Notes under the pieces: generated by a model
Told to the model about the DNA's origin: nothing
The model's input: the letters and a program-made list of their open reading frames with translations, nothing else
Databases searched by the model: none
Made by a program: the position numbers and the translations under genes
Assembly: GCA_051882195.1 (NCBI GenBank)
Contig: JBJERI010000034.1
Span: forward strand, 252-64,251
Length of the DNA stretch: 64,000 nucleotides
Reading direction: 5' to 3'
Source of the DNA: Ruminiclostridium sp.
GTDB taxonomy: Bacteria > Bacillota > Clostridia > Oscillospirales > Ruminococcaceae
Shown here: positions 1-64,000 of the stretch, piece after piece
Numbering within the stretch: position 1 is the first letter of the stretch
Layout of the letters: the number at the start of each line of letters is the position of its first letter

Positions 1-352
1 CCCCACGCGGGGGGCGACATGCGGCTTGTAAACATCGATACGGGCATTGAAAATTTCAACTCACACCCCCACGCGGGGGGCGACTACCTGTACTTTTCGG
101 GGCATGTATGGATAAGGTCATTTCAACTCACACCCCCACGCGGGGGGCGACTTTAAAGCAAAAGCGGATATAAATACCCGCTTATGCAATTTCAACTCAC
201 ACCCCCACGCGGGGGGCGACTATCGGTAAATGTCACAGATGGACGATTTCAAAAATTTCAACTCACACCCCCACGCGGGGGGCGACCATTATAATTAAGA
301 GGGTTCGATTTTAGTAACAAATTTCAACTCACACCCCCACGCGGGGGGCGAC
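1..352 (-). CRISPR. CRISPR array, type I-C-like. Six repeats (the first is truncated by the window edge) and five spacers of 34-37 nt. The array continues beyond the window start.
   Basis: The 32-nt repeat ATTTCAACTCACACCCCCACGCGGGGGGCGAC occurs at 53-84, 120-151, 189-220, 255-286 and 321-352, with a partial copy at 1-18. Its minus-strand form GTCGCCCCCCGCGTGGGGGTGTGAGTTGAAAT has the GC-rich hairpin and the GTTGAAAT 3' handle typical of I-C repeats. It sits directly downstream of cas2 on the same strand. Confidence 0.97.
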
Positions 353-526
353 CCTACAAATAGCATACAATCCCCGCCCCACCACAATATGGAGGTAACA
401 ATCGGCTTTTCTCCGCAATTTCCCGCAGAAAAAACCGCAAAAATCAACTTAATTCTCTGCGAACCCCACGGCATTTTTCCATTGCCGACAGTTCGCAATC
501 TATATACTGCCAAACCCTCCGAAGCC
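353..526 (-). promoter_or_regulatory. CRISPR leader, between the cas2 stop and the leader-proximal repeat at 321-352
   Basis: A non-coding 174-nt gap lies between the cas2 stop (527) and the first repeat. This is the usual leader position in cas2-proximal arrays. No promoter was mapped. Confidence 0.6.
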
Positions 527-826
527 CTAAACAATCAGCACTCCCTCGGGATTATAGGTTTCCTTTGCCCCGAAATGCTCCACTCTGCGCTCCCAGTTAT
601 TGCCAAGATAATAAATGCGCAGACTGTCCTTTTCGGGGTCGATTTCGTTAAGAAGCCGGGCTTTTATTTTGAGGAATGTGCCGTAATCCGCCATAATCTC
701 GAATACGGAGCATTGCACACGCTGTCCGTAATCCTGACAGATTTTCGCCACCTTCCGCAGCCGCTTTTTGCCGTAGCTGCTTGTGGTGGAAACGTCATAG
801 CTTACAAGCACCATCATAAAAATCAC
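527..826 (-). CDS. cas2: CRISPR-associated endoribonuclease Cas2
   Basis: 99 aa starting MIFMMVLVSYDVS, with a ferredoxin-like Cas2 N-terminus. It abuts the cas1 stop and the array. Confidence 0.95.
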   Translation of the reverse strand: MIFMMVLVSYDVSTTSSYGKKRLRKVAKICQDYGQRVQCSVFEIMADYGTFLKIKARLLNEIDPEKDSLRIYYLGNNWERRVEHFGAKETYNPEGVLIV

Positions 827-1849
827 CTACTTCATAATATAGCAAGGGTATTCGTCAATTTCCCCGCGGATATATTTTGCAAGGAGAGAGCTTTGCACAA
901 AGGGCAATAACCCAAAAGGAATTTTCTCCTTAAGATATGGGTGAACAATCACCGTCCGCTTTTTCTCCTGCCATGCGGAAATAACCTTGCGCTTGCCGTC
1001 CTTTGAAAGATAAACAGCGCCGCCTGGCTGGGGCTCAAAATCCTCTGCCGTAAGCTGCTTAAGGTTTATCATTGTAAGCACCAGTCTGTCAATTGCAGAG
1101 CGGAATTCCTCCACCATATCGCAGGCAAGACTGCATCTGCCCGGGCGCATTGCGTGGTAAAAGCCAAGATAGCTGTCAAGCCCCACGCTTTCAAGAGCGG
1201 AAGCGCAGGAGCTTGTGGCAATGGTGTAGAGGAATGAGAGAGCGGCGTTTACTCTGTCAAGGGGCGGCCGTTTTGTGCGCATTGTAATGTGAAAATTCTC
1301 TTTCTGCTTAAGGATAAGCAGGTTGAAAATATCGAAATATGCCTTTGCACAGCTTCCCTCAACTCCCATAAGGGACTCAATGTCACTGGTGTTATAGGCT
1401 GTTTCAATGCCCTTTTCAAGATATTCAACGCAGCCCGAAAGCCGCCCGTCCTCATCAAGCTGAGGATAGTCCCTCATTGTGCGTTTTATAAGGTATCTTG
1501 TGTTGGAAAGCTTGGCGGCAACGGTATTCTGCCGCAGAATGGGCGGCGGGTCGGCAAACAGCTTGTACTGTGCCGCACGGAGAAAAACATTGCCCCTTGA
1601 TTTACCCTGAATTCGTGAAAGAAACTGCCCCTCGGGAGAAAGAAAGCTCAGCGCAATGCCCATTTCGGTGCATTTTCCCATAAGGGCGGGGGACATTCCC
1701 TGATAGCTGAAGCAGAAAATTTCCTCGATATTTGTAAAGGGCAGGCGGAATTTCACTTCCCCCTCCTTTTTGCAGAGGATATTCTCCCCGTCAAGGGCAA
1801 GGTAGCAGCTTTCATCAACGATATACAAGGTGTTAAGCAGCTTTTTCAA
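827..1849 (-). CDS. cas1: CRISPR-associated integrase Cas1 (I-C type)
   Basis: 340 aa. Its position between cas4 and cas2 and its length and overall sequence fit Cas1. Confidence 0.95.
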   Translation of the reverse strand: MKKLLNTLYIVDESCYLALDGENILCKKEGEVKFRLPFTNIEEIFCFSYQGMSPALMGKCTEMGIALSFLSPEGQFLSRIQGKSRGNVFLRAAQYKLFADPPPILRQNTVAAKLSNTRYLIKRTMRDYPQLDEDGRLSGCVEYLEKGIETAYNTSDIESLMGVEGSCAKAYFDIFNLLILKQKENFHITMRTKRPPLDRVNAALSFLYTIATSSCASALESVGLDSYLGFYHAMRPGRCSLACDMVEEFRSAIDRLVLTMINLKQLTAEDFEPQPGGAVYLSKDGKRKVISAWQEKKRTVIVHPYLKEKIPFGLLPFVQSSLLAKYIRGEIDEYPCYIMK

Positions 1850-1850
1850 G

Positions 1851-2516
1851 TCATTCGCCCCCTTTCATCGACATTATTTCCGCTTTAACGCTGTACTTCC
1901 CCGTTTTTGCAAAGCAGTAGTCGGACAAAGAGCAGCCCGAGCATTTCTGACCCTTAACTCTTGGGGGAATATTTCCGCTTGAAATGATGCCCCGCATTTT
2001 TTCAAGGTAATCAAGCAGCTCCTTGTAATAGGCTTCCCCCTCTGTTTCAAAAGGCAGCTTTATCCGCCTTTTGGTTTCGGTGTAGTAAATATATCCCTCG
2101 CAGTCGCAATGCCACATACTGTCGGCGCAGATTTTCTGTGCATAAACCTGCATTGCGTCCGATTTGTGAAAAGTACCGTCCTTTGGCGGCTTTGGCTTGT
2201 ACTCGATGATTTTCACCCTGTACTTTCCCTCAAAGCCCTCTATTTCCACTCCGTCCTTACATTTTACAAATTCAACGCAGTCGGTAACGCCGAAAATATC
2301 AAGGCTGTCGTTATACACCGCAAGGGAGCTTCTTGCAATTGTGCCGTCGGCGGTGTTAAAGCTGTGGCTGCCGTCATGAACATGGGAGTGCATAAGGTTT
2401 GCGGAAACCACAAAGGCGTTTTCTGCCCAGTCGTCGTTGACCTCCAGCAGCCCGAAACGTCGGGGGCAATACATATAATGCTGTATTGCCCTTATGTTTA
2501 TGGGGAAATCGTTCAT
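1851..2516 (-). CDS. cas4: CRISPR-associated exonuclease Cas4 (RecB-like, Fe-S)
   Basis: 221 aa with an N-terminal YCPRRF cysteine and a C-terminal CSGCSLSDYC cluster (four-Cys Fe-S signature). It overlaps the cas7 stop by 4 nt. Confidence 0.93.
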   Translation of the reverse strand: MNDFPINIRAIQHYMYCPRRFGLLEVNDDWAENAFVVSANLMHSHVHDGSHSFNTADGTIARSSLAVYNDSLDIFGVTDCVEFVKCKDGVEIEGFEGKYRVKIIEYKPKPPKDGTFHKSDAMQVYAQKICADSMWHCDCEGYIYYTETKRRIKLPFETEGEAYYKELLDYLEKMRGIISSGNIPPRVKGQKCSGCSLSDYCFAKTGKYSVKAEIMSMKGGE

Positions 2517-3397
2517 TCCTTATAAGCTTCTTCAAAGCCATCCTTAATTTCAATGCCCTCGGGCTTGCCGCTTTCATCAATTGTAACCGTATAGTCGGAA
2601 TACTGTCTTGGCACTTCTGTAGTTTTTTCCACTTTTACAAGGTCGAAAAGTCTGCTTGCAGGCGCATTTCCCAGTATGCTTGCGTGCTTGAAAATAACAA
2701 GCTTTCTAAGGCTCATTTTTCCTCTTGCGGCGCTTCTGTCATACTCAAACATATTGACGATTGCTTTCCACAAAAGCTTAAGGTCGTTGTCGTCAAAGCC
2801 TGTTGACTGGGCTAAATTTGCGTTGATAAAGCCCTCCGCTCTGTACAGTCCGTAGGGAACGATTGACTTTTTGCCCATTTCCGTTTCGCCTGTTGACTGT
2901 CTGTCCTCGGTAGTTCTTGCCTGTCTTGTAATGGTAATATCCTGTGGGAAAACAGGGTCGATACTTTTGCCGAAGGTAAGCTGAACAGGGCCTCTTACAA
3001 TGCCGCATGGGTCGTCCCCTGTGCTCATTACAGCGCCGAAAGCCCTTACATCATAGTAATTTATGCACATATAGTCCTTTGCAGCTTTTACATCGCTTGT
3101 GTTCTTGCCTTTCTGCTTTAAGGGAAGTCCAAGCTCCTTGTAAGCGTCGGTAAACTTGCTGTTAAGCGCCCTGTCGGGGAGAACAAGTATATTGTTCTGC
3201 TTCTCCGCATTTTCCTCGGCAGGCACAAGCTGAACATAGTTTCTTATCTTCCTTTTAAGGCAAACGTCTGTAACAATACCGAGAGAGGTTTCCGGGTCTG
3301 TTCTTGGCATATTGCCTGCGTCGGGGTCGCCGTTGGGATTGCCGTTTTCAACGTCGAAAAGCATTATAAATTCGTATCTGTTCTTGATTGCGTCCAT
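2513..3397 (-). CDS. cas7: Cas7 (Csd2), type I-C Cascade backbone subunit
   Basis: 294 aa. The N-terminus YEFIMLFDVENGNPNGDPDAGNMPR is the Csd2/Cas7 I-C signature. Confidence 0.93.
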   Translation of the reverse strand: MDAIKNRYEFIMLFDVENGNPNGDPDAGNMPRTDPETSLGIVTDVCLKRKIRNYVQLVPAEENAEKQNNILVLPDRALNSKFTDAYKELGLPLKQKGKNTSDVKAAKDYMCINYYDVRAFGAVMSTGDDPCGIVRGPVQLTFGKSIDPVFPQDITITRQARTTEDRQSTGETEMGKKSIVPYGLYRAEGFINANLAQSTGFDDNDLKLLWKAIVNMFEYDRSAARGKMSLRKLVIFKHASILGNAPASRLFDLVKVEKTTEVPRQYSDYTVTIDESGKPEGIEIKDGFEEAYKE

Positions 3398-3422
3398 GGT
3401 AAAAATCCTTTCTCAATAAAAA

Positions 3423-3776
3423 TTATTCCGTTTCTTTTTTAGTGTAAAAAGCGTTGTTCTGCTGATAATAGCCGATAATGAATTTTCCCTGCTCGTCAAG
3501 GGAAAGGGTTGAGGGGAATTCATTTCCCATAAGCTCCATAACCTGACTTATGGCTTTCTGTGCGCCGTAATGACTTTTCTTTGACAAATGGGTCTGCGCA
3601 AGGGTCAGCAGTCTTGGGAAAACCGTTGACGGCTTTGAGCAGGCAGAAGCAAAGAACTTGTCCTTGATTGTGGTGTTAAGCTCGGTGTCGGCGGCATTTC
3701 TCTGCGCCATTTCCAGCGCCGCAAAAAGTCTTCCGCAAAGGTAAGCGGGGTTTTTGTTTTCTGTGTCCAGTGCCAT
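3423..3776 (-). CDS. cas11c: Probable Cas11c small subunit (117 aa) from an in-frame internal start within cas8c
   Basis: The minus strand reads cAGGAGGaaataaaaATG. This is a perfect SD (plus-strand coordinates 3785-3790) 8 nt upstream of an in-frame ATG (3774-3776), giving MALDTENKNPAYLCG... to the cas8c stop. Internal translation of Cas11 from I-C cas8c is established in other I-C systems. Confidence 0.55.
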   Translation of the reverse strand: MALDTENKNPAYLCGRLFAALEMAQRNAADTELNTTIKDKFFASACSKPSTVFPRLLTLAQTHLSKKSHYGAQKAISQVMELMGNEFPSTLSLDEQGKFIIGYYQQNNAFYTKKETE

Positions 3777-5213
3777 TTTTATTTCCTCCTGTTTTCCTGA
3801 AAGCCTTGCCTTTCGGTTAAGGCAGGCTTTGATTATTCCTATACGGGTGTCGTTTATTTTAACAAACCTGTTTTTGTCGGTGTCATTGTCCGTTTTAACC
3901 CGTCTTATCACCGTGCTTAACAGCGAATCGGGATATTTTGTGCCGTTGAGTATAGAGTAAAACAATGCCGACGAAAGGGGCGAGGGGACTTTATCGTTTG
4001 AGGATTTAGGCGAGATAAGCTCCTTTAAAATCCAATAAGTGCTTACCTGTCCTCCCTCCTTTACCGCCATATCGTGCTGATGCCGGGCAATATTTTCCAT
4101 TATATTGCCGAATTTGTCACGTACAATGAATTTCTGACAGATTCGGGAGCTGTTTGGGGTAAAGCCTGCAATATAGAAAATCACGTCCTCATTTATTTCG
4201 GCGGTATCTGCGGCTTTGCCCTGTTTTGCCTGCTCCATTGCCGATTTTAAAGCTTCATCAGCTTTTTTGTCCTCATCTCCGTTAAGCAGCGACATAAACA
4301 AGTCACATTCCTCGCTGTCGTCCTTTGACATTGCGAAAAAGACGATTGTGGTATCCTCAAGGTAAATATGGTGCTTTTTGTCGCTTAAGAGATAATTCAG
4401 AGCGGAGGTGTATTTTTTCATTGCCCTTTGGGAAATGTTGCTGTTGTAGGACTGGGTTTTTCCGTAGGATTCAAAAGCGGTATCGTTATACATAACAAGA
4501 GCGCCGCCTACCGAATTTCCGCCCATAATTCCCTTTATTTTCTCGTGTATTCGTGCAATGGGCAGTACCTCTCCCTCAACGGCGCACATGGCGCTTATGC
4601 CGCCCTCATCGTCGCCGTCCCCATTGCCGCTGTTTTCGGCAATATATTTTGCCATAAGCTCCTTGTCCTCGTGAAGCTTTATTTCGGGGTGTCCGTCAAG
4701 AGCAAAGCAGAAATAGCTGCCCGAATAGTCCTTGCCTATGGACAAAAGCTCTTTGTTTTGGCACTGCTCCTCGGGCTTCCACTTTTCAAGAAAATTGCGG
4801 TAGGCTTTAACGATTTCCGACTCCATTCCCTCACAGAAAGCAAGGTTTTCCTTTACAAAGGCTTCGTGGGATTTTTTCGCCTTGTCCGTTTTATCTTCGG
4901 GAGTAAAGCCCTCTTTTTCAAGGTTAAGACCGAATATGTACAGCGGTCGATGCTCGATTATGTTGGCGCAAACGCAGGTTTTCTGGGTTCTTTTGGGGAG
5001 AATTGCTGAAACGGGCTTAAGAACTGTTTTGGGTTTTCCCTTTTTCTGCGGAATTTCAACAGGCTCTCTTATGCTCTGTATTCCGCTTATTTCTCCCTCG
5101 GGGGTGAGAAAAATCATAAAGCTTACGTCCTGTACGGAAAGACAGTCGGGAATTTCCCCGCCGCCCTTGCCTTTCAGATAGTCGCTGTACTCGCAAAGCG
5201 CATTTATCAGCAT
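3423..5213 (-). CDS. cas8c: Cas8c (Csd1), type I-C large subunit
   Basis: 596 aa, located between cas5c and cas7 as in canonical I-C operons. Confidence 0.9.
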   Translation of the reverse strand: MLINALCEYSDYLKGKGGGEIPDCLSVQDVSFMIFLTPEGEISGIQSIREPVEIPQKKGKPKTVLKPVSAILPKRTQKTCVCANIIEHRPLYIFGLNLEKEGFTPEDKTDKAKKSHEAFVKENLAFCEGMESEIVKAYRNFLEKWKPEEQCQNKELLSIGKDYSGSYFCFALDGHPEIKLHEDKELMAKYIAENSGNGDGDDEGGISAMCAVEGEVLPIARIHEKIKGIMGGNSVGGALVMYNDTAFESYGKTQSYNSNISQRAMKKYTSALNYLLSDKKHHIYLEDTTIVFFAMSKDDSEECDLFMSLLNGDEDKKADEALKSAMEQAKQGKAADTAEINEDVIFYIAGFTPNSSRICQKFIVRDKFGNIMENIARHQHDMAVKEGGQVSTYWILKELISPKSSNDKVPSPLSSALFYSILNGTKYPDSLLSTVIRRVKTDNDTDKNRFVKINDTRIGIIKACLNRKARLSGKQEEIKMALDTENKNPAYLCGRLFAALEMAQRNAADTELNTTIKDKFFASACSKPSTVFPRLLTLAQTHLSKKSHYGAQKAISQVMELMGNEFPSTLSLDEQGKFIIGYYQQNNAFYTKKETE

Positions 5214-5929
5214 TTTATCCCCTCCCTGTACCTTGCCACGTCAATAACTCCGTCAACCATGCGGGGACGGTAATAAACCGCCTCCGCCCTGTCGGAATAA
5301 ACGGGATTTTCGGGGTCGTTGTTTATAGGTCTGCCACCGTCCTCAAAATTGAGCCGATACAGCATAAAGCCCAAATCGAACTCCCCCTTTAAGCTGTCCG
5401 AAACAAGGTTATAGTCAAAATCCTCCACAAGCTCAATATGCTTTACGGGAAACTCTCTGCACCCTAAGACGGGCTGTCTGAACTGCTGTCCGTTTCTGAG
5501 GCGGCGGAGAATTATATTGTAGTGCTTTTCCTCGTTTTCGTCCTCATGGTCGGACTTTATTCCCGTAAGCTCAAAGTGAAATTCAATGCCGTATTTCACG
5601 TTTTTGAGCAGCATTGCCGCTCGCTGGCTTCTGTCCTCTGCGGCGATTATCTGAGGGGAATCCCCCTTGCCGCTCATCTGGCCCTTTACCGCCGAAAGGA
5701 GCACCTTGCTTTTAACCTCGTTGCGCCTTATGTTCACAAACTCAATGGGACTGAACACCACGATTTTGTCGATAACATAGCGTATTGCAGGCTTCCAGTA
5801 AACGCTTTTCAGCAGCCCCTCCAGCGCTCCGGGGGTAGGCACGTCGTAGCTTACACGCTCGACTTTCATTTCGGGCCGTGTAAAGCAGGCGTAATCTCCG
5901 TCCACCATTATCTTAAATCCGTAAGCCAT
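5207..5929 (-). CDS. cas5: Cas5c (Cas5d), pre-crRNA endoribonuclease of I-C systems
   Basis: The ORF track starts at 5983. MAYGFKIMVDGDYACFTRPE at 5929 follows a GGAGTGAT SD and avoids overlap with cas3. That start gives 240 aa. Confidence 0.9.
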   Translation of the reverse strand: MAYGFKIMVDGDYACFTRPEMKVERVSYDVPTPGALEGLLKSVYWKPAIRYVIDKIVVFSPIEFVNIRRNEVKSKVLLSAVKGQMSGKGDSPQIIAAEDRSQRAAMLLKNVKYGIEFHFELTGIKSDHEDENEEKHYNIILRRLRNGQQFRQPVLGCREFPVKHIELVEDFDYNLVSDSLKGEFDLGFMLYRLNFEDGGRPINNDPENPVYSDRAEAVYYRPRMVDGVIDVARYREGIKC

Positions 5930-5939
5930 TTTATCACTC

Positions 5940-8084
5940 CTAACACATAATATAGTTATCATCACAGCTTTCGCTGTAAACAAAGCCTTTTTTGTTGCTG
6001 TACCTGCTCATATCCTCAAGCACAAGCACTCCGTTTATTTCTCTCACAATGCCCATTTTCAGTATATCGTCAAGCTGATAGCGGTAAACGGAAACGCTGT
6101 ACCTCTGAAGCGCCCGCATAACGGACATTTCCCCGTATTCAAGGCGCTGTACAAGCCCTTTGCTTTTCTCGTCCCTCGGAATAACAATGCCCCTTGTGTC
6201 AGCGCCGATAAGCTCAAAGCTTTCCGCATATTTTCTGAATGGGAGGGAATAAAGTCCCGTGTCGCCAGCCATGCGGTAAATGGAATTTTCCCCGATAAGA
6301 CTGTCGTTGAACTTAAAAATGCGGCTGTAATAATCCTCTATGACTTGGGGAGAGGTAATATCCCTTTCAAGGAGGGACTTGGCAATATTCGCTCTTATCC
6401 CCATATCCCCTTTTAGCCTGTTTTCCGTTTCAAAAACAAAAACCTTGCTGTTATCCCGTTTTCCCTCTCGGTTGCAGCGGCCGCCTGCCTGCAGAATGTT
6501 GTCAAGTCCTGCAAGCTCACGGAAAACCGCCTCAAAATCAAGGTCAACGCCTGCTTCCACAAGAGAGGTGGAAACCACCGTGATTTTCTCCTTGCCAAGA
6601 AGCGCCTTTATCTGCCCTATTACCTCTGAACGATGCTCCGGGGTCATATATGTAGAAAGGTGGAATTTCCTGCCGTTTAGCAGGTCGTAAACCTTATGGG
6701 CGGCTTTTCTTGTGTTTACCACAATAAGTGCGCTGTCGTACCTTTCAGCCTCCGCCGCAATCGCCTCGTAGTCCTTTTCCCCCATATTCACATAGCCGCA
6801 GTTTTTGAAAGCCTCAAAGCTGCTTTTGTCGGTTATCAGCTCCTTTACCTGCGTACCCGGCAGAAATTCACGGAAAAGGGGCTTGTAGTCGGGCATTGTT
6901 GCCGACAGAAACAGCGCCTTACAGCCGAAATATTCCGCAAGAAAGCCCACTCCCCTTATGCAAGGCTTAAGGTATTTCAGCGGCAAAAGGTGCGCCTCGT
7001 CAAAGACAATTACGCTGTCCGCCATATTGTGCAGCTTCCGCAGTCTGCTGCCTTTATAATGGTACAGGCTTTCAAAAAACTGCACCGTTGTGGTGATAAT
7101 AAAGGGGGAATCCCAGTTTTCGCAGTTTCGCTTTATTTTCTCCGCCGTGCCGCTGTTTTCGTCATTGCTGTCGGGAATAAAGTTGGAATGGTGCTGCAAA
7201 ATGTCCACGCTGTCCCCGAAAATTCCCTCGAAAATCTCTGCCGTCTGCTCGATAATGCTGGTATAGGGTATAACGTAGATAATGCGCTTTTTCCCCTCTT
7301 TTACCGCCGCTTTAAGGGCAATTTCCAGGCTGCACAGGGTTTTTCCGCTGCCCGTAGGCATATTGAGAATATTTATTCCCGAAAGGCTTTGGGCGTTTTC
7401 CACCGCCTGCAAAAGCAAATCCCGTCTTGCTTTTTTTACCTTGGTGTCCGCTTTGAAGGAGTTAAGCTTTTCCTCCACAGCAGCCAGCGCCTTTTCAAAA
7501 TCCCCCTTGCCTCCTCTTGACAGGTTTCCGTTGCAGAAACGCTCCGTGTCTATAAAATCTGCGTCCGTAAGGCAGGAGAAAACATATCTTGTGAAAAAGC
7601 AGTAAAGCTCGGTAAGCTCCTCCTTTGAGCCTGCTTTTTTAAGCAGCTCCATAAGCTCCTTTTCATCGGGGAGAGCAATTTCCCATTCCTCTTTATAGGC
7701 GGAATAATCCTCGCTTTTCCGCTTCATTCTTGCCCAAAGAGTGGGCATATCCTCGCTGTCGGCGGCGCTTCCCCCATCGGGCAGCCCCGAATGGTGTCCT
7801 GCAATGCAGTATTCAAGCATGGGTGCGGAAAGGCTGTTTTTGGGAAACAGCGCCTTACATTCCTTTGCGCCGCAGACCGAATGTTCGACCCTTGTGGGAC
7901 TGCCGTTTATGTGCTTCTGAAAGGCGTCGCTGTACTTTCCTATATCGTGCATCAAAGCGGCGGTTTCCGCAAGCTTCGTTAGCCGTCCTGCGGAAAATTC
8001 CTCCGCAAGCCTTGCCGTGCCCTCAAGATGTTCCTTTACCGACTGGATTTTTCCGTCCTCGGTTTTGTGAGCCGTAAATTCCAT
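5940..8084 (-). CDS. cas3: Cas3 HD nuclease / DEAH helicase
   Basis: 714 aa with an N-terminal HD motif (LMHDIGKYSDAFQKH), Walker A (NMPTGSGKT) and a DEAH box (VFDEAH). It is the first gene of the operon. Confidence 0.95.
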   Translation of the reverse strand: MEFTAHKTEDGKIQSVKEHLEGTARLAEEFSAGRLTKLAETAALMHDIGKYSDAFQKHINGSPTRVEHSVCGAKECKALFPKNSLSAPMLEYCIAGHHSGLPDGGSAADSEDMPTLWARMKRKSEDYSAYKEEWEIALPDEKELMELLKKAGSKEELTELYCFFTRYVFSCLTDADFIDTERFCNGNLSRGGKGDFEKALAAVEEKLNSFKADTKVKKARRDLLLQAVENAQSLSGINILNMPTGSGKTLCSLEIALKAAVKEGKKRIIYVIPYTSIIEQTAEIFEGIFGDSVDILQHHSNFIPDSNDENSGTAEKIKRNCENWDSPFIITTTVQFFESLYHYKGSRLRKLHNMADSVIVFDEAHLLPLKYLKPCIRGVGFLAEYFGCKALFLSATMPDYKPLFREFLPGTQVKELITDKSSFEAFKNCGYVNMGEKDYEAIAAEAERYDSALIVVNTRKAAHKVYDLLNGRKFHLSTYMTPEHRSEVIGQIKALLGKEKITVVSTSLVEAGVDLDFEAVFRELAGLDNILQAGGRCNREGKRDNSKVFVFETENRLKGDMGIRANIAKSLLERDITSPQVIEDYYSRIFKFNDSLIGENSIYRMAGDTGLYSLPFRKYAESFELIGADTRGIVIPRDEKSKGLVQRLEYGEMSVMRALQRYSVSVYRYQLDDILKMGIVREINGVLVLEDMSRYSNKKGFVYSESCDDNYIMC

Positions 8085-8332
8085 TTTGCCCTCCTTTGTT
8101 TGTTTTAATAATTATATCACTTTACTGTGATGAAACAATTGCCCATTTGTCGATTTCTGTCGAAAGTATCAACATTTTCAACAACTTTTTCAACAATAGG
8201 TGCTGCTTTTTTATAATTTATATCTAATTTTATTATATCATAGCCTGCTGTCCTTTTGACAGTACAATAAGCATTTCCCTATGATATAACAGACAGGCGA
8301 AAAAATAGCCTTATAAAATTTTCATAATACTA

Positions 8333-8361
8333 TTGACAACAAGCATTTAAAGTGCTAAAAT
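8333..8361 (+). promoter_or_regulatory. Sigma-A type promoter for the ilv-leu leader
   Basis: TTGACA (8333-8338), 17-nt spacer, TGcTAAAAT extended -10 (-10 at 8356-8361). Confidence 0.6.
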
Positions 8362-8389
8362 TATGTTAATACATTAAAGGCAATGAAAA

Positions 8390-8638
8390 GGACTAATGTC
8401 CGCAAAAGCGTTCAGAGAGCAGTTGTTTGGTGCGAAACTGCGGCGGAAGCGGAACATACTCACCTTTGAGCCGTCCCGTGAAAGCAAGTGCAAGCACAAA
8501 AGCAAGTAGCTGGGAACGTGTCCTCACGTTACAGGGGAACGTATTGTTTGATACGGCTGAGCGGGCAGAAATGCCAACCGGAGTGGTACCGTGGAAGTTA
8601 TGCTTTCATCTCTGTTAAACGAGATGAGAGCTTTTTTA
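8390..8638 (+). promoter_or_regulatory. T-box riboswitch leader, probably Leu-specific, controlling ilvB-leuB
   Basis: AGAGAG box at 8414-8419 and GGTGCGA distal element. Candidate specifier CUC followed by A at 8459-8462. T-box sequence AACCGGAGTGGTACCGTGG at 8576-8594. A terminator follows. The B. subtilis ilv-leu T-box also uses CUC. Confidence 0.85.
8602..8638 (+). terminator. Intrinsic terminator of the T-box leader
   Basis: GCTTTCATCTC-tgttaaac-GAGATGAGAGC (11-bp stem) followed by TTTTTT. Confidence 0.85.
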
Positions 8639-8660
8639 TATTAGGAGGAATTTATACATC

Positions 8661-10343
8661 ATGTTAATGAAAGGCTCGGATATTATTGTTGAATGTCTGC
8701 TTGAACAGGGAGTAGACACCGTTTTTGGCTATCCCGGAGGAGCTGTCCTTGATATTTACGACAGCTTGTACAAATACAGCGACAGGCTTTCTCACGTCCT
8801 TACCGCCCACGAGCAGGGCGCAAGCCACGCCGCAGACGGCTACGCAAGAGCAACGGGCAAAACCGGCGTTGTAATCGCAACCTCAGGACCGGGCGCAACC
8901 AACCTTGTTACGGGCATTGCAACGGCTTATATGGACAGCATACCTATGGTTGCAATTACGGGAAATGTTTCCTGCCCGCTTCTTGGACTGGATTCATTTC
9001 AGGAGGTTGACATTACGGGAATAACTCTCCCAATTACCAAGCACAACTTTATTGTAAAGGACACCGCAAAGCTTGCGGACACAATAAGGCTTGCTTTCAG
9101 AATTGCGGAAAGCGGAAGAAAAGGCCCTGTGCTTATTGATATTCCAAAGGATATTACACAGAAATCCGCCGAATACGAGAGAAAGGAAAAAGAGCCTGCC
9201 TTTGAAACTCCTGCCGCCAACGAGCAGGATATTATGGAAGCGGTGGAAATGCTGGCAAACGCAAAGCGCCCCTATATTTACACAGGGGGCGGTATTATTT
9301 CCGCAGACGCCTGCAAGGAGCTTGCTGAATTTGCGGAATTGTTGGACGCTCCCGTTTCCTCGTCCCTTATGGGTCAGGGCTGCTTTGACCAGACAAACCC
9401 ACGTTATATCGGTATGCTTGGTATGCACGGCACAAAGGCTGCCGCAGAAACTATCAAAAACTGCGACCTGTTTATTGCCCTTGGCACAAGATTTTCCGAC
9501 CGTGTAACGGGCAATACCAAAACCTTTGCAAGCGACGCAAAAATACTTCAGATAGACATTGACAGCGCCGAAATGGGCAAAAACGTTGAGGCGCAAAAGG
9601 TAGTGGTCGGGGACGTAAAAGAAGTCCTTGGCAGAATAAACAAGCTGCTGCCAAAGCAGAATCACGCCGAATGGACGGCAAACAGCGAGAGAATGGCAAA
9701 GACGTTTACGGTTACAATGAAAGGCACAGAGGCTCTCCCTGTTACTCCCGATTATCTTATTGAAACACTGGACAGACTTACCGAGGGCAACGCAGTTATT
9801 GCAACAGAGGTAGGACAGAATCAGATGTGGGCGGCGCAGTATTACAAGTACCGCAATCCAAGAAGCTTTATTTCCTCGGGGGGACTTGGCACAATGGGCT
9901 ACGGTCTTGGTGCGGCAATGGGCGCAAAGGTAGGCTGCCCCCACAAGGTGGTTGTGAATATTGCAGGCGACGGCTCATTCCACATGAATCTCAACGAGCT
10001 TGTTACCGCCTCAAAGAGCAATATAAGAATTATCGAGCTTGTAATCAACAACGACGTGCTTGGTATGGTGCGCCAGTGGCAGAGATTGTTCTACTCCGAG
10101 CATTACTCCCACACAACTCTTGAACGCCCCACCGACTATGTAAAGCTTGGAGAGGCTTTCGGCATAAAGGCGCTGGTTATCGAAAAGAAAGAGGATGTTG
10201 AAAGAGTGCTTAAAGAGGCTCTTGAGGAAAGCAAGACCCGTCCTGTGCTGATTGAATGCAGGATTGACAAGGACATTAACGTTCTGCCTATGGTGCCTGC
10301 GGGAAAGAGCATAACAGAGCCTATTATGGCAATTGAGGTATAA
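8661..10343 (+). CDS. ilvB: Acetolactate synthase large subunit
   Basis: 560 aa ThDP enzyme (GYPGGAVLDIYD, GPGATNLVTG). AGGAGG SD upstream. Confidence 0.95.
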   Translation: MLMKGSDIIVECLLEQGVDTVFGYPGGAVLDIYDSLYKYSDRLSHVLTAHEQGASHAADGYARATGKTGVVIATSGPGATNLVTGIATAYMDSIPMVAITGNVSCPLLGLDSFQEVDITGITLPITKHNFIVKDTAKLADTIRLAFRIAESGRKGPVLIDIPKDITQKSAEYERKEKEPAFETPAANEQDIMEAVEMLANAKRPYIYTGGGIISADACKELAEFAELLDAPVSSSLMGQGCFDQTNPRYIGMLGMHGTKAAAETIKNCDLFIALGTRFSDRVTGNTKTFASDAKILQIDIDSAEMGKNVEAQKVVVGDVKEVLGRINKLLPKQNHAEWTANSERMAKTFTVTMKGTEALPVTPDYLIETLDRLTEGNAVIATEVGQNQMWAAQYYKYRNPRSFISSGGLGTMGYGLGAAMGAKVGCPHKVVVNIAGDGSFHMNLNELVTASKSNIRIIELVINNDVLGMVRQWQRLFYSEHYSHTTLERPTDYVKLGEAFGIKALVIEKKEDVERVLKEALEESKTRPVLIECRIDKDINVLPMVPAGKSITEPIMAIEV

Positions 10344-10356
10344 GCGGAGGAGCATA

Positions 10357-10827
10357 ATGAAGCAGTTTGTTTTATCAATACAGGTAGCCAACAATATAGG
10401 CGTTCTTACAAGGGTAACCAGCCTTGTAAGCCGCAGAGGGTACAATATAAAAAGCCTTAACGTAGGAGAAACCGAGGAAAACGGCTTTTCAAGAATAACA
10501 ATGGTGGTTGAGGGTGACGAAAGAACCGCTCATCAGATAGTAAATCAGCTTAATAAGCTGTACGACGTTTCCTTTGTCCGCATATTGGAGGACGCCGTTT
10601 GCAGAGAGCATATACTTATGAGAGTAGGCACAACTCCCGAGGACAGACAGGGCATTATTGAAATAACCAATCTGTTCAAGGCAAAGGCTGTTGATATAGG
10701 AGAAGCAAGCATGATGCTGGAGCTGACAGGCTCGCCAATAAAAATCGACAAGTTTATAAGCCTGCTTAAGCCATTCGGCATTATCAAAATCGTAAGAACA
10801 GGAATTTCCGCCCTTGAAAGGGATTAA
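10357..10827 (+). CDS. ilvN: Acetolactate synthase small (regulatory, ACT domain) subunit
   Basis: MKQFVLSIQVANNIGVLTRVTSLVSRRGYNIKSL. The ATG at 10357 follows a GGAGG SD. The track start at 10333 overlaps ilvB. Confidence 0.9.
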   Translation: MKQFVLSIQVANNIGVLTRVTSLVSRRGYNIKSLNVGETEENGFSRITMVVEGDERTAHQIVNQLNKLYDVSFVRILEDAVCREHILMRVGTTPEDRQGIIEITNLFKAKAVDIGEASMMLELTGSPIKIDKFISLLKPFGIIKIVRTGISALERD

Positions 10828-10965
10828 GGCAAAGGCTGTTTGGAAACTGGGAGAAAAGGTTTTTGGGGAATAAAGGGTAAAAACCCAAATTTCTCCTTGA
10901 CCGTAGGTTAATGGGGAGATATAATAAAAGTAATAATGAATAAATTTATTGAAAGGAATAAAGTT

Positions 10966-12222
10966 ATGGGTATGACAATGAGCCAGAAAATTCTGGCAAA
11001 ACACGCAGGACTGGACAGCGTTAAAGAGGGACAGCTGATAAAGGCAAAGCTGGATATGGTGCTGGGAAACGACATTACCAGCCCCGTTGCAATCAACGAG
11101 TTCAACAAGGCAGGCTTTACCTCTGTTTTCGACAGGGAGAAAATCTCTCTTGTAATGGACCACTTCACACCTAACAAGGACATCAAGGCGGCTACACAGT
11201 GCAAGCAGTGCCGTGATTTTGCAGGAAAGTACGACATACTCAACTACTATGACGTAGGCGATATGGGAATCGAGCACGCATTGCTCCCCGAAAAAGGACT
11301 TATTGCTCCCGGCGAGCTTTGTATCGGCGCAGACAGCCATACCTGTACATACGGCGCACTGGGCGCATTTTCAACAGGCGTTGGCTCAACGGATATGTGC
11401 GCAGGCATGGCAACAGGCGAGGCTTGGTTCAAGGTACCCGGCGCTATAAAGTTCAATCTGACAGGCAAGCTGGGCAAATACGTTTCGGGCAAGGACGTAA
11501 TTCTCCACATTATCGGTATGATAGGCGTTGACGGCGCATTGTACAAATCAATGGAATTTACCGGCGAGGGACTTAAGAGCCTTTCAATTGACGACCGTCT
11601 GACTATTGCAAATATGGCAATCGAGGCAGGCGCAAAGAACGGCATTTTCGAGGTTGACGAAATCACCCTTGACTATGTAAAGGACAGAGTAACCAGACCC
11701 TTTGAGTATTTCACGGCTGACGAGGACGCAGTTTATTCTCAGGTTATTGACATCGACCTTGGTGCAATCAAGCAGACTGTTGCTTTCCCACATCTGCCCG
11801 AAAACACAAAGACAATTGACGAAATCAAGGAGGATATTGCAATAGACCAGGTTGTAATCGGCTCCTGCACAAACGGCAGAATTTCCGATATGAGAATTGC
11901 CGCCGAAATCCTCAAGGGCAAGCACATTGCAAAGAACGTACGCTGCATTGTTATCCCCGGCACACAGAAGATTTACCTTGAATGTATCAAGGAGGGGCTT
12001 GCTGAAATTTTCGTTGAGGCAGGCTGCGTATTCTCAACACCAACCTGCGGTCCTTGTCTTGGCGGTCACATGGGTATTCTTGCCGCAGGAGAAAGAGCCG
12101 TTTCCACCACAAACAGAAACTTTGTGGGCAGAATGGGTCACGTTGACAGCGAAATTTACCTTGCAAGCCCCGCTGTTGCGGCAGCAAGCGCCATTGCAGG
12201 CAAAATTGCAGGCATTGAGTAA
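10966..12222 (+). CDS. leuC: 3-isopropylmalate dehydratase large subunit
   Basis: Aconitase-family sequence [15 protein letters not shown]... with CTNGR and CGPCLG cluster ligand motifs. The start at 10966 follows a GAAAGGA SD. Confidence 0.93.
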
Positions 12223-12231
12223 GGAGCGGCA

Positions 12232-12534
12232 ATGGTAAAGCACATTATTATATGGAATTTAAAGCCCGAAATGACTGCTGACGAAAAGAAAGCCCAATGT
12301 GCAAAAATCAAGGCGGGTCTTGAGAGCTTAAAGGGCAAAATCGAGGGGCTTACCGAAATAAAGGTTGTAACAGATTTGCTTGGCTCGTCCAACGGCGACT
12401 TAATGCTTGACAGCACCTTTGAATCGGCGGAAGCCCTTAAAGCCTACGCAGTTCACCCCGAACATCTTAAAGTGGCGGACGGAATGGTAAGACCCTTTAC
12501 CGCCGAGAGAAAATGCGTGGATTTCGAGATATAA
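12232..12534 (+). CDS. Dabb (stress-responsive dimeric alpha/beta barrel) family protein
   Basis: 100 aa: MVKHIIIWNLKPE...LMLDSTFESAEALKAYAVHPEHLKV, typical of the Dabb family. It sits between leuC and leuD with gaps of 9 and 19 nt. Confidence 0.8.
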   Translation: MVKHIIIWNLKPEMTADEKKAQCAKIKAGLESLKGKIEGLTEIKVVTDLLGSSNGDLMLDSTFESAEALKAYAVHPEHLKVADGMVRPFTAERKCVDFEI

Positions 12535-12553
12535 TCAACAGGAGGAAACATAA

Positions 12554-13036
12554 ATGAACGCACACGGCATTGTACATAAGTTCGGCGACAATATCGACAC
12601 CGATGTAATTATTCCTGCAAGATACCTTAACACAGCCGACCATAAGGAGCTTGCGTCCCACTGTATGGAGGACATTGACAAGGAGTTTGTAAACAAGGTA
12701 AAGGACGGCGACATTATGGTTGGCGAAGCCAATTTCGGCTGCGGCAGCTCCCGTGAGCACGCCCCTATCGCAATTAAGGCAAGCGGCATTTCCTGCGTAA
12801 TCGCCAGCACCTTTGCAAGAATTTTCTACCGCAACGCAATCAATATCGGTCTTGCTATTCTTGAATGTCCCGAGGCCGCAAAGGATATTGACCAGGGCAA
12901 CGAGGTTGAGGTTGATTTCGACACAGGAATTATCACCAACATTACCAAGGGCAGAAAATATCAGGCAGAGCCTTTCCCTGATTTTATCAAGGAAATCATC
13001 AACAAGGGCGGTCTGCTGAACTCTCTTAAGAAGTAA
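12554..13036 (+). CDS. leuD: 3-isopropylmalate dehydratase small subunit
   Basis: 160 aa with [15 protein letters not shown] and [12 protein letters not shown] motifs. Confidence 0.93.
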
Positions 13037-13050
13037 GAAAGGATAAAACA

Positions 13051-14121
13051 ATGACAAAGAATATTGCTGTAATCAAGGGCGACGGAATAGGCCCCGAAAT
13101 TGTCACCGAGGCAATGAAGGTGCTTGACAAGGTAGCTGAAAAATTCGGCCATACCTTCAACTACACCGAGGTTTTAATGGGCGGCTGCGCCATTGACGCA
13201 ACAGGCGAGCCGCTCCCAAAGGAAACGGTTGATATCTGCTTAAAGAGCGACTCCGTACTGCTTGGCGCAGTAGGCGGCCCGAAATGGGATAAGGGCGAGG
13301 GCAAGGCAAGACCGGAAGCGGGACTTCTTGGAATCCGCTCCGCACTTAAGCTTTTCGCAAACATCAGACCTGCAAAGCTGCTTAAGCCCCTTGCAGACGC
13401 CTGCCCCCTCAAAGAGGAAATCACAAACAAGGGTCTTGACCTTGTAATCGTCCGTGAGCTTATCGGCGGCGCTTATTTCGGCGCAAGAAAAACAGGCATT
13501 GAGGACGGACACAAAACCGCCCACGACGATATGAAGTACAGCGACTACGAAATCGAGCGTATCTGCCGTGTTGCATTCGATATGGCAAGAAAGCGCAGAG
13601 GCAAGGTAACAAGCGTTGACAAGGCAAACGTTCTTGACAGCTCACGTCTGTGGAGAGAAATTTCCCACAAGATTGCCGCTGAAAACCCCGACATTGAGTT
13701 TTCCGATATGCTGGTTGACAACACCGCAATGCAGCTTGTTCACAATCCTGCACAGTTTGACGTTATTGTAACGGAAAACCTGTTCGGCGACATTCTTTCC
13801 GATGAAGCAAGTATGATAACAGGCTCTCTCGGCATGATTCCGTCAGCAAGCCTTGGCGAAACAAGCCTTGGCTTATTCGAGCCCTGCCACGGCTCTGCTC
13901 CCGACATTGCAGGACAGGATAAGGCAAATCCTATTGCCACAATTCTCTCCGCAGCAATGATGCTGAGATATTCTTTCGATATGGCAAAGGAAGCTGACGC
14001 AATCGAAGCGGCAGTTGACAAGGTGCTGGAGGACGGTTACAGAACAGGCGACATTATGAGCGAGGGTATGAAGCAGGTTGGCTGCAAGGAAATGGGTACG
14101 CTTATTGCTGAAAGAGTCTGA
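13051..14121 (+). CDS. leuB: 3-isopropylmalate dehydrogenase
   Basis: 356 aa with IAVIKGDGIGPEI and NLFGDILSDEASMITGSLGM motifs. Confidence 0.95.
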   Translation: MTKNIAVIKGDGIGPEIVTEAMKVLDKVAEKFGHTFNYTEVLMGGCAIDATGEPLPKETVDICLKSDSVLLGAVGGPKWDKGEGKARPEAGLLGIRSALKLFANIRPAKLLKPLADACPLKEEITNKGLDLVIVRELIGGAYFGARKTGIEDGHKTAHDDMKYSDYEIERICRVAFDMARKRRGKVTSVDKANVLDSSRLWREISHKIAAENPDIEFSDMLVDNTAMQLVHNPAQFDVIVTENLFGDILSDEASMITGSLGMIPSASLGETSLGLFEPCHGSAPDIAGQDKANPIATILSAAMMLRYSFDMAKEADAIEAAVDKVLEDGYRTGDIMSEGMKQVGCKEMGTLIAERV

Positions 14122-14132
14122 CGAAACTGTAA

Positions 14133-14153
14133 GGGGGCGTTGCCCCCTTTTTT
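14133..14153 (+). terminator. Intrinsic terminator after leuB
   Basis: GGGGGC-gtt-GCCCCC followed by TTTTTT, 12 nt after the leuB stop. Confidence 0.8.
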
Positions 14154-14209
14154 GTTTACTCGCCTTTCGCCCATAGCGAGGGAAAATCAAAAGGGGGCGA
14201 GCAGCCCCC
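14133..14209. repeat. Solo arm module of the GGGGGC-N5-GCCCCC hairpin-chain repeat family
   Basis: Hairpin 14133-14147, then ...CATAGCGAGGGAAAATCAAAA, then hairpin GGGGGCGAGCAGCCCCC (14193-14209). It is collinear with the right arm end at 31555-31609. Confidence 0.7.
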
Positions 14210-14286
14210 AAAATTCACAAAACCTATTGCAAATCCCACAGGAATATGCTATACTTAAATAAATAAAACCAAACGGAGGAATTACT

Positions 14287-14430
14287 ATGAAGCACATTAC
14301 AACTGTAAATAAGGCAAACTTAAAGGAAACTGCTGCCAAGGGCGGCTGCGGCAAGTGCCAGACTTCCTGCCAGTCTGCCTGCAAGACTTCCTGCACAGTA
14401 GCAAACCAGAAGTGCGAAGCTGACAAGTAA
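14287..14430 (+). CDS. SCIFF six-cysteine RiPP precursor peptide (ranthipeptide family), 47 aa. It is absent from the ORF track.
   Basis: GGAGG SD, then ATG. Translation: MKHITTVNKANLKETAAKGGCGKCQTSCQSACKTSCTVANQKCEADK. It contains the hallmark GGCG.CQTSCQSACKTSCTV core with 6 Cys and lies directly upstream of a radical SAM/SPASM enzyme. Confidence 0.9.
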   Translation: MKHITTVNKANLKETAAKGGCGKCQTSCQSACKTSCTVANQKCEADK

Positions 14431-14471
14431 GCCTGCACGGGTTTACCTTTAATAATCGGCAAATCAAAGCA

Positions 14472-14508
14472 AGGGCGGAAGTTGTCTGAACTCCGCCCTG
14501 TACTTTTG
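14472..14508 (+). terminator. Stem-loop between precursor and maturase, possibly a partial terminator or attenuator
   Basis: GGGCGGA-N12-TCCGCCC followed by a weak T tract (gtacTTTTg). This arrangement is common between RiPP precursor and modifying genes. Confidence 0.45.
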
Positions 14509-14585
14509 CTGAATGATATGCCGGAAACGGCTGCCAATAAGTAATAATTAAGTTAAATTATACAAAAAGTAAAGAGGATAAAGGA

Positions 14586-15974
14586 ATGGATAAAAGAATA
14601 CACAAATACAAGCAGGGCGAGCATTACATTGTTCTTGACGTAAACAGCGGCGGCGTGCATATTGTGGACAAAATCGTCTATGATATGCTTGACTTTGTTT
14701 CTGCGCCAATGGCGGAGGAAATGCCTGCTGATTTATGCGAAAAAATGAGCGGATACGACAAGGCGGAGGTTGAGGAGTGCTATTCGGAGCTGCTGGAGCT
14801 TTACAAGGCGAAAATGCTTTTCACCGAGGACGAGTACAAAAAATACGCCGATATGACCCTTAATGCGCCTATAAAGGCAATGTGCCTCCACGTTTCCCAC
14901 GACTGCAATCTGCGCTGCGAGTACTGCTTTGCGGAAACGGGAGATTTTGGCACGGGCAGAAAAATTATGCCTGTTGAGGTGGGAAAAAAGGCAATTGATT
15001 TCCTTATAGAAAAGTCGGTTGGCAGAGAAAACCTTGAGCTTGACTTTTTCGGCGGCGAGCCTTTAATGGCGTGGGATACCGTTGTTGAAACGGTGAAGTA
15101 CGCAAGAAGCGTCGAAAAGCAGCACGGCAAGAATTTCCGCTTTACAATCACCACAAACGGAATGCTCCTTGACGACGAGAAAATCGACTACATAAACAGA
15201 GAAATGTCCAACTGCGTTTTAAGCCTTGACGGACGCAAGGAGGTAAACGACAGGATACGCTACACTCCCAATCACAAGGGCTGCTACGATATAATTATGC
15301 CAAAGTACAAAAAGCTTGTGGCAGGCAGAAAAAACGAGGAAAGAACCGATTATTACGTCCGCGGCACTTTCACAAAGTATAATCTTGATTTTGCCAACGA
15401 CGTGCTGCACATTGCGGAGGAGGGCTTCGACCAGTTAAGCGTTGAGCCTGTGGTTACCGATCCGAAATTGCCTTATGCCCTTACGGAAGCAGATTTGCCT
15501 GCAATTTTCGCCGAATACGACCGCCTTTTCGACATTATGGCAAAGGGCGACAAAAAGTTCAACTTCTTCCATTTTATGATAGATTTGCAGCAGGGCCCCT
15601 GTGCAATTAAGCGTTTAAGAGGCTGCGGCTGCGGCAACGAATATGTTGCGGTAACGCCCGACGGCGATATTTATCCCTGTCACCAGTTTGTCGGTATGGA
15701 GGACTGGAAAATGGGCAACATATTTGAGGGTACTGTTAATAAGGAAATCAAGGATTATTTCGCAAAAACCCACATTTATTCAAAGCAGGGCTGCTCGGAA
15801 TGCTGGGCAAGATTTTACTGCTCCGGCGGCTGCAACGCAAACTCCTTCCAGTACGAGGGTGACGTGCAGAAGCCAAACAAGCTTGCCTGCGAAATGCAGA
15901 AAAAGCGTATCGAATGTGGAATCGCCCTTAATGCGCTGAAGCTGCAGAGGAAAAATAAAGAAAATCAACAATAA
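14586..15974 (+). CDS. SCIFF radical SAM maturase (thioether-forming, SPASM domain)
   Basis: 462 aa with CNLRCEYCF (CxxxCxxC) and a C-terminal SPASM Cys cluster (CGCGNEY, CSECWARFYCSGGCNANS). It is adjacent to the SCIFF peptide. Confidence 0.92.
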   Translation: MDKRIHKYKQGEHYIVLDVNSGGVHIVDKIVYDMLDFVSAPMAEEMPADLCEKMSGYDKAEVEECYSELLELYKAKMLFTEDEYKKYADMTLNAPIKAMCLHVSHDCNLRCEYCFAETGDFGTGRKIMPVEVGKKAIDFLIEKSVGRENLELDFFGGEPLMAWDTVVETVKYARSVEKQHGKNFRFTITTNGMLLDDEKIDYINREMSNCVLSLDGRKEVNDRIRYTPNHKGCYDIIMPKYKKLVAGRKNEERTDYYVRGTFTKYNLDFANDVLHIAEEGFDQLSVEPVVTDPKLPYALTEADLPAIFAEYDRLFDIMAKGDKKFNFFHFMIDLQQGPCAIKRLRGCGCGNEYVAVTPDGDIYPCHQFVGMEDWKMGNIFEGTVNKEIKDYFAKTHIYSKQGCSECWARFYCSGGCNANSFQYEGDVQKPNKLACEMQKKRIECGIALNALKLQRKNKENQQ

Positions 15975-16085
15975 TTTTTAAAGAAATCTCCTAAATAATA
16001 TCACGTTTTTTTCACAAAGCAAAATTATAATGTAACCATAGTAAACGAAAGGCACTGCCTTAACATAGAAAGGAAGTCATTCATC

Positions 16086-17393
16086 ATGGATTACAACAAC
16101 AACGAATATAACTTCACAACACAGAATACACAGCCCGTACAGCCAAAGAAAAAGGGCAGCTTTAAAAAGGTACTGGCAGGAGTGCTGGCGGTTGCAATAA
16201 TCGGCGGCGGCGCAGGCTTCGGCGGCGCTTATCTTGCAGGCAGCCTTGTAAACAGCACAAACGCTGTTTCACAGAGCGCTGACACCTCTGCGGTAACGAC
16301 CACACAGCCTGCACCTGCGGATTTATCCTCCCTTGCAAATACGGAGCAGAAGAAAACCACCGATGAGCTTTCAGCAAGCGAGCTTTACAAAGCGGTTGAG
16401 CAGTCCATCGTCAAGGTAAGCAATTATCAGAAGGTAAGCACCACAAGCACCTCGGGCAGCGGCAGCATTTACGATTATTTCTTCGGCGGCGGATATGGCA
16501 GCAAAAAGGAAACTGAACCTTCAATCCAGCTTTACGGCACCGGCTCGGGCGTTATTTTCACAACCGACGGCTATGTTATCACCAACTACCACGTTATTCA
16601 GAATGCGGCGAAAATTTCCGTAACCGTTACCGACTCGGTAACAGGTGCGGAGGGCGTTGAAATGGAAGCGGAGGTTATCGGCAGCGACAGCTCAACCGAC
16701 CTTGCAGTGCTTAAAATTACCCGTGACGAGGCATTCGTTGCAGCGCCAATCGGCGATTCCTCCTCCCTTGAAATAGGTCAGACCGTATGTGCAATCGGCA
16801 ATCCCTCAGGTCTTGACAAGACAATCACTATGGGCATTATTTCGGGACTTAACCGTCATTATTCCAGCGCAGAGGGCTATGAGTTAAGCTCAATCCAGAC
16901 AGATACAGCCATTAACCCCGGCAACTCGGGCGGCGGTCTTTTCGATATGTACGGCAACGTTGTGGGTATTGTAAACGCTAAGATAGTTTCTGAATATACC
17001 GAAAGCTTAGGCTTCGCAATCACAATTGACGAAGCAAAGCCAATAATCAACGACCTTATCAACTTCGGCTATGTAACGGGCAGACCTGTTCTTGGCGTTA
17101 CAACAGTTCAGCTTAACGAATACACAGCCTATCTTTACGGCTACAGCACAACGGGACTGCTTATCACTTCCATTAACGAGGGCGCTCCCGTTGAAAAGTC
17201 GGGACTTCGCCTTGGTGACATTATCACACAGATCAACGGCACTGACGTTACCACAGTTTCCGACGTTCAGGCTATAATCAAGAGCATGAAGGCAGGAGAT
17301 ACGGTTGAGGCAACGGTTGTAAGACAAAGCGAGGATTCTTCAAGAACACAGACCCTTAAAATTACAATCGAGCTTACCGAAAACAGAGGCTGA
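16086..17393 (+). CDS. htrA: HtrA/DegP-family membrane-anchored serine protease with a PDZ domain
   Basis: 435 aa with an N-terminal TM anchor. Catalytic triad contexts are TNYHVI, DLAVLKI and GNSGGGLF. The C-terminal region is PDZ-like. Confidence 0.9.
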   Translation: MDYNNNEYNFTTQNTQPVQPKKKGSFKKVLAGVLAVAIIGGGAGFGGAYLAGSLVNSTNAVSQSADTSAVTTTQPAPADLSSLANTEQKKTTDELSASELYKAVEQSIVKVSNYQKVSTTSTSGSGSIYDYFFGGGYGSKKETEPSIQLYGTGSGVIFTTDGYVITNYHVIQNAAKISVTVTDSVTGAEGVEMEAEVIGSDSSTDLAVLKITRDEAFVAAPIGDSSSLEIGQTVCAIGNPSGLDKTITMGIISGLNRHYSSAEGYELSSIQTDTAINPGNSGGGLFDMYGNVVGIVNAKIVSEYTESLGFAITIDEAKPIINDLINFGYVTGRPVLGVTTVQLNEYTAYLYGYSTTGLLITSINEGAPVEKSGLRLGDIITQINGTDVTTVSDVQAIIKSMKAGDTVEATVVRQSEDSSRTQTLKITIELTENRG

Positions 17394-17484
17394 TGTACGA
17401 AAGGCGAACAGATTTTTCCCGATAAAAGGGGCAATTTCGGTGGGATTGCCCAAAGGCGGCTGCGCCTTAAGCATAAATAATACA

Positions 17485-17520
17485 AGCCGTAAAACCTTAC
17501 CCGGTTTTACGGCTTTGCTT
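17485..17520. terminator. Hairpin terminator between convergent htrA and folA
   Basis: AGCCGTAAAACC-ttacc-GGTTTTACGGCT (12-bp stem) followed by TTTGCTTGTT. Confidence 0.7.
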
Positions 17521-17553
17521 GTTAAAAAATCATATTAAATTACGTTAGGCTGA

Positions 17554-18048
17554 TTAGATACTTTTCACATTCCTATTCACATAATCCACAAACTGTATGT
17601 TAAATCCGTTTGTTTCGGTAATCTCCGACCTTTCGGCTATTTCCCAGTCCTTATCCTCATCAAGATTTGGGAAAAAGGTATCCGCCTCAAAATCATGGAG
17701 CACTCTTGTAACCACCGCCTTTTCGCAGTAGGGCAGCAGCTCCTTATAAACCATTCCGCCGCCGCAGACGTAAATTTCCTCCTTGCACTCCTTTGCAAAG
17801 ACGAGAAAAGCGTCAACGCTTTCAAAGCACCTTACCTCGGGATAAAGGCTGGGCTTTGAGGTTATAACAAGGTTTACTCTGTCGGGGAGAGGGCGTTTGG
17901 GGAAGCTCATATAGGTTTTGCTGCCCATAACGATTGTGTTTCCGGTGGTAATTTCACGGAATCTTTTCATATCGGCAGGAAGCCTTGCAAGGAGGTTATT
18001 GTCCTTGCCTATTCCCCATTTATTGTCGGCGGCAACTATGATTTTCAT
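17554..18048 (-). CDS. folA: Dihydrofolate reductase
   Basis: MKIIVAADNKWGIGKDNNLLARLPADMKRFREIT. The ATG at 18048 follows an AAAGGA SD. The track start at 18063 is a TTG abutting the thyA stop. Confidence 0.9.
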   Translation of the reverse strand: MKIIVAADNKWGIGKDNNLLARLPADMKRFREITTGNTIVMGSKTYMSFPKRPLPDRVNLVITSKPSLYPEVRCFESVDAFLVFAKECKEEIYVCGGGMVYKELLPYCEKAVVTRVLHDFEADTFFPNLDEDKDWEIAERSEITETNGFNIQFVDYVNRNVKSI

Positions 18049-18063
18049 TGTGAGTCCTTTCAA

Positions 18064-18891
18064 TCAAATAGCAACGGGAATTTTCTCGCTGAACTCGTGG
18101 TACTTGTAATTTTCAAGGGTAAAGCTGTTTTTGGTGAACTTGTAGAAGTCGGTTATATCCTCCACCACCATTTTCGGCGCAGGATAAGGCTCTTTTTCGA
18201 TAAGCCGCTTTACAATTTCAATGTGCCTGTCGTAAATATGAGCGTCTGCAACAACGTGGACAAGCTCTCCTGCCTCAAGTCCGCTTGCCTTGGCAAACAT
18301 AATCAGCAGTGCGGCGTACTGGCACACATTCCAGTTATTTGCGGTAAGCATATCCTGTGAGCGCTGGTTAAGTATGGCGTTGAGCTTGTTGCCCGATACG
18401 TTGAAGGTCATTGAGTAGGCGCAGGGCGCAAGACCCATTTCCGACAAATCGTGATGATTGTAGGTATTGGTCATAATGCGGCGGCTGGCAGGATTGTTCT
18501 TTAAATCATACAGCACCCGGTCAACCTGGTCGAACATTCCCTCGGGGTACTTGTGCTTTACTCCAAGCTGATAGCCGTAAGCCTTGCCTATTGTATGGTT
18601 TTCGTCCGCCCATGCGTCCCATATATGGGTGGAAAGCTTGCGGACATCGTTGGACTTCTGCTGATAAATCCACAGTATTTCCTCGATTGCGGAGCGGTAA
18701 TAAACTCTGCGGAGGGTCATTACGGGAAATTCCTCCTGAAGATTATAGCGGTTTATCATACCGAACTTTTTCACCGTATGAGCAGGAGTGCCGTCCTCCC
18801 ATTTTGGTCTTACATTAAGGTCGGTGTCCCATACGCCGTTTTCGATTATATCTCTGCAATTCTCAATAAAAAGCTTGTCAGCAATACTCAT
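18064..18891 (-). CDS. thyA: Thymidylate synthase (ThyA)
   Basis: 275 aa from MSIADKLF. It is ThyA-like throughout and has an active-site Cys context (GLAPCAYSMTF). Confidence 0.93.
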   Translation of the reverse strand: MSIADKLFIENCRDIIENGVWDTDLNVRPKWEDGTPAHTVKKFGMINRYNLQEEFPVMTLRRVYYRSAIEEILWIYQQKSNDVRKLSTHIWDAWADENHTIGKAYGYQLGVKHKYPEGMFDQVDRVLYDLKNNPASRRIMTNTYNHHDLSEMGLAPCAYSMTFNVSGNKLNAILNQRSQDMLTANNWNVCQYAALLIMFAKASGLEAGELVHVVADAHIYDRHIEIVKRLIEKEPYPAPKMVVEDITDFYKFTKNSFTLENYKYHEFSEKIPVAI

Positions 18892-18913
18892 GGCTTTTCC
18901 TTTCATGGGTTTC

Positions 18914-18958
18914 CCCGAAAAAACAGCAGTCCGAAAGAGAGCGGCTCTCTTTCGGACT
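18914..18958 (-). terminator. Intrinsic terminator after aspartate kinase
   Basis: A 14-bp perfect stem AGTCCGAAAGAGAG-cgg-CTCTCTTTCGGACT, followed on the minus strand by TTTTTT. Confidence 0.8.
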
Positions 18959-18981
18959 CGGTTTTGTCTTAGTCTTACATC

Positions 18982-20295
18982 TTATTCGGATAAAATAAAC
19001 ATATCGTAGATGACTTCAATTGCCTTTTCGAAGTCCTCTTCCTTTATACCGATAATAATGTTAAGCTCGCTGGAGCCCTGGTCAATCATACGGATATTTA
19101 TGTTAGCGTGGGAAAGAGCGGCGAAAATTCTTGTAGCAGTACCTTTTTTTGCTTTCATTCCCCGTCCCACAACGGCAATCATTGCAATTCCGTCCTCAAC
19201 CTCCATGTGATTGGGGTGGCATATCTCGGAAATACGCTCAATGAACTTGGGGTGAGCCTTCAAGCTGTCTGTGTTTACAACTATGCTCAGTGTATCAATG
19301 CCCGTGGGGATATGCTCAAAGGCAATGTCCTCGTTTTCCATAAGGGTAAGGATACGTCTGAGGAAGCCTATTTCGTTGTTCATTTCGTCCTTTTCAAGGT
19401 TGATAACGGAGAAATGCTTCTTGCCTGCAATGCCCGTGATAATGTGCTTTGTATCGGCGGGAGCGTCAGGGACAATCATTGTGCCCTTTGCCTCGGGAGC
19501 GTTTGTGTTTCTGATGTTTATCGGGATTTTTGCGTTTCTTACGGGGAAAATTGCGTCCTCGTGAAGAACGGTTGCGCCCATATATGAAAGCTCGCGAAGC
19601 TCTTTGTAGGTAATTGTTTCAATTGTAAGAGGGTCCTTTACAATTCGTGGGTCTGCAACAAGGAAGCCCGAAACGTCCGTCCAGTTTTCGTAAAGGTCGG
19701 CGTTTATTGCTCTTGCAACAACGGAGCCTGTAAAGTCGGAGCCGCCTCTTGAAAAGGTCTTGATTGTGCCGTCCGGCTTTGAGCCGTAAAAGCCGGGAAT
19801 TACAGCGCAGGGATAGCCCTCTAAAATTGACGCAAGGTTAGCGTCAGTAAGGTCTGCGTCAAATTCGCCCTTCTGATTGAAGGATATGCCCTTTGCGGCG
19901 TCAATCCACGCAAAGCCCAGGTAATTTGCAAGAATAATGCTGTTGAGGTATTCCCCTCTGCTTGCGGCATAGTCCTTGCCTGCACGCCTTTTGAAGTTGT
20001 CCATTATAATTTCATATTCCGTATCAAGGGACATTGCAAGACCTAAATCGGAAATAATTCCGTTAAATCTTTCCGCAATGGGTGAAAAGGAAACGTAAGC
20101 GTCCTTGCCCTCACCAACCTCGTCATAGCACTTGTACAGCATATCAGTTACCTTGATATCGTCGCTGTAACGCTTTCCGGGAGCGGAGGGAACAACATAG
20201 CAGCGCTCATTATCCGCCTTGATAATAGCGGCTACCTTGCGGAACTGATTAGCGTCAGCAAGTGAAGAGCCGCCGAATTTTACTACCTTTGCCAT
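18982..20295 (-). CDS. lysC: Aspartate kinase
   Basis: MAKVVKFGGSSLADANQFRKV (amino acid kinase N-terminus) and a C-terminal ACT region. 437 aa from the ATG at 20295. Confidence 0.9.
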   Translation of the reverse strand: MAKVVKFGGSSLADANQFRKVAAIIKADNERCYVVPSAPGKRYSDDIKVTDMLYKCYDEVGEGKDAYVSFSPIAERFNGIISDLGLAMSLDTEYEIIMDNFKRRAGKDYAASRGEYLNSIILANYLGFAWIDAAKGISFNQKGEFDADLTDANLASILEGYPCAVIPGFYGSKPDGTIKTFSRGGSDFTGSVVARAINADLYENWTDVSGFLVADPRIVKDPLTIETITYKELRELSYMGATVLHEDAIFPVRNAKIPINIRNTNAPEAKGTMIVPDAPADTKHIITGIAGKKHFSVINLEKDEMNNEIGFLRRILTLMENEDIAFEHIPTGIDTLSIVVNTDSLKAHPKFIERISEICHPNHMEVEDGIAMIAVVGRGMKAKKGTATRIFAALSHANINIRMIDQGSSELNIIIGIKEEDFEKAIEVIYDMFILSE

Positions 20296-20577
20296 AAAAA
20301 ACCACCATTTCTCCGTGCATACAAAACCGTTTCCCCGCACGGAGGGGCTACGGCGGTTTTTATGAATTAAAGCAACAGCACATAAAAACCTGAAAATACT
20401 ATAATATTATAGCATAGGTTTCCGATAAAATCAAGCACAATATGCTATTCGGAAAATATATCCCCATTATAAACAGGAAATATGCAAGGTGTCCTTTTCT
20501 CCAAAGCGGAATATAGTCAAATCGCCCCATTTTATCCTCAGTTATGAAAAAAAGTTATATATATTATTGATTTAAGG

Positions 20578-20606
20578 TTGAAATTTCCTTGAATTTGTGT
20601 TAGAAT
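20578..20606 (+). promoter_or_regulatory. Candidate sigma-A promoter for the PAS-GGDEF-EAL gene
   Basis: TTGAAA, 17-nt spacer, TGtTAGAAT. Confidence 0.5.
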
Positions 20607-20686
20607 ATAACTTGAAATAGAGTGTTTAACAGGATTTGACCGCCGGTTTTTTGCGGCAGAAACTGTTCATCTGCGGAGGACGTAAT

Positions 20687-23053
20687 ATGAGAGAGCACCG
20701 TAAAATTATCAGCAAGCAGATCTCCAGAATATACGACAGAGTTAGATTTATTCAGCTTGACAGCAGCCTTGGAATAATTTACTGCACTCCTAACGTATGG
20801 CCTGCGGATATGAGCTCGGACGTGGTGGAAAATCTTTCCGCATATATAGACGAGGAAGAAAAGAAACAGCTTGCGGAAAAGCTTGTTCCCGTAATGAACG
20901 GCGGAAAGGATTTGGTAAATTTCAGAGCCCTTGTAAACGAAAAGGACTGGCTTTGCCTTGCCTTCAAGGAAAGGAATTTCTATCACGGCGACGCCGCCAT
21001 AAGCCTTTTCCTCATTGACGATACAAAGGAAGATTACATAGAGGTGCTTCAGCTTTCCTGCGAGCTTCAGGCAAGGCTTATGTTCAGACTGCTGCTTAAC
21101 AGCATCGACGTGCCTATTGTGTTCACCCACGACGAATACATCACCTATGCAAACAAGGCCTTTTCAAATATGCTTGGTTTAAAGCAGTCGGTGGTACATT
21201 CCACCAAGCTTTCAAAGCTTGCTGCAAAGCCCTATCAGCACCTTTTCAACGAGGACGTGGACGAAAAGGAGGAGTGCAGGCATTTCACGGCGGTTTTCCC
21301 CACTCAGGCAGGAGTAAATATTACCACCGAGGTTGTTTCCGCACATTCCATTGACAATGTAAAATCAACAATAAACCTTTTCCACGACAGAACCTCCACC
21401 GACAGAATGATGCGCACTGCCGCAATGTATGCAAGAATCATTTCGGGCATATCCGAGGGCATTGTAATTACCGACGAGGAATTTAACGCAATCTGGTTCA
21501 ACAAGGCTTTCACAAGAAATACGGGCTACAACAACGAAAACTACCCCGCCCTTGTGGAAACAATCTGCCATTGCTCGGGCGAAAACGGCACCCTTGACGA
21601 TATAATCACCGAAATTGAAAACTCGGGAAGCTGGAAAAAGGTGGTAAATCTTCACCGCAGAGACGGAAGCCTTTTCCCTGCCACTGTTCATATTGTAAAA
21701 GCGGACGAGTGCTATGTAATCAAAATTTCGGATATTTCAAGGCAGTCCGAGCTTGAGGATATGCTGGCGCAGAACCGCAGGAACGACTATCTCACAGGGG
21801 TTTACAACCAGCAGTTCTTTATGGAAAACCTTGAAAAGACCTTCGCTGTCTGCAAGGAGCAGGAAAAACCCCTTAACATCATGGTTTTCGGCGTGGACAG
21901 CTACGAGGAAATATGCCGCACCACAAGCAGAGAAAACGCAAACGCCGTGCTGAAAATACTGGCTCTCCGTGCAAAGACCTTTGCAGGCTCGGAAGCGTAC
22001 CTTGCAAGAGTGGGCGAAACCCGCTTTGCGTTTATGTTCTACGCAAACGGCGAGGAAGAGGTTACCCAGTATGCGGAAAACTTTATGAGCGCCATGGACT
22101 GGCCTCTTGTATATAAAAAGCACGATTACTACATAAAAATCAGCGCAGGCATTTCCTCTTACCCCGACCATGCGTTAAACTTCAACGAGCTTTACTTCTT
22201 CGCCTGCGACAATCACAGAAAGGCCCGCCAGGACAAGCGTTCCGCTTACGCTTTGTTCTCCCGCAGCAGCGGTCTGTCCGTAATCAGTCACCGCAACTCC
22301 CTTGAAATAGACCTTATCAAGGCGCTTAAGGAGGACGAGTTTGTTGTATACTTCCAGCCAAAGGTTGAAATAAAAACAGGCAGAGTAATCGAGGCGGAAG
22401 CCCTTGTACGCTGGGAAAGCCCCACCTACGGCACCGTTTCGCCCTCCTATTTCATTTATCTTGCGGAGGAAACGGAGCTGATGATTCCCCTTGGCTACAA
22501 GATTATCGAGCTTGTCTGCAAATATCAGCGAGCATGGATAGACAACGGCTTTAAGGCAATCAAGGTTTCAATCAACCTTACCTTCGGACAAATTCTTGAC
22601 GAAAACTTCCTTTCCACCCTGAAAATGCTTCTTGACGAGAACCGCATAGACCCGAAATTGCTGGAATTTGAAATTTCCGAGGCGGCGGCAACGGTGGACT
22701 ACGACAGGGTTAAGCAGGTCATTATGTCAATGCAGGAAATGGGAATAGGCATTTGTCTTGACAACTTCGGCACAGGCGCAGCTTCAATTCCTCAGCTTTC
22801 GGAAATTCCGCTGGAGCGTATCACAATCGACCGTTCAATGTTGATCGGCGTTGAAACGGACAGCAACAGCCGCAAAATTATCGAGCGCATAATCAATCTT
22901 GCAAGACAGCTTAAGGTAAGGGTCATTGCCGAGGGCGTTGAAACGGAGCAGCAGCTTGACATATTAAAGGAGCTGGGCTGCGACTATTATCAGGGCTATT
23001 ATTTCAGCAAGCCCGTTTCCGCCGAGGAATTCAAGCGGTTTCTTATAAGATAA
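20687..23053 (+). CDS. PAS / degenerate GGDEF / EAL protein, likely a c-di-GMP phosphodiesterase
   Basis: 788 aa from the ATG at 20687 (GGAGGA SD). The GGDEF position reads GETRF. The EAL domain keeps EALVRWE, DNFGTG and EGVETEQQ. Confidence 0.9.
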   Translation: MREHRKIISKQISRIYDRVRFIQLDSSLGIIYCTPNVWPADMSSDVVENLSAYIDEEEKKQLAEKLVPVMNGGKDLVNFRALVNEKDWLCLAFKERNFYHGDAAISLFLIDDTKEDYIEVLQLSCELQARLMFRLLLNSIDVPIVFTHDEYITYANKAFSNMLGLKQSVVHSTKLSKLAAKPYQHLFNEDVDEKEECRHFTAVFPTQAGVNITTEVVSAHSIDNVKSTINLFHDRTSTDRMMRTAAMYARIISGISEGIVITDEEFNAIWFNKAFTRNTGYNNENYPALVETICHCSGENGTLDDIITEIENSGSWKKVVNLHRRDGSLFPATVHIVKADECYVIKISDISRQSELEDMLAQNRRNDYLTGVYNQQFFMENLEKTFAVCKEQEKPLNIMVFGVDSYEEICRTTSRENANAVLKILALRAKTFAGSEAYLARVGETRFAFMFYANGEEEVTQYAENFMSAMDWPLVYKKHDYYIKISAGISSYPDHALNFNELYFFACDNHRKARQDKRSAYALFSRSSGLSVISHRNSLEIDLIKALKEDEFVVYFQPKVEIKTGRVIEAEALVRWESPTYGTVSPSYFIYLAEETELMIPLGYKIIELVCKYQRAWIDNGFKAIKVSINLTFGQILDENFLSTLKMLLDENRIDPKLLEFEISEAAATVDYDRVKQVIMSMQEMGIGICLDNFGTGAASIPQLSEIPLERITIDRSMLIGVETDSNSRKIIERIINLARQLKVRVIAEGVETEQQLDILKELGCDYYQGYYFSKPVSAEEFKRFLIR

Positions 23054-23056
23054 TTT

Positions 23057-23153
23057 TACTAATAACCAATAAACTGTACAAAAAATCTTCGCATAATCCA
23101 TATACGCAAGATTATGCTCGATTTTTTGTACAGTTTTTAATTGGTTATTAGTA
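23057..23153. repeat. 97-nt AT-rich nested palindrome immediately after the EAL gene stop
   Basis: Outer arms are TACTAATAACCAATAAACTGTACAAAAAATC and GATTTTTTGTACAGTTTTTAATTGGTTATTAGTA (2-nt bulge). The inner hairpin is GCATAATC-N11-GATTATGC. Confidence 0.75.
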
Positions 23154-23158
23154 TAAAA

Positions 23159-23190
23159 AGCACGTCCGAAGGTCGGGCGTGCTTTCAGTT
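23159..23190 (+). terminator. Hairpin with a weak T tract
   Basis: AGCACGTCCGA-agg-TCGGGCGTGCT, then TTTCAGTTT. Confidence 0.5.
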
Positions 23191-23382
23191 TGCCGAAAGC
23201 CCAGTGATTGCCGGCGCTTTTCCTGCAAGTATAAATCAAAAAGCATTATGACAGCGCAGTTTCCCTATTTACAATAAGTAGACTTGATATATTATTATAC
23301 CGATTGTAAAGCTGATAGATAGACTATTTGTATATTTGTATCTTTATTTACACATAGTATAATAAAAATTGCAAATTCCCCC

Positions 23383-23411
23383 TTGACTATCATGAAAAGA
23401 TGTGCTATAAT
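23383..23411 (+). promoter_or_regulatory. Near-consensus sigma-A promoter for tRNA-Pro
   Basis: TTGACT, 17-nt spacer, TGcTATAAT. Confidence 0.7.
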
Positions 23412-23440
23412 TATATAGCATTAAGGAATAATGCAAATTT

Positions 23441-23516
23441 CGGGGTATGGCGCAGCTGGTAGCGCGCTCGTCTGGGGGGCGAGAGGTCGCGTGTTCAAGT
23501 CACGTTACTCCGACCA
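23441..23516 (+). tRNA. tRNA-Pro (anticodon GGG), CCA encoded
   Basis: Hand-folded cloverleaf. Acceptor CGGGGTA/TACTCCG. D arm GCGC-AGCTGGTA-GCGC. Anticodon arm CTCGT-CTGGGGG-GCGAG with G37. T arm GCGTG-TTCAAGT-CACGT. Ends in ACCA. Confidence 0.9.
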
Positions 23517-23538
23517 GCCGAGAGGTTCGGCAAACAAA

Positions 23539-23570
23539 AGCCCGATTTCAGGTCGGGCTTTATTTTTTTA
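23539..23570 (+). terminator. Intrinsic terminator after tRNA-Pro
   Basis: AGCCCGA-tttcagg-TCGGGCT followed by TTATTTTTTT. Confidence 0.8.
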
Positions 23571-23704
23571 TTTGATACGCATTAACGAATTAATCTGTCA
23601 AAATCTTATTACTTTAAGTATAAAATCAAGCCGTGTAAACTTAATGTATTAGTTTATAGTGAGTTTATATTTGTGAGATATACTAATTAAAAAGGAGTGA
23701 GCAA

Positions 23705-24295
23705 ATGTATAAACAAAAGACCCAATCAAACACCGATATAAAGCATCCTGCTCTTACAATACCCAATATACTGGGCTATTTCCGTATTCTGCTCATTCCT
23801 GCCTTTATGTACATTTACCTTACGGCAAGCCAGCCGCAGCATTATTACCTTGCGGCGGGGCTGGTGGCAGTAAGCGGAATAACCGACTTTTTTGACGGCT
23901 TTATTGCAAGAAAGTTCAATCAGATAACCGAGCTTGGAAAGTTCATCGACCCACTTGCGGACAAGCTTACCCAGCTTGCGCTTATAATCTGCTTTGTGAT
24001 ACGCTATCCGCTGATGTGGCTTATGGTGGGAATTTACGTTGTAAAAGAGGGCTTTATGGCGGTTTTCGGGCTGATTATGCTTAAGAAAAAAGGCAGAAAG
24101 CTGAACGGCGCCGAATGGTGCGGCAAGGTCTGCACTTTCTCTCTGTTCGTTATAATGATTGTGCTGATGATGTTCCCTGCAATGCCGCAAATGTGGGTGA
24201 CAATACTTATTCTTGTGTGCGCAGGCATGATGATAATGTCTTTCTGCGGCTACCTGCCTGTTTATATCAGGCTGTGGAAAGGCGAGGAGCAGTAA
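23705..24295 (+). CDS. CDP-alcohol phosphatidyltransferase family protein (PgsA-like)
   Basis: 196-aa polytopic membrane protein with the DG(x)2AR(x)8G(x)3D(x)3D motif (DFFDGFIARKFNQITELGKFIDPLADK). Confidence 0.85.
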   Translation: MYKQKTQSNTDIKHPALTIPNILGYFRILLIPAFMYIYLTASQPQHYYLAAGLVAVSGITDFFDGFIARKFNQITELGKFIDPLADKLTQLALIICFVIRYPLMWLMVGIYVVKEGFMAVFGLIMLKKKGRKLNGAEWCGKVCTFSLFVIMIVLMMFPAMPQMWVTILILVCAGMMIMSFCGYLPVYIRLWKGEEQ

Positions 24296-24328
24296 GCTTG
24301 GCTGACTTAATCAACCGTATAAAAACAT

Positions 24329-24368
24329 AATCCGCAAACCACTTACGAGGTTTGCGGATTATTTATTT
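24329..24368 (+). terminator. Intrinsic terminator
   Basis: AATCCGCAAACC-acttacga-GGTTTGCGGATT followed by ATTTATTT. Confidence 0.8.
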
Positions 24369-24397
24369 GAAGGTATGAAAAATGCGTGATTGTGCGG

Positions 24398-24690
24398 TTA
24401 AAAAGCAGTTATTCAGGACCGCCGAGCAAGCCTGTTTTAAATCATACCAAGGTAAAGGCTCGGCGGAATTGCAAGGGGGGGAGCCTCCCCAATGCGTTTT
24501 TAAAAAGCACTTGTTCCGCCCCCGCCGAGCAAGCCTGTTTTAAATCATACCAAGGTAAAGGCTCGACGGAAAAGCCAAAGGCGGCATAACAATTTAATTA
24601 AAAATCACCTGTTCCGCCCCCGCCGAGCAAGCCTGTTTTAAATAAACAAAAGTGAAAGGCTCGGCGGAACAGCAGGGGGGAGCATCCCCC
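24398..24690. repeat. Tandem array of three ~100-nt units, each carrying a CCGCCGAGC...GCTCGGCGG hairpin with a ~30-nt loop
   Basis: Units start at 24398, 24500 and 24598 (TTAAAAAGCA / TTAAAAATCA). Hairpins are at 24419-24466, 24522-24569 and 24620-24667. Loops 1 and 2 are identical (AAGCCTGTTTTAAATCATACCAAGGTAAAG). Units 1 and 3 end in GGGGGGAGC(C/A)TCCCC hairpins. Confidence 0.8.
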
Positions 24691-26460
24691 TTAGCGGGTG
24701 GTGTTGTGCAAATCGGTCATCAGGCTGTCGCTTTCGTAGCTGTCGTCGTCCTTTGGAGGCGGCGCCTGCTTAAGTCCTGCCATATCGTTTGTGTAGAAGG
24801 TAAACCTGTTGTCGCCCCGCTGTGCGGAGTATCTTGCCGCCGCTTCGGAGCAGGTGTAAACCTCATCAAAGGTCAGCCCGTCATCGCCAAAAAAGGCAAC
24901 GCCTATTGCAACGGCAACGTTTACCGTGCGGTTTTTGACGCGCATAGGCTCGTTGAAGCGGGCGGTTATTTTAGTGCATATTTTTTCGATATATTCGGCG
25001 GAAATATTGCTGCCGTCGTCGATAAGATAAATGAAGTTGTCGCCGCTGACGCGGGCAACGGAGCTTTTGTCCCTCTGACAGCTCCACAAAATTTCCGCCA
25101 ATTTGCGGAGAACCCGGTCGCCTATTTCCATACCGTACTGCTCGTTGATTATGCGGAAATCCTTGATGTCAACGTTGATTATAACGGGGTGGTTATTGTC
25201 CGCTGTAAGAGTATCGAACTTTCTGCGGATTGCGGAACGGAGATATGTTCCCGTAAGGGCGTCGTGGTCGGACTGATACATACGCTTTAATTCACGGCGC
25301 TTGCGCTCGTTTATGTTGCACATTCTGCCGATAACGGTAAGGGGTTTGCCGTTTTCAAGCTGGCTTACCACCTTTACCGAATGTTCAACCCATATCCAGT
25401 CGCCGTTTCTGTTCATTACACGATACTCAAAGGTAAGGCTTTTGTCGGGTAACAGCAGAATATGGTCATAGCTCATAAATCTGTCAAGGAACGCTTCACG
25501 GTAATCGGGGTGGATTTTTGTCCAGAAAGGCCGTCTTGATTCCTCAAAGTTACCGCTGTCAACGTCTACGTCAAACAGCTCATACCATGCGTCGGGATTA
25601 AGCAGAGTGAATTTTCCCGTAGGAACGTAAACCTCATATACAATGTCGGGTACTGTTGCAAGCACGAACTTGTACATATTGTATTTTTCGCTTATTTCCG
25701 CTTCAAGGCGGCGCTTTGTTTCGGCGTCGATAATTGCGCCCATAACCATAACCTTGCCGTTTTCGCCGGCAATGGAGCAGCAGCGGATATTTACAAGAAT
25801 AGTGTTGTGGTGGTTTATTCTCATGCGAACCGCAATGCTGAAGCGGCGGTCGGGCTTGCTTTTTACCATAATCAGCGAGTTGCGGAGAATGGGCAGGTTT
25901 TCATCGACCACATAGTTTTCCAGCCTGTCGTTTGGCTTTATTTCAATAGTACCGTAGGTTTTCTCCCAGTATTCGGGGAAGTAGAAAACAAAGCTGTTGG
26001 TGTCCTCACGGTATATAATGAAAATGTCGTTGCTGTTGCTCATTGACGCTTCCGCCTGAGCAGTTACCTTTTCCATATCGGCGGCATTGTCGGTGGATTT
26101 GCTGCTGAAATAGTCCAGCGTATTTTTGAGCAGCTCGGCGTCGTCCCGTGAAATTTTGCGGAGAGCGTCCATTTCCTCCGCCGTAAAAATTTCCCCGAAT
26201 TTGCCCAGCAGAGCGTTTATGGAGCGGGGCAGTTTTTTTGTGAGAACCCATATCAGTACAAGGTTTCCAAGCAGCATTACCGCTGAGATACCTATGCCGA
26301 TATAGTTTATCAGAACCTTTTGTTCGAGGACAAACATTTTCATAGGGTCTGAAGCGAGGAAAAACAATACTATATTTATAAGAAGCGGTAAACCGCTCAT
26401 GATGACCAGGTAAGCATAAATTTTGCGGCTGATTATAATCTTTCGCTTTTTGCTGCTCAT
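24691..26460 (-). CDS. Membrane sensor with PAS and a degenerate GGDEF domain
   Basis: 589 aa with two N-terminal TM segments. The PAS-like region is followed by DHDALTG...RVSGDNF, where the GGDEF site reads SGDNF. Confidence 0.85.
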   Translation of the reverse strand: MSSKKRKIIISRKIYAYLVIMSGLPLLINIVLFFLASDPMKMFVLEQKVLINYIGIGISAVMLLGNLVLIWVLTKKLPRSINALLGKFGEIFTAEEMDALRKISRDDAELLKNTLDYFSSKSTDNAADMEKVTAQAEASMSNSNDIFIIYREDTNSFVFYFPEYWEKTYGTIEIKPNDRLENYVVDENLPILRNSLIMVKSKPDRRFSIAVRMRINHHNTILVNIRCCSIAGENGKVMVMGAIIDAETKRRLEAEISEKYNMYKFVLATVPDIVYEVYVPTGKFTLLNPDAWYELFDVDVDSGNFEESRRPFWTKIHPDYREAFLDRFMSYDHILLLPDKSLTFEYRVMNRNGDWIWVEHSVKVVSQLENGKPLTVIGRMCNINERKRRELKRMYQSDHDALTGTYLRSAIRRKFDTLTADNNHPVIINVDIKDFRIINEQYGMEIGDRVLRKLAEILWSCQRDKSSVARVSGDNFIYLIDDGSNISAEYIEKICTKITARFNEPMRVKNRTVNVAVAIGVAFFGDDGLTFDEVYTCSEAAARYSAQRGDNRFTFYTNDMAGLKQAPPPKDDDSYESDSLMTDLHNTTR

Positions 26461-26706
26461 ACTGCCACCCCCGAGTTGTTTGTCATATTATATTTATTAT
26501 ATAATATTATACTTATTTATAATATGATTGTCAATGTACGATTTGGACAAAGTGTGTTGTTGAATTATCATAGATTGGTTATGGGCAGAGTGTGAAAATT
26601 TGCTGAATTATGGGGAAATAATGTTGAAACAAGGCTGCCATAGTGGTATAATAAACGCAAAACATTTTTATACTAATTTAAACATTCTCGAAAGGAGCTG
26701 ACAGTA

Positions 26707-26928
26707 ATGGGAGATTTCGACAAAAAGTTAGACGAATTAACGGATAAGCTTTTTGATATCGGCAAAAAAATCACCAACAAGGCTAAAGAGCATATCACCG
26801 AAGAGGACCAGCAAAAGATAAAGGAAAAATCCGAACAGCTTGCGGAAAAGGCGGATAAGACCATGGACAGTCTTGGGGCGGCAATTCACGCTGGAGTTGA
26901 AACCTTTAAGGAAAACCAAAAGAAGTAA
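26707..26928 (+). CDS. Small hydrophilic helical protein of unknown function (73 aa)
   Basis: AAAGGAG SD 8 nt upstream of the ATG. The composition is lysine/glutamate-rich and coiled-coil-like. No recognisable family. Confidence 0.6.
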   Translation: MGDFDKKLDELTDKLFDIGKKITNKAKEHITEEDQQKIKEKSEQLAEKADKTMDSLGAAIHAGVETFKENQKK

Positions 26929-27045
26929 GGGGGCTGCTCGCCCCATAGGGGTAGTCCCTCGCTATTGTCGAAAGGGGCTGCCCCCTTTCCACCAACTTAT
27001 AAGCCACAAAACCACGCTCAGGGGTTCAAGGGGGCGGCAGTCCCC
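26929..27045. repeat. Solo arm of the hairpin-chain repeat family
   Basis: GGGGGCTGCTCGCCCC (26929-26944), then CCCTCGCTATTGTCGAAAGG, then GGGGCTGCCCC, then a CCAACTTATAAGCCACAAAACC spacer, then GGGGGCGGCAGTCCCC (27030-27045). It is collinear with 30613-30730. Confidence 0.7.
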
Positions 27046-28445
27046 TCAATTGCCTTTTCCAGCGTCCTGTAAAGCATATCCACGTCAATGGGCTTTGCAA
27101 TATGTCCGTTCATTCCTGCGGACAACGACGCCGTTATATCCTCCGCATAGGTGTTGGCGGTCATTGCGTAAATGGGGATTTCCCCTGCGTCATTGCGGTC
27201 AAGACTGCGGATTTTCCTTGCGGCGTCCAGTCCGCCCATTTCAGGCATTTGCAGATCCATCAGAATACAGCAATAAGTGCGCGGCGGATTGCTTTCAAAC
27301 AGCTTTACCGCTTCAATTCCGTTTTCGGCGGCGTCAACGCCCATATTCACCAGTTCAAGCAAATCCCTTGCTATCTCCGCATTGAACTCATTATCCTCAG
27401 CAAGAATTACCTTATATCCCGTAAAATCGTATTGTTTTTCACTGACCGCAGGAGCGTTAATCGCATTTTTCTCGCCGCCTGTTTTTCCCGTTAAGCCAAA
27501 GGGCAGATCAACGGTAAAGGTTGTTCCCTTGCCATTTTGCGACCTTACGGAAATTGCGCCCTGCATCATATCCACAAGGTTTTTGGCAATGGACAAGCCA
27601 AGTCCGCTGCCCGTATGCTTTTTGGCGGAGTCGCTGCTCTCCTGCTCAAAGGGCTTGAACACTCTGCCAAGCATATCGTCCGACATTCCGCAGCCCGTAT
27701 CCGCTACCGCAAACCGCAGGTATGCGTCATTGCCGCTGCGGTTTATTTCGCTTACGGTTGAATCAAGTCTGCGCATAAACTCGTCGTTATGCTTTCCCGT
27801 AATGAAATAGAAAGGCTCGGAGCAGAAACAGCTTAAAATCCTGCATTCGGGGTCCACAACAAGAGCGCCTATTACAATTCCGTCCGCCGCTCCTTTTTTC
27901 AGTGCGTCGTAACATTCGGTATAGGAATCGTACTGGCAGGGAATATAGGAAAAGCCCGATTTTCCCGCAAATTCCGCCAGCTTTGTGTTGAAGTAGTTGC
28001 CTTTGAGCATTGCCACTCTCATTCCCTCAAAGGAGGAAAAATCGTTGTAGAAAAATCTGCCGTCCTCTGCACGGCAGCAAAGAGCGCCCGTTTCAATTCC
28101 CGCAACAAAGTCGCTGAAAAGATATTTCTGCTCACGGTCGGCGTTTTTCTTTACATGGCACACCAAATCAAGCTGACCATTATCCAGCATTTCCATTATC
28201 TCGTCAAGAGTTCCGCCTACATATTCGTACTGCCAGTTGTTCCGCTTGGCAATTTCGTCAAGGAGCACCGTTTCATAGCCCTTTACGTTTCCCTCCTCAT
28301 CAAAAGTGAATATGGAGCCGTTTGCTACATAGCCTACTCTGATTATTTCGGGGGCGCTTTCTGCGGAAACAGGTATGTAAAGCATTACAAAGCTAAGGGC
28401 AATAAGCAGACAGATTATTCTCTGTAAAATATTTTTATGAAGCAT
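27018..28445 (-). CDS. Solute-binding domain fused directly to the C-terminal half of HATPase_c plus a REC domain; an apparently internally deleted hybrid histidine kinase
   Basis: Signal peptide plus an SBP_bac_3-like domain (IIRVGYVANGSIF...) runs straight into ...LRFAVADTGCGMS (G1 box) and GSGLGLSI (G2). A receiver follows (ILAEDNEFN...ILMDLQMPEMGG...AMTAN...KP). No TM segment, H-box or N-box is visible. Confidence 0.75.
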   Translation of the reverse strand: MLHKNILQRIICLLIALSFVMLYIPVSAESAPEIIRVGYVANGSIFTFDEEGNVKGYETVLLDEIAKRNNWQYEYVGGTLDEIMEMLDNGQLDLVCHVKKNADREQKYLFSDFVAGIETGALCCRAEDGRFFYNDFSSFEGMRVAMLKGNYFNTKLAEFAGKSGFSYIPCQYDSYTECYDALKKGAADGIVIGALVVDPECRILSCFCSEPFYFITGKHNDEFMRRLDSTVSEINRSGNDAYLRFAVADTGCGMSDDMLGRVFKPFEQESSDSAKKHTGSGLGLSIAKNLVDMMQGAISVRSQNGKGTTFTVDLPFGLTGKTGGEKNAINAPAVSEKQYDFTGYKVILAEDNEFNAEIARDLLELVNMGVDAAENGIEAVKLFESNPPRTYCCILMDLQMPEMGGLDAARKIRSLDRNDAGEIPIYAMTANTYAEDITASLSAGMNGHIAKPIDVDMLYRTLEKAIEGTAAPLNP

Positions 28446-28688
28446 AGCTTTCTTCCTTTATGGTGGGTGTTCCGGCTTTTGTTCGCAGATATAATTCTAT
28501 ATATCGTTTTACCATATTTTTGTATAAATTTCAACCGCATTTTCAATTATACTAAATAAAAAGACATTGCCTCTGCCGAATATTCTCGAAAAGGTTTATT
28601 GTCCTGCCAAAAGTACAATGAAAATTCATCCTGTGTACATTGCCGAAAAAATATGATATACTGTTTATATATTCAAAAGGAGGATTTT

Positions 28689-30191
28689 ATGAGCAAGGAA
28701 CATTCTTATATCGCAATAGACTTAAAGTCCTTCTATGCCTCGGTGGAGTGTGTGGAAAGGGGACTTGACCCTCTTGACGCAAATCTTGTGGTTGCCGACC
28801 CCACGAGGACGGAAAAAACAATCTGCCTTGCGGTTTCTCCCGCTTTAAAGGCTTACGGAATAGGCGGCAGAGCAAGGCTTTTCGAGGTTGTACAAAAGGT
28901 GCGGAAAATCAACGCAGATCGCAGCTATTCCGCTCCCAAGCACACCTTTACGGGAAAATCATTCAGCGACAGGGAGCTTAAAGCAAATCCCGCCCTTGAG
29001 CTTGACTATATCGTTGCGCCGCCCCAAATGGCGCACTATATGGACGTAAGCACACAGATTTACAACATTTATCTCAGATATATCGCCCCCGAGGACATTC
29101 ACGTTTATTCAATAGACGAGGTTTTCATTGACGCCGCGCCCTACCTTAAAACCTACAGGGTTACTCCGAGAGGACTTGCTATGCTGCTTATAAAGGCGGT
29201 ACTTGCGGAAACGGGAATTACCGCAACGGCAGGAGTGGGCACAAATCTTTACCTCTGCAAGGTGGCAATGGACATTGTGGCAAAGCACATTCCACCCGAT
29301 GAAAACGGAGTGCGTATTGCGGAGCTGGACGAAATGTCCTACCGCCGTCAGCTTTGGAATCACCGTCCCCTTACGGATTTCTGGCGGGTGGGAAAAGGCT
29401 ATGCCGCAAAGCTGGAAGCAAAGGGGCTTTACACAATGGGTGACATTGCCCGCTGCTCTCTTGGCGGCAAGGGGGATTATTACAGCGAGGATATGCTGTA
29501 CAAGCTTTTCGGGGTAAATGCGGAGCTGCTTATCGACCACGCATGGGGCTTTGAATCCTGCACCATAGCCCACATAAAGGCTTACCGCCCCGAAAGCAGC
29601 AGCCTAACCTCGGGGCAGGTGCTGCAAACGCCCTATACCTTTGAAAAGGGCTTGCTTATCGTCCGTGAAATGGCAGATCTGCTCACCCTTGATATGGTGG
29701 AAAAGGGAGTTGTCGCCGACCAGCTTGTGCTTACCGTGGGCTATGACAACGAGGGAGCGGAAAATTACAGCGGAGAAACCGTCCTTGACCCCTACGGCAG
29801 AAGTATTCCCAAATCCGCCCACGGCTCGGCAAATTTAGGCAGATTTACCTCCTCCACAAGGACTATTGTGGAAGCGGCGGCGGAGCTTTACGGGCGCATT
29901 GTGAACAGAGATTTGCTGATACGCAGAATGTACGTTGTGGCAAATCACGTTACAAGCGAGCGTTTCATAAAGGAAGAGCCCAAGCAGCTCGATTTCTTCA
30001 GCGACTATACCGAATTTGACGAGGAGCAGAGCCAACTTGAGCAAAGGGAAAGCCGTGAGCGGAACGTTCAGCAGGCAATAATCAGAATAAAGCATAAATA
30101 CGGCAAAAACTCGGTGCTTAAGGGAATGAACTTAGAGGAGGGCGCAACTACCGTTATGCGCAACGGACAAGTGGGAGGTCACAAGGCATGA
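28689..30191 (+). CDS. Y-family (UmuC/ImpB-like) translesion DNA polymerase
   Basis: MSKEHSYIAIDLKSFYASVECVERGLDP..., then YSIDEVFID. 500 aa from the ATG at 28689 (AAAGGAGG SD). Confidence 0.9.
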   Translation: MSKEHSYIAIDLKSFYASVECVERGLDPLDANLVVADPTRTEKTICLAVSPALKAYGIGGRARLFEVVQKVRKINADRSYSAPKHTFTGKSFSDRELKANPALELDYIVAPPQMAHYMDVSTQIYNIYLRYIAPEDIHVYSIDEVFIDAAPYLKTYRVTPRGLAMLLIKAVLAETGITATAGVGTNLYLCKVAMDIVAKHIPPDENGVRIAELDEMSYRRQLWNHRPLTDFWRVGKGYAAKLEAKGLYTMGDIARCSLGGKGDYYSEDMLYKLFGVNAELLIDHAWGFESCTIAHIKAYRPESSSLTSGQVLQTPYTFEKGLLIVREMADLLTLDMVEKGVVADQLVLTVGYDNEGAENYSGETVLDPYGRSIPKSAHGSANLGRFTSSTRTIVEAAAELYGRIVNRDLLIRRMYVVANHVTSERFIKEEPKQLDFFSDYTEFDEEQSQLEQRESRERNVQQAIIRIKHKYGKNSVLKGMNLEEGATTVMRNGQVGGHKA

Positions 30192-30610
30192 GCGTTTATT
30201 ACGACGGCAGGGACAGCTACGAGGACATTATAAATCTGCCCCGCCACGTTTCAAAAACAAGACCCCCAATGAGCCAAAGCGCACGGGCGGCTCAGTTTTC
30301 CTCCTTTGCGGCTCTTAAGGGCTACGATGACGAGGTAGCCGAGGCGGCAAGGCTTACCTGCAAAAAGCGGCAGCTTACCGACGACCAAAAAGCCGCTCTT
30401 GATATGAAGCTTAACCTGCTTATCGAAAAGGCGGCGGAAAGACCCTTTGTGGAGATTTGTTATTTTGTGCCCGACGAGAAAAAGGAGGGCGGCTTTTACG
30501 CCACCCTCTGCGGAGAATTCCGCCGTTTTGACGAGGCGGAGCGGAAAATTTGCCTGACGGACGGGACGGTAATAGGTATTGACGACATTTTCAGTATGGG
30601 GGAAAGGTGA
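30188..30610 (+). CDS. YolD-like protein, the accessory partner of Firmicute Y-family polymerases
   Basis: 140 aa with a 4-nt ATGA overlap with the polymerase gene. Size and position match the uvrX-yolD and yqjW-yqzH pairs. The family call is from memory. Confidence 0.7.
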   Translation: MSVYYDGRDSYEDIINLPRHVSKTRPPMSQSARAAQFSSFAALKGYDDEVAEAARLTCKKRQLTDDQKAALDMKLNLLIEKAAERPFVEICYFVPDEKKEGGFYATLCGEFRRFDEAERKICLTDGTVIGIDDIFSMGER

Positions 30611-30962
30611 TTGGGGGCTGCTCGCCCCCTTTTGATTTGCCCTCGCTATTGTCGAAAGGGGTTGCCCTTTTGGACCCGTTTTGTGTTTGTTTGGATTTGT
30701 AAGTTGGTTTTGAGGGGGCTGCTCGCCCCCTTTTTTACCCCTCGTTTTTTGTGTTTGTTGTGGTTTATATGTTGGTTGAAAGGGGGCTACTCGCCCCCTC
30801 AAAACCAACATAAAAATCAAAACCCACACCAAGCACAAACATAATAAAAGAACAAAAAAAGCAAAAACATCTCCACTTCCACCAACAACTTTAAAAAAGC
30901 CACAACACCGACCGCAATTCCAAAAAACAAAATCCTTTTTAGAAAAGTGCCGCCAAGCACTA

Positions 30963-31071
30963 CACCCCTTGAGACTTGCGAAGCAAGTCTCTCAAGCCCC
31001 TCGCGGCAATTGAGCGAGTGCCTTTCTTTCCCCATTTCTTTGGGCAATCAAAGAAATGGGCGAGGGGTTAT
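30963..31071. other. Conserved three-hairpin core, copy A (candidate structured RNA or DNA element)
   Basis: CACCCCTTGAGACTTGCGAAGCAAGTCTC...CCCATTTCTTTGGGCAATCAAAGAAATGGGCGAGGGGTTAT. Confidence 0.4.
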
Positions 31072-31284
31072 CGCTCCGCTATAACAAGAAATAAGGCTAT
31101 CAAGGGGGCGAGCAGCCCCCTCAAAACCAACATAAAAATCAAAACCCACACCAAGCACAAACATAATAAAAGAACAAAAAAAGCAAAAACATCTCCACTT
31201 CCACCAACAACTTTAAAAAAGCCACAACACCGACCGCAATTTCAAAAAACAAAATCCTTTTTAGAAAAGTGCCGCCAAGCACTA

Positions 31285-31396
31285 CACCCCTTGAAACTCG
31301 CCAAAGGCGAGTTTCACAAAGCCCCTCGCGGCGAATGAGCGAGTGCATTTCTTTCCCCATTTCTTTGGGCAATCAAAGAAATGGGCGAGGGGTTAT
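31285..31396. other. Conserved three-hairpin core, copy B
   Basis: H1 at 31293-31315, H2 at 31325-31343, H3 at 31356-31385. The alternative closing helix is 31322-31329 with 31385-31392. Confidence 0.4.
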
Positions 31397-31609
31397 CGAT
31401 ACCTTATAATCAAATCCAACGCAATCAAGGGGGCGAGCAGCCCCCTTTAAACCAAGTCGAAAATTACAAAAACACAAAACGGAATAAAAAGGGGTGAGCA
31501 GCCCTCTTTTAAACCAACCCCAAAAACCAAACCAAACTCAAAACGGGGTCAAAAGGGGCAACCCCTTTCGACTATAGCGAGGGCAAATCAAAAAGGGGCG
31601 AGCAGCCCC

Positions 31610-32722
31610 TTAATTATTTTTAACTATTCGTTTCGCATAGACCTCGCAGGTGGCCGCATTCATTGTAATAACATAATAGTCTCCGTTAAGGTATGTAAAG
31701 ATAAGGTCGCACAGTCGCACATCGTCGCCGAATTCCTCCGGTGAATGAGCCTCGCCGTCAATGCCTATAAAGGTTTCGTAGGGGGCATACAGCTTGTATT
31801 CGGGAATTTCGTCAACGAAGTAGGTGGTATCGTCAATGTACATAAGGGCAACCGTCTGGCATATTTCAATGCTGAACAGACCGTTGTTTATGAGAATCTG
31901 GTTAAGTCCCTGTGTGCGGATTGCCTTTGCGTCAACCTTGCCCGTGTAATACTCGTAAACCTCGTCCCCGATAACCATACGGACAAAAGGCTCTGCCTCC
32001 TTGCCGTCGGATATTACCGCATACAAATCCGACTCAATGCGCAGGAAAGGCTGACCCGAGCGGTCGAAAAAGGTAACGCTTTCCGCAACTGCGGTATAGC
32101 CCACGTGCTTCTGCTGCCACTTTTTGAAGGCTTTTTTCTCCTTTTCAAGCTGACTGTCGCTTACCTTGGTGAACTTCATATTGTTGAACTGCTCAATAAG
32201 GCTGTTTACATATTCCTCGTTTATAAAAAGCGCCGAGTCGTCATGGTAGTATTTGCTCAGCGAAACCGTTTCGGGAGTGTATGAAGCGGTTAGAATTTTT
32301 GCAGGATCAAGCCTTGGAGTATAGGTTTCGGGACCCGACTTTGTGGTTTCGGCGGGAGTGGTAGTGGCTGCTGTGGTTGCTTCGGTGGGAGGAGCGGTTA
32401 CCGCCTCGGGAGTGGTGGTAACGGCGATTGCCGTTGTGGTTTCGGTAACGGGAGCGGTTGTCGTAACCGGAGCAGTGGTGGTAACAGCCGTTGTTGTGGC
32501 TGCGGTAGTAGTGGTTGTTTTCGGCGTGGTGGTAACGGCGGTAGTAGTTGCGGAGGTTTGGGCAGATTCGGTGAATGGTGGCTCGCTTTCGGCAGTCGAC
32601 GTTTCCGTATGGGAATCCGTGAGAACAGGCTCCGTCTGCTGTTCTGTATTATCAGTGCAGGCGGTGAAAAGCAAAGCGATTGCCGTTATCAGAGCCAATA
32701 TATATAATCTGATTTTAGCCAT
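31610..32722 (-). CDS. Lipoprotein of unknown function with a Thr/Ala/Pro-rich linker
   Basis: Lipobox LLFTAC after a signal peptide. About 110 aa of T/A/P low complexity is followed by a globular C-terminal domain. Confidence 0.75.
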   Translation of the reverse strand: MAKIRLYILALITAIALLFTACTDNTEQQTEPVLTDSHTETSTAESEPPFTESAQTSATTTAVTTTPKTTTTTAATTTAVTTTAPVTTTAPVTETTTAIAVTTTPEAVTAPPTEATTAATTTPAETTKSGPETYTPRLDPAKILTASYTPETVSLSKYYHDDSALFINEEYVNSLIEQFNNMKFTKVSDSQLEKEKKAFKKWQQKHVGYTAVAESVTFFDRSGQPFLRIESDLYAVISDGKEAEPFVRMVIGDEVYEYYTGKVDAKAIRTQGLNQILINNGLFSIEICQTVALMYIDDTTYFVDEIPEYKLYAPYETFIGIDGEAHSPEEFGDDVRLCDLIFTYLNGDYYVITMNAATCEVYAKRIVKNN

Positions 32723-32820
32723 CAGCGGTTATTTTCTCCTTTGTAAATGTGGGATTATTTATATTGTACCACATTTTAGGAAGCTTTTCAATCTAAATTA
32801 TGTGAATTTCTCAAACTTAT

Positions 32821-32857
32821 GAAAAAATTAAGACCTGCCGCTTTACCGACAGGTCTT
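32821..32857 (-). terminator. Intrinsic terminator after the zinc-ribbon membrane protein gene
   Basis: AAGACCTG-N12-CAGGTCTT, followed on the minus strand by AATTTTTT. Confidence 0.7.
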
Positions 32858-32876
32858 TAAGTTATTCTGTTAAGGC

Positions 32877-34730
32877 TCAGCTAAGCTTTACTTCTACAAT
32901 GCTGTCGTCGCCGTCTGCAAGATATTCCACATCCCTTGTAATATCTGACGCATTTTCAAGTCTGCTGATGCTGATGTTGTAATCTGTTGCGCTGATTTCC
33001 TGTGTCGAGCTCTTTACCAGAGGTGAATATACCTTTGCGTAAATGTAAATAGTAACTTCACCGTCAGTTTCGCTGTCCTTTACCTTGCATTCGTAGGGAA
33101 TTACGAATACATAATTGTTGCTTCTCTTGGAGGTGCATACGAAGTAAGCCTTCTTGCTTACCTTGCAGCTTGTTACCTCCTGGTCATAGCAGGTGAAGCT
33201 CCATGAGTCGTGAACCATATATGACCAGTCGTTGTAGATATAATCTTCAATCTTATCGGTAATGGACTCTGCAAAGGTCTTTACGCTGTCCTTATCGAAC
33301 TGCTTTTCGGAAGTGATGTATCTGTCAAGCAGACCGCCGTCAACTGTGATTTCCTTGGTTACGTTCTTGAAGATAACGCCGTTTGTTGCATAATCGTCAG
33401 GCTCAACCGCATTGTAGCCGCCTGTTACTGTGAAATTGATTGTGTCGTTGCCGGAAATGTTCCAGGTCTTGTCACATTCAATGTAGAATGAGCCGATATA
33501 CTGTCCATCGTCATAGCTGCTTTCAGTGCCGTCAACAACTGTAAGAGTTGATGAAGGTGTGGCAGTTAAGCTTGAAAGCGTGAAATAGCTGCTGTCGGGA
33601 TAATCAACTGTAAGCTTGATATTGCCTACCGTTACTTCGGTTTCGGGCCAGCTGAATTTTAACTCTGCACTGCCGTCAACGCCTGTGATGTCAAATTCAA
33701 CGTAGTCGAATACGTCAAACTCCTCAGCCTCGCCAAGACCGCTTACTGTAAATACAGCTTCGGTTTCCTCGTCAACAAACCAGCCGTACTTGTCAAGGAG
33801 AGTATCAGATGTGCTTGAATCGGCGGAAATTGTTACTCTGAATTCATCGCCGTTCTTAAGAGTACCCTCTGAACCGGGAGTGTTGATGCTGATTGAATAA
33901 TAATCGTCTGCGTAAACGTAGCTGCCCCAGCTCTTTGTAATATTGAATGGGAGAGCGTTGTCCTTTATCTTCAGCTCAACGCAGCCTGCGCCATCGAAAC
34001 CTACAAATTCTGCGTCGAAAATGTCGTTTGCAGAGAAGCCCTTTGGTTCTTCAAGACCTGCAACGGTGTATTCGATCGTGTCGTTGCCGCTGAGAGAAAT
34101 GCCCGATTTCTTTGCGATTGTTTCAAGGTTCTTGATCTTGAATACAACCTTTTCGCCGTTGGAAGCCTTTCTTGTGTTGCCGTCAACGTCAAATACAATA
34201 TTGTTAAGCTGATACCATGACTCAAGATTCTTAAGGGAAAGCTTGTCAAGTCCGTCAACGCCGTAAACGTCCTTAAGCAGCTTTTCGGAGTCGATTTCGT
34301 ATGTAACGTGACCGTAGCCGTTGTAGCCGTCTGCGGTAATTTCAACATACTTTGTAAGGTCGACCTTGCTTGCAATGCTTACAAGAACAACGATAAGCAC
34401 GATAAGCACAATAAGACCTGCAAGACCGATACCGCCGAACATAAGCAGCTTCTTGTTCTTCTGGAAGAAGCTTGGACCTGCGGGAGCGGGTGCGGGTGCA
34501 GGCGCAGGAGCAGGTGCGGGCGCAGGCGCAGGAGCGGGAGCTTCCTGTGTTGCTGTCTGAGCGGCAGCGGGAGCGGGATTTGCCTGCGGAGCGGGTGTTG
34601 GTGCAGGATTTTCCTGCGGAGCGGGTGCAGGATTAACAGGTGCGGAGTCAGACTTTTTCAGCCATGTGCCGCACTGGGGACATACGTTTGAATTGTCGGG
34701 TATTTGTTTACCGCAATTACTACAGAACAT
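32877..34730 (-). CDS. Zinc-ribbon / Pro-Ala linker / single-TM protein with a large repetitive extracellular region; function unknown
   Basis: N-terminus CSNCG...CPQCG, a (PA)n tract, a TM helix (GGIGLAGLIVLIVLIVVLVSI), then repeated modules of the type Y/F-VE-x-x-x-G-x-DG-x-x-x-x-EL. Confidence 0.75.
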   Translation of the reverse strand: MFCSNCGKQIPDNSNVCPQCGTWLKKSDSAPVNPAPAPQENPAPTPAPQANPAPAAAQTATQEAPAPAPAPAPAPAPAPAPAPAGPSFFQKNKKLLMFGGIGLAGLIVLIVLIVVLVSIASKVDLTKYVEITADGYNGYGHVTYEIDSEKLLKDVYGVDGLDKLSLKNLESWYQLNNIVFDVDGNTRKASNGEKVVFKIKNLETIAKKSGISLSGNDTIEYTVAGLEEPKGFSANDIFDAEFVGFDGAGCVELKIKDNALPFNITKSWGSYVYADDYYSISINTPGSEGTLKNGDEFRVTISADSSTSDTLLDKYGWFVDEETEAVFTVSGLGEAEEFDVFDYVEFDITGVDGSAELKFSWPETEVTVGNIKLTVDYPDSSYFTLSSLTATPSSTLTVVDGTESSYDDGQYIGSFYIECDKTWNISGNDTINFTVTGGYNAVEPDDYATNGVIFKNVTKEITVDGGLLDRYITSEKQFDKDSVKTFAESITDKIEDYIYNDWSYMVHDSWSFTCYDQEVTSCKVSKKAYFVCTSKRSNNYVFVIPYECKVKDSETDGEVTIYIYAKVYSPLVKSSTQEISATDYNISISRLENASDITRDVEYLADGDDSIVEVKLS

Positions 34731-34935
34731 CTAATCACCTCATACTGATATTTTTACCACATTATAACACTAAAATATTTAAAAGTCAATATTTGTCGGA
34801 TAAATTGTATAAATGACTAATTATGCCCTTTATTTTGGTGTTTTAAGCACCTTTTCCGCTATTGACAAAGGCTTTTTTTGATGTTACAATTTTAATATGT
34901 ATGCACAGATTTCAAACAATATCAAAGGAAACGCA

Positions 34936-36654
34936 ATGAAGAAATTATGGGCGGTTTTTGCCGCATTGTTTATTATAGTATTCACCCTTGCAGCCCCCGT
35001 TTCTGCGGAAAGCAGCACTCTTTCTGCGGCGGAAAAAGCGGTTTTGTGGGTGAAAGCTCAGTACGGCACGAAGGGCGATTCTCCCCTTATAAACAGCGCT
35101 TTTTGTGAAAATGCAGGCAAGCCCGAGGGGGACTGGTATGTTATTGCGCTGAAAAAGCTGGGGCTTGAGGATAACTATGGGGATTACCTTTCGGCGCTGA
35201 CGGACTATATTTCAGGGAAATATGCCGAGGGAACGGAAAACAGCCTTAACCCCACCGACTATTACCGCATGATAATCGCAATTAAAGCCTGCGGCGGCGA
35301 CCCTTGTAACGTCGGCGGAACTGACCTTGTTGCCGACAGAATATTCTGCCTTGAAAATCCTGCAAAGCAGGGAATAAACGGCTGGATTTGGGCGCTTATT
35401 GCCCTTGACAGCGGAGATTACCCCCAGCCCGACGACGCACTTAACACAAAAGAAAAAATCATTGACGAAATCCTTGCAAAGCAGCTGCCCGACGGGGGCT
35501 TTGCAATGACGGGCACAAAGGCAGACCCGGACGTTACCGCTATGGCGCTGCAAGCCCTTGCACCTTATTATTATAAGGAGGGCTTTGAAAACGTAACTGC
35601 GGCGATTGAAAAAGCTGTGGACTGCCTTAGCAAAATTCAGCTCCAAAACGGCGGTTATTCAAGCTGGGGCGTTGAAAATTCCGAAAGCGCCTCTCAGGTT
35701 GTAATCTCCCTTTGCTCTCTTGGAATAAGCCCCGAGGACAGTGGCTTTACCAAGGACAAATCCCTTTTTGCGGAGCTGCTTTCCTATCAGCTTTCCGACG
35801 GGGGCTTTGCTCATATCAAGGGGGACGAAAAAGGCGCAGACATTACCGCAAGGCAGGCTTTGCTTGCTCTTACGGCGGTACAGCTTCTTGAAAAGGGCGA
35901 AAGGCTGTATGATTTTTCGGCTGACGGTACGGCGGAAAGCGGTACTGACAATTCGGACGGCACAGCGAACAATGCCGAAATTTCAGACGAAACCGCCGCC
36001 CGCATTTCCGAAAATATCACCCCCGATTATCGCCCCATAATAGCAGTATGCGTCAGCGCCGTGCTTCTGATCGCCCTTGCCGCCGTAATAGGAGTAAGCG
36101 TGAAAAAACAGCTTGGAAAGCGCAGTATTCTCACAGGCATTATTGTAATTATGGTTCTTGGCTTTATTTCGGGCTGGCTTATCTATGGCGTAAAATATCA
36201 GTCCGTTGAGGACTATTACCTTGAACACATTGACGATATAACCGAGGACAGCGAAACCGTATTTTTAAGCATAAACTGCTCCACCGTACTTGACAATTTG
36301 GAAAGCCTTGACAAGGGCCTTGAAAGGTATGTGGGAAACGGGGAGATACTGCCAAAAACGGAGTATGTTCTCCGTGAAAAGGACACAGCTTACGACCTTT
36401 TGCTCCGTGCTGTGCGGTATAACAAAATACAGCTTGAACACAAGGAAAACGGCTATATAATGGGCATAAACTACCTTTACGAGTTTTCCTGCGGAGAGCT
36501 TTCGGGGTGGATGTACAGGGTAAACGGGGAGTTTCCCACTGTTTCCTGCGCCGATTACGTCCTTTCAGACGGAGATTATGTGGAATGGGTTTATACCTGC
36601 GATTTAGGCAGAGATGTAGGCGATAATTATTATATGGAGGCGCAAGTTGAGTAG
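34936..36654 (+). CDS. Secreted alpha/alpha-toroid (prenyltransferase/squalene-oxidase-repeat-like) domain + 2 TM + C-terminal DUF4430-like domain
   Basis: Signal peptide MKKLWAVFAALFIIVFTLAAPVSA. Repeats QLPDGGFAMTG, QNGGYSSWG and QLSDGGFAHIKG. Two TM helices, then a C-terminal ~130 aa (..GWMYRVNGEFP..DGDYVEWVYT) resembling DUF4430. The start at 34936 follows an AAAGGA SD. Confidence 0.75.
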   Translation: MKKLWAVFAALFIIVFTLAAPVSAESSTLSAAEKAVLWVKAQYGTKGDSPLINSAFCENAGKPEGDWYVIALKKLGLEDNYGDYLSALTDYISGKYAEGTENSLNPTDYYRMIIAIKACGGDPCNVGGTDLVADRIFCLENPAKQGINGWIWALIALDSGDYPQPDDALNTKEKIIDEILAKQLPDGGFAMTGTKADPDVTAMALQALAPYYYKEGFENVTAAIEKAVDCLSKIQLQNGGYSSWGVENSESASQVVISLCSLGISPEDSGFTKDKSLFAELLSYQLSDGGFAHIKGDEKGADITARQALLALTAVQLLEKGERLYDFSADGTAESGTDNSDGTANNAEISDETAARISENITPDYRPIIAVCVSAVLLIALAAVIGVSVKKQLGKRSILTGIIVIMVLGFISGWLIYGVKYQSVEDYYLEHIDDITEDSETVFLSINCSTVLDNLESLDKGLERYVGNGEILPKTEYVLREKDTAYDLLLRAVRYNKIQLEHKENGYIMGINYLYEFSCGELSGWMYRVNGEFPTVSCADYVLSDGDYVEWVYTCDLGRDVGDNYYMEAQVE

Positions 36655-37507
36655 GCTTCACCCTTTGACTTTATTCTGTTATTTTGCGGCGGTGCTGATA
36701 TTTGCAATGTTCACCCCAAACCCTGTTATTCAGACGGAAGCTCTTATGGGAGCAGGTCTTTTTCTTTGCTTTACAAGCTCCGCAAAGGAAAATTTCCGCT
36801 CCGCCCTGTTTTATTTTCTGCTGATTATCCTTGTGGGAATTTCCAACCCCCTTTTCTCCCACAACGGCACAACTCCCCTGTTTTTTATGAACGGAAACGC
36901 CGTTACCCTTGAAGCAATCGCCTATGGCTTTTTCGGGGGAATAATGCTTGCAGGAGTAATGCTGTGGTGCAAAAGCCTTACACATCTTATGACAAGCGAT
37001 AAGGTTATATACCTTTTCGGGCGGATAATTCCCTCCCTGTCCCTTATTTTAAGCATGACCCTGCGGTTTGTACCCTTGTTCAAAAAGGAGATAAGGCAGA
37101 TAAAAATGGCTCATAAGGGGCTTGGAATGTATTCGGGGGGTAAGCTTGCGGGGGCGGTGAGAGTTTTTTCCGCTATGGTAAGCCGCGCCCTTGAAAACAG
37201 CGTAATAACCGCAATGTCCATGAAAGCAAGGGGCTACGGCTTAAAGGGCAGAACAAGCTTTTCCCTTTTCAGAGCAGGAAAGCAGGATATAATCACGGGG
37301 TTGCTTTTGCTTATTTTAAGCGGCGCAATAATCGGGTCGGCGGCAGCAGGCTGCCTTGATTTCGGCTTTTATCCCGAGATTACCCCTTTGCCCCTTAATT
37401 TGGGAGCAATAAGCGGTTATGTTTCTTTCGGCATTATTGCCTTGCTCCCTTTCCTTATTGAAGTCAAGGAGAATGTAAAATGGCGCTTTTTAATATCGAA
37501 AATTTAA
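36647..37507 (+). CDS. ecfT: ECF transporter transmembrane (T) component
   Basis: 286-aa polytopic protein, EcfT/CbiQ-like. TTG start after a GGAGG SD, overlapping the upstream stop. Confidence 0.85.
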   Translation: MSRLHPLTLFCYFAAVLIFAMFTPNPVIQTEALMGAGLFLCFTSSAKENFRSALFYFLLIILVGISNPLFSHNGTTPLFFMNGNAVTLEAIAYGFFGGIMLAGVMLWCKSLTHLMTSDKVIYLFGRIIPSLSLILSMTLRFVPLFKKEIRQIKMAHKGLGMYSGGKLAGAVRVFSAMVSRALENSVITAMSMKARGYGLKGRTSFSLFRAGKQDIITGLLLLILSGAIIGSAAAGCLDFGFYPEITPLPLNLGAISGYVSFGIIALLPFLIEVKENVKWRFLISKI

Positions 37508-39150
37508 GCTTTACCTATTCAGGACAGGAAAGCCCTGTCCTTGACAATATTTCCCTTGACATTAACGAGGGGGAATTTATCGTCCTTTGCGGGCAATCGG
37601 GCTGCGGCAAGACAACCCTGCTTAAAACCTTAAAAAATCAGCTTCGCCCAAAAGGAGAAATCAGCGGCAAAATCACCTATCGGGGAAAAGACGTTACCGC
37701 CCTTAACGAGCGTGTTTCTGCGGCGGAAATAGGCTTTGTGCTGCAAAATCCCGAAAATCAGATTGTTACCGACAGGGTTTGGCACGAGCTTAGCTTCGGA
37801 CTTGAAAGCCTTGGGGCTGACCGCAATTTTATCCGCCGCCGTGTAAGCGAAACCGCCTCCTTTTTCGGTATGGAAAAGCTTTTCAGAGCCGAAACCGCTC
37901 TCCTTTCGGGAGGACAAAAGCAGCTTTTGAGCCTTGCCTCTGTTATGGTAATGTCCCCTAAAGTGCTGCTTCTCGACGAGCCTACTTCACAGCTTGACCC
38001 CATAGCCGCCGCCGAATTTATAGGCACGCTGAACAAGATAAACAAGGAATTCGGCACGGCAATAGTAATTGCGGAGCACCGCCTTGAAGAGCTTTTCCCA
38101 GTCTGCGACAGAGCGGTGGTAATGGAAAAGGGCAGGATAATCGCAGACGATACGCCCCGAAATGTGTGCCAAGGTCTTGACAAAAATCACCCTATGATTT
38201 GCTCAATGCCAAGCGCAGTGCGTATTTATGCCATGAGCGGCGGCGAGGGGACTTGCCCCCTTACGGTAAAGGAGGGCAGGAGGTACCTTGGGGAAAATGC
38301 AAAAAACCGCATACGCTCTCTGACCGTAAAAAAGCCTGATACCAATACCGAAACGGCGGTTGAAATGAAGGACGTTTGGTTCAGATACAGCCGCAAGAGC
38401 GCTGATATTCTGCGAGGGGTTTCCCTTAAAATAAACAAGGGGGAGATTTACACAATCTTAGGCGGCAACGGCTCGGGAAAAACCACAACCCTTAACGTTA
38501 TGGCGGCTCTCCTTAAAGGGTACAGCGGCACGGTGCGTATTTTCGGCAAAAAAATAACCGACTACGGCGGCAATTCCCTTTACAGACAGAATATTTCCTC
38601 GTTGCCCCAAAATCCCTCACTTGTTTTCCTGAAGGATACCGTTAAAGAGGATTTTGAGGATATATGCGCTGTCTGCGGCTATGACGAAAGCGAAAGGAAT
38701 AAAATAATCGGGGAAACCGCCGAAAAGCTGGAAATAACCCATCTTCTGCACCGTCACCCCTTTGATTTAAGCGGCGGCGAGCAGCAGAAATGCGCCATTG
38801 CAAAAAGTTTGCTGACCAAGCCCAAAATCCTGCTTATGGACGAGCCTACAAAGGGCATTGACGCTTTCGCAAAAAACAGTCTTTCGAGCATTATAAGAGG
38901 GCTGAAAGCCGAGGGAGTTACGGTGGTTATCGTTTCCCACGATGTGGAATTTGCGGGGGAAATTTCCGACCGCTGTGCAATGTTCTTTGACGGAGAAATA
39001 ATCTGCGAGGACAGAGCCGCCGAATTTTTCAGCGGAAACAGCTACTATACAACCGCCGCAAACCGCATTACAAGAGGCTTTTACGACAACGCCGTTACCT
39101 GCTCTCAGGCGGCGGAGCTTATTCGGCTCAACGGAGAAAAGAATGGCTAA
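37480..39150 (+). CDS. ecfA: Fused tandem ECF ATPase (EcfA1-EcfA2-like)
   Basis: 556 aa with two ABC cassettes (GQSGCGKTT / LSGGQKQ / LLLDEP and GGNGSGKTT / LSGGEQQ / LLMDEP). Confidence 0.92.
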   Translation: MALFNIENLSFTYSGQESPVLDNISLDINEGEFIVLCGQSGCGKTTLLKTLKNQLRPKGEISGKITYRGKDVTALNERVSAAEIGFVLQNPENQIVTDRVWHELSFGLESLGADRNFIRRRVSETASFFGMEKLFRAETALLSGGQKQLLSLASVMVMSPKVLLLDEPTSQLDPIAAAEFIGTLNKINKEFGTAIVIAEHRLEELFPVCDRAVVMEKGRIIADDTPRNVCQGLDKNHPMICSMPSAVRIYAMSGGEGTCPLTVKEGRRYLGENAKNRIRSLTVKKPDTNTETAVEMKDVWFRYSRKSADILRGVSLKINKGEIYTILGGNGSGKTTTLNVMAALLKGYSGTVRIFGKKITDYGGNSLYRQNISSLPQNPSLVFLKDTVKEDFEDICAVCGYDESERNKIIGETAEKLEITHLLHRHPFDLSGGEQQKCAIAKSLLTKPKILLMDEPTKGIDAFAKNSLSSIIRGLKAEGVTVVIVSHDVEFAGEISDRCAMFFDGEIICEDRAAEFFSGNSYYTTAANRITRGFYDNAVTCSQAAELIRLNGEKNG

Positions 39151-39817
39151 AAACATTATAAGATACGGAATATGGTTTCTGCTTATTCCCGTGACGGTTT
39201 TTTTGGGAGTAACGGTTTTTGAGGACAGACAATACGCTTTTATTTCAATTGCGGTGGCAATCCTTGCAATAATTCCCTTGCTGATGTCCTTTGAAAAGCG
39301 CACTCACAAAACCACGGAGCTGGTAGTAATTGCGGCTATGACTGCAATTTCGGTGCTGGGACGGTTTATTTTTGCGGCAATCCCCGCATTCAAGCCCGTG
39401 ACTGCCGTTGTAATAATCACCGCCATGTATTTAGGCGGCGAGGCAGGCTTTGTAACGGGCGCACTTTCCGCTTTTATCTCAAACTTCTATTTCGGACAAG
39501 GCCCATGGACACCTTTTCAGATGTTTATTTGGGGCTTTATCGGGCTTATTGCAGGACTGCTTGCCAATCCGCTTAAAAGGAGCAAGATTATACTCTGCGT
39601 ATACGGCGTTCTTGCAGGAATCGTCTTTTCCCTGTTTATGGACGTGTGGGGAGTAATGTGGTTTGACGGGGTTTTCAACATAGAGCGCTATCTTGCAGCG
39701 CTGATAACCGCAATTCCCTATACCGCAATTTACGGCGTTTCCAACGTGATTTTCCTGCTTTTGCTGGGGAAGCTGCTGGGGAAAAGGCTTGACAGGATAA
39801 AGACAAAATACATTTAG
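39143..39817 (+). CDS. ECF transporter S (substrate-capture) component, specificity unknown
   Basis: 224 aa with about 6 TM helices. It overlaps the ecfA stop by 8 nt and is the last gene of the operon. Confidence 0.75.
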   Translation: MAKNIIRYGIWFLLIPVTVFLGVTVFEDRQYAFISIAVAILAIIPLLMSFEKRTHKTTELVVIAAMTAISVLGRFIFAAIPAFKPVTAVVIITAMYLGGEAGFVTGALSAFISNFYFGQGPWTPFQMFIWGFIGLIAGLLANPLKRSKIILCVYGVLAGIVFSLFMDVWGVMWFDGVFNIERYLAALITAIPYTAIYGVSNVIFLLLLGKLLGKRLDRIKTKYI

Positions 39818-39823
39818 ATTGTT

Positions 39824-40345
39824 GGGGGCTGCTCGCTCCCTTTTTTTACCCCCGTTTTGTGTTTGTTTGTATTTGTGAGTTGGTGGAGAGGGGGCTACTC
39901 GCCCCCTTTCAACCAGCATAAAAACAAAGCAAAAAAAGCAACAACATTACCACTTCCGCCAACAACTTTAAAAAAGCATAAACCCCTATTGCAGTTACCA
40001 AAAACAAAATTCTTCTACACCAACATTTGACAACCATAAACACCCCTTGAAACTCGCAAAGCGAGTTTCACAAAGCCTCTCGCGGCGCATGAGCGAGTGC
40101 ATTTCTTTCCCCATTTCTTTGGGCAATCAAAGAAATGGGCGAGGGGTTATTGCTCCACTATAACTAAATCCAAGGCTATCAAGGGGGCGAGTAGCCCCCT
40201 TTTAACCAACTTAAAAACCCAAACCAACATAAAACGGTGGGGCAAAAAAAGGGGGCTGCTCGCCCCCTTACAACCAACTTACGAAAACATCAAACAAAAA
40301 AGGGTTTGAAAAGGGTACTCCCTTTTCGCTCGGCGGCGTGAAGCC
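39824..40345. repeat. Second large copy of the hairpin-chain foldback repeat, carrying a single core unit
   Basis: Hairpins at 39824-39840, 39890-39906, 40183-40199 and 40251-40267. The unit 39907-40199 is homologous to 30799-31120 and 31121-31445. Confidence 0.8.
40041..40150. other. Conserved three-hairpin core, copy C
   Basis: CACCCCTTGAAACTCGCAAAGCGAGTTTC...CCCATTTCTTTGGGCAATCAAAGAAATGGGCGAGGGGTTAT. Confidence 0.4.
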
Positions 40346-40349
40346 CCCA

Positions 40350-40384
40350 ACAACAAAAAATCCGTCCAAAAGGACGGATTTTCT
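40350..40384 (-). terminator. Intrinsic terminator after the GH130 gene
   Basis: AAATCCGTCC-aaaa-GGACGGATTT, followed on the minus strand by TTTTTTGTTG. Confidence 0.75.
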
Positions 40385-40418
40385 GCTGTATGAAGATTTT
40401 GAAGATTTGGAAATTCAA

Positions 40419-41417
40419 TCAAACGGAGCTGTGTGACTTAACGTAGTCAACAACGTCGTCAACTGTTGTGAACGCCATGCTTACGCAGGTGTCTGCACAG
40501 CCGTAGTAAATTGCAATTCTGCCTGTATCAGCATCGCAGAGAGCAGCGCATGGGAATGTAACATTCTGAACGTCGCCAACGCACTCGTAGTATTCACGGG
40601 GGTTGATGAGGTATTCAGCGCATCTGTACTTAACAACCCAAGGCTTGTCAATGTCGAGAATAGCAGCGGAGAAGCTGTAAACATAGCCGTTGCAGCTCTG
40701 GAGAACGCCGTGATAGAAGATAAGCCAGCCCTCGCTTGTTTCAATCGGAATAGGACCTGCGCCGATCTTTAAGGACTCCCAGCCCTTGTTAGGAGCCATA
40801 ACGTGTCTGTGTTCGCCCCAGTACTTCATATCGGGGGACTGTGACAGGTACATATCGCCGAAAGGTGTGTGGCCTGAGTCGGAAGGACGGCTGAACATTA
40901 CATACTTGCCGTTGATCTTTCTTGGGAAGAGAACGCCGTTTCTGTTGAATGGGAGGAATGCGTTTTCGCACTGGTGGAATTCCTTGAAATCCTTTGTCCA
41001 GCCCACGCCGATTGTTGGCTTCCAGCCGTAAGCGTTGCACCATGTAATCCAGTATCTGTCCTCAATCCATACGCAGCGTGGGTCGTAGCCGTACTGCCAT
41101 GGGTTAGCTGCAGCTGTTTCGGGGTCGTCGTTGATCCATTCAACCTTGTTTTCGTTGATGTTCCAGTGAATACCGTCGTCGGAGAAGCCTGCGTGGATAG
41201 CCATATTTCTTTCCTTGTCGTCAACACGGAAAACGCCTGCGAACTTGCCGTTGAAAGGAACAACAGCGCTGTTGAAGATAGAGTTGCTGGTTGGGAGCAG
41301 ATCTCTTGGAATAATGGGGTTGTTGGTAGCACGCCAGATTACGTCCTTGCAGCCCTCGGGCTTGTCCTGCCATGGAAGATTGGGGATAGACTTTTCACCA
41401 ATGATTTTTACCTTCAT
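40419..41417 (-). CDS. Glycoside hydrolase family 130 (beta-mannoside phosphorylase-like)
   Basis: 332 aa. IPNLPWQDKP...IWRATNNPIIPRD...NSAVVPFNGKFAGVFRVDD is typical of GH130 five-bladed propeller enzymes. Confidence 0.85.
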   Translation of the reverse strand: MKVKIIGEKSIPNLPWQDKPEGCKDVIWRATNNPIIPRDLLPTSNSIFNSAVVPFNGKFAGVFRVDDKERNMAIHAGFSDDGIHWNINENKVEWINDDPETAAANPWQYGYDPRCVWIEDRYWITWCNAYGWKPTIGVGWTKDFKEFHQCENAFLPFNRNGVLFPRKINGKYVMFSRPSDSGHTPFGDMYLSQSPDMKYWGEHRHVMAPNKGWESLKIGAGPIPIETSEGWLIFYHGVLQSCNGYVYSFSAAILDIDKPWVVKYRCAEYLINPREYYECVGDVQNVTFPCAALCDADTGRIAIYYGCADTCVSMAFTTVDDVVDYVKSHSSV

Positions 41418-41508
41418 AGTTTACCTCTTTCATTAACTTTTTTACTTTACAGCGGTAAGAGGCGTCGCTCTCAACCGCAAAATTTACTGAATATTTATCA
41501 ACAACCTT

Positions 41509-41538
41509 ATTATAACATAGTGGTTTTGCACTTGTCAA
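41509..41538 (-). promoter_or_regulatory. Candidate sigma-A promoter for the GH130 gene
   Basis: Minus strand: TTGACA, 18-nt spacer, TGtTATAAT. Confidence 0.5.
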
Positions 41539-41594
41539 GGGGTTTTGAAATATTTTTTAATTTATTTTTTACTTAAATTATAGAGTAAATAAAG

Positions 41595-43037
41595 TTAAAT
41601 AACAATGCTCATATATTTATCAAGCTTTTGCTGTCTGTTTTCGGCGTCTGCCGGTTCGTAAACTCTTGAGCTGCCGCTTTTTCTCATAATGGAACGGGCG
41701 GTATGAACATCGGGTATCTCCCCTAATTTAATAAGTGCGCTGATTGAGTTGCCCTCGGCGGTTGCCTCGCTGGGGCCTGCGCAGACGGTTCTGCCTGTTG
41801 CGTTGGCGGTAAGGCGGCACAAAAGCTCGTCCTTAGAGCCGCCTCCGAACATATAGACGGTGGGATAGGTTTTGCCCGTCAGCTTTTCAATGCCCTTTAG
41901 CGTTCTGGCAAATTCAAGGGAAAGGCTTTCGTAAATCACTCGGAGGGTCTGCCCCACGGATTTTGGCACAGTCTGTCCCGTGCGCTCACAGTAATGGCGG
42001 ATTTTTTCGGGCATATTTCCCGGCTCCGCAAAATCCTCAGCGTTGGGGTTAATGTATGAGCCGATTGAAACGGCGGATTTTGCAAAGGCTTCAAGCTGGT
42101 CGTAGGTGAAAATGTCTCCCTGCTCCTGATAATAGCGCTTGCACTCCTGAATAAGCCACATTCCCATAATATTTTTCAGGAAAGCGGTGGTATTGCCGTA
42201 GCCGCCCTCGTTGGTAATGCCGTAATACATAGCCTCTTCGGTGGGGATTGGCTTTTCAAGCTCCGTACCGAATAATGTCCATGTGCCGCAGCTTATAAAG
42301 GCAAAATCCTTTTCCTCGGCGGGAATTGCCACAATTGCGGAGGCGGTATCGTGGCTCGGTGCGGCAATAACAGGCACTTCCCTGCCGCAGAATTCGGGCT
42401 TTAAGTAGCCGTAAACGTCCCCTGCCCTGATAATTTCCCCGAAAAGCTTTTGAGGGAAACCAAGCTTGTCGATAAGCTCCCAGTCCCAGTCCCTTGTAAC
42501 GGGATTGATAAGCTGAGTGGTGGTTGCCTCGGTGTATTCGTTTTTGAATTCTCCCGTAAGATAATGGCAGATAACGTCGGGCATCATCAGCAGATGGTCT
42601 GCAAGGTCAAGAAGGTGGGGATTTTCCCTTTTGAGGGCATAAAGCTGATAAATGGTGTTGAACCGCATAAACTGTATGCCTGTCCGCTTGTAAAGCTCCT
42701 TTTCGCCGATTATTTCCCAAACCCTTTCGGGGATTCCCTTTGTGCGCTCATCACGGTAATGAACAGGCTTTTCCACAAATTCTCCCGTTTTGTCCATAAG
42801 AGCAAAGTCAACGCCCCATGTGTCAACGGAAACGGCGTCAAATTCTCCCGCCTTTGAAATTGCCTTTTTTACTTCCTTGAACAAATCGTCAATATCCCAG
42901 CAAAGCTTGCCAAGCACGGTAATGGGCTTGTTGGGGAAACGGTGTATTTCTTCCGAAACAATACGCTTTCCGTTGTAGCAGCAAAGCATTGCTCTTGCGG
43001 AGGAAGCGCCAAAATCAAAAACCAATACTTTTTTCAT
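41595..43037 (-). CDS. rhaB: FGGY-family sugar kinase, rhamnulokinase-like
   Basis: 480 aa. VFDFGASSARAML...HRFPN...WDID matches the rhamnulokinase N-terminus. Confidence 0.8.
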   Translation of the reverse strand: MKKVLVFDFGASSARAMLCCYNGKRIVSEEIHRFPNKPITVLGKLCWDIDDLFKEVKKAISKAGEFDAVSVDTWGVDFALMDKTGEFVEKPVHYRDERTKGIPERVWEIIGEKELYKRTGIQFMRFNTIYQLYALKRENPHLLDLADHLLMMPDVICHYLTGEFKNEYTEATTTQLINPVTRDWDWELIDKLGFPQKLFGEIIRAGDVYGYLKPEFCGREVPVIAAPSHDTASAIVAIPAEEKDFAFISCGTWTLFGTELEKPIPTEEAMYYGITNEGGYGNTTAFLKNIMGMWLIQECKRYYQEQGDIFTYDQLEAFAKSAVSIGSYINPNAEDFAEPGNMPEKIRHYCERTGQTVPKSVGQTLRVIYESLSLEFARTLKGIEKLTGKTYPTVYMFGGGSKDELLCRLTANATGRTVCAGPSEATAEGNSISALIKLGEIPDVHTARSIMRKSGSSRVYEPADAENRQQKLDKYMSIVI

Positions 43038-43049
43038 AATGCGTCCTTT

Positions 43050-43724
43050 TTAAAGAGAATATTTTTTGTAGCCCGGGTGTCTGATTGGGAAGGACTTTGC
43101 GATTTCGCAGCATTCGTCGATATTTTCCCTTGAAAGCTCCTTAGCGCCCCCAAGCTGTCTTGCAACAAGGCTTACCTTTGCGAAATGCTCCAGTGTTTCC
43201 ATGCGGTAATAAGCCTGGGTAATGTCCTTTCCTACTGTAAGTGCGCCGTGGTTCATAAGTAAAATCGTATCGTGTTCCGCAAGGAACGGTGCAACTCCGT
43301 CCGGTACGCCCTGTGAGCCGGGGGTTGCGTAGGGTGCAATGGGCACCGAGCCGAGGAAAATTATTGCCTCGGGCATTGTATAGTCGTCAAGGGGTATATG
43401 TGCGATTGCAAAGCCTGTTGCCGTTGGGGGGTGAGCGTGTACAACAGCGCCTATGTCGGGGCGCTCCTTGTAGCAGCGCAGATGCATTTTGAACTCGGAG
43501 GAGGGACGGTAGCCCTCGGGGCACTCCACAATTTCATTGTTTGCATTCATTTTGATGATCATTTCGGGAGTAAGTATGCGCTTGCTTGTTCCCGTTGGGG
43601 TTGTAAGGAAGGTGTTGTCGTCGATTTTCATTGAGATATTGCCGTCGTTTGCCGCCACAAATCCCAGCTGCCAGATAAGATGTCCTACCTCGCAGATTTG
43701 TTCTTTCATTTCATATTCAGTCAT
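43050..43724 (-). CDS. Class II aldolase/adducin-family protein (FucA/RhaD-like)
   Basis: 224 aa with a metal-binding histidine context (AVVHAHPPTATGFA). It sits next to the kinase. Confidence 0.85.
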   Translation of the reverse strand: MTEYEMKEQICEVGHLIWQLGFVAANDGNISMKIDDNTFLTTPTGTSKRILTPEMIIKMNANNEIVECPEGYRPSSEFKMHLRCYKERPDIGAVVHAHPPTATGFAIAHIPLDDYTMPEAIIFLGSVPIAPYATPGSQGVPDGVAPFLAEHDTILLMNHGALTVGKDITQAYYRMETLEHFAKVSLVARQLGGAKELSRENIDECCEIAKSFPIRHPGYKKYSL

Positions 43725-43861
43725 AATATTTCCCTTTCCTGCCGCATAATATGGATTGGCGCATTTTTATGCCGCCCGTTCTGCCAATACGACACCTACT
43801 TACATTTTATCACTATTTTTGCTCATTGTCCACAAAAAATTAAAAAAATTCGGAGGCATTT

Positions 43862-44491
43862 ATGACAATTCAGCATTATCCCTTTCAGCCCGTGGAATTA
43901 CCCTATGACTATGACGCCCTTGAACCCTTTATTGACGCCCGAACGGTTGACATTCACTACAACAAGCACTACAAGGGCTATATCGACAAGCTGAACGGCG
44001 CTCTCAAGCCCTATCCCCAGTATCACCAATGGACGCTGAAAAGGCTTATTTTCGAGTGCGGCTATCTTCCCCGTGAAATAAGGCAAACCGTTCTGCGCAG
44101 CGCAGGAGGCGTTCTCAACCACGAGCTTTATTTTTACTCAATGTGCAAGGGGAAAATAATCAGTCCCTTTATGTCGGAGCGTATCTCAGCCTGCTTCGGC
44201 TCGGCGGAAAATATGGAAAACCGCCTTGCGGAGGCGGCGGAAAGCGTTTTCGGCTCGGGCTATGCCGCCCTTATCGCCACAAAATGCGGCTGTCTGCGCC
44301 TTGTGAAGTTCTCAAATCAGGACACCTCCTATTTGCAGGAGGGTTTCCCTCTTCTGCTTATCGACGTGTGGGAGCACGCATACTATCTTAAATATACCTA
44401 CAACCGCAAGGCTTATGCGGAAAACTGGCTCAACCTCATAAACTGGGAATTTGCCGAAAAGCAGTACAGGGAGCTGTACGGTGAAAGATAG
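43862..44491 (+). CDS. sodA: Fe/Mn superoxide dismutase
   Basis: LPYDYDALEPFIDARTVDIHYNKHY and DVWEHAYYLKY motifs. Confidence 0.93.
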   Translation: MTIQHYPFQPVELPYDYDALEPFIDARTVDIHYNKHYKGYIDKLNGALKPYPQYHQWTLKRLIFECGYLPREIRQTVLRSAGGVLNHELYFYSMCKGKIISPFMSERISACFGSAENMENRLAEAAESVFGSGYAALIATKCGCLRLVKFSNQDTSYLQEGFPLLLIDVWEHAYYLKYTYNRKAYAENWLNLINWEFAEKQYRELYGER

Positions 44492-44743
44492 GGGCTGTAA
44501 GCCCCTTCAGACTGTCGATAAACCCTGAGAACAGGGTTTATCTTAGTGAATATTGAATATTGAATAGTGAATAATTGAGGTGTGCCCTTCGGGCAGGGAT
44601 TTAAAAAGCGAGCTATAATCACATTTTCCGGAATAATCGGCGAAGCCGATACCACAATTATTCATTCTTCGTTATTCAGTATTCAATATTCATTTCTTGT
44701 CGAAAAGACTTTTTTGACAAGCTGTAGGGGCTGTAAGCCCCTT
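44489..44743. repeat. 236-bp hairpin-rich unit bounded by a 19-bp direct repeat that duplicates the sod terminator hairpin
   Basis: TAGGGGCTGTAAGCCCCTT occurs at 44489-44507 and 44725-44743. Internal inverted arms at 44546-44577 and 44655-44693 are built from TGAATAT-type heptamers. Small hairpins lie at 44518-44541, near 44583-44595 and near 44633-44649. Confidence 0.7.
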
Positions 44744-44767
44744 TTTTGATTTTTTTCCTCAAAACCC

Positions 44768-44796
44768 TTGAAATTGAAAATATTATGGTGTATAAT
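44768..44796 (+). promoter_or_regulatory. Near-consensus sigma-A promoter for tRNA-Arg
   Basis: TTGAAA, 17-nt spacer, TGtATAAT-type extended -10 (TATAAT at 44791-44796). Confidence 0.65.
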
Positions 44797-44812
44797 ATAT
44801 AAGACTATTTAT

Positions 44813-44889
44813 GCGCTTATAGCTCAGCAGGATAGAGCGGCCGCCTCCTAAGCGGCAGGCCGGAGGTTCGAATCCTCTTAAGCGCGCCA
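44813..44889 (+). tRNA. tRNA-Arg (anticodon CCU), CCA encoded
   Basis: Hand-folded. Acceptor GCGCTTA/TAAGCGC. D arm GCTC-AGCAGGATA-GAGC. Anticodon arm GCCGC-CTCCTAA-GCGGC. T arm GGAGG-TTCGAAT-CCTCT. Ends in GCCA. Confidence 0.9.
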
Positions 44890-44962
44890 TATTTTTGTAA
44901 GGCCTAAGGGCTTTACGCCCGAAAAATACACCTTTATAAATATAATCAGAAATTGGTTGACT

Positions 44963-46339
44963 ATGAAATTCAAATGGAACAAAAAATACGGCAGGATTGC
45001 CGCCTATGCCATAGGCGTTATCGTAATCAGCGGCATGCTGCTGCTTGCCGTCAACTATCTGCCGGGCTTTGAAGAGGTCTTCAGCTTTATCGGCTCGGTG
45101 CTTACCCCCATTATATGGGGTGTGGTGATTGCCTACCTATTAAATCCGATTATGGATTTTTTTGAGCACCGAGTTTTCAAAAAGTGGCAAAAGGACGCTT
45201 CAAGGCGGAAACAGCGCCGACTGCGTGTGATTTCCCTGTGGATAACGGTAATAGTGGCTCTTGCACTTATGGCGGGAATGGTGTGGCTGGTAACGCCTCA
45301 GCTGCTTGGCAGCGTTTCAAAGCTTGTACCTCAGCTTGAAGCCTATGCCCTCAATATCCGTGACTGGGCGGAAAGCACCTTTGCGGACAGCCCCGAAATC
45401 GCAGCCTTTATTGCAGACCCAATGGTGCAGCTTGAAAAGTACATTTCCGAGCTGTGGACGTCCATGCAGCCTGCTCTTACAAGCGCAATTTCAAAGGTTG
45501 GCGGCGGTCTGCTAAGCTTTGTAATCGGCTTCAAGGACTTTATCATCGGCTTTATTATCGCAATTTATCTGCTTCTTGCAAAGGATATGCTGCTGCGGCA
45601 GGCGAGAAAAATCCTTTTCGCTTTCCTGCACAACGACTTTGTACAGCACATACTGAACCTTTGCCACCGCTCCAACAAGATTTTCAGACATTATATGGTG
45701 GGAATCGTGCTGGACGCATTCTTTGTGGGCTGTCTGACCTTTATTTTCTCCACAATAATCGGTGCGCCCTACCCCGTACTCCTTGCGGTAATAATCGCCT
45801 GCACAAACATTATCCCATTTTTCGGCCCCTTTATCGGCGGTATTCCAACGGCAATAATCGTGCTGCTTGACGACCCGCTGAAATGCCTCTGGTACGTTAT
45901 TTTCATGCTGTGTATGCAGCAGTTTGACGGAAATGTTATGGTGCCGCTCATACAGGGGGACAGGACAGGCGTTCCAAGCGTATGGGTGCTTATGGCGATA
46001 ATCGTTGGCGGCGGCTTGTTTGGCTTTGTGGGAATGTTGCTTTCCGTACCTGTTTTTGCGGTAATTTATATGCTTATGAGCGAATGGATCTCCACACGGC
46101 TCAAAAAGAAAAATCTCCCCTCGGACACGCTTCTTTACGAGGACAACGTGGGGCGGTTCACAAACGATTACGTCTATACCGAGGAGGACAGGCAGAAGGA
46201 CAATGAAAAGCTGGAACAGCTTGCGGCAGAGGACGGGAAAAAGAAAAAGGTACGCATAAAAAAGCTGGAGCAGGCTATTGAAAAGAAAAACGAGGAATTT
46301 GAGGAATCCCTGAACAATTCCGAAAATGATGTGAAATAG
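44963..46339 (+). CDS. AI-2E family transporter (PerM/UPF0118)
   Basis: 458-aa polytopic membrane protein with an AI-2E-like core (...FGPFIGGIP...) and a charged C-terminal tail. The ATG at 44963 is preferred over the TTG at 44957. Confidence 0.8.
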   Translation: MKFKWNKKYGRIAAYAIGVIVISGMLLLAVNYLPGFEEVFSFIGSVLTPIIWGVVIAYLLNPIMDFFEHRVFKKWQKDASRRKQRRLRVISLWITVIVALALMAGMVWLVTPQLLGSVSKLVPQLEAYALNIRDWAESTFADSPEIAAFIADPMVQLEKYISELWTSMQPALTSAISKVGGGLLSFVIGFKDFIIGFIIAIYLLLAKDMLLRQARKILFAFLHNDFVQHILNLCHRSNKIFRHYMVGIVLDAFFVGCLTFIFSTIIGAPYPVLLAVIIACTNIIPFFGPFIGGIPTAIIVLLDDPLKCLWYVIFMLCMQQFDGNVMVPLIQGDRTGVPSVWVLMAIIVGGGLFGFVGMLLSVPVFAVIYMLMSEWISTRLKKKNLPSDTLLYEDNVGRFTNDYVYTEEDRQKDNEKLEQLAAEDGKKKKVRIKKLEQAIEKKNEEFEESLNNSENDVK

Positions 46340-46340
46340 C

Positions 46341-46369
46341 TTGAAATAAGGCGTCCTATGTGATATAAT
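46341..46369 (+). promoter_or_regulatory. Sigma-A promoter for pheS
   Basis: TTGAAA, 17-nt spacer, TGaTATAAT. Confidence 0.65.
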
Positions 46370-46409
46370 TCTAAATTGATTTTGAATAATTGAAAGGTTT
46401 GGTTTTAAA

Positions 46410-47429
46410 ATGAAAGATCAGCTTCAGAAAATAAAGGAGCAGGCGTTAAGTCAGATTGAGGCCTGCAAGGAAGTCAAGGAAATTGACGACTTACGAGTTA
46501 AGGTGCTTGGCAAAAAGGGCGAGCTTACCGCTATATTAAAGCAGATGGGCAAGCTTTCCGCCGAGGAAAGACCGGTTATCGGACAGCTTGCAAACGAGGT
46601 AAGGGAAAAGCTGGAAAGCTCCATTTCCGAAAAGCTTGCAGCCCTTAAATCCAAGGCTGTTGAAATGAAGCTTGCAGCCGAAACTGTTGACGTTACAATG
46701 CCCGGCACAAAGCACGAGCAAGGCAGACGTCACCCGCTGAACACAGTCCTTGAGGAAATGAAGGACATTTTCAGAGGAATGGGCTATACCGTTGTGGACG
46801 GCCCCGAGGTTGAGGAAACAAAGTACGTTTTCGATATGCTGAACACCGACGAGGGACACCCCGCAAGAGATCCCCAGGATACATTCTACATCACAGACAA
46901 AATTCTGCTTCGTACACAGACCTCTTCCGTGCAGATAAGGACAATGCTTAAGGAAAAGCCTCCTATCGCTATTATCAGCCCCGGCAGAGTTTACCGCTCC
47001 GACGCTGTTGACGGAACACACTCCCCTATTTTCCACCAGTGCGAGGGTCTTGTAATCGACAAGAAAATCACCTTCGGCGACCTTAAGGGCACTCTGGAAA
47101 TGTGGGCAAAGCGTCTTTACGGCGACAATGTAAAGCTGCGCTTCCGTCCTCACCACTTCCCCTACACAGAACCCTCCGCAGAGGTTGACTTACAGTGCTT
47201 CAAGTGCGGCGGCAAGGGCTGCTCTCTCTGCAAGGGCGAGGGCTGGATTGAAATGCTTGGCTCAGGCATGGTACACCCCCAGGTGCTTATTAACTGCGGC
47301 ATTGACCCTGAGGAATATACAGGCTTTGCTTTCGGTATCGGTCTTGAAAGAATTACAATGATGAGATACGCAATAGACGATATGAGATTGCTTTACGAGA
47401 ACGATTCAAGATTCCTGTCACAGTTCTGA
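46410..47429 (+). CDS. pheS: Phenylalanine--tRNA ligase alpha subunit
   Basis: 339 aa with class II aaRS motifs ([18 protein letters not shown]). Confidence 0.96.
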
Positions 47430-47441
47430 AAAAGGTGAAAT

Positions 47442-48266
47442 ATGAACGCTGAAAAAAAGAAAGCCATAGAAATTGTAGTTGATGCAAGCATAAAAAGCTT
47501 TGCAGCAGGACTGACAAGCAGATATGAAAAGGAATTAAACTGTGACGACGGCGTTATAAATATGAAGAAAAACAACTGCTTCATTGCGGAATTGGGCGAA
47601 GAATTTATGTTCTATTCTGCCTTTGTTCGAAGCTTTGACAGCAGCTTTGGAAATATCCTTGAACAGATAGGAAACGACATAGCAAAATTATCCTACGAAG
47701 TCAAAGGAGATATTACCTCATTTATCCTGCCTGACCAGACGCAGCGGATTGCCTCTGTGCTTGACAGTTATCTTGACCACACGTCAACTCCGTCAATATC
47801 TCACTACTCAAATTTTGATGTTATTTATCCTAAAAATACGGTAAGCTTTGAAAGAACTCACGTTACCGATAATTATTTTTATAACCCCAAAACCAATGAG
47901 CATTATATAATTGAGCTTAAAGCGTCCGGAGATTTGGACAATAAGAAAGCAAGAGCAGAAAAGTCCGCATTATTGGAAGAATATTTTTTGCTGAAAAATT
48001 CTCTAAAGGACGATAAGACCGCCAAGATATACATATATTTTGGCACGGCGTATAATAAATACGGAGAGAATAATTATTGGAAGCAGGAAAGAGTAAGACA
48101 GTTTTTCGCAGAAGATGAACTGCTTATCGGCAAGGATTATTGGAATTTTGTATGCAACGATAAAGATGGTTTTGATATCATTTTCAATCAATATAAAATT
48201 TCAGCAGGGAAAATAAAAGAAGCGTTGGAGAAAATAAAAAAGATGTATTTTGATAATGGAAATTAA
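47442..48266 (+). CDS. Putative type II restriction endonuclease (PD-(D/E)xK-like)
   Basis: 274 aa and AT-rich. Candidate catalytic motif ...VTDNYFY...HYIIELKASGD (D...ExK). It overlaps the downstream methyltransferase gene by 11 nt. The family assignment (possibly TdeIII-like, from memory) is unverified. Confidence 0.6.
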   Translation: MNAEKKKAIEIVVDASIKSFAAGLTSRYEKELNCDDGVINMKKNNCFIAELGEEFMFYSAFVRSFDSSFGNILEQIGNDIAKLSYEVKGDITSFILPDQTQRIASVLDSYLDHTSTPSISHYSNFDVIYPKNTVSFERTHVTDNYFYNPKTNEHYIIELKASGDLDNKKARAEKSALLEEYFLLKNSLKDDKTAKIYIYFGTAYNKYGENNYWKQERVRQFFAEDELLIGKDYWNFVCNDKDGFDIIFNQYKISAGKIKEALEKIKKMYFDNGN

Positions 48267-48987
48267 AGTAAACGAAATCGACAAAAAACTGCTGGTTAAT
48301 TCCGATTGTTTTTCTGTTTTAAAAAATCTTCCCGATAAGTCAGTTGATTTAATTCTGACAGACCCGCCCTATAACCTTGCAAAGTACAGTACAGGAAATA
48401 TGTCCTTTGATTGGCGCTCAGATATCAACAACGATGTTGCGGAATGGGATTTAGTTGAACTTAAGCCAACTGATTTGGCGGAAGAATTTAAAAGAATTCT
48501 GTCGCCAAAAGGAAATATATTTATATTTTGCTCTTATAATCTGATTGGCGAATATCACAAGGCTTTCGACCCCATATTCGACACATTTCAGTTTATGGTA
48601 TGGCATAAAACAAACCCTGTTCCAAATTTCAGAAAGTCATCGTTTCTCAACAGCTGTGAGCTGATTGTTTCTTGTTGGAATAAAGGACACACTTGGAATT
48701 TTACAAATCAAAAGGATATGCACAATTTTATTGAAAGCGGTATTTGCATGGGAAAGGAAAGAATAAAGGACAAAAACGGTAAAAATCTTCACCCAACACA
48801 AAAGCCTGTTTCAGTTTTAAAAAAAATAATCGAAATAGCGTCTAACCAAAACGATATTGTGCTTGACTGCTTTAACGGAGTAGGAAGTACCGGAGAGGCG
48901 GCGTTAAGTCTTAATCGGAGATATATCGGAATTGAAATAGACAAGCAGTATTTTGACGCAACAGCTGAGCGCTTAAAAAATTATTAG
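48256..48987 (+). CDS. Beta-class DNA amino-methyltransferase (N6-adenine or N4-cytosine)
   Basis: Motif IV LILTDPPYNL precedes motif I DCFNGVGSTGEAA (circularly permuted beta order). There is also an HPTQKP motif. 243 aa. Confidence 0.9.
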   Translation: MEIKVNEIDKKLLVNSDCFSVLKNLPDKSVDLILTDPPYNLAKYSTGNMSFDWRSDINNDVAEWDLVELKPTDLAEEFKRILSPKGNIFIFCSYNLIGEYHKAFDPIFDTFQFMVWHKTNPVPNFRKSSFLNSCELIVSCWNKGHTWNFTNQKDMHNFIESGICMGKERIKDKNGKNLHPTQKPVSVLKKIIEIASNQNDIVLDCFNGVGSTGEAALSLNRRYIGIEIDKQYFDATAERLKNY

Positions 48988-49017
48988 TAAAATAAATTCC
49001 ATGAAAGGAAGAATAAA

Positions 49018-51417
49018 ATGGATTTATCTATGAAATGGCTTAACGACTACGTTAAAGCCGATATGCCAATAAAGGACTTTGTTGCCGCAATGACCATGAG
49101 CGGCTCAAAGGTTGAAACCTACAAATCACTTTCCGAGCCTTTATCAAAGGTTGTTGTAGGAAAGATAACAAAAATCGAAAAGCACGCCGACAGCGAAAAG
49201 CTGTGGATTTGTCAGATTGACATCGGCGAAAAGACCGTTCAGATCGTTACTGCGGCGCAGAACTGCTACGAGGGCGCAATTGTTCCCGTTGTTCTTGACG
49301 GCGGCGTTGTAATCAACCGCAAGGAAGGCGGCTCAATGAAGATTACAAAGGGCAAGCTTAGAGGCGTAATGAGCGAGGGCATGATGTGCAGCTTTGAGGA
49401 GCTGGGCATGGAAAATTCCGACTTCCCTTACGCAACTCCCGACGGAATACTTATCTTCAACGAAGACCCCGACATTGACAAGTTTGAGCTTGGAATGGAC
49501 GTAACAAAGGCTGTGGGCATTGACGATACACAGGTTGAATTTGAAATCACAAACAACCGCCCCGACTGCCTTTCCGTTTTAGGCCTTGCAAGAGAGGCAA
49601 GCGCTACCTTTGACCTGCCCCTTAACTACAAAAAGCCCCAATTCAAAGGCATTGACTACGACATTAACAAGGACGTTTCCGTTACCGTTGAAAACACGCA
49701 GCTTTGCTCACGCTATATGGCAGGTCTTGTAAAGAACGTTAAGATAGGCCCGTCCCCGAGGTGGCTGGCGGAAAGACTTCGTGCAAGCGGCGTCCGTGCA
49801 ATAAACAACATCGTTGATATTACCAACTTCGTAATGCTTGAATACGGTCACCCAATGCACGCATTCGATTTAAGATATGTTGAGGGCGGCAAAATTGTTG
49901 TCCGCAACGCAAAGGATGGCGAAACCCTTAAGCTCCTTGACGAGGCGGCAGAGCCGGTTAAGCTTTCACCCGAAATGCTGGTTATTGCAGACGAGAAAAA
50001 GCCAATGGCTGTTGCAGGCGTAATGGGCGGCGAATATTCGGGTATATGGGACGATACAACCACCGTTGTATTCGAGGCTGCCTGCTTCGACGGCGTATCC
50101 GTAAGACGTACTGCAAAGAAAATCGGTGAAAGAACAGAGGCAAGCTCACGCTTTGAAAAGCGCCTTGACCCCGCAAACGCTGAGGAGGCGCTCCACAGAG
50201 CATTGGAGCTGGTTGAAATGCTTGGCTGCGGCGAGCCCTGCAAGTCAATTATCGACTGCGACCACTCAAATAAAGAGCCCTTCACATTAAAGCACGACTA
50301 CAAATGGATTAACGAGTTTTTAGGCTCGGACATCAGCGAGGAGGAACAGGTTTCAATCCTCAAAAAGCTTGGCTTCGGCTATGACAACGGCGTTGTTACA
50401 GTGCCCCCTTACAGAATCGACATTGAACGTCAGTGCGACCTTGCGGAGGAAGTAGCGAGAATTTATGGCTACAACAACATTCCTACCTCTATCCCAAGAC
50501 TTTCAAGCCAGAGCAAGATGACTCCCGTACAGGCTTTCCAGCAGAAGCTTACGGAAATCATGATTGCAGAGGGCTGCTATGAAACAATGACCTTCAGCTT
50601 TATTTCTCCAAAGTGGTATGATAAAATCAATCTGCCCGAGGAGGAAAAGCGCTCCGTTGTTATCACAAACCCTCTTGGCGAGGACACAAGCGTTATGAGA
50701 ACAACAATGATTCCGTCTATGATGGAGCTTGTTGTACGCAACATAAACAACAGAAACCTTGCAGGCCGTTTCTTTGAAATAGGCAGAGTTTATAAGCCAA
50801 TGGAAAGCGTTGACCAATTGCCTGTTGAGGAGGACGTACTGGCAATTGCTCTTTACGGCGAAAAGGAGGACTTCTTCTCCTTAAAGGGTATTGTGGAGGA
50901 AATACTGGACAAGACAGGCATTGAGGGCAAGTTCACACAATGCACCACAAACAAGACCTTCCATACGGGAAGATGCGCTGAGCTTACAGCAGGCGGCAAG
51001 ACAATCGGTACTCTTGGCGAAATTCACCCCCTTGTTTGCGAAAACTACGGCGTTAAGGACAGAATTTACATTGCCGTGCTTAAGCTTGCTCCCATGATTG
51101 AAGCACAGAACACCGACATAAAGTACAAGGCATTGCCTAAGTTCCCCGCAATGACAAGAGATTTAAGCCTTGTTTGCCCCGACGAGTTAAGCTCGGGCGA
51201 AATTATTGACATAATCACAAAAACAGCTAAAAATCTCGAGCAGGTAACACTGTTCGATATGTATAAGGGCACAGGCGTTCCCGAGGGCAAAAAGTCCCTT
51301 TCCTACAAGCTTGTACTTCGTCATAAGGACAGAACAATGGAAAATGACGAGGCTGACAAGACCGTTGAAAAGGTGCTGAAAGCACTGGCTGAAAAGGATA
51401 TTACCTTAAGATCGTAA
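49018..51417 (+). CDS. pheT: Phenylalanine--tRNA ligase beta subunit
   Basis: 799 aa. MDLSMKWLNDYV N-terminus, with tRNA-binding, B3/4, B5 and FDX-ACB regions recognisable. Confidence 0.96.
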   Translation: MDLSMKWLNDYVKADMPIKDFVAAMTMSGSKVETYKSLSEPLSKVVVGKITKIEKHADSEKLWICQIDIGEKTVQIVTAAQNCYEGAIVPVVLDGGVVINRKEGGSMKITKGKLRGVMSEGMMCSFEELGMENSDFPYATPDGILIFNEDPDIDKFELGMDVTKAVGIDDTQVEFEITNNRPDCLSVLGLAREASATFDLPLNYKKPQFKGIDYDINKDVSVTVENTQLCSRYMAGLVKNVKIGPSPRWLAERLRASGVRAINNIVDITNFVMLEYGHPMHAFDLRYVEGGKIVVRNAKDGETLKLLDEAAEPVKLSPEMLVIADEKKPMAVAGVMGGEYSGIWDDTTTVVFEAACFDGVSVRRTAKKIGERTEASSRFEKRLDPANAEEALHRALELVEMLGCGEPCKSIIDCDHSNKEPFTLKHDYKWINEFLGSDISEEEQVSILKKLGFGYDNGVVTVPPYRIDIERQCDLAEEVARIYGYNNIPTSIPRLSSQSKMTPVQAFQQKLTEIMIAEGCYETMTFSFISPKWYDKINLPEEEKRSVVITNPLGEDTSVMRTTMIPSMMELVVRNINNRNLAGRFFEIGRVYKPMESVDQLPVEEDVLAIALYGEKEDFFSLKGIVEEILDKTGIEGKFTQCTTNKTFHTGRCAELTAGGKTIGTLGEIHPLVCENYGVKDRIYIAVLKLAPMIEAQNTDIKYKALPKFPAMTRDLSLVCPDELSSGEIIDIITKTAKNLEQVTLFDMYKGTGVPEGKKSLSYKLVLRHKDRTMENDEADKTVEKVLKALAEKDITLRS

Positions 51418-51443
51418 AAGAATCAAAAGAAAGGAATTGAATT

Positions 51444-52616
51444 ATGTCTATCAGAAAGAAAATAGTTTCTGCAATTCTTGCAGGCGTTCTCTGCGTAACA
51501 ACAGCCGCTTCCCTTACGGGCTGCGGAGATGTAAGCTACGCAATGACAATCAACGACGAAAAGCTTAACGCAGGCATTTATCTGTACTACGAGTATCAGG
51601 CAAAGAGCGAGGCAGTTAGCAAGTTTGCTGAGGAAAACCCCGATGTGGATACCTCCGCAGAGGGCTTTGACTACTTTGCAAACAACGTTGAGGGCAGGCC
51701 CTTTGCACAGTGGATTACCGACAAGACAGAGGAGCTTTGCAAGGAATATGCGGCGGTAAACGCATTGTTTGACGAAAAGGGACTGGAGCTTACAGAGGAC
51801 GAAATCAGCGAAATCAACGCAAGCGTAAAGTCCACATGGTATGACGAAAACCCATACCTTGTTTATTACGGAATTGATTTTGACACAATGGGCAAGTACT
51901 ATGAGTCCCTTGGTATCGGAATGGAAAGCTACAAGCAGCTTGCATTGAACGAGGAAAAGAGAGAAACCCTCTTTGACTCACTTTATTCCGTAGGCGGTAC
52001 AGAGGGTACAACTCAGGCGGAGGTTGACGCTTACTTTGCTGAAAATTACGCAAGAGCGGCTTATTTTGAGATTGCTCTCGAGGACGGCAACGGGGATACA
52101 ATCGAAACCAGCGAGGGACTTCAGATTTTAGAGGACCTTGGCAACGGCTATGTTGAGGAGTTAAAGAACGGTACTCCTTTCAGCACAGTTTCAAAGGAAT
52201 ACGATACATTTGTGGACGAACAGCGCAAGGCTGCCGAAAAGGCACAGGCTGAGGCAGACGGCACAGTTTATCTTGAAGAGGACGAGGAAGAGGAAGCAGA
52301 CGAGGATAAGACCGAAGCTGACTACGAAACAATGTTCACAAAGACAGGCACTTATCCGTCAGAGGAATTTGTGGAAAACCTGTTCGCAATGTCCAACGAC
52401 GCTCCCCAGCTTTACAAGACCGAGGACGCATATTACGTTGTAGTGCGCCGTGATTTAAGCGAAAGAACAGACTGGCTTGAGGAAAACACTCACACCATTA
52501 TCCACAAGCTTAAGGAAGACGCAATGACAGAGCTTCTTGCAAACGCTTATGCAGGCTACAATGTTGTAATCAACGAGGCAGCAAAGAGCGCTTACGACCC
52601 GAAATCATTAAAGTAA
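51444..52616 (+). CDS. Lipoprotein, SurA/PrsA N-terminal-domain-like chaperone candidate with no visible PPIase domain
   Basis: Lipobox SLTGCG, an acidic low-complexity insert (EEDEEEEADEDKTEAD), 390 aa. Confidence 0.65.
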   Translation: MSIRKKIVSAILAGVLCVTTAASLTGCGDVSYAMTINDEKLNAGIYLYYEYQAKSEAVSKFAEENPDVDTSAEGFDYFANNVEGRPFAQWITDKTEELCKEYAAVNALFDEKGLELTEDEISEINASVKSTWYDENPYLVYYGIDFDTMGKYYESLGIGMESYKQLALNEEKRETLFDSLYSVGGTEGTTQAEVDAYFAENYARAAYFEIALEDGNGDTIETSEGLQILEDLGNGYVEELKNGTPFSTVSKEYDTFVDEQRKAAEKAQAEADGTVYLEEDEEEEADEDKTEADYETMFTKTGTYPSEEFVENLFAMSNDAPQLYKTEDAYYVVVRRDLSERTDWLEENTHTIIHKLKEDAMTELLANAYAGYNVVINEAAKSAYDPKSLK

Positions 52617-52627
52617 ACATTGTTTAT

Positions 52628-52659
52628 CCGCTGCGTCTTTCGGGGCGCAGCGGTTTTTT
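52628..52659 (+). terminator. Intrinsic terminator
   Basis: CCGCTGCG-tctttcgggg-CGCAGCGG followed by TTTTTT. Confidence 0.8.
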
Positions 52660-52693
52660 CGACAATTCGCCTTTCACAGAAAGGAATGATTCT

Positions 52694-54607
52694 ATGATAA
52701 TTTTAAGCGGCACGGATATTGAAATGGCTTTCGGGGTTGACCTGATTTTTTCGGGGGTTAATTTCGAGGTTGACGAAAAGGACAGAATAGGTCTTGTAGG
52801 CGTCAACGGCACAGGCAAAACCACCCTTTTCAAAATCATCAACCGCATTACCGAGCCCGAAAGCGGTACTCTCAATAAATCCGCCGATACCGTAATCGGC
52901 TATATGGAGCAGCACGTTGTCCGTGACAGCAATGTTTCCGTCTATGACGAAGCCCTTTCCGTTTCACAGGGGCTTATTGACCTTGAAAAGCAGCTTGACG
53001 AAATTCACGCCCAAATTGACAGCGGCAATCACAGCGCTGAAATCCTTTACCGTCAGATGAAATTGCAGGAGCGTTTCGAGCGTGAGGGGGGACTTGAATT
53101 TCGTGCAAGAACAAAATCGGCGCTGACAGGCCTTGGCTTTTCGGCAGAGGAGCAGGAAAAGCCCGTTTCGGTGCTCAGCGGCGGTCAGAAATCCAAGGTA
53201 CAGCTTGCAAAGCTGCTGCTTTCGGGGGCAAATCTGCTGCTCCTTGACGAGCCTACAAACCACCTTGACATAAAGGCCTGCGAATGGCTGGAAAAATTCC
53301 TCCTTGAATATAAGGGGGCTTATATCGTCATTTCCCACGACAGATATTTCCTTGACAAGGTAACCACCAAAACCTTTGAGCTTGAAAACAAGCGCCTTAC
53401 CACATGGAAGGGCAATTACACCAAATACCGACAGCTTAAAGAGGAAAAGCGGCTCACAATGCAGCGTGAGTACGACAACACAATGGCGGAAATAAAGCGC
53501 ATTGAGGGCATAATCGAGCAGCAGAAGCGCTTCAACCAGGAGCGCAACTATGTCACCATCGCTCATAAGCAGCACAGCATTGACCGCCTTAAGGAAACTC
53601 TTGTAAAGCCCGAAGTCCCTCCCGAGGAGCTGCATTTCACCTTTCCTTGCTTTGAGGGGTCGGGAAACGACGTGCTTTACGCAAACAATCTCTGCAAAAG
53701 CTTTGACGGACAGTTGCTTTTCAGAAATGTCTGTCTTGATATAAAAAAGGGGGAAAGGGTGTTTCTCCTTGGGCCAAACGGCTGCGGAAAATCCACACTG
53801 TTCAAAATCCTTGTAGATAAATATAAGGCGGATTATGGGGATTTCAGGCTTGGAGCAAGAATAAAAATCGGCTATTTCGACCAGATTCAGACGGGACTTA
53901 CAGACAGCAAAACCGTCCTTGACGAAATATGGGATCAATATCCCAAAATGTCCCAGACCCAGGTGAGAACCGCTCTCGGCTCGTTTTTATTCAAGGGCGA
54001 GGAGGTGTTCAAAAAAATCGGATCGCTGAGCGGCGGCGAAAAGGCAAGAGTGGCTTTGCTTAAGCTGATGCTAAGCGGCTGCAATTTCCTGCTCCTTGAC
54101 GAGCCCACAAACCACCTTGATATTGGCGCAAGAGAGGCGCTGGAGCAGGCGCTTCTCGGCTACAAGGGAACGCTGTTTATTATTTCCCACGACCGTTACC
54201 TTATAAATAAGCTGGCGGGAACAATTTACACCCTCACCGAAAACGGCGCGGAAAAGTTCGACGGAAACTATGACGATTATGTAATGAGCATTGAAAACGT
54301 CAGCATAAAGGCTCAGCCCGAAAAAACCGAGGACAAGCCCAAGGTGAACAATTACCGTCTGCAAAAGGAAAGAGAAAGCGAAAGGCGCAAGCTGAACACT
54401 CGTGTAAAAAAGGCGGAGGAGCGCATTAGTCAGCTTGAACAGCTTATTGATGAACTTAACGCAAGGCTGATGACTCCCGAAATTGCCTGCGATTTTGAAA
54501 AGGCGACAGAGATAACAAAGCAGATTGAGGAAAGCAATACGGAGCTCGAACAGCAGATGGAGGAATGGGAAAAAGCGGGAGAGATGTTAGAGAAAATGGA
54601 GGAATAA
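52694..54607 (+). CDS. ABC-F family ATPase (two ABC cassettes, C-terminal coiled coil)
   Basis: GVNGTGKTT / LSGGQKSK / LLLDEPTNHLD and GPNGCGKST / LSGGEKAR / LLLDEPTNHLD. No TM domain. Confidence 0.92.
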   Translation: MIILSGTDIEMAFGVDLIFSGVNFEVDEKDRIGLVGVNGTGKTTLFKIINRITEPESGTLNKSADTVIGYMEQHVVRDSNVSVYDEALSVSQGLIDLEKQLDEIHAQIDSGNHSAEILYRQMKLQERFEREGGLEFRARTKSALTGLGFSAEEQEKPVSVLSGGQKSKVQLAKLLLSGANLLLLDEPTNHLDIKACEWLEKFLLEYKGAYIVISHDRYFLDKVTTKTFELENKRLTTWKGNYTKYRQLKEEKRLTMQREYDNTMAEIKRIEGIIEQQKRFNQERNYVTIAHKQHSIDRLKETLVKPEVPPEELHFTFPCFEGSGNDVLYANNLCKSFDGQLLFRNVCLDIKKGERVFLLGPNGCGKSTLFKILVDKYKADYGDFRLGARIKIGYFDQIQTGLTDSKTVLDEIWDQYPKMSQTQVRTALGSFLFKGEEVFKKIGSLSGGEKARVALLKLMLSGCNFLLLDEPTNHLDIGAREALEQALLGYKGTLFIISHDRYLINKLAGTIYTLTENGAEKFDGNYDDYVMSIENVSIKAQPEKTEDKPKVNNYRLQKERESERRKLNTRVKKAEERISQLEQLIDELNARLMTPEIACDFEKATEITKQIEESNTELEQQMEEWEKAGEMLEKMEE

Positions 54608-54625
54608 GGCGTTTTAACTGGTTTT

Positions 54626-54650
54626 AAAGAGGGGCAAAAGCCCCTTTTTT
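54626..54650 (+). terminator. Intrinsic terminator
   Basis: AAAGAGGGGC-aaaa-GCCCCTTTTTT. Confidence 0.8.
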
Positions 54651-54951
54651 CTTACACATTTCACTTTTTATCGACTTTTTTCACTTAACAAACTCAAAAA
54701 AACAGTTTATCCGACAGAAAAATTTTCTCAAAATCGACATCAAGCAATTTAAATCGACCGGTTTCCTTAAAATGCGACTAAATTTTGTAGCCTTGACTAA
54801 CCTGAGCGGATTTTATTTAGACAAAATCTGCATTGCTTTGCACCCCCAATTTCCTTATAATTATTTTAAGAAGAGAGCTTGTTTTTCATAAACCGCTTTA
54901 CAACAAAGGGGATTTGTGAGATAATAATATTACGCTCGTTACGGAGGAAAA

Positions 54952-55368
54952 ATGGGAATTAAGGAATACCTTTCGCAGCCTGTTTTGCTTGATAAGGCAA
55001 TTAACGAAGCAATGCTGGAGCTTGAAAAGCTGAAGCAGCTTGCCCTTGTGTCAAAAAGCTTTGTTACCGCTTCAAGCGGCTCGGGAAGGGTTAGTACCGT
55101 TGAGGAAACGGTGGAGAAAATCTGCCGTATGGAGGAAAAAATCAACCGCACTATCGACCGCTACGTTGACACAAAGGCAGAGGTGGAACAGCTTATAGAC
55201 AAGCTGCCCTCAATGGAACAGCGCACCCTGCTGAAATACCACTACATTCTTGGTCACACCTGGGAGCAGGTGTCGGAGGAATGTTACATAAGCATAAGAA
55301 ACGTTCATTACATACACGGAAAGGCGCTGGGAATACTCAGCGGAATGGCGGAGGGAATTACCGCATAA
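54952..55368 (+). CDS. Sigma-70 region-4-like HTH protein (phage late-regulator / DUF1492-like)
   Basis: 138 aa. The C-terminal MEQRTLLKYHYILGHTWEQVSEECYISIRNVHYIHGKAL is an r4-type HTH and the N-terminus is helical. GGAGGA SD upstream. Confidence 0.65.
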   Translation: MGIKEYLSQPVLLDKAINEAMLELEKLKQLALVSKSFVTASSGSGRVSTVEETVEKICRMEEKINRTIDRYVDTKAEVEQLIDKLPSMEQRTLLKYHYILGHTWEQVSEECYISIRNVHYIHGKALGILSGMAEGITA

Positions 55369-55396
55369 GCCTTTCCGTTTCGGGAAAGGCAAGGCA

Positions 55397-58300
55397 ATGA
55401 CTGAATTTATAATCGGCAAGGAAAAGGCGGACAAAACCGCTGAAATTTTCCGCAGGATAAACGAAAAAGCGGAGGGCAGAGAAGCTCTGCTTATTGTCCC
55501 CGACCAGTTTTCCTTTGATACGGAAATAGCCCTTTACAAAAGGGTGAAAAAGGAAAAGCTTATAGACATAACCGTTACTTCCTTTTCAAAGCTGTCCGAA
55601 AAAATAATCGGGCTTTATTCTGTCAAGGGAGAATATGCGGACGATATTGTCAAAAAAATGATGATGTTCAGAACGCTGAACGACCTTAAAGGCAATTTTG
55701 AGTTCTACCAGCGGCACATAAGAAAGCCCGAATTTCCTGCCTTTATGCTTGATGTGATTTCAACGCTTAAGTCGGGTGGAATTGCCCCCGGCGACCTTAA
55801 AAGGCTGCTGGACAGCGGAAAGGAAATGCCAAAATCCCTTCACGATAAGCTTTCCGACATTTTCGTTATCTACAAGGAATATTCCGAAAGCTTAGGCAAA
55901 AGCTTTTCTGACAGGCTGGACGATGTTATGAAAGCAGCCCGTCTTGCAGAGGAAAACGGCTTTTTCTCGGATAAGGACGTTTATTTTTACAGCTTTGAGG
56001 AGTTTTCGGGCAATCAGCTTGCCTTTGTGAAAACCTCCATTGAAACGGCGGAAAACTCCGTTATCACTCTTACCACCGACTGCGCCCACAGCAGGGAGCA
56101 GCGCTTTTTCGCCGCAAACAAGCTTCTTGCAAGGCTGTTTACCTATGCGGGAAAATACAAGGTGACCGTTGTTCCCGAAACAATGCCCGAAGCGGAGGAA
56201 ACCACCGTTGTCCGTGCAGGAAATATGTACAGCGAATGTAAATGGATAGCCGCCAAAATAAACAGCCTTGTCACCGAAAAGGGTTACAGATACAAGGATA
56301 TTGCCGTTCTTTGCGGCAATGGCGAATACCCAGTAATACTGGAAAGTCAGCTTAAAAAATACAACGTGCCCGCTTTCCTTGACATTCCCGTAAGCATTAT
56401 TGAAAAGCCTCTTGCACGTTTTGCCCTTTTTGTGCTGGACGCACTTTCTCTTGAAACAGACGCAATATTGCGGTACATAAAAACAGGCTTTGTCTATATT
56501 ACTGTGAAAAGAAAGCGTGTAAAGCTTACAAGGCGGCAGATAAATCTCCTTGAAAGCTTTGCAAGAAAATGGAACGTTACCGCAAGGGAATGGGCAAGAC
56601 CTTTCCCGAAAAATAAGGAAACCGAAGCTGTTGAGGAGCTGCGGAAACAGATTGTAAAGCCACTTACAGAGCTGAAAAAGCGCATTGAGGGTCAGACGGG
56701 GGACGTTATAACAAGGGAGCTTTGCTCATTCCTTATGGACGAGGACAAAATGAACATTGAAAGCTCTATAATGGGACTTTGCAAGACGAATTTTGAGCAG
56801 TCCTCGGACGAGTTGGTTACAGACGAGAAAAAGGTGGAGGAGTACCGCCAGCTTTGGAGCAAGATAGTCTCCGTTTTCGAGTCGGCTTATGCGGCGCTGG
56901 AGGGTTACAAAATGGACCTTTCCGCTTACAGAAAGCTGCTTGGGGAAATTTTCGGTCAGACCACCATTGCAAAGCCGCCCCAGTTTATCGACACGGTAAC
57001 GGTGGGGGACATTGAAAGAACCCGTACCGCCGCTCCCAAAATTGTCTTTATCTGCGGCGTAAACGAGGGAATTATTCCTGCCGCTGTTAAGCCAAAGGGG
57101 GCATTTTCTGCGGCTGAAACGGAGTTTCTCCTGTCGGAAAGGCTGTCTGTTGGAAAGGACAGGACAGACCGCTTTTCGTCGGAGCTGCTCCATACAAGCA
57201 AGGCGGTAAGGCTGCCGTCGGAAAAGCTGTTTTTGTCCTATTCGGTGTGGGATTTAAGCGGCAATCCCCTTGAACAAAGCCATATTTTAAAGGAAATCGA
57301 GGGCAGCAGGATTATTGCCGAGGAGCAGCCCCCGGAGTTTTACTGCCGCACGGAAGCAAGCGTCAAGGAACAGCTTGCGGCGGACTACTGCGGCAACTTT
57401 GAGGAGCGTGAGGCTCTTATGGAAGCGGTGGAGGACGAGGAGTACAAGGCAAGGCTTGAAGCGGCTTTTGTGAAATCGGGAACAGAGGGCTATAAGCACG
57501 GCATTGCTCAAAGCGAAAGGGAAATGCTGAAATATTTACCAAGAGAAACCTATTCCCCCTCCGCAATAGAAACCCTTGACAGCTGCCGCTACCGTTATTT
57601 CTGCAAATATGTACTGCGGCTTTCCGAGGAGGGCGAAAAGGGTCTTGACCCTATTTCCAAGGGCAATATTATACACAGCGTAATGGAAACCGTGCTGAAA
57701 ATATACGCAGAGGAAACCGAGCAATACCGTGAAAAGGGCGGCGAGGAAAAGCCCCTGTTTGACCAAACAAGAATAGCTGCACTTTGCAGAGAAGCGGCAG
57801 ACCGCTATATAAGCGAGGAGCTTATGGGGGATTTCGGCAGCGACAAAAGGTTTACCGTACTGCTTGACGGCGTTGTCCGCACGGCGGAAAAGCTGGTTAA
57901 GCACACCATTGCAGACTTTGAAGCAAGCAGATTCAGACCTGCTCAGTTTGAACGGCAGGTAAGCTTTGATATACCCAAAACAAAAGACAGCGACCCCGAA
58001 ATAAGGGTTGAGGGCAAGCTTGACCGACTGGACGTGCTGACGGACGAAAACGGACAGGAATATTACCGGGTTGCCGACTACAAGACGGGGGGCACTACAA
58101 TGAAGGTGGGCTGTCTTGAATACGGCAGAAACGTGCAGATGCTTCTTTACCTTAACGCAATCTGCGAGGAAATGGGCGGTATTCCCTCGGGAGCTTTCTA
58201 TTTCCCCTCAAGCGATGAAAAGACCCTTAACGCCGCAAGCGCCTTTGAGGGAATGACCATTGAGGGGGGTAAGCTGAAATTTCCCGAGAATATGAGCGAG

Positions 58301-58813
58301 ACTGACAAAAAGGCAATTCTTGGCACTCTTGAAAGGGAGAGAAAAAGCCTTGACGACAAGCAGTGGGTAACAAATCATATTCCCTCGGGAATACAGGTGG
58401 TTTACAGCGTTACCGAGGAGGGAAACACAATTATCGACCCCGCAACAGAGGATATTTCATCTCTTGAAAACAGATACCGTGGAATGATTTCTTCGGGGGG
58501 CAAGCTGTCAAGAGCTTCCGTTATGAGCAAGGAGGAGTTTCTCCACGACGAATACGCACGGCTTATCAGCCACATTGAAAGTACCGTTCGCAAAAACATA
58601 ACCGAGGTAAACGGCGGCAGCTTTGACGCAATGAAGTACACCGCCGACAACGACAAGGACAACGAATGCCGCTACTGCGAGTTTAAGGCATTCTGCGGCG
58701 GCACGGACAGATATGTGCTTATGGATATGAAGAAAATCGAGGAAACCACAGGCAGAAAAGAACGGATTTCCGATAAGCCAAAGGGCAAAAAGAGCGGAAA
58801 GGGGGATAAGTAA
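55397..58813 (+). CDS. addB: Helicase-nuclease AddB (RexB) subunit
   Basis: 1138 aa. The C-terminal RecB-like nuclease has Fe-S cysteines (CRYRYFC ... CRYCEFKAFC) and DYKTG. It lies immediately upstream of addA. Confidence 0.92.
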   Translation: MTEFIIGKEKADKTAEIFRRINEKAEGREALLIVPDQFSFDTEIALYKRVKKEKLIDITVTSFSKLSEKIIGLYSVKGEYADDIVKKMMMFRTLNDLKGNFEFYQRHIRKPEFPAFMLDVISTLKSGGIAPGDLKRLLDSGKEMPKSLHDKLSDIFVIYKEYSESLGKSFSDRLDDVMKAARLAEENGFFSDKDVYFYSFEEFSGNQLAFVKTSIETAENSVITLTTDCAHSREQRFFAANKLLARLFTYAGKYKVTVVPETMPEAEETTVVRAGNMYSECKWIAAKINSLVTEKGYRYKDIAVLCGNGEYPVILESQLKKYNVPAFLDIPVSIIEKPLARFALFVLDALSLETDAILRYIKTGFVYITVKRKRVKLTRRQINLLESFARKWNVTAREWARPFPKNKETEAVEELRKQIVKPLTELKKRIEGQTGDVITRELCSFLMDEDKMNIESSIMGLCKTNFEQSSDELVTDEKKVEEYRQLWSKIVSVFESAYAALEGYKMDLSAYRKLLGEIFGQTTIAKPPQFIDTVTVGDIERTRTAAPKIVFICGVNEGIIPAAVKPKGAFSAAETEFLLSERLSVGKDRTDRFSSELLHTSKAVRLPSEKLFLSYSVWDLSGNPLEQSHILKEIEGSRIIAEEQPPEFYCRTEASVKEQLAADYCGNFEEREALMEAVEDEEYKARLEAAFVKSGTEGYKHGIAQSEREMLKYLPRETYSPSAIETLDSCRYRYFCKYVLRLSEEGEKGLDPISKGNIIHSVMETVLKIYAEETEQYREKGGEEKPLFDQTRIAALCREAADRYISEELMGDFGSDKRFTVLLDGVVRTAEKLVKHTIADFEASRFRPAQFERQVSFDIPKTKDSDPEIRVEGKLDRLDVLTDENGQEYYRVADYKTGGTTMKVGCLEYGRNVQMLLYLNAICEEMGGIPSGAFYFPSSDEKTLNAASAFEGMTIEGGKLKFPENMSETDKKAILGTLERERKSLDDKQWVTNHIPSGIQVVYSVTEEGNTIIDPATEDISSLENRYRGMISSGGKLSRASVMSKEEFLHDEYARLISHIESTVRKNITEVNGGSFDAMKYTADNDKDNECRYCEFKAFCGGTDRYVLMDMKKIEETTGRKERISDKPKGKKSGKGDK

Positions 58814-58818
58814 CAGCT

Positions 58819-61800
58819 ATGGAATGGAGAGAAAAACAGCTTCGTGCCATTGAATTTAAGGGCAGAAACGCCATTGTTTCGGCGGCGGCAGGCAGCGGCA
58901 AAACCGCCGTACTTGTTGAAAGAGTAATCCGCCTTATTTCCGACGAGGAAAGCCCTGTGCCTGCTGACAGCCTTGTAATCGCTACCTTTACACGAAAGGC
59001 GGCGGAGGAAATGAGAGTGCGCCTTTCGCAGTCCCTTGAAAAAAAGCTTGCAAAGGAAAAGGACAACGACTACCTCCGCAGTCAGCTTATCGCTCTTGAG
59101 GACGCTCACATTTCCACAATAAGCTCCTTTTGCCTTGATTTGCTGAAGGAAAACGCAGGTCTTGCGGAAATTGCTCCGGGCTTTTCCGTAATGGACGAAT
59201 CGGAGGCGGCGCTTCTTCGTGAGGAGGCAATGAGGCAGACCCTTGAAAGCATTTACGCAGACAGAAAAAACAACAGGGAGATTATTTCCTGGTACTGCGG
59301 CACAAGGGATAACGCTCTTTCCGAGGGAATATATCAGCTTTTTGAGGCTACAAGAAACATTCCCGACGGAAAAGGCTGGCTTATGGAGCAGGAGCGCTGT
59401 TACAGCGGCGGATTTACCGATTTTGTGCGGTCAGAGGACGAAAGGGCGGCTGGGCTTATAAGGCTTGCCCTTGAAAGCATTTCGAATATTGATACAAAAG
59501 AGCTTACGGAAGCCGCCGCAGGCGCAATTACGGCGGCAAAAGCCTATATAGAGCGCTGGAACGGCATAAAGGGCTATTCAAAAAAGGAAAGCAGCGGCGC
59601 AGTTTACGCTCTCATAAGCGAGGGAATACCACCGAAAAAGCCGCTGAAAGACCCCGTTGTCAAGGCGGAACGTGACCTTGCCTATGATTATCTGAAAAGT
59701 GCGCTTGATATAATTCAGCTATCGGCAAGCGCAGATAACGACGCTAAGCTGTGCGGAAAGGTACTCCACGGACTTATTAAGGCGGAGCAGCTTTTCGAGC
59801 AGATTTTAGCAGGCTTAAAGCGTGACAAAAATGCCGTTGATTTCAGCGACATTGAGCTTATGACCTACGGTCTGCTTACAGACGGAAATGGCGGCAAATC
59901 ACCTCTTGCAGAGGAGCTTTCGGATCGTTTCAGCTATATTATCGTTGATGAATTTCAGGACAGCAACCGACTTCAGTACGAGATTTTCCGCCTTATTTCA
60001 AAGGGAAATAACCTGTACTTTGTGGGAGATATAAAGCAGTCAATCTACAAATTCAGAGGAGCAGATCCCCTTGTTTTTGCAAGGCTGTTAAAAAATCCCG
60101 ACTTTGAAGCTCTGCTATTAAACGAGAATTTCCGCTCAAACGGCTGTGTGGTAAATGCAGTAAACGGCGTTTTCGAGGGGCTTATGACCGAAAGCTTAGG
60201 GGATACAAACTATGACGAAAGCGCAAGGCTTGTAAAGGGCAACACCGCAATTTACAACGAGAAAACCGAAACCGAAGAAAATACGGCGGAGCTTGTGGTG
60301 ATTGAATCCTCAATGGGCGGCGATACCGAAGCGGTGTACGTTGCGGAGCGTATCAGCGAAATGCTGAAAAGGGGCTTCCTTGTAACGGAAAAGGACGGCA
60401 GCAGACGAAAATGCACCTACAAGGATTTCGCAATACTTATGCGCTCGGGAGTTGCAACCTCGGGAAAGGTTTTCAGCGAGGAGCTGAAAAATCGGGGTAT
60501 TCCCGTTAAAACCAAAAAGGAATCGGGCTTTACCGACCGCAGAGAAATAATGCTTATGGTGGATTTGCTGACCATTATAGACAATCCCTATAAGAATATT
60601 GCAATGGCGGACGTGCTGCTTTCGCCCCTGTACAATTTCTCCGACGGCAAGCTTGCAATGCTCCGCAGAATGAAAAACGAAAAGGGGCAGGTTTACGAAT
60701 ATCTTTACGACGCAGTAACGGCGCTGAAGGATACCGACAGTCAGTGCGGCAAATTCTGCCGTGATTTAAGCGAGCTGCGCACCTATATGGCGAACAACTC
60801 GGTGGAAGGTCTTGTGCGGCATATTCTTGACGATACGGAGCTTATTCCCCTTATGTCCGCTTCGGAAAATGGGAATATCAAGGCGGCAAATTTACGGCTG
60901 CATTTACAGTATGTAAAGCTGTTTTCAAGGTCGGACGGAAGTCTTTCCGACTACATTCGCTACATCAACGATATGCGGAAAAACAATGTGGCGCTTACCG
61001 AGGCGGATTCCGCAGACGGAGAGGAAAACGCAGTTTCAATACTTACCGTCCATGCCTCAAAGGGTCTTGAATACCCCATTGTTTTCATGGTGAAAAATCA
61101 GAACAGGATAAATTTCAGCGACAGCTACGGAGCGCTGCTTGCGGACAACAACGACGGAATAGGAATGACGGTTATTGACAGGGACAGAATGGTAACAACG
61201 GATACCTTGTTCCACACCCATATTGCCCGGTGCAGAAAAAACGGCGAGCGCAGCCAAAGTCTGCGCCTGCTTTACGTTGCAATGACAAGAGCGAGAGAAA
61301 AGCTGATTATGACCGCCGCTTTAAAGCCGCCTGCAAAGGAGGACGGGGAGCATTTTGTTCCCCCCGAGGATTGCTGGCTGAAATGGCTTATGGACAGCGG
61401 CTCGGTGAAAAACGGGGCAATAAGGCTTGCTAAGCTTACGGACGAGGATATTGAAACAAACACGGACATTGCCAAAGAGGAAGAAACCGCCACCGACTAT
61501 ACGGGACTTTCCGATAAAATAAAGGCAAATCTCAGCCGCACCTACGCTTTTGAGGAAATAACGAAAATTCCTGCAAAGGTAACGGTTTCGGAGGTAGGCA
61601 TAGAGGACTTTGCGCCCAAAACCGAAAGCGGCAAGGACAAAGGCGGCGTAAAGCTGTTTATCCGCAAGCCAAGCTTTATCGGGAAAAGCGACGAAATGAC
61701 AGGCAAGGAGCGAGGCGACGCCTACCACAAGGTATTGGAGCTTATAAGCTGGGACAAAAATGCGGAAAGCGCCGAGGTTCAGCTTAAAGCCTTTCTTGAC

Positions 61801-62205
61801 AGCGGAAAAATTACCGAAAGTGAATTTGACTGCGTAAAGGCGGAGGACGTGCAGAAATTTCTGGATTCACCTCTTGGGGAGCGTATCAGAAACAGCGGAA
61901 TTCTGCGGCGTGAACAGCCCCTTTTCACCGAAATTGAGCCGAAAGCGGTGGGTTTTGACGTGGAAAGCGAGGACAAGCCCTTTGTACAAGGCATTGCGGA
62001 TATGTTCTTCGCAGAAGATGACGGAATAGTGCTGGTTGACTACAAAACCAACGTAAATGTTACGGAGGAGGACTTGTACAGCGAGTATTTCGGACAGCTT
62101 GACATTTACGCTAAGGCAATTTCCGAAATGACGGGAATGAGGGTCAAGGAACGGCTTATATGGTCGGTTTACCTTGGAAAAACGGTTGATATTATGCCGA
62201 AATAA
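58819..62205 (+). CDS. addA: Helicase-nuclease AddA subunit (UvrD-like helicase + RecB nuclease)
   Basis: 1128 aa with AAAGSGKT, VDEFQDSN and a C-terminal nuclease (GIADMFF...VLVDYKTN). Confidence 0.94.
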   Translation: MEWREKQLRAIEFKGRNAIVSAAAGSGKTAVLVERVIRLISDEESPVPADSLVIATFTRKAAEEMRVRLSQSLEKKLAKEKDNDYLRSQLIALEDAHISTISSFCLDLLKENAGLAEIAPGFSVMDESEAALLREEAMRQTLESIYADRKNNREIISWYCGTRDNALSEGIYQLFEATRNIPDGKGWLMEQERCYSGGFTDFVRSEDERAAGLIRLALESISNIDTKELTEAAAGAITAAKAYIERWNGIKGYSKKESSGAVYALISEGIPPKKPLKDPVVKAERDLAYDYLKSALDIIQLSASADNDAKLCGKVLHGLIKAEQLFEQILAGLKRDKNAVDFSDIELMTYGLLTDGNGGKSPLAEELSDRFSYIIVDEFQDSNRLQYEIFRLISKGNNLYFVGDIKQSIYKFRGADPLVFARLLKNPDFEALLLNENFRSNGCVVNAVNGVFEGLMTESLGDTNYDESARLVKGNTAIYNEKTETEENTAELVVIESSMGGDTEAVYVAERISEMLKRGFLVTEKDGSRRKCTYKDFAILMRSGVATSGKVFSEELKNRGIPVKTKKESGFTDRREIMLMVDLLTIIDNPYKNIAMADVLLSPLYNFSDGKLAMLRRMKNEKGQVYEYLYDAVTALKDTDSQCGKFCRDLSELRTYMANNSVEGLVRHILDDTELIPLMSASENGNIKAANLRLHLQYVKLFSRSDGSLSDYIRYINDMRKNNVALTEADSADGEENAVSILTVHASKGLEYPIVFMVKNQNRINFSDSYGALLADNNDGIGMTVIDRDRMVTTDTLFHTHIARCRKNGERSQSLRLLYVAMTRAREKLIMTAALKPPAKEDGEHFVPPEDCWLKWLMDSGSVKNGAIRLAKLTDEDIETNTDIAKEEETATDYTGLSDKIKANLSRTYAFEEITKIPAKVTVSEVGIEDFAPKTESGKDKGGVKLFIRKPSFIGKSDEMTGKERGDAYHKVLELISWDKNAESAEVQLKAFLDSGKITESEFDCVKAEDVQKFLDSPLGERIRNSGILRREQPLFTEIEPKAVGFDVESEDKPFVQGIADMFFAEDDGIVLVDYKTNVNVTEEDLYSEYFGQLDIYAKAISEMTGMRVKERLIWSVYLGKTVDIMPK

Positions 62206-62206
62206 T

Positions 62207-62243
62207 AAAAAATGCTCGGGCATTAAACGCCTGAGCATTTTCA
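62207..62243 (+). terminator. Hairpin terminator after addA
   Basis: AATGCTCGGGC-attaaac-GCCTGAGCATT followed by TTTC. Confidence 0.6.
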
Positions 62244-62253
62244 ATTATCCATT

Positions 62254-62295
62254 GTTAACTGTTAACTATTAACTGTTAACTATTAACTATTAACT
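62254..62295. repeat. Six tandem RTTAACT heptamers
   Basis: GTTAACT GTTAACT ATTAACT GTTAACT ATTAACT ATTAACT. The last copy contains the stop codon of the minus-strand peptidase gene. Confidence 0.85.
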
Positions 62296-63360
62296 GTCAA
62301 TTACCGTAAGCTCCTTGCTTGCCTTATTCAGCACCTCGCAGCCGTCCTCCGTAACAATTACAAGGTCCTCAATTCTCACGCCGAATTCACCCGGCAGATA
62401 AATTCCCGGCTCAACGGAAAACGCCATTCCCGGCTGAATGACTACGTTGCTTGCGCCGCTTACATCGGGGGGCTCGTGGCAGTCAAGACCGATTCCGTGG
62501 CCTAAACGGTGGGTGAAATATTTTCCGTAGCCGCCCTCGGTAATAATATCACGGGCGATTTTGTCAATGTCGGACAATAACATACCCGGCTTTATCAGCT
62601 TTTCGGCAGTTTCGTTGGCACGCCTTACAAGCTCATACACCTCACGCTGTTTTGGGGAAACCTCTTTGAAGAAAACCGTCCTTGTCATATCGCACCAGTA
62701 GCGGTTGATTGGGATAAATATATCGAAGGTTGCGCTGTCCCCTGCCTTTATAACGGTGGAATCCCCGTCGTGATGAGGGTCTGCGCCGTTTGCGCCGAAG
62801 CATACAAGCTGTGTGCCCTCGCAGTCAGCGCCGTTTTCAAGGTAAAGCTGATTAACTCTTGCGGCAAGCTCATTTTCATGCTTGCCCTCCTTAAGCTCCC
62901 CGATTATGGTTTTGACTACCATATCGTTTATTGCGGAACTCCTGCGGAGCGCCTCAACTTCCGCCTTATCCTTTATCATTCGTGCAATATCCACAGGCGC
63001 AGAGCCAAGCACGGGCTTTACGTCCGGGCGCAGCTCCATTAAGCCGATAAGGAACTTGCTTGACCAGAACTTGTCAATGCCCAGTTTTCCGCCCTTTACC
63101 CTTTCCGCAAGCTGTTTTACGGGGTTGTCGCTGTCGGTGTGGGTATAAAGTGGGATTTCCTGCTCGGTAATGCCGAAAATTTCATTGCCGAAAAGCATTG
63201 CCTTTCCGTCAGCGTCAAGGTACAATGCAATCATTCGCTCGTGGGGCGCAATCCACAGTCCCGTTAAATAATACAGCGAGGTTGTGGAACTGACAATAAT
63301 CTGCTCCAGTCCCTCTTTTTTCATATTTTCCGTAACACGGGCAATTCTTTCCTTGTTCAT
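62290..63360 (-). CDS. pepP: M24-family Xaa-Pro peptidase
   Basis: 356 aa with metal ligand contexts (HRLGHGIGLDCHEPP, VEPGIY, RIEDLV). Confidence 0.9.
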   Translation of the reverse strand: MNKERIARVTENMKKEGLEQIIVSSTTSLYYLTGLWIAPHERMIALYLDADGKAMLFGNEIFGITEQEIPLYTHTDSDNPVKQLAERVKGGKLGIDKFWSSKFLIGLMELRPDVKPVLGSAPVDIARMIKDKAEVEALRRSSAINDMVVKTIIGELKEGKHENELAARVNQLYLENGADCEGTQLVCFGANGADPHHDGDSTVIKAGDSATFDIFIPINRYWCDMTRTVFFKEVSPKQREVYELVRRANETAEKLIKPGMLLSDIDKIARDIITEGGYGKYFTHRLGHGIGLDCHEPPDVSGASNVVIQPGMAFSVEPGIYLPGEFGVRIEDLVIVTEDGCEVLNKASKELTVIDS

Positions 63361-63369
63361 AACGTCACC

Positions 63370-63711
63370 TTACTTTGCCATTACGCATACGATTGTACAG
63401 GGCTTGTCCGTGCGGTTTTCGCACCAATGCTTTTCGCCCTTTGGAATAAGGGTTGCTTCTCCTGCCTTGCAGACTTTCTTGCAGTCGCCGCTTTCGGTAT
63501 AAACCTCTCCCGAAACAAACACGCTGTATTCGTCAGCGTCATGGCAGCTGAAGCCGTCCCCTTGCGGTACTCTGATACCGGGGAGCAGATTTATAACGCT
63601 TATGTCAATGTTAGTGTACTTGCCCTCAATGTTCCACAGCTTCATCATTTCGTAAAGGGGAAGACCTGTTTTAGGGGTGGAGTTAATGTCTATTTTCTGC
63701 ATTGAAAACAC
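63370..63711 (-). CDS. Cupin-domain protein
   Basis: 113 aa with a cupin-like GxxxxHxH...E / G..H pattern (CHDADEYSVFVSGE ... IPKGEKHW). The start is uncertain (ATG at 63711 or 63702). Confidence 0.7.
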   Translation of the reverse strand: MFSMQKIDINSTPKTGLPLYEMMKLWNIEGKYTNIDISVINLLPGIRVPQGDGFSCHDADEYSVFVSGEVYTESGDCKKVCKAGEATLIPKGEKHWCENRTDKPCTIVCVMAK

Positions 63712-63737
63712 TTTCTTTCTGTTTAGATTTATTCTTT

Positions 63738-63990
63738 GTTCGTCTGAAAACGTGCCACCGGCACGTTTTCAGAGGATTTTGTGGTGGAGATTATTCAGTT
63801 TTGGGGGAGATTTTTTCTTGAAAAATCTCCCCCAAACCCTTGCAAAAATCGCCTTAATAAAGAGAGTTTCGTCCTCTGCGGAGGACGACTTAGGGCGTTG
63901 CCCTAAGAACCTACCTTGCGTTTTCGCCAAAGGCGAAAACATTAGCCTCTTGAAAAGGCTTGAGCGAAACTTTTTATTCCTTGGCAAAGA
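63738..63990. repeat. Cluster of at least five consecutive perfect short hairpins at the window edge
   Basis: CTGAAAACGTGCC-accg-GCACGTTTTCAG; GGGGGAGATTTTT-tcttg-AAAAATCTCCCCC; CGTCCTC-tgcg-GAGGACG; TTAGGGC-gtt-GCCCTAA; GTTTTCGCC-aaa-GGCGAAAAC. Confidence 0.5.
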
Positions 63991-64000
63991 ATATAAGATG

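What the first reader, a model, noticed from the sequence alone, without database searches (positions are those of the whole stretch)
30611..31609. A 1-kb hairpin-chain foldback element fills a convergent intergenic gap and has no transposase or conserved ORF
The whole 999-nt space between the YolD-like gene stop (30610) and the lipoprotein gene stop (31610) is one structured repeat.

- Arms: the left arm (30613-30798) and right arm (31429-31609) are imperfect inverted copies of each other.
- Arm composition: each arm is a chain of GGGGGC-N5-GCCCCC hairpins (loop CTGCTCG on the left, its complement CGAGCAG on the right). G/T-rich spacers separate them on the left and the complementary A/C-rich spacers on the right.
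- Interior: between the arms lie two tandem 322-nt units (30799-31120 and 31121-31445). Their first ~165 nt are nearly identical, with a single difference noticed by eye.
- Dual role of the ends: the outermost hairpins, each followed by a T-run, double as intrinsic terminators for both flanking genes.

I count about 13 copies of this hairpin type in the window, all intergenic. The architecture resembles a non-autonomous foldback or MITE-like element, or an expanded REP/BIME cluster. I do not recognise the sequence family.
Basis: seen in the sequence. Interest (0 to 1): 0.8.

Follow-up and report, generated by a model that had tools for sequence, protein, structure and literature searches.

The report
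Hairpin-module repeat filling a convergent gene gap
The 1-kb gap is a real, strongly self-folding copy of a modular repeat family that so far turns up only in one uncultured pig-gut Clostridia lineage; it most likely acts as stacked transcription stop signals for the genes on either side and changes far faster than they do, which makes it a new family of a familiar kind of bacterial repeat.

Summary
Region 30611-31609 fills the gap between the YolD-like stop and the lipoprotein stop.

- **Arms.** They align in inverted orientation at 80% identity over 189 nt (E 1e-41).
- **Units.** Two ~322-nt units lie in tandem. Outside the hairpin loop they show one difference in the first 174 nt.
- **Hairpin.** GGGGGC-N5-GCCCCC occurs 15 times in the window against 0.12 expected.

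New findings:

- The element is built from three modules: terminal module A, a 58-nt module B (G/T tail plus hairpin) in tandem, and a ~305-nt unit.
- The unit is an A/C-rich stretch followed by a three-hairpin junction supported by compensatory changes.
- A one-unit paralogue lies at 39822-40348. Short copies lie at 14120-14211 and 26929-27049.
- In close relatives the full form is a longer palindrome, over 1 kb, with two inverted units around a unique centre.
- Between strains whose GH130 proteins are identical, flanking DNA is 95-98% identical but the element only 66%. Copies are mosaics.
- More distant relatives have plain terminators downstream of the same genes.

I found no conserved ORF, no Rfam, plasmid or phage match, and no transposase in the window.

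Verdict: a new BOX/BIME-like mosaic repeat family, probably serving as inward-facing terminators. How it spreads is unknown.

The parts
30613..30675 (+). Terminal module A, left. It holds hairpin GGGGGCTGCTCGCCCCC (30613-30629) followed by TTTTGATTT, the conserved stretch CCCTCGCTATTGTCGAAAGG, and a small second hairpin GGGGTTGCCC followed by TTTTGG.
   Evidence: 91% complementary to 31541-31609 (I1). The same module occurs at 14163-14211(-), 26929-26988(+) and in relatives L036, L037, L043 and L047. Scored terminator-like; folds at -13.8 kcal/mol.
30676..30733 (+). Module B, copy 1: a G/T-rich 35-nt tail plus the hairpin at 30714-30730, followed by TTTTTT.
   Evidence: nhmmer with the module-B profile, E 4e-16; direct repeat family D6.
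30747..30801 (+). Module B, copy 2. Its hairpin (30782-30798, loop CTACTCG) is the junction with unit 1.
   Evidence: nhmmer E 5e-16. Together with the inverted B tail at 30799-30834 it forms an ~85-nt hairpin of -45.9 kcal/mol, z = -8.7 (I7, 101).
30799..31103 (+). Unit 1. A/C-rich stretch 30799-30960 (51% A, 29% C). Structured domain 30964-31068: closing stem 30964-30970 with 31062-31068; H1 30971-30991; H2 31000-31004 with 31014-31018; H3 31031-31042 with 31049-31060.
   Evidence: Alignment of units; base composition and motif positions; fold z = -5.5; pair counts.
31104..31120 (-). Hairpin GGGGGCGAGCAGCCCCC between unit 1 and unit 2. It is the 3' boundary hairpin of unit 1 and the head of an inverted module B (31100-31155).
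31121..31428 (+). Unit 2. A/C-rich stretch 31121-31282. Structured domain 31286-31393: closing stem 31286-31292 with 31387-31393; H1 31293-31315; H2 31325-31329 with 31339-31343; H3 31356-31367 with 31374-31385.
   Evidence: (fold z = -6.8).
31426..31482 (-). Module B, right arm, copy 1 (hairpin 31429-31445).
   Evidence: nhmmer E 1.6e-14.
31488..31546 (-). Module B, right arm, copy 2, degenerate hairpin (31490-31506). On the minus strand it is followed by TTTTTATT.
   Evidence: nhmmer E 2.6e-11; terminator-like on the minus strand.
31547..31610 (-). Terminal module A, right: small hairpin near 31545-31565 and outer hairpin 31594-31610, which abuts the lipoprotein stop codon.
   Evidence: (I1). 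Identical in the independent contig L050.
39822..40348 (+). Paralogous element with a single unit, lying between the ECF-S component gene stop and the GH130 gene's own terminator: hairpin, module B, unit 3 (39907-40182), two inverted B modules, and a degenerate module A.
   Evidence: 75-77% identical to the finding over 410-440 nt; sequence; flanking genes.
14120..14211 (-). Short family copy: module A only, plus a hairpin with a T-run that closes the isopropylmalate/isocitrate dehydrogenase-family gene.
   Evidence: (94% over 49 nt).
26929..27049 (+). Short family copy: module A plus one degenerate inverted module B, in a convergent gap.

Best explanation
The element is one copy of a modular, non-coding, interspersed repeat family, found so far only in this Clostridia lineage. 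In layout and behaviour it is analogous to pneumococcal BOX elements and enterobacterial BIMEs.

**Build.** Each copy has terminal module A, a variable tandem array of the 58-nt module B, and a ~305-nt unit.

**How it changes (partly shown).** Copies sit just beyond gene 3' ends. They are reshuffled quickly by homologous recombination or gene conversion between copies, and by unequal exchange or slippage at the identical 17-nt hairpins. The tandem unit pair at 30799-31428 is one such local duplication, later partly converted in its 3' half.

**Why it is tolerated, and probably useful (inferred).** In each arm the hairpins are followed by T-runs in the direction read by the incoming gene. The element therefore presents a stack of two to three intrinsic-terminator-like hairpins to transcription from either side.

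**Shown:** anatomy, family membership, structure conservation, hypervariability between strains, and a plain terminator instead of the element downstream of the same genes in more distant relatives.

**Inferred:** terminator function and the recombination mechanism.

**Unknown:** how new copies reach new sites.
For: **Modules and copies**
- define the modules. There are 10 full B modules in the window, all in the two large loci, and 2-4 in tandem per arm in relatives.
- Units: three in the window and at least eight more in related contigs.

**Position**
- All window copies are intergenic and lie at gene 3' ends.

**Terminator polarity**
- 9 terminator-like sites against 2.9 expected. They lie on the plus strand in the left arm and the minus strand in the right arm.
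- Outer hairpins fold at -10.5 to -13.8 kcal/mol and are followed by U tracts.

**Fast turnover at a fixed site**
- In strains with an identical GH130 protein, gene DNA is 97.7% identical, upstream genes 94.9% and the native terminator 94%.
- The element there is 66% identical, with module gains and losses, yet has the same boundary gttgtt|GGGG.
- The same pattern holds at the YolD site (L036) and the pgsA site (L003 against L037).

**Mosaicism**
- Segments are shared among units in different combinations.
- L047 carries a hybrid H2 whose two arms come from different variants.

**More distant relatives**
- L032 (YolD 73% identical), L040 (PgsA 84%) and L041 (PgsA 75%) have plain terminators downstream of these genes.

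**No coding capacity**
-.

**Published parallels**
- BOX elements vary between strains in boxB number, and SPRITE repeats resemble terminators at gene 3' ends (PMC3049150).
- REP/BIME show extensive differences between strains, and their palindromes are preserved by complementary mutations (PMC2817692).
Against: - No expression or termination data exist.
- Genome-wide copy number is unknown, because only 64 kb plus short contigs were available.
- The unit's three hairpins show compensatory changes and a 37-nt invariant core. That is more constraint than a mere terminator stack needs, and it hints at a specific RNA or protein-binding role.
- The innermost hairpins lack T-runs.
- No empty site within the species was recovered, so neither mobility nor its absence is shown.
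- Recombination alone does not explain how copies arrived at unrelated loci.
Confidence: 0.58

Rival explanations
1. It is a MITE or foldback transposon: a deletion derivative of an insertion sequence, moved in trans by a transposase that recognises module A as a terminal inverted repeat. The internal units and the centre would be remnants of the parent element.
For: - Long terminal inverted repeats: 69 nt at 91% complementarity.
- Arms made of sub-repeats, as in foldback elements.
- Relatives carry a larger palindromic form with a unique ~100-nt centre that could be a remnant of cargo.
- The element is missing downstream of the same genes in more distant relatives.
- The same outer boundary is kept in two strains.
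Against: - No target-site duplication is visible at any of the copies.
- Module A is not always terminal. In L045 it is preceded by a B tail.
- Short copies consist of a single module A.
- About 40 window genes scanned against Pfam include no transposase.
- No plasmid or phage match.
- GC content is 45%, close to the window's 47%, so it is not AT-rich.
Confidence: 0.14
2. It is a REP/BIME-type system. The 17-nt hairpin would be a REP recognised as single-stranded DNA by a single-copy RAYT or other HUH enzyme encoded elsewhere in the genome, and that enzyme would seed and amplify the modules.
For: - A short extragenic GC-rich palindrome is strongly over-represented: 15 against 0.12 expected.
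- Hairpins are arranged in mosaic clusters with conserved segments between them.
- Turnover outpaces the neighbouring genes, and palindromes are kept by paired changes. Both are reported for REP/BIME (PMC2817692).
Against: - Hairpins within an arm share one orientation instead of alternating.
- There is no conserved GTAG-type motif 5' of the stem. GTAG occurs only inside the loop of one hairpin variant.
- No RAYT lies in the window.
- RAYT systems have been described mainly in Proteobacteria; this point rests on background knowledge and on the species list.
Confidence: 0.1
3. The ~305-nt unit is a multi-copy gene, or a 3'UTR-borne module, for a structured RNA: an A/C-rich leader plus a three-hairpin junction. 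The hairpin arrays would insulate it from outside transcription.
For: - Across 12 copies, 98.2% of cells are paired against 41-59% in slid controls.
- 6 pairs and 13 cells carry changes on both sides, reached by 0-1 of 500 shuffles.
- Fold z-scores range from -4 to -7 in complete copies; the CRISPR-fused L003 copy gives -2.3.
- A 37-nt core is invariant among copies that are otherwise about 75% identical.
- The motif TTGAT(A/T)-N14-TATAA is conserved while the spacer varies.
- In both window loci the units share the orientation of the upstream gene.
Against: - No sigma-70-like promoter is found in or next to the units or in the centre.
- The 14-nt spacing of the conserved hexamers is too short for a standard promoter.
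- The structure is equally good on both strands.
- Paired changes in palindromes can arise from DNA-level correction and recombination without selection. One copy has a broken hybrid H2.
- No Rfam match.
- The copies are few and closely related.
Confidence: 0.13
4. It is an assembly artefact, or a decayed CRISPR array or trailer.
For: - In MAG contig L003 the last, degenerate type I-C repeat runs directly into the 3' half of a unit.
- The same repeat forms the array at window 53-352.
- The tandem unit pair is seen only in this assembly.
Against: - Independent contigs reproduce the right arm (L050, about 240 nt) and the first ~30 nt at the left end (L001, L002) of the finding, and about 200 nt of the GH130-side arm of the second element (L049).
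- In a strain whose PgsA is 97% identical (L037), the unit at the same site is intact and no array adjoins it. The L003 junction is therefore strain-specific. It lies at a 5-nt microhomology, GAGTT.
- The family hairpin has a 5' G-run then a C-run, whereas the CRISPR repeat hairpin has a C-run then a G-run. Neither can be derived from the other by inversion.
- The element has no match to the leader or the spacers.
Confidence: 0.03

Closest known systems
BOX elements of Streptococcus pneumoniae and S. suis (boxA - boxB(n) - boxC)
   Same: - Modular, non-coding, intergenic repeats in a Firmicute.
- Terminal modules that pair with each other enclose a short module repeated in tandem a variable number of times.
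- Highly folded if transcribed.
- Length varies between strains through gain and loss of the middle module.
- Enriched downstream of genes.
- No proven transposase.

(PMC3049150; compare.)
   Different: - No sequence relationship was shown or expected.
- Here the B arrays occur on both sides in inverted orientation.
- They enclose an extra ~305-nt unit with its own three-hairpin domain.
- The full form exceeds 1 kb, against roughly 100-300 nt for BOX.
- The B hairpin plus T-run looks like a terminator.
REP / BIME (bacterial interspersed mosaic elements) and REPINs with RAYT transposases
   Same: - Short GC-rich extragenic palindromes at high local density.
- Clustered in mosaics with conserved motifs between the palindromes.
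- Species-specific.
- Evolve faster than neighbouring genes.
- Palindromes kept by complementary changes.
- Proposed roles in termination and mRNA 3'-end protection.

(PMC2817692.)
   Different: - Hairpins do not alternate in orientation within an arm.
- There is no GTAG-like 5' motif.
- No RAYT was found, though only 64 kb could be searched.
- A large structured unit is present.
- The host is a Clostridia lineage.
SPRITE (pneumococcal Rho-independent-terminator-like element)
   Same: An interspersed repeat whose hairpin plus U-rich tract resembles a terminator. It lies close to gene 3' ends and is thought to have been co-opted as a terminator (PMC3049150).
   Different: SPRITE is a single hairpin unit. 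Here, terminator-like hairpins are stacked in arrays facing inward from both ends of a composite element.
MITEs (for example Correia, RUP, Nezha) and eukaryotic foldback elements
   Same: - Terminal inverted repeats.
- Strong secondary structure.
- Non-coding.
- Multi-copy.
- Foldback-like arms built from sub-repeats.
   Different: - No target-site duplication.
- No cognate insertion sequence identified.
- Not AT-rich.
- Ends are not sharply defined.
- Size of 0.5-1.3 kb.

Membership tests
REP/BIME | Short imperfect palindrome, extragenic, present in many copies | tested here: met
   A 17-nt hairpin with 15 matches against 0.12 expected, all intergenic. Whole-genome copy number could not be measured.
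REP/BIME | [quoted passage not shown] | tested here: not met
   Judged by the B tails, every module in an arm has the same orientation, and orientation flips only between arms. Hairpin loops agree in both arms of the finding (+,+,+ on the left; -,-,-,- on the right); the one exception is a flipped loop at 40251 in the second element.
REP/BIME | A cognate RAYT (IS200/IS605-like Y1 transposase) gene flanked by the REPs | not testable with these tools
   None among about 40 window genes scanned against Pfam. The rest of the genome was not available.
REP/BIME | Conserved GTAG-type tetranucleotide next to the stem | tested here: not met
   Sequences flanking the stem are T-rich or tail sequence. 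GTAG occurs only inside the loop of the CTACTCG variant.
BOX-like modular repeat | Two terminal modules that pair with each other, enclosing a variable tandem array of a short middle module | tested here: met
   Module A at both ends is 91% complementary. Module B occurs 2-4 times in tandem per arm, and the number differs between strains.
BOX-like modular repeat | Sequence homology to streptococcal boxA, boxB or boxC | not tested
   No BOX models were available. The resemblance is one of architecture only.
MITE | Terminal inverted repeats | tested here: met
   (I1).
MITE | Target-site duplication flanking the element | tested here: inconclusive
   No direct repeat was seen by eye at the ends of the copies. 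No empty site within the species was recovered to define exact ends.
MITE | A cognate autonomous insertion sequence with matching ends | not testable with these tools
   None in the window. No match in plasmid or phage collections.
MITE | Presence/absence polymorphism | tested here: inconclusive
   More distant relatives (protein identity 73-84%) have plain terminators instead of the element downstream of the same genes, with different neighbours where visible. The element is present, but reshuffled, in every same-species contig recovered.
Intrinsic (Rho-independent) terminator | GC-rich hairpin followed directly by a T-run, downstream of a gene on the same strand | tested here: met
   Pattern scan; -10.5 to -13.8 kcal/mol. 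Function was not tested.
Known RNA families (Rfam 15) | A match at or above a family's gathering score | tested here: not met
   Only two tRNAs in the window. Only sub-threshold chance hits in the element and in relatives.
CRISPR array or remnant | Repeats homologous to the resident type I-C repeat, separated by unique spacers | tested here: not met
   The I-C repeat matches only 53-352. The element has no match to the array or leader.

The most novel reading that the evidence does not exclude
The ~305-nt unit is not passive repeat DNA. It would be a new functional module: either a multi-copy structured RNA, or the folded single-strand substrate of an undiscovered hairpin-specific recombinase. 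Inward-facing terminator arrays would insulate it. The same hairpin-directed chemistry would also explain the junction seen in one strain, where the last type I-C CRISPR repeat is joined to the unit exactly inside hairpin H1.
Probability: 0.1. Interest if true: 0.6.

Novelty: new variant of a known kind. Interest (0 to 1): 0.38.

Why it matters
- **New family.** It adds a previously undescribed modular repeat family from an uncultured pig-gut Clostridia lineage, a group in which interspersed repeats are poorly catalogued.
- **Fast change at fixed sites.** The repeats turn over far faster than the genes around them. That makes them useful strain markers. Contigs in every short-read assembly examined end at these hairpins, so the repeats probably contribute to the fragmentation of those assemblies.
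- **Testable design.** Terminator-like hairpins stacked to face inward from both ends form a clear, testable case of repeat DNA co-opted to end convergent transcription.
- **Open question.** The conserved three-hairpin domain of the unit is unexplained and could be a small new RNA or a protein-binding element.
- **Scale.** This is an incremental finding, not a new principle.

Tried and rejected
1. **Metagenome scan.** The pattern TTTGGGCAATCAAAGAAATGGG gave 26 hits. All lie inside one conserved protein-coding gene (not identified) of unrelated organisms.
2. **Genome scan.** A 23-mer from the unit core hit only one MAG, at three contig ends.
3. **Small hydrophobic protein or toxin.** The minus-strand 76/77-aa ORFs are not conserved in frame. 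A protein search found only three pseudo-ORFs called inside other copies. These were used to fetch more copies.
4. **CRISPR remnant or trailer.** Rejected as a general explanation, because L037 has an intact unit at the same site and the hairpin polarity differs.
5. **Promoters.** None was detected in the unit or the centre. TTGCAA-N18-TATAAC in the centre and TTGAT(A/T)-N14-TATAA next to the hairpin do not fit sigma-70 rules.
6. **Library searches.** Rfam at gathering and at E-value thresholds, plasmid and phage blastn, an IMG/VR scan, and a literature search for the sequences found nothing relevant.
7. **Strand of a putative RNA.** G-U against A-C pairs are too few to decide.
8. **Empty site within the species.** Not obtained. 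Short-read contigs end at the hairpins.
Full report
**1. The observation**

Region 30611-31609 is exactly the gap between two convergent ORFs. The 140-aa ORF ends at 30610. Its homologues are named YolD-like or carry PF08863, and it follows a Y-family polymerase gene. The 370-aa Thr-rich ORF on the minus strand ends at 31610 and has a lipoprotein-like N-terminus.

- **Arms.** A formal alignment supports them. 30614-30799 against the reverse complement of 31428-31609 gives 80.4% identity over 189 columns, E 1e-41. The outer 69 nt are 91% complementary.
- **Hairpin.** GGGGGCTGCTCGCCCCC has 15 matches with up to 3 mismatches in the window, against 0.12 expected.
- **Units.** The two interior units are 91% identical over 354 nt. 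Outside the hairpin loop they differ at one position in the first 174 nt (30920 against 31242). After that they diverge by about 15%.
- **Folding.** As a single strand the element folds at -237.7 kcal/mol, z = -19.8.
- **Independent support.** Logan contigs from SRR30616768 reproduce the right arm as far as H3 of unit 2, about 240 nt, and the first ~30 nt at the left end. No independent contig spans the tandem pair.

**2. Anatomy**

The element is built from three modules.

*Module A* is about 63 nt: the hairpin with a T-run, the conserved stretch CCCTCGCTATTGTCGAAAGG, and a small second hairpin. It caps both ends. It also occurs alone at 14163-14211 and at 26929-26988.

*Module B* is 58 nt: the tail CCGTTTTGTGTTTGTTTG..ATTT.TAAGTTGGTT.. 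followed by the hairpin. It is a well-defined repeat. A profile finds 10 full copies in the window, all in the two large loci, and 2-4 tandem copies per arm in relatives.

*The unit* is about 305 nt.
- It starts with an inverted B tail.
- It continues as a 160-nt stretch that is 51% A and 29% C.
- It ends in a ~105-nt domain with a short closing stem and three hairpins (H1, H2, H3), then TATAA(T/C), 14 variable nt, ATCAA and a hairpin.

A second element at 39822-40348 has the same plan with one unit.

Within each arm the hairpins are followed by T-runs in the direction read from the adjacent gene. The scan finds 9 terminator-like sites against 2.9 expected: plus strand on the left, minus strand on the right. 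The outer hairpins fold at -12 to -14 kcal/mol.

**3. Not coding, and not a known family**

- The minus-strand ORFs inside the units are frame-shifted or stopped in other copies.
- Rfam gives nothing at gathering score and only chance-level hits below it.
- Plasmid and phage collections have no match.
- IMG/VR holds one unrelated lone hairpin.
- The sequences do not occur in the paper library.
- About 40 window genes are ordinary chromosomal genes, with no transposase, RAYT or integrase.

**4. Relatives**

The window comes from an NCBI MAG labelled Ruminiclostridium sp.. Contigs with identical flanking proteins come from pig gut metagenomes.

The unit core occurs in only one other genome among 185,579 species representatives: an uncultured Clostridia MAG, at three contig ends. 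Using flanking proteins and pseudo-ORFs as handles, I recovered eight more unit copies. Three things follow.

*First, the family's fuller form is a palindrome.* It runs: gene stop, A, B, B, hairpin, inverted unit, a unique ~100-nt centre, unit, hairpin, B arrays, A (L042 with L043, and L037). The window copies lack that centre. The one-unit and tandem-unit elements here are therefore derived arrangements.

*Second, the element is hypervariable at a fixed site.*
- In strains with an identical GH130 protein, the gene is 97.7% identical in DNA, the two upstream genes 94.9% and the native terminator 94%.
- The element, starting at the same gttgtt|GGGG boundary, is 66% identical, with modules gained, lost and replaced.
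- The same holds after YolD (L036) and after pgsA (L003 against L037).
- Unit alignments show segments shared in different combinations.
- One copy has an H2 whose two arms come from different variants. This points to recombination among copies.

*Third, more distant relatives have ordinary terminators downstream of the same genes.* This is seen at 73-84% protein identity.

**5. Structure conservation**

On 12 copies, the closing stem, H1-H3 and the 3' hairpin are paired in 98.2% of cells, against 41-59% when the partners are slid.
- Six pairs carry changes on both sides: three in H1, two in H2 and one in H3.
- This level is reached by 0-1 of 500 shuffles.
- Folds have z-scores of -4 to -7 on both strands.

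This is real constraint on pairing. It does not, however, tell RNA from DNA. Palindromes in repeats can also be kept symmetrical by DNA-level processes, as noted for REPs in PMC2817692.

**6. Interpretation**

The best-supported reading is a mosaic hairpin-module repeat, found so far only in this lineage.
- In layout it is closest to BOX (A-Bn-C with variable Bn; PMC3049150).
- In behaviour it is closest to REP/BIME: species-specific, fast-evolving, with palindromes preserved.
- It appears to be co-opted, or at least tolerated, as a stack of terminators facing inward from both ends of a convergent gap.
- The tandem unit pair is most simply explained by unequal exchange between the identical hairpins that bound a unit, followed by conversion of one 3' half from another copy.

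How copies reach new loci is not known. The tests for MITE (target-site duplication, cognate insertion sequence) and for REP/RAYT (alternating orientation, GTAG motif, RAYT gene) were either not met or could not be run.

**7. The CRISPR lead**

In MAG contig L003 a type I-C array ends in a degenerate repeat that runs straight into the 3' half of a unit. The repeat is identical to the array at window 53-352, which lies next to cas1-cas3 at 827-8084. The junction lies inside H1, at the shared pentamer GAGTT.

In L037, whose PgsA is 97% identical, the unit at that site is intact and no array adjoins it. I therefore treat the junction as a strain-specific rearrangement. It is recorded as a lead, not as part of the mechanism.

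**8. Verdict**

This is a new variant of a known kind of bacterial repeat, of moderate interest. The main open questions are the role of the unit's conserved three-hairpin domain and the mechanism of spread.

Noticed in passing
window 53-352 (-), 527-8084 (-): A type I-C CRISPR-Cas locus. The array (repeat GTCGCCCCCCGCGTGGGGGTGTGAGTTGAAAT) is cut by the window start. It is followed by a ~170-nt leader and then cas2, cas1, cas4, cas7, cas8c (Csd1), cas5d and cas3.
   Followed up: partly
L003 1-390 (MAG CAMDZU010000039.1): The last, degenerate I-C repeat (GTCGCCCCCCGCACGGGGGCATGAGTTTCAC) is joined, inside hairpin H1 at the pentamer GAGTT, to the 3' half of a family unit. The unit is followed by the hairpin chain and pgsA. 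In strain L037 the same site holds an intact unit and no array.
   Followed up: partly
window 24397-24690: A second, unrelated structured repeat lies in another convergent gap: three tandem ~100-nt copies. Each carries the hairpin CCGCCGAGC...GCTCGGCGG, and GGGGGGAGC(C/A)TCCCC hairpins lie between and after them. It has no Rfam match.
   Followed up: partly
window 47442-48987: A TdeIII-type restriction endonuclease gene and an N6/N4 DNA methylase gene are inserted between pheS and pheT. GC content dips locally to 0.35, which suggests recent acquisition.
   Followed up: no
window 14287-15974: A short Cys-rich peptide ORF (MKHITTVNKANLKETAAKGGCGKCQTSCQSACKTSCTV...) is followed by a radical SAM/SPASM enzyme gene. 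The pair looks like a SCIFF peptide and its maturase. A short family copy lies just upstream.
   Followed up: no
window 31394-31428, 31069-31103, 40148-40182 (minus-strand reading) and all related copies: Between the unit's structured domain and its 3' hairpin, the motif TTGAT(A/T)-N14-TATAA(T/G/C) is conserved while the 14-nt spacer varies freely. The spacing is too short for a sigma-70 promoter. Its purpose is unknown.
   Followed up: partly
L042 395-500; L037 1120-1230; L043 835-886: A unique ~100-nt centre (…CTTATGTTAATCAGAAACGAG…) lies between the two inverted units of the full-length family form. It is absent from the window and does not pass the promoter scan.
   Followed up: partly
L001, L002, L033-L036, L038, L048, L049 contig ends: Short-read contigs of this organism repeatedly end within a few dozen bases of a family hairpin. 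The repeat family therefore probably contributes to fragmenting assemblies of this lineage.
   Followed up: no

Follow-up and report, generated by a model that had tools for sequence, protein, structure and literature searches.

REP and BIME sequences of Proteobacteria, which occur together with RAYT transposases, are short palindromes rich in G+C, in which an asymmetric loop or flank is conserved; they form arrays in two orientations at gene 3′ ends. They are present in high copy number, are lineage-specific and have been linked to termination or mRNA stabilisation; the individual REPs measure 20-40 nt and carry a GTAG-type 5′ motif. The interspersed repeats bcr1-bcr18 of the Bacillus cereus group have a size of 100-400 nt. 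Some of them have a predicted RNA structure that is conserved through compensatory changes, some are transcribed, and several families carry terminal repeats in inverted orientation and produce target duplications of the TTTAT type. The LDR and SIB/QUAD loci of E. coli are type I toxin-antitoxin loci with 140-530-nt modules in tandem plus one dispersed copy. The ends of IS200/IS605 elements and of PATEs, their non-autonomous derivatives, carry strand-specific hairpins but neither have inverted terminal repeats nor produce a target duplication; IS200/IS605 elements insert beside a short target, which is TTGAT for ISDra2. In pneumococci, the elements BOX, RUP and the terminator-like SPRITE are modular, clustered and folded, and they are enriched between convergent genes (PMC3049150).

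The repeat described here was found in a window of 64 kb, i.e. the whole stretch of 64,000 nucleotides that was analysed, from a Ruminiclostridium sp. MAG; the nearest GH130 homologues are labelled Oscillospiraceae. Its core of 110 nt with three hairpins (H1, H2 and H3) is the best-conserved part of a unit of ~320 nt and most likely belongs to a known class of small interspersed bacterial repeats. The window holds three core copies, A (30963-31071, 137.7 bits), B (31285-31396, 140.3 bits, with H1 at 31293-31315, H2 at 31325-31343 and H3 at 31356-31385) and C (40041-40150, 144 bits), all quoted for the minus strand, which is the GT-rich strand and serves as a reading convention. Copy A has the H1 allele GAGACTTGC/GCAAGTCTC followed by H2 and H3. 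An earlier note on this DNA had given the coordinates of the three copies exactly and had quoted H1, H2 and H3 correctly; two sequence details needed correction, since in copy A the first CATTTCTTT is replaced by CCTTTCTTT and in copy C CCTCTCGC stands in place of CCCCTCGC. The pattern GAGCGAGTGC-N30-50-GCGAGGGGTTAT, spanning H2 to the 3′ end, matched exactly three sites in the window, namely A, B and C (0.00 expected in shuffles), and a covariance model of five copies detected no core beyond these in the whole window. A 15-bit match of this model at 63738-63844 is unrelated sequence. Six further copies (D-I) were found on other metagenome contigs, which gives nine copies in six loci.

The full-length unit A (30782-31120, minus strand) extends from hairpin to hairpin and comprises the core and a tail of 150 nt whose minus strand is rich in G and T (the A+C content of the plus strand is 66%). 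Unit B (31104-31445, minus strand) lies in tandem with it at a period of 322-325 nt, the hairpin at 31104-31120 being common to both, and unit C (39890-40199, minus strand) has a 31-nt deletion in the tail. Both the 322-nt tandem and the short 66-nt units described below were absent from the output of Tandem Repeats Finder because the copies are too diverged or gapped for this program.

The three local hairpins were confirmed to be real and to be kept through compensatory change. Folded as RNA, both strands of the core reached −49 to −53 kcal/mol in comparison to approximately −31 kcal/mol for shuffled sequences (z −5.0 to −6.0), and none of 200 shuffles was as stable. The same outcome was obtained with DNA folding parameters (z −6.3 and −6.4), the stability being equal on both strands, as RNA or as DNA. 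In the nine-copy alignment the hairpins comprise 28 pairs with 98.8% of the cells paired, and six of these pairs are changed on both sides (three in H1, two in H2, one in H3), in 13 cells; a paired C/G insertion in H3, common to F and G, comes in addition. None of 500 shuffles reached this result, and slid controls were paired to 32-52%. As claimed earlier for H1, two of its pairs differ between A and B/C with both sides changed, and the additional covariation that had been named as a check on a larger alignment is present in the nine copies. The descriptions of H2 as varying only in its loop and of H3 as an invariant 12-bp stem are true for A, B and C; the nine copies add the double-changed H2 pairs, and the compensatory H3 change is carried by copy E. 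Helices are kept by two-sided changes while loops vary, as is characteristic of a structured element. The loop flanks of H2, UCA...GCC, are invariant in all nine copies, and the NNN triplet between them is hypervariable. A minus-strand closing stem with a four-way junction, predicted from five copies, was dropped by the nine-copy consensus; its stem AACCCCU/AGGGGUG is absent from E, H and I.

Compensated stems might also be generated by mutation instead of selection, as template switching in inverted repeats at replication can copy one arm from the other and so preserve perfect palindromes that serve no function; such switching has been documented for hairpins (PMC8794818). Such a process would fit the pairing of H1 and H3, where all 21 pairs are Watson-Crick in 9/9 copies with not a single G-U, and the one H3 change, a double transversion from A-T to T-A for which no wobble intermediate is possible. 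The paired C/G insertion shared by F and G can be read in the same way. However, template switching explains neither why the core is more conserved across genomes than the rest of the unit nor why the H2 loop flanks are invariant. We consider it distinctly unlikely as the cause of the stems; moreover, it is compatible with the interspersed-repeat explanation and not an alternative to it.

Due to pairings that appeared mutually exclusive, the earlier note had compared the core with riboswitch or attenuator expression platforms, which toggle between exclusive folds. The helix CCCCTCGC/GCGAGGGG is indeed physically possible, and the minimum-energy fold of the plus strand uses one of the alternative pairings. 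However, covariation in the alternative helix does not exceed the level of chance (109 of 500 shuffles were as good), the helix has mismatches in five copies with 6 unpaired cells, and the second CATTTCTTT, proposed as another partner for H3, does not track the compensatory H3 change in copy E. The two exclusive helices that a riboswitch would need are not both maintained. The position of the copies is equally unlike that of a riboswitch. The regions 30611-31609 and 39818-40418 are gaps between convergent genes, and convergent 3′ ends flank copies A, B and C as well as E, the copy that a relative has at the window locus; a divergent gene is next to D and next to F, G and H are in facing orientation, and I comes after the end of a gene. 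For none of the nine copies in six loci was a co-directional downstream gene found, and no copy is placed as a 5′ leader. Two copies stand in tandem, which is unlike a leader, with terminator-like hairpins ahead of them. The context of convergent 3′ ends and the lack of a co-directional gene argue against a riboswitch or attenuator.

The statement that the core matches no known RNA family held at both gathering and permissive thresholds: in the whole window Rfam recognised two tRNAs only, and with E-values up to 10 the best matches in both regions reached 14-26 bits compared with thresholds of 43-376, mostly for miRNA hairpin models. With next to no probability left for an expression platform of this kind, we conclude that the core is not a riboswitch or attenuator. 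Hammerhead, twister and hairpin ribozymes, integron attC and group II intron fragments were rejected on sequence inspection and the absence of an Rfam match. A retron msr-msd was rejected on sequence inspection and has no reverse transcriptase nearby; a type III toxI-like array was discarded as there is no toxin gene, and a CRISPR-like array as the “spacers” are homologous to each other.

The full-length units are embedded in arrays. Hairpins of the form GGGGGC-N5-GCCCCC occur 11 times in the 64 kb (0.02 expected) at five intergenic sites, and 9 of the 11 fall in the regions 30611-31609 and 39818-40418. Read on the GT-rich strand, an array runs head-to-tail from a module M1, a hairpin followed by a T-rich tail at or near a stop codon, through short units of ~66 nt, each ending in a GGGGGC-N5-GCCCCC hairpin, to one or two full-length units. 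In each window region the hairpins belong to two arrays, which run towards each other up to a junction hairpin. The plus-strand array of the first region begins with M1 at 30611-30682, 1-3 nt past the stop of gene 30188-30610, in which the hairpin is followed by TTTTGATTTG; the short ~66-nt unit or units at 30714-30798 lead to the junction hairpin at 30782-30798. The opposing minus-strand array begins with M1 at 31541-31609, which abuts the stop of gene 31610-32722 and is 91% complementary to 30614-30682, and has two short units at 31429-31540 (hairpins 31429-31445 and ~31486-31509). In the second region, a plus-strand short unit lies behind an ECF-S gene at 39824-39906 (hairpins 39824-39840 and 39890-39906, the latter being the junction), and a degenerate M1 with two short units on the minus strand (40183-40345, hairpins 40251-40267 and 40183-40199) lies behind the GH130 gene's own terminator and leads into unit C. 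An isolated M1 of the same family was detected as a repeat match at 14163-14211 (minus strand), and another M1 lies directly past the stop of a 73-aa ORF at 26929-26988 (plus strand), followed by a unit in opposite orientation. The order of M1, short units and full-length unit recurs in contigs L002 and L031; L004 contains a run of short units leading into a core, and L030 two full-length units facing each other. Each of the inverted repeats I1-I10 consists of complete arrays in facing orientation and does not mark the two ends of a single unit.

Both M1 and the short units resemble a full-length unit from which the interior has been deleted: what remains is the hairpin, the T-rich linker and CCCCTCG at one end and GTTGGTT with a hairpin at the other. 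As in a terminator, a G+C-rich hairpin is followed by a T-run on the upstream gene's strand at 30613, 31593-31611, 31486-31509, 39824 and 40249-40269, and both window regions have terminator-like scores on that strand; in copy F, 6 of 9 terminator-like sites are on the GT-rich strand. The hairpins ending units A, B and C, which have boundary hairpins at both ends, possess almost no T-run and do not have the form of a terminator. Units F and G end in a separate, different terminator-like hairpin, and homology stops beyond it. The modules are palindromic, variable in number and orientation, intergenic and mostly at gene 3′ ends, as in REP/BIME- or BOX-like repeats. The features of a MITE were not found: there are no terminal inverted repeats and no target-site duplications at array starts, and the units are direct and bounded by hairpins. 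A Pfam search of nearly all ORFs of at least 90 aa in the 64-kb window revealed no transposase, HUH/Y1 enzyme, reverse transcriptase or recombinase.

BOX has the structure A-Bn-C with variable internal modules, and the repeat here consists of M1, variable short units and the full-length unit (PMC3049150). Tight predicted folds, clustering and an excess between convergent genes are common to BOX, SPRITE and the repeat, which are each confined to one species group and yield spurious called ORFs; SPRITE resembles a Rho-independent terminator, as do the short units (PMC3049150). However, there is no sequence similarity between them. The terminal modules of BOX pair like inverted repeats, whereas the units here are direct, head-to-tail and hairpin-bounded, and neither BOX nor SPRITE has anything like the three-hairpin 110-nt core with its compensated stems. 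With REP/BIME the repeat has in common the palindromes, the asymmetric loop or flank, the 3′-end arrays, the link to termination or stabilisation, the high copy number and the restriction to a lineage. In contrast to the short proteobacterial REPs, its units of 66-320 nt have long GT-rich bodies and reside in a Firmicute host. The bcr repeats are likewise interspersed in Firmicutes and of the same size class, and some of them have compensatory structure, but inverted terminal repeats and TTTAT duplications of the bcr type were not seen here, and we see no sequence relation to them because nothing in Rfam matched. Strand-specific hairpins are a trait of both IS200/IS605 and the repeat, in which 8 of 9 full-length units follow a hairpin and TTGAT; this TTGAT may be merely part of the T-rich tail. 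In IS200/IS605 the left and right hairpins are alike and close to the termini, whereas H1, H2 and H3 are dissimilar and located in the interior.

The repeat family is confined to a single lineage of uncultured Clostridia from the pig gut, and besides this narrow distribution its copies are mosaic and turn over rapidly between strains. A pattern scan of 185,579 GTDB species-representative genomes gave one match (L004), and two scans of JGI metagenomes with the exact pattern gave none. Viral contigs contained no core and, for the hairpin pattern, only one unrelated phage terminator; blastn against plasmids and phages yielded no match. In ~130 kb from neighbours with a GH130 protein 87-94% identical, synteny was different and neither a core nor a hairpin-unit array was present, the sole match being one isolated loose-pattern hairpin in L022. 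When the other proteins encoded in the flanks were looked up, every contig obtained came from the same strain and broke off at the repeat. In this strain, contigs assembled from short reads (L003, L005/L006, L013 and L014) terminate at repeats, and all extra copies are on singleton contigs of 0.5-1.3 kb.

Compared with the window, L002 is 95.5% identical over 4.2 kb of aligned flank including genes and spacers, and its array starts at the same base. The modules and the core allele differ: core E of L002 is ~79-84% identical to C, has other alleles of H1, H2 and H3, and its H2 is a hybrid. A clean empty site was not recovered, also not from the comparison of the window with L002. Within the window, A and B are 99.4% identical in the tail, 87.5% in the core and 55.6% in the 3′ flank, and B and C are 58% identical in the tail and 94.6% in the core. 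Conservation of the core is far above that of the flanks both within and between genomes. The best-kept parts are all in the interior, namely the core, the loop flanks of H2 and a 25-nt block of the tail.

We see an even chance that the core belongs to an interspersed repeat that is new, modular and confined to one lineage, that resembles BOX, SPRITE and BIME, and that has hairpins acting in cis. We hypothesize that the units multiply and homogenise at the DNA level. Arrays might grow beside an existing hairpin by unequal crossing-over or through a trans-acting enzyme encoded elsewhere, and gene conversion could exchange whole hairpin alleles between copies. The hairpins would be cis structures in single-stranded DNA or in a transcript, and they might be needed for multiplication or be tolerated as terminators or insulators between convergent genes. 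The recombinase-recognised DNA structure that the earlier note had suggested comes close to this preferred reading. Against an interspersed repeat speak the lack of terminal inverted repeats and target-site duplications, of a clean empty site and of a mobility enzyme in the 64 kb, and further a TATAAT-like box 6-7 nt upstream of the start of strong conservation and the separate terminator-like hairpin of F and G. A purely selfish repeat should also keep its ends best; conservation of the interior instead points to a function of the interior, e.g. as RNA.

A live rival, possible although doubtful, is that the full-length units are sibling small-RNA genes of ~300 nt on the GT-rich strand (minus in the window). 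Transcription would start ~7 nt past the TATAAT-like box at ATAACCCC (~31396, 31071 and 40150) and end at the next hairpin. The predicted RNA would have a 5′ domain of H3, H2 and H1 and a GU-rich tail with the conserved 25-nt block, and the short units would be decayed copies retaining the terminator. The strong conservation of the core, the covarying stems with variable loops and the invariant H2 loop flanks are consistent with such an RNA. A promoter-like motif, TTGATT-N14-TATAAG, is located just upstream of core B (31403-31428, minus strand), where it doubles as the T-rich tail of the preceding hairpin, and the same motif is present upstream of A and C. In the form TTGAT(A/T)-N14-TATA(A/G)N it retains a distance of exactly 14 nt in 8 of 9 copies despite a variable spacer sequence. 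The unit would be insulated by the T-tailed hairpins upstream of it, F and G each finish with a terminator-like hairpin of their own beyond which homology ceases, and siblings in a tandem-plus-dispersed arrangement are known from the small RNAs LhrC and Qrr. However, a spacer of 14 nt is too short for a sigma-A promoter (the tRNA-Arg promoter of the same genome is TTGAAA-17-TATAAT), and promoter scans of both strands of every unit revealed no canonical sigma-70 site. The near absence of T-runs in the hairpins ending A, B and C, the difference of ~20% in the same-locus copy of a 95%-identical strain, the loss of the closing stem in E, H and I and the absence of G-U among the 21 pairs of H1 and H3 likewise argue against a minus-strand small RNA.

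The product might instead be an RNA of the CA-rich strand (plus in the window) containing H1 and a long stem, AGCCCCUCGC/GCGAGGGGUU, that encloses H3; its C-rich stretches could pair with ribosome-binding sites. The fold of this strand is slightly more stable and uses the long stem, three of the mismatches that the stem has on the GT strand (in C, F and H) would be G-U wobbles, and copy D has a G(CUUG)C loop on the plus strand. We consider such an RNA very unlikely, as promoter-like motifs are missing from the plus strand, no T-runs accompany the hairpins when read this way, covariation of the long stem is not beyond chance, and two terminators of the upstream gene would have to be read through. 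The full-length unit could also be an RNA-only “master copy”, a new structured non-coding RNA of ~300 nt (or its single-stranded DNA form) that has the three covarying hairpins and the conserved tail block and seeds units directly behind terminator hairpins in trans or in cis. This would explain why arrays start at stop codons and how they grow head-to-tail with no protein gene inside, but we regard it as unlikely.

No open reading frame is conserved in the repeat. The earlier note had stated that the ORFs crossing the core are not conserved in copy C, which is correct for the minus-strand ORF of 76-77 aa; two plus-strand frames, however, are open across the core in A, B and C. If a peptide were encoded, it could be a hydrophobic, type I toxin-like peptide of 42-48 aa on the minus strand, and the core would be a leader that hides the ribosome-binding site AAGGGG by pairing with the 5′ CCCCU. 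Its frame, …AIGVxAFLKLL…, is open in 7 of 7 full-length copies, and an exhaustive HMMER search found 10 ORFs called in this frame. Two chimeric six-frame protein queries against a word-indexed set of 5.8 billion proteins had given no match, and as HMMER finds ten ORF copies, both of these negatives are false. In A, B, C and F, AAGGGG follows H1 with GTG or ATG 3-5 nt further on, and the minus-strand fold pairs this motif with the 5′ end. With ~320-nt modules that occur both in tandem and as dispersed copies in long gaps between genes, and with a structured leader and a short hydrophobic ORF, the repeat recalls the LDR/SIB loci of E. coli.

Unlike in LDR/SIB, neither the start nor the ribosome-binding site nor the C-terminal frame is conserved in the repeat, and a search for an antisense promoter gave nothing; the conserved hydrophobic ORF with start and ribosome-binding site that characterises a type I toxin-antitoxin system is missing. 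Copy G has GCG for GTG, H and I have AAATTGGG for AAGGGG, copy I carries a +1 indel relative to C, and the C-terminal third lies in different frames among copies. A second frame is almost equally open, as is expected of GT-rich DNA. Between B and C, the changes at codon positions 1/2/3 number 2/5/8, and 3 of 11 changed codons are synonymous. No Pfam match was obtained, every called ORF is a singleton, and the covariation in H1 rewrites the overlapping long ORF. We consider a peptide highly improbable.

For a few cultured pathogens, small interspersed repeats have been described in detail, but there is hardly any description for gut Clostridia, in which such repeats interrupt metagenome assemblies unnoticed. 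Assembled copies of the full-length unit are extremely rare, and this probably explains its absence from Rfam and from almost every reference genome. The combination of clean evidence for stem maintenance with fully modular, terminator-anchored arrays is unusual for such repeats. If the full-length unit is transcribed, it would be a new class of structured RNA. If it is not, the repeat would be an example of textbook covariation in recombining repeated DNA, and of the fact that covariation alone does not make a riboswitch.

The ~110-nt three-hairpin core (H1, H2 and H3) occurs at 30963-31071 (copy A), 31285-31396 (B) and 40041-40150 (C), where an earlier note had placed it, and the hairpin sequences quoted there match the window exactly. 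The pattern from H2 to the 3' end finds only these three copies in the window, and shuffles expect 0.00. The folding energy per core copy is about -50 kcal/mol on either strand compared with about -31 kcal/mol for dinucleotide shuffles (z -5.0 to -6.0), and DNA folding parameters give the same outcome as RNA parameters. The core is the best-conserved portion of a ~320-nt unit. Full-length units A (30782-31120) and B (31104-31445) lie in direct tandem, while unit C spans 39890-40199. Outside the core, the unit has a strong strand asymmetry with 66% A+C on the plus strand, the minus strand being GT-rich.

For the structure test, these copies were aligned with copies D-I from other contigs, using 500 column shuffles and partner slides of 1-3 columns as controls. 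The consensus fold of the nine-copy alignment consists of three independent hairpins with 28 pairs and 98.8% of cells paired; six pairs, spread over 13 cells, are changed on both sides. None of the 500 shuffles equalled any of these pairing values, and pairing falls to 32-52% when the partners are slid. H1 has three alleles (GAGACTTGC, GAAACTCGC and AAAACTCGC), each accompanied by its exact complement. The H2 stem is CTCGC/GCGAG in seven copies, CCTGC/GCAGG in copy I and a hybrid in copy E, where one pair is a wobble and another is mismatched. In H3, an A-T pair is replaced by T-A in copy E, and copies F and G carry a paired C/G insertion. The loops are free to vary except that of H2 (UCA-NNN-GCC), whose flanks UCA and GCC are invariant around a central triplet that has seven variants in nine copies and differs between most of them. 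Because of these pairing and covariation counts, the three hairpins are real and maintained by compensatory change, as the earlier note had proposed. Its further proposal, mutually exclusive folds as in a riboswitch or attenuator, finds no such backing. The alternative helix CCCCTCGC/GCGAGGGG is at chance level (109 of 500 shuffles are as good), and the duplicate CATTTCTTT, the supposed second partner of H3, fails to follow the H3 change. A switch between alternative folds is thus not supported. The riboswitch/attenuator reading is rejected, a riboswitch keeping a very small probability. A closing stem seen with five copies was lost in E, H and I.

Both core sites are long gaps separating convergent genes: region 30611-31609 is flanked by a 140-aa ORF, which follows a DinB-like gene, and a 370-aa ORF, and region 39818-40418 by an ECF S-component gene and a GH130 gene. 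Smaller modules of the same family, ~66-nt short units, fill both gaps, and each is closed by a GGGGGC-N5-GCCCCC hairpin, of which the window contains 11 compared with 0.02 expected. On the GT-rich strand, the array starts 0-10 nt past a stop codon with an M1 module (hairpin, TTTTGATTTG, CCCTCGC...); at the GH130 locus this module lies beyond the terminator that belongs to the gene itself. Next come short units, each made up of a hairpin, a T-run, ACCCCTCG and a GT-rich body, and full-length units close the minus-strand array in both regions. Plus and minus arrays share a junction hairpin (30782-30798 and 39890-39906), and because they meet there, the repeat finder reported long inverted repeats (I1-I10). 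The terminator scores of the array hairpins are on the strand of the upstream gene. The window also contains a second, unrelated repeat family at 24397-24673, between convergent genes for a CDP-alcohol phosphatidyltransferase and a GGDEF protein, with three ~100-nt tandem units that each form a long hairpin (CGCCGAGC-N30-GCTCGGCG).

Isolated M1 modules without the core are located at 14163-14211, between leuB's own terminator and a SCIFF-like gene, and at 26929-26988, immediately behind the stop codon that ends a 73-aa ORF and ahead of an opposite-orientation unit (isolated modules span 26929-27047). A short Cys-rich ORF at 14288-14429 (MKHITTVNKANLKETAAKGGCGKCQTSCQSACKTSCTVANQKCEADK) and the adjacent radical-SAM/SPASM enzyme gene (14586-15974) look like a SCIFF peptide and its maturase.

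A Pfam scan of nearly all window ORFs of at least 90 aa turned up no transposase, HUH enzyme, reverse transcriptase or recombinase. The context is chromosomal housekeeping DNA and a type I-C CRISPR-Cas locus at 1-8084, with its array at 1-360 (32-nt repeat, period 66-69) followed by cas2, cas1, cas4, cas7, csd1/cas8c, cas5d and cas3 on the minus strand. In a 95.5% identical relative (L001, 1-2130), an I-C array of more than 30 repeats adjoins a superoxide dismutase gene; the matching window site (44492-44960) holds ~450 nt of other sequence and tRNA-Arg, and synteny is lost at a GGGGC...GCCCC hairpin with a flank similar to the family's hairpin-TTGAT stretch. Segment 44491-44745, which shortly precedes the tRNA-Arg promoter, is bracketed by two GGGGCTGTAAGCCCC hairpins and has ~35-nt AT-rich inverted repeats (TGAATATTGAATATTGAATAGTGAATAATTG and its complement) around ~90 nt; a small inverted-repeat element and a structured RNA are both possible identities for it. 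Genes for a TdeIII-like type II restriction endonuclease and an N4/N6 DNA methylase (47442-48987) lie between pheS (46410-47429) and pheT (49018-51417).

The core pattern has one match among 185,579 species-representative genomes, copy D at a contig end of an uncultured Clostridia MAG (L004), and none in JGI metagenomes, viral contigs, plasmids and phages. NCBI lists the GH130 protein of the window as MGN0596075.1, in a MAG labelled Ruminiclostridium sp.; homologues of the protein carry the labels Oscillospiraceae or Ruminococcus. In neighbouring species, ~130 kb around GH130 genes (87-94% protein identity) contained neither core nor hairpin-unit array, the only hit being one isolated loose-pattern hairpin match (L022). 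Short-read contigs of the identical strain (L003, L005/L006, L013, L014) all stop at the repeats, and contigs breaking at a repeat are the usual sign of a multi-copy sequence. Copy E (L002) occupies the same locus in a pig-gut relative with flanking DNA 95.5% identical to the window. When cluster representatives were searched exhaustively with HMMER, the query being the 77-aa ORF on the minus strand of unit B, ten called ORFs of 47-70% identity were recovered, all singletons on 0.5-1.3-kb metagenome contigs, which are translations of diverged units. A word-indexed protein search missed all ten; negatives of indexed searches are unreliable for short, low-complexity queries. Copy F (L029) adjoins a divergent SIR2 gene, copies G and H (L030) face each other, and copy I (L031) comes after an M1 module and two short units. 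With the added copies, the order M1, short units, full-length unit recurs in independent loci.

The copies resemble one another in a mosaic fashion. Identity between A and B is 99.4% for the tail, 87.5% for the core and 55.6% for the 3' flank, while B and C share 94.6% of the core and 58% of the tail. At the locus of C, copy E shares only ~79-84% of the core despite the 95.5% identical flanks, with other alleles at all three hairpins and different short modules, and the ORF-derived sequences combine hairpin alleles in yet other ways. This pattern is consistent with gene conversion or replacement among many paralogous copies and is not what purifying selection on a single-copy gene would be expected to give. 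The interior of the full-length unit is missing from M1 and the short units, which share both its ends; M1 additionally retains an H2-like CTCGC...GCGA piece. Internally deleted derivatives usually relate to a full-length repeat in this way. All 21 pairs of H1 and H3 are Watson-Crick in 9/9 copies and one change is a double transversion, which is consistent with stems being maintained as DNA, template switching inside palindromes being one such mechanism (PMC8794818), and also compatible with selection at the RNA level.

No frame holds a conserved gene. All seven full-length copies keep the HMMER-identified frame open, a second one is almost equally open, as expected for GT-rich DNA, and Pfam gave no match to the repeat-unit ORF. 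Copies G, H and I have lost or altered the candidate start and ribosome-binding site, a +1 indel separates C from I, the reading frame of the C-terminal third differs among copies, synonymous changes are not in excess between B and C, and a longer overlapping ORF is rewritten by the H1 covariation. We give a small peptide little weight.

A canonical sigma-70 promoter is absent from every unit on both strands. We give a plus-strand RNA little weight. The start of strong conservation (ATAACCCC) is immediately preceded on the GT-rich strand by TTGAT(A/T)-N14-TATA(A/G)N, whose 14-nt spacing is kept in 8/9 copies. Such a spacer is too short for sigma-A; the tRNA-Arg upstream promoter of the same genome is TTGAAA-17-TATAAT. 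The promoter-like stretch doubles as the T-rich tail of the preceding hairpin, and F and G end with a separate terminator-like hairpin beyond which homology stops. A family of sibling small RNAs that would be expressed from this strand is possible though rather doubtful, and is supported by interior conservation, the invariant H2-loop flanks and a conserved tail block.

In conclusion, the element is a real, statistically well-supported structured element, most fittingly classed as the core of a new family of modular interspersed repeats restricted to one lineage. REP/BIME arrays are one analogue. Of those described, the pneumococcal BOX and SPRITE repeats come closest: they are modular and folded, occur in clusters and are enriched between convergent genes (PMC3049150). 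We consider the chances about evenly balanced that it is a DNA-level repeat, whose hairpins would function in cis and also serve as terminators or insulators. It is more than merely ordinary, because the conserved interior, H2-loop flanks and tail block keep the RNA reading alive.

Follow-up and report, generated by a model that had tools for sequence, protein, structure and literature searches.

Within the window, the 64,000-nt stretch of DNA analysed here, a segment of 1588 bp (47430-49017) separates pheS from pheT, the genes for the alpha and beta subunits of phenylalanyl-tRNA synthetase. Both flanks are conserved and lie on the forward strand: pheS on the left (46410..47429; PF01409 at 1e-99, PF02912) and pheT on the right (49018..51417; five PheT Pfam domains). 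Two open reading frames of the same, forward, strand fill the segment. Reading of the sequence places a cassette-borne 12-nt spacer (AAAAGGTGAAAT; 47430..47441, + strand) with a Shine-Dalgarno-like AGGTGA in front of ORF1 (47442..48266; 274 aa), which is followed by ORF2 (48256..48987; 243 aa), starting at ATG 48256 or TTG 48250 and accordingly overlapping ORF1 by 11 or 17 nt. A second cassette-borne spacer, 30 nt in length (48988..49017, + strand), has taken the place of the native one and carries a Shine-Dalgarno-like AAGGAAG for pheT. The coordinates, the gaps of 12 and 30 nt and the 11-nt overlap given in an earlier note on this DNA are exact to the base. Its description of the insert as AT-rich holds as well: GC content is 0.355, whereas 1588-nt segments average 0.468 across the window (sd 0.022); the insert lies about 5 sd below this mean and is the minimum of 625 such segments, and GC3 amounts to 0.36-0.38 in the insert genes versus 0.52-0.59 in five neighbouring genes. 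Neither an integrase nor a transposase, inverted repeats or attC-like ends were found adjoining the window cassette, and the search for flanking repeats or a target duplication yielded short chance matches only, in agreement with the absence of integrase and repeats claimed before. An assembly made independently, L001 (Logan SRR31936957), has identical junctions, and the nuclease also occurs as a partial NCBI protein (P0001) of Candidatus Limousia pullorum; since these two sources agree, the insert is no assembly artefact.

ORF1 encodes a type II restriction endonuclease of the TdeIII/HinfI family, probably of PD-(D/E)XK type. It matches PF09520 (RE_TdeIII/HinfI) with E = 1e-43 and 150 bits (gathering cut-off 27.2), residues 6-249 aligning to profile positions 1-236 of 242. 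D143, E158 and K160 (D…ExK) are invariant in 44 homologues of 43-86% identity and intact in the window protein. An AlphaFold2 model built with 24 close homologues reached a pLDDT of 46.5; with 44 diverse homologues the value rose to 86.9, and the three residues are located on adjacent strands. Foldseek searches with this model returned sub-significant matches only (best E = 0.08), the top 50 being mostly PD-(D/E)XK nucleases; among the sub-significant matches are Bse634I, BstEII, AddAB, RecB, Can2, R2 and arenavirus and bunyavirus endonucleases. A PDB sequence search with the nuclease and with its profile produced nothing meaningful, and no model in PADLOC (v2.0.0) or NCBIfam recognises the protein. 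Because the PADLOC models tried missed the nuclease, cassettes located within operons may be under-counted in defence surveys.

ORF2 encodes a beta-class N6-adenine DNA methyltransferase, matching PF01555 (E = 3e-39, 135.6 bits, cut-off 26.7) and the PADLOC model MTase_II (1.5e-53). The DPPY motif is a hallmark of N6-adenine methyltransferases; in ORF2 it appears as TDPPYN near the N terminus, followed by HPTQKP and, near the C terminus, FNGVGSTG, which is the beta-class order. The best solved relative is the methyltransferase domain of CcrM (6pbd, 9e-34), with whose family the window enzyme shares the beta-class architecture and DPPY. In contrast to the 366-residue CcrM chain, however, the 243-aa protein aligns to CcrM residues 14-257 only and is devoid of the C-terminal domain. 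With both Pfam matches, intact catalytic residues and beta-class motif order, the reading of the two genes as a restriction-modification (R-M) pair is upheld, and the insert is, as predicted from its sequence, an orthodox type II pair with separate adjacent endonuclease and methyltransferase genes.

A domesticated or decaying module would be an alternative, in which the methyltransferase serves as an epigenetic regulator while the nuclease is inactive or being lost and no defence is provided. Consistent with such a role, the genes sit in a housekeeping operon and no control (C) protein accompanies them; enzymes like CcrM act as regulators in Alphaproteobacteria; and at one related locus, L095, an HNH protein takes the place of the methyltransferase behind the nuclease. 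Nevertheless, strong purifying selection acts on both genes (dN/dS 0.04-0.07 for the nuclease gene and 0.05-0.065 for the methyltransferase gene), the catalytic residues D, E and K show no variation among the homologues and are preserved in the window protein, and nuclease and methyltransferase genes are adjacent in nearly all related loci, which renders domestication very unlikely.

Target of the predicted restriction-modification pair

GANTC is the most likely target of the cassette. The motif occurs 72 times in the window versus 190 ± 14 expected occurrences, a 2.5-fold depletion, and the observed/expected ratio of 0.41 is below the 0.69-0.77 of relatives with empty sites. That an adenine is the target base is suggested by the DPPY motif of ORF2 and by more distant members of the nuclease family, which are paired with D12-class adenine methyltransferases. 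The HinfI system of Haemophilus influenzae Rf recognizes GANTC, and PF09520, to which the window nuclease belongs, is named HinfI by newer Pfam releases. The specificity is not secured, since ORF2 scores 151.7 bits against the CcrM/M.HinfI equivalog NF050803, far under its cut-off of 830 bits, and lacks the CcrM C-terminal domain. In HinfI the methyltransferase gene precedes the nuclease gene, unlike the cassette, where the order is nuclease then methyltransferase.

It is possible, although on the doubtful side, that the pair constitutes a real R-M system with another adenine target, for instance GATC, or an asymmetric sequence comparable to GAGG, the site of M1.HpyAVI. The shortness of ORF2 and its score under the equivalog cut-off would be in keeping with this, as would the match to 5hfj, an H. 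pylori methyltransferase that was deposited under the name 'DpnA', which comes close to the CcrM match (2e-30 versus 9e-34). GATC equals GANTC in depletion (z = -7.9 each), and many other palindromes are depleted too. Targets presumably differ within the nuclease family, for TdeIII is described by Pfam as a GGNCC cutter. On the other hand, the newer family name points to HinfI, and the depletion of GANTC exceeds that of cassette-free relatives. GGNCC itself was rejected as a candidate: its depletion is equal in cassette-free relatives and the site offers no adenine to a DPPY enzyme. Self-avoidance of GANTC by the cassettes was dropped as a line of evidence, the 0-6 sites per copy being inconsistent.

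The window nuclease shares its Pfam/NCBI name, 'TdeIII family type II restriction endonuclease', with TdeIII (TDE0911) of Treponema denticola, to which it is distantly related. TdeIII has been shown by experiment to be active as a barrier to transformation (PMC12878829, citing Bian & Li 2011). A horizontally moved TdeIII-like R-M system is also known from H. pylori PeCan4 (PMC3467074); unlike the cassette, it is linked to an IS element and situated outside a synthetase operon.

Acquisition and recurrence at the pheS-pheT junction

In the two closest species-representative genomes, L002 and L003 (pheS amino-acid identity to the window 99% and 97%, respectively), pheS and pheT are separated by a spacer of 33-40 nt. 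Similarity to these genomes stops directly after the pheS TGA and restarts with the second base of the start codon of pheT, a codon that reads ATG in the window and L001 and GTG in L002 and L003. The native spacer ...ATAATATACGGAGGATAATTCA-GTG, common to L002 and L003, is missing in the window, and the 12-nt spacer before the nuclease gene is not present in the two empty sites. A search for a nuclease or methyltransferase near pheS in 80 species representatives found none. The window and L001 cassettes differ at 1 position of the 1588-nt insert, whereas the flanks, 4394 nt in all, show 160 differences, or 3.64% (Poisson P = 4.5e-24). The tract of near-identity (47319..49073, sole difference at 47745) extends ~110 nt back into the 3′ end of pheS and ~56 nt into the 5′ end of pheT and is likely the footprint of a recent recombination import. 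The cassette has thus spread between strains, the same copy being found in backgrounds 3.6% apart. With empty sites in the closest relatives and a foreign composition, the earlier note's insertion between pheS and pheT is confirmed; presence is patchy rather than clade-wide, and GC is always under that of the flanks instead of host-like. The junction comparison thereby identifies the cassette as a horizontal acquisition by a gut Clostridia genome.

Among 12 nuclease homologues checked (at least 73% identity), 8 lie between pheS and pheT, 3 between parB and serS, and 1 on a mobile-element-like contig. For this cassette the location, considered unusual at first, is therefore not so: no other site occurs as often among the checked homologues as pheS|pheT, which is also a documented R-M site in Neisseria. 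Claus et al. (2000, J Bacteriol 182:1296) and Saunders & Snyder (2002) reportedly dealt with the Neisseria locus. As far as these comparisons go, relatives of the cassette have settled at this junction in many other species, so that the insert is no one-off and pheS|pheT represents a recurring hotspot, a type for which Neisseria provides the precedent. Three further species are polymorphic for the cassette (L084-87 versus L067, with 99.1-99.9% flank identity; L178 versus L004; L175 versus L003), and cassette GC is 8-15 points under that of the measured pheS|pheT and parB|serS hosts. Divergent R-M alleles occupy pheS|pheT in the window and in L175, L082, L084, L088 and L176-178, whereas L004, L005, L017 and L018 harbor a gene for a ~180-aa predicted membrane protein with two TM segments instead.

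Cassette similarity, as far as can be judged from these copies, does not track host similarity. The nuclease homologues at pheS|pheT are 76-86% identical, compared with 55-71% identity for host PheT, and neighbouring genes differ. L177 and L082 share 90% of PheT and 81% of nuclease residues; conversely, L177 and L084 share 90% of nuclease and 83% of PheT residues. Synonymous divergence between the window and L175 is 0.40 for host pheS and 0.82 for the adjoining nuclease gene. For the pair L084 and L177, synonymous divergence is the same in cassette and host (about 0.6), so some vertical co-inheritance also occurs. This equality, saturation of synonymous sites between cassette variants, which speaks for an old association, and a tree of concatenated nuclease and methyltransferase sequences, in which the pheS|pheT cassettes are monophyletic (131/200 bootstraps, 65%) and the parB|serS cassettes paraphyletic, would also suit an ancient resident derived from one ancestral insertion in Oscillospiraceae, inherited vertically and precisely lost many times. 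Such a history would require repeated scar-free deletion because empty sites keep the conserved native spacer. It is unlikely in view of the single difference between the window and L001 cassettes despite 3.64% flank divergence, the incongruent cassette and host similarities, a synonymous divergence between sister-species cassettes twice that of the host gene, and a GC content that still lies 8-15 points under that of the hosts.

Related cassettes are found beside three synthetase genes, namely at pheS|pheT, at parB|serS and downstream of lysS; a distant one in L155 (62% identity) reached pheS|pheT independently, and the lysS-type copy in L104 adjoins a Tn916-type integrase. Tentatively, with the odds somewhat against it, these two-gene HinfI/TdeIII-type cassettes, with no promoter ahead of the nuclease gene, may form a clade that has specialised, within gut Clostridia, in the intercistronic gaps of essential, highly conserved operons. 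Junction-defined clades are weak when the nuclease alone is used for the tree (43%, 13% and 59% bootstrap); concatenation with the methyltransferase raised the value for pheS|pheT to 65%. If specialisation were true, conserved essential genes would supply homology arms between species and genera at the same junction as well as a constitutive source of transcription and an anchor against deletion, and the tie to aminoacyl-tRNA synthetase genes would be a selected strategy rather than chance.

Proposed expression within the pheST operon

Upstream of pheS, a promoter-like site (46341..46369, + strand; TTGAAA, 17-nt spacer, TATAAT, extended TG) constitutes the best scan match (11/12) and likely drives pheS, the cassette and pheT. 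A search for a T-box or other Rfam element upstream of pheS found none. The cassette-borne sequence before the nuclease gene, at 12 nt, is too short for a promoter. Between 46000 and 52000, promoter-like matches (10 versus 8.6 ± 2.8 in shuffles) and terminator-like matches (9 versus 6.8 ± 2.8 in shuffles) are at chance level, so that the scans neither strengthen nor weaken the earlier statement that no internal promoter or terminator is evident. The AT-rich insert does hold weak promoter-like sites, e.g., at 48953-48981, 37 nt upstream of pheT, which could drive pheT independently. Expression of the insert from the pheST transcript, with pheT dependent on read-through, is plausible. One transcript starting at the pheS promoter would then cover pheS, both cassette genes and pheT. 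The ribosome-binding sites would come from the cassette itself, that of pheT included, and translational coupling of the two inserted genes is proposed. Placement in an essential operon may in addition exert a stabilising, or addictive, effect. The cassette constitutes a natural system for asking if such a position stabilises an R-M system and if the insertion disturbs the stoichiometry of the PheRS subunits.

Proposed mobility of the cassette and comparison with known systems

The overall evidence is probably best explained by a functional R-M cassette, as predicted, likely directed at GANTC, transcribed from the pheS promoter and behaving as a minimal mobile element that moves by recombination in its flanks. 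The cassette would have entered a Candidatus Limousia-like (Oscillospiraceae) lineage horizontally, replacing the native 33-40 nt spacer. It would travel with short pieces of the pheS 3′ end and the pheT 5′ end and become incorporated by recombination within the pheS and pheT flanks; successive hosts would therefore carry it at one and the same junction. The concept of the minimal mobile element (PMC3082526, PMC3787668) is matched by pheS/pheT flanks that enclose this cassette, another cassette, another gene or nothing, and by the absence of mobility genes and terminal repeats, the cassette ends not being conserved between loci. Traces at individual junctions fit as well: pheS of L084 ends in TTT TAG instead of TTC TGA (final codon and stop), and the L178 cassette has at its borders a remnant resembling the start of pheT and a repeat of 17 nt from the end of pheS. 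In a set of 69 genomes, comprising the window and 68 species representatives, the first 60 nt of pheT rank second among 381 sixty-nt windows in conservation (0.853, compared with 0.701 over the first 1200 nt); conservation at the 3′ end of pheS is unremarkable. The flanks of distant hosts share 61-81% nucleotide identity, a divergence that is high for RecA-dependent exchange, and clustering of donor SNPs beside the junction was not seen in L084 versus L067. A phage or plasmid as the vehicle is unsupported, with no match in the phage collection and a single distant one (44%, Psychrobacter) in the plasmid collection.

Site-specific mobilisation next to synthetase genes, by a recombinase provided in trans or through double-strand breaks made by the cassette's own nuclease, might account for the presence of related cassettes beside three different synthetase genes, the independent arrival of L155 at pheS|pheT, the Tn916-type integrase next to the L104 copy, the 17-nt target duplication in L178 and two GANTC sites in the last 27 nt of pheS in the window. 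Such a route is nonetheless decidedly improbable, as cassette ends and spacers vary between loci, the window is devoid of repeats and an integrase, other hosts have no GANTC sites at the junction, and the traces that donor ends of pheS and pheT have left agree with recombination in the flanks.

Flank recombination is also what has been proposed for Neisseria, where type II R-M systems, e.g., NmeDI, are situated between pheS and pheT (PMC7973814, PMC3082526). There, as here, the content of the locus varies between strains, mobility genes are absent and homologous recombination of the flanks is the proposed route of exchange (PMC7973814, PMC3082526, PMC3787668). Several differences exist between the two cases. 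The host belongs to the Bacillota, being an uncultured gut member of the Oscillospiraceae. The Neisseria locus carries m5C systems with Vsr, whereas the cassette combines a TdeIII/HinfI nuclease with a beta-class m6A methyltransferase. While unrelated systems alternate within one genus in Neisseria, one cassette clade extends across hosts with PheT identities of 51-71%, and the cassette spacing (12 and 30 nt) is very tight and compatible with an operon. The minimal-mobile-element idea and the pheS/pheT hotspot appear to reach well beyond naturally competent Proteobacteria, and a defence cassette without mobility genes can persist as a presence/absence polymorphism at a single exact junction inside an essential operon of uncultured gut Firmicutes.

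Low-GC R-M genes that vary between strains and are not accompanied by a transposase or integrase have been described (Nobusato et al. 2000; Furuta et al. 2010; PMC2853133). The repetition of 17 nt of the pheS end in L178 resembles R-M insertions with long target duplications; those are defined by direct repeats of >30 bp, as opposed to none in the window and 17 nt in L178. A core defence hotspot of Pseudomonas aeruginosa, cDHS1, is situated near pheS/pheT/rplT (PMC10250203) and similarly anchors defence genes at the conserved essential pheST region. It represents a large multi-system island beside the operon and next to a tRNA gene, whereas the cassette consists of two genes inside the pheS-pheT gap.

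A restriction-modification gene pair between pheS and pheT

Two genes separate pheS (46410-47429) from pheT (49018-51417), all four on the forward strand. ORF1 (47442-48266) follows pheS after 12 nt, and ORF2, which runs from an ATG at 48256 (alternatively a TTG at 48250) to 48987, overlaps ORF1 by 11 nt from the ATG or 17 nt from the TTG and leaves 30 nt before pheT. The ORF map thus reproduces exactly the coordinates, gaps and overlap in an earlier note on this DNA, which had described an AT-rich restriction-modification (R-M) module here. Its compositional claim also holds: the GC content of the 1588-bp insert (47430-49017) is 0.355 versus a window mean of 0.468 (sd 0.022 across equally long windows), the lowest of 625 such windows, and GC3 is 0.36-0.38 in the insert genes versus 0.52-0.59 in five neighbouring genes. 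No repeats beyond chance flank the insert in the window, and no recombinase is linked to it there. A tRNA-Arg(CCT) gene (44813-44889) lies directly upstream of the AI-2E-family permease gene preceding pheS and a tRNA-Pro(GGG) gene (23441-23516) further upstream of pheS, neither of them linked to an integrase close to the cassette.

The two products bear out the proposed R-M identity. ORF1 matches nearly the whole profile of PF09520, the TdeIII type II restriction endonuclease family (E = 1e-43), which the genomic-context lookup lists as HinfI in a newer Pfam release. Across an alignment of 44 homologues (43-86% identity), D143, E158, and K160 do not vary, and in the window's ORF1 they are intact, in the sequence TD…ELK. 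By family and motif, assignment as a nuclease appears secure; the predicted fold is only suggestive of it. In an AlphaFold2 model built from the same alignment (pLDDT 86.9), the three residues lie on adjacent beta strands, and a Foldseek search with this model found no close solved structure (best E-value 0.08), the top 50 weak matches being mostly PD-(D/E)XK nucleases (Bse634I, BstEII, N.BspD6I, AddAB, RecB, Can2, Card1, viral cap-snatching endonucleases, and R2). ORF2 is a PF01555 enzyme (E = 3e-39) with the beta-class motif order, DPPY upstream of FxGxG. Among solved structures, the closest to it is the CcrM methyltransferase domain (9e-34); at 243 aa it lacks the CcrM C-terminal domain, and it falls below the CcrM equivalog cut-off (151.7 versus 830 bits). 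Both genes are under strong purifying selection, with nonsynonymous proportions (pN) of 0.05-0.16 versus synonymous proportions (pS) of 0.6-0.9 and a dN/dS of 0.04-0.07 where estimable. TdeIII itself acts as a transformation barrier (PMC12878829), and H. pylori has acquired a TdeIII-like system (PMC3467074).

Other architectures occur around related nucleases. On contig L095 (4001-5470, pheS/pheT), a nuclease of 78% identity is followed by a 221-aa HNH_2 protein (HNH endonuclease-like in PADLOC) in place of the beta-class methyltransferase; a methyltransferase may be encoded at another locus, or the module may have undergone remodelling. Relatives of 58-64% identity (L115-L169; e.g., L129 2044-4807 and L163 2846-4810) are paired with a D12-class adenine methyltransferase, as is a 44% relative on the Psychrobacter plasmid pA3H9 (L181 2675-5548), a different architecture within the same nuclease family. 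L129 and pA3H9 additionally encode a NOV_C/DUF3883 protein.

Import and distribution of the cassette

Neither cassette gene was found near pheS in the 80 closest species-representative genomes, which were found through PheS. In the closest two, L002 (PheS 99% identical) and L003 (97%), pheS and pheT are separated by 33 and 40 nt, respectively, with the native spacer sequence ATAATATACGGAGGATAATTCA-GTG in common. Similarity of the window to both ends right after the pheS TGA and restarts at base 2 of the pheT start codon (49018), which is ATG in the window and in L001, a second strain with the same cassette (Logan SRR31936957), versus GTG in the two empty-site genomes. The native pheT Shine-Dalgarno sequence GGAGGA is replaced by a cassette-borne AAGGAAG, and these changes at the start of pheT may affect the PheS:PheT ratio. 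The insert junctions are identical in the independent L001 assembly, and the same nuclease is represented at NCBI by a partial protein from a genome of Candidatus Limousia pullorum (Oscillospiraceae). While the flanks of the window and L001 differ at 160 of 4394 positions (3.64%), the cassettes differ at one of 1588 (Poisson P = 4.5e-24), so the cassette is much younger than the split of its two carrier backgrounds. The near-identical tract spans about 47319 to 49073, entering both flanking genes, the pattern that import through flank recombination leaves behind. Empty sites and shared tract together support the core of the earlier reading, horizontal insertion into the pheST operon.

The same note had called the location unusual, a view that does not survive comparison. 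Of the 12 nuclease homologues (identity ≥73%) whose genomic context was looked up, window included, eight lie between pheS and pheT (window, P0002, P0004, P0013, P0014, P0018, P0021, and P0036; the 1.5-kb contig of P0002 shows the pheS side only), three between parB and serS, and one on a mobile-element-like contig. The pheS/pheT location is the rule for this cassette and no accident. The closest precedent comes from Neisseria, where type II R-M systems such as NmeDI occupy this junction, with strain-to-strain differences (PMC7973814, PMC3082526). In Pseudomonas aeruginosa, a core defence hotspot is likewise anchored by the pheS/pheT/rplT neighbourhood (PMC10250203). Novel features of the present case are its phylum and enzyme family, its very tight spacing compatible with an operon, and the fact that a single cassette clade has persisted at one junction in different genera.

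Neighbouring genes differ among the pheS/pheT hosts, which share 55-71% PheT, 76-81% nuclease, and 75-81% methyltransferase identity with the window. A metagenome scan added two more pheS/pheT cassettes, one of them distant (L155: nuclease 62%, PheT 51-53%), as well as cassettes downstream of lysS, between lepA and pta, after guaA, and on plasmid-like contigs. Cassette GC lies 8-15 points under the flanks at the pheS/pheT and parB/serS loci measured and likewise below them at most metagenome loci. Three further species are polymorphic at the pheS/pheT junction: in L084-87 versus the empty L067 (flanks 99.1-99.9% identical), 1596 nt stand in place of 39 nt; L178/179 versus L004 is a second strain-level case; and L175 carries the cassette while the empty L003 shares a 542-nt pheS fragment at 99.4% identity.

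An aminoacyl-tRNA synthetase gene is touched in three of about 12 distinct contexts, a share improbable as chance by a rough post-hoc estimate (P around 2e-3), and an association with such genes is possible. Sister cassettes are tightly placed between parB and serS in L091-L094, L096, L097, and L182-L187 (order near the origin: gidA-gidB-parB-parA-parB-[cassette]-serS-dnaA); in L099, L103, L105, and L153 they lie directly downstream of lysS, which greA precedes in L099. One lysS-type copy (L104 516-4063) retains 45 nt of lysS-context upstream flank and has a Tn916-type integrase 244 nt upstream and a stand-alone tRNA_bind-domain gene downstream; it may have been captured by an integrative element. 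Several related species carry another gene of host-like GC in the pheS-pheT gap, predicted to encode a two-TM protein of ~155-185 aa (L004 5392-5931, L178 5714-6178, L179 4142-4672, and the gaps of L005, L017, and L018). In L004, L005, L017, and L018 it begins with an ATG overlapping the pheS stop (TGATG); in L178 and L179 the R-M cassette is placed between pheS and this gene, whose L178 copy has no PADLOC match and no Pfam family on record.

Inheritance and movement

How similar two cassettes are does not follow how similar their hosts are. L177 and L082 share 90% PheT and 81% nuclease identity, and L177 and L084 90% nuclease and 83% PheT identity. In sister species, on the same contig pair, synonymous divergence is 0.40 in host pheS versus 0.82 (saturated) in the adjacent nuclease gene. 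Between L084 and L177 cassette divergence equals host divergence, so there is some co-inheritance with the host too. A neighbour-joining tree of concatenated nuclease and methyltransferase groups seven pheS/pheT cassettes (65% bootstrap), with L155 outside and the parB/serS cassettes paraphyletic; the nuclease-only tree has weaker support. The overall picture suggested by these comparisons is of one cassette clade with an old association with the pheS/pheT junction, kept up as a polymorphism in which alleles are replaced as well as gained and lost.

Neither the ends nor the spacers of the cassettes are conserved from locus to locus. In L084, pheS finishes with TTT TAG as its final codon and stop, rather than the TTC TGA of a 99.9%-identical empty-site relative; in L178, a pheT-start-like ATGAACTTATCTA directly follows the methyltransferase stop and a 17-nt repeat of the pheS end brackets the insert. 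Both junctions look like visible footprints of donor flanks. Within a species, the cassette would move by recombination in the flanking genes; over larger distances, recombination may be anchored by homology on one side, although flanks of distant cassette hosts are only 61-81% identical, a high divergence for RecA-dependent exchange. Across 69 genomes (the window and 68 species representatives), the first 60 nt of pheT rank second of 381 sixty-nucleotide windows in conservation (0.853 versus 0.701 for the first 1200 nt), and the pheS 3′ end is only average. Such movement would fit the behaviour by which 'minimal mobile elements' are defined (PMC3082526, PMC3787668); R-M indels without mobile elements are common (PMC2853133).

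Expression and target specificity

Promoter- and terminator-like matches within 46000-52000 stay at the level of shuffled sequence. The best promoter match (46341-46369, 11/12 with extended TG) lies directly upstream of pheS, where no T-box or other Rfam element was found. Since only 12 nt of cassette, containing a Shine-Dalgarno-like AGGTGA, precede the nuclease gene, it would be transcribed from host sequence, most likely from this promoter. That the methyltransferase gene begins before the nuclease gene has ended suggests translational coupling. For pheT, the cassette supplies its own 30-nt spacer and ribosome-binding site; weak promoter-like sites are present inside the AT-rich insert, and an independent pheT promoter there is conceivable. 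Its position in pheST might plausibly stabilise the cassette or make it 'addictive', the latter as the earlier note proposed.

The DPPY motif is a mark of N6-adenine methyltransferases. Its presence in ORF2 and the D12 adenine methyltransferase pairing of distant nuclease relatives indicate that the target should contain adenine. GANTC is our best guess, only slightly likelier than not: it occurs 72 times in the window versus 190 ± 14 in shuffles, and its observed/expected ratio is 0.41 versus 0.69-0.77 in empty-site relatives. GGNCC depletion is equal with and without the cassette in the genomes compared; in the window GATC is depleted as strongly as GANTC, and depletion extends to many other palindromes. 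At the left junction, the final 27 nt of pheS contain two GANTC sites (GATTCAAGATTC, 47403-47414); the pair is probably coincidental, because the same sequence is found in the empty-site L002 and is absent from the junctions of other hosts. Outside 47430-49017, CTAG is absent from the window versus 29.5 expected, and observed/expected ratios are 0.11 for CGCG, 0.15 for GGCC, 0.20 for CCGG, 0.24 for GATC, and 0.36 for GGNCC, a strong palindrome depletion suggestive of prolonged contact with several further restriction systems.
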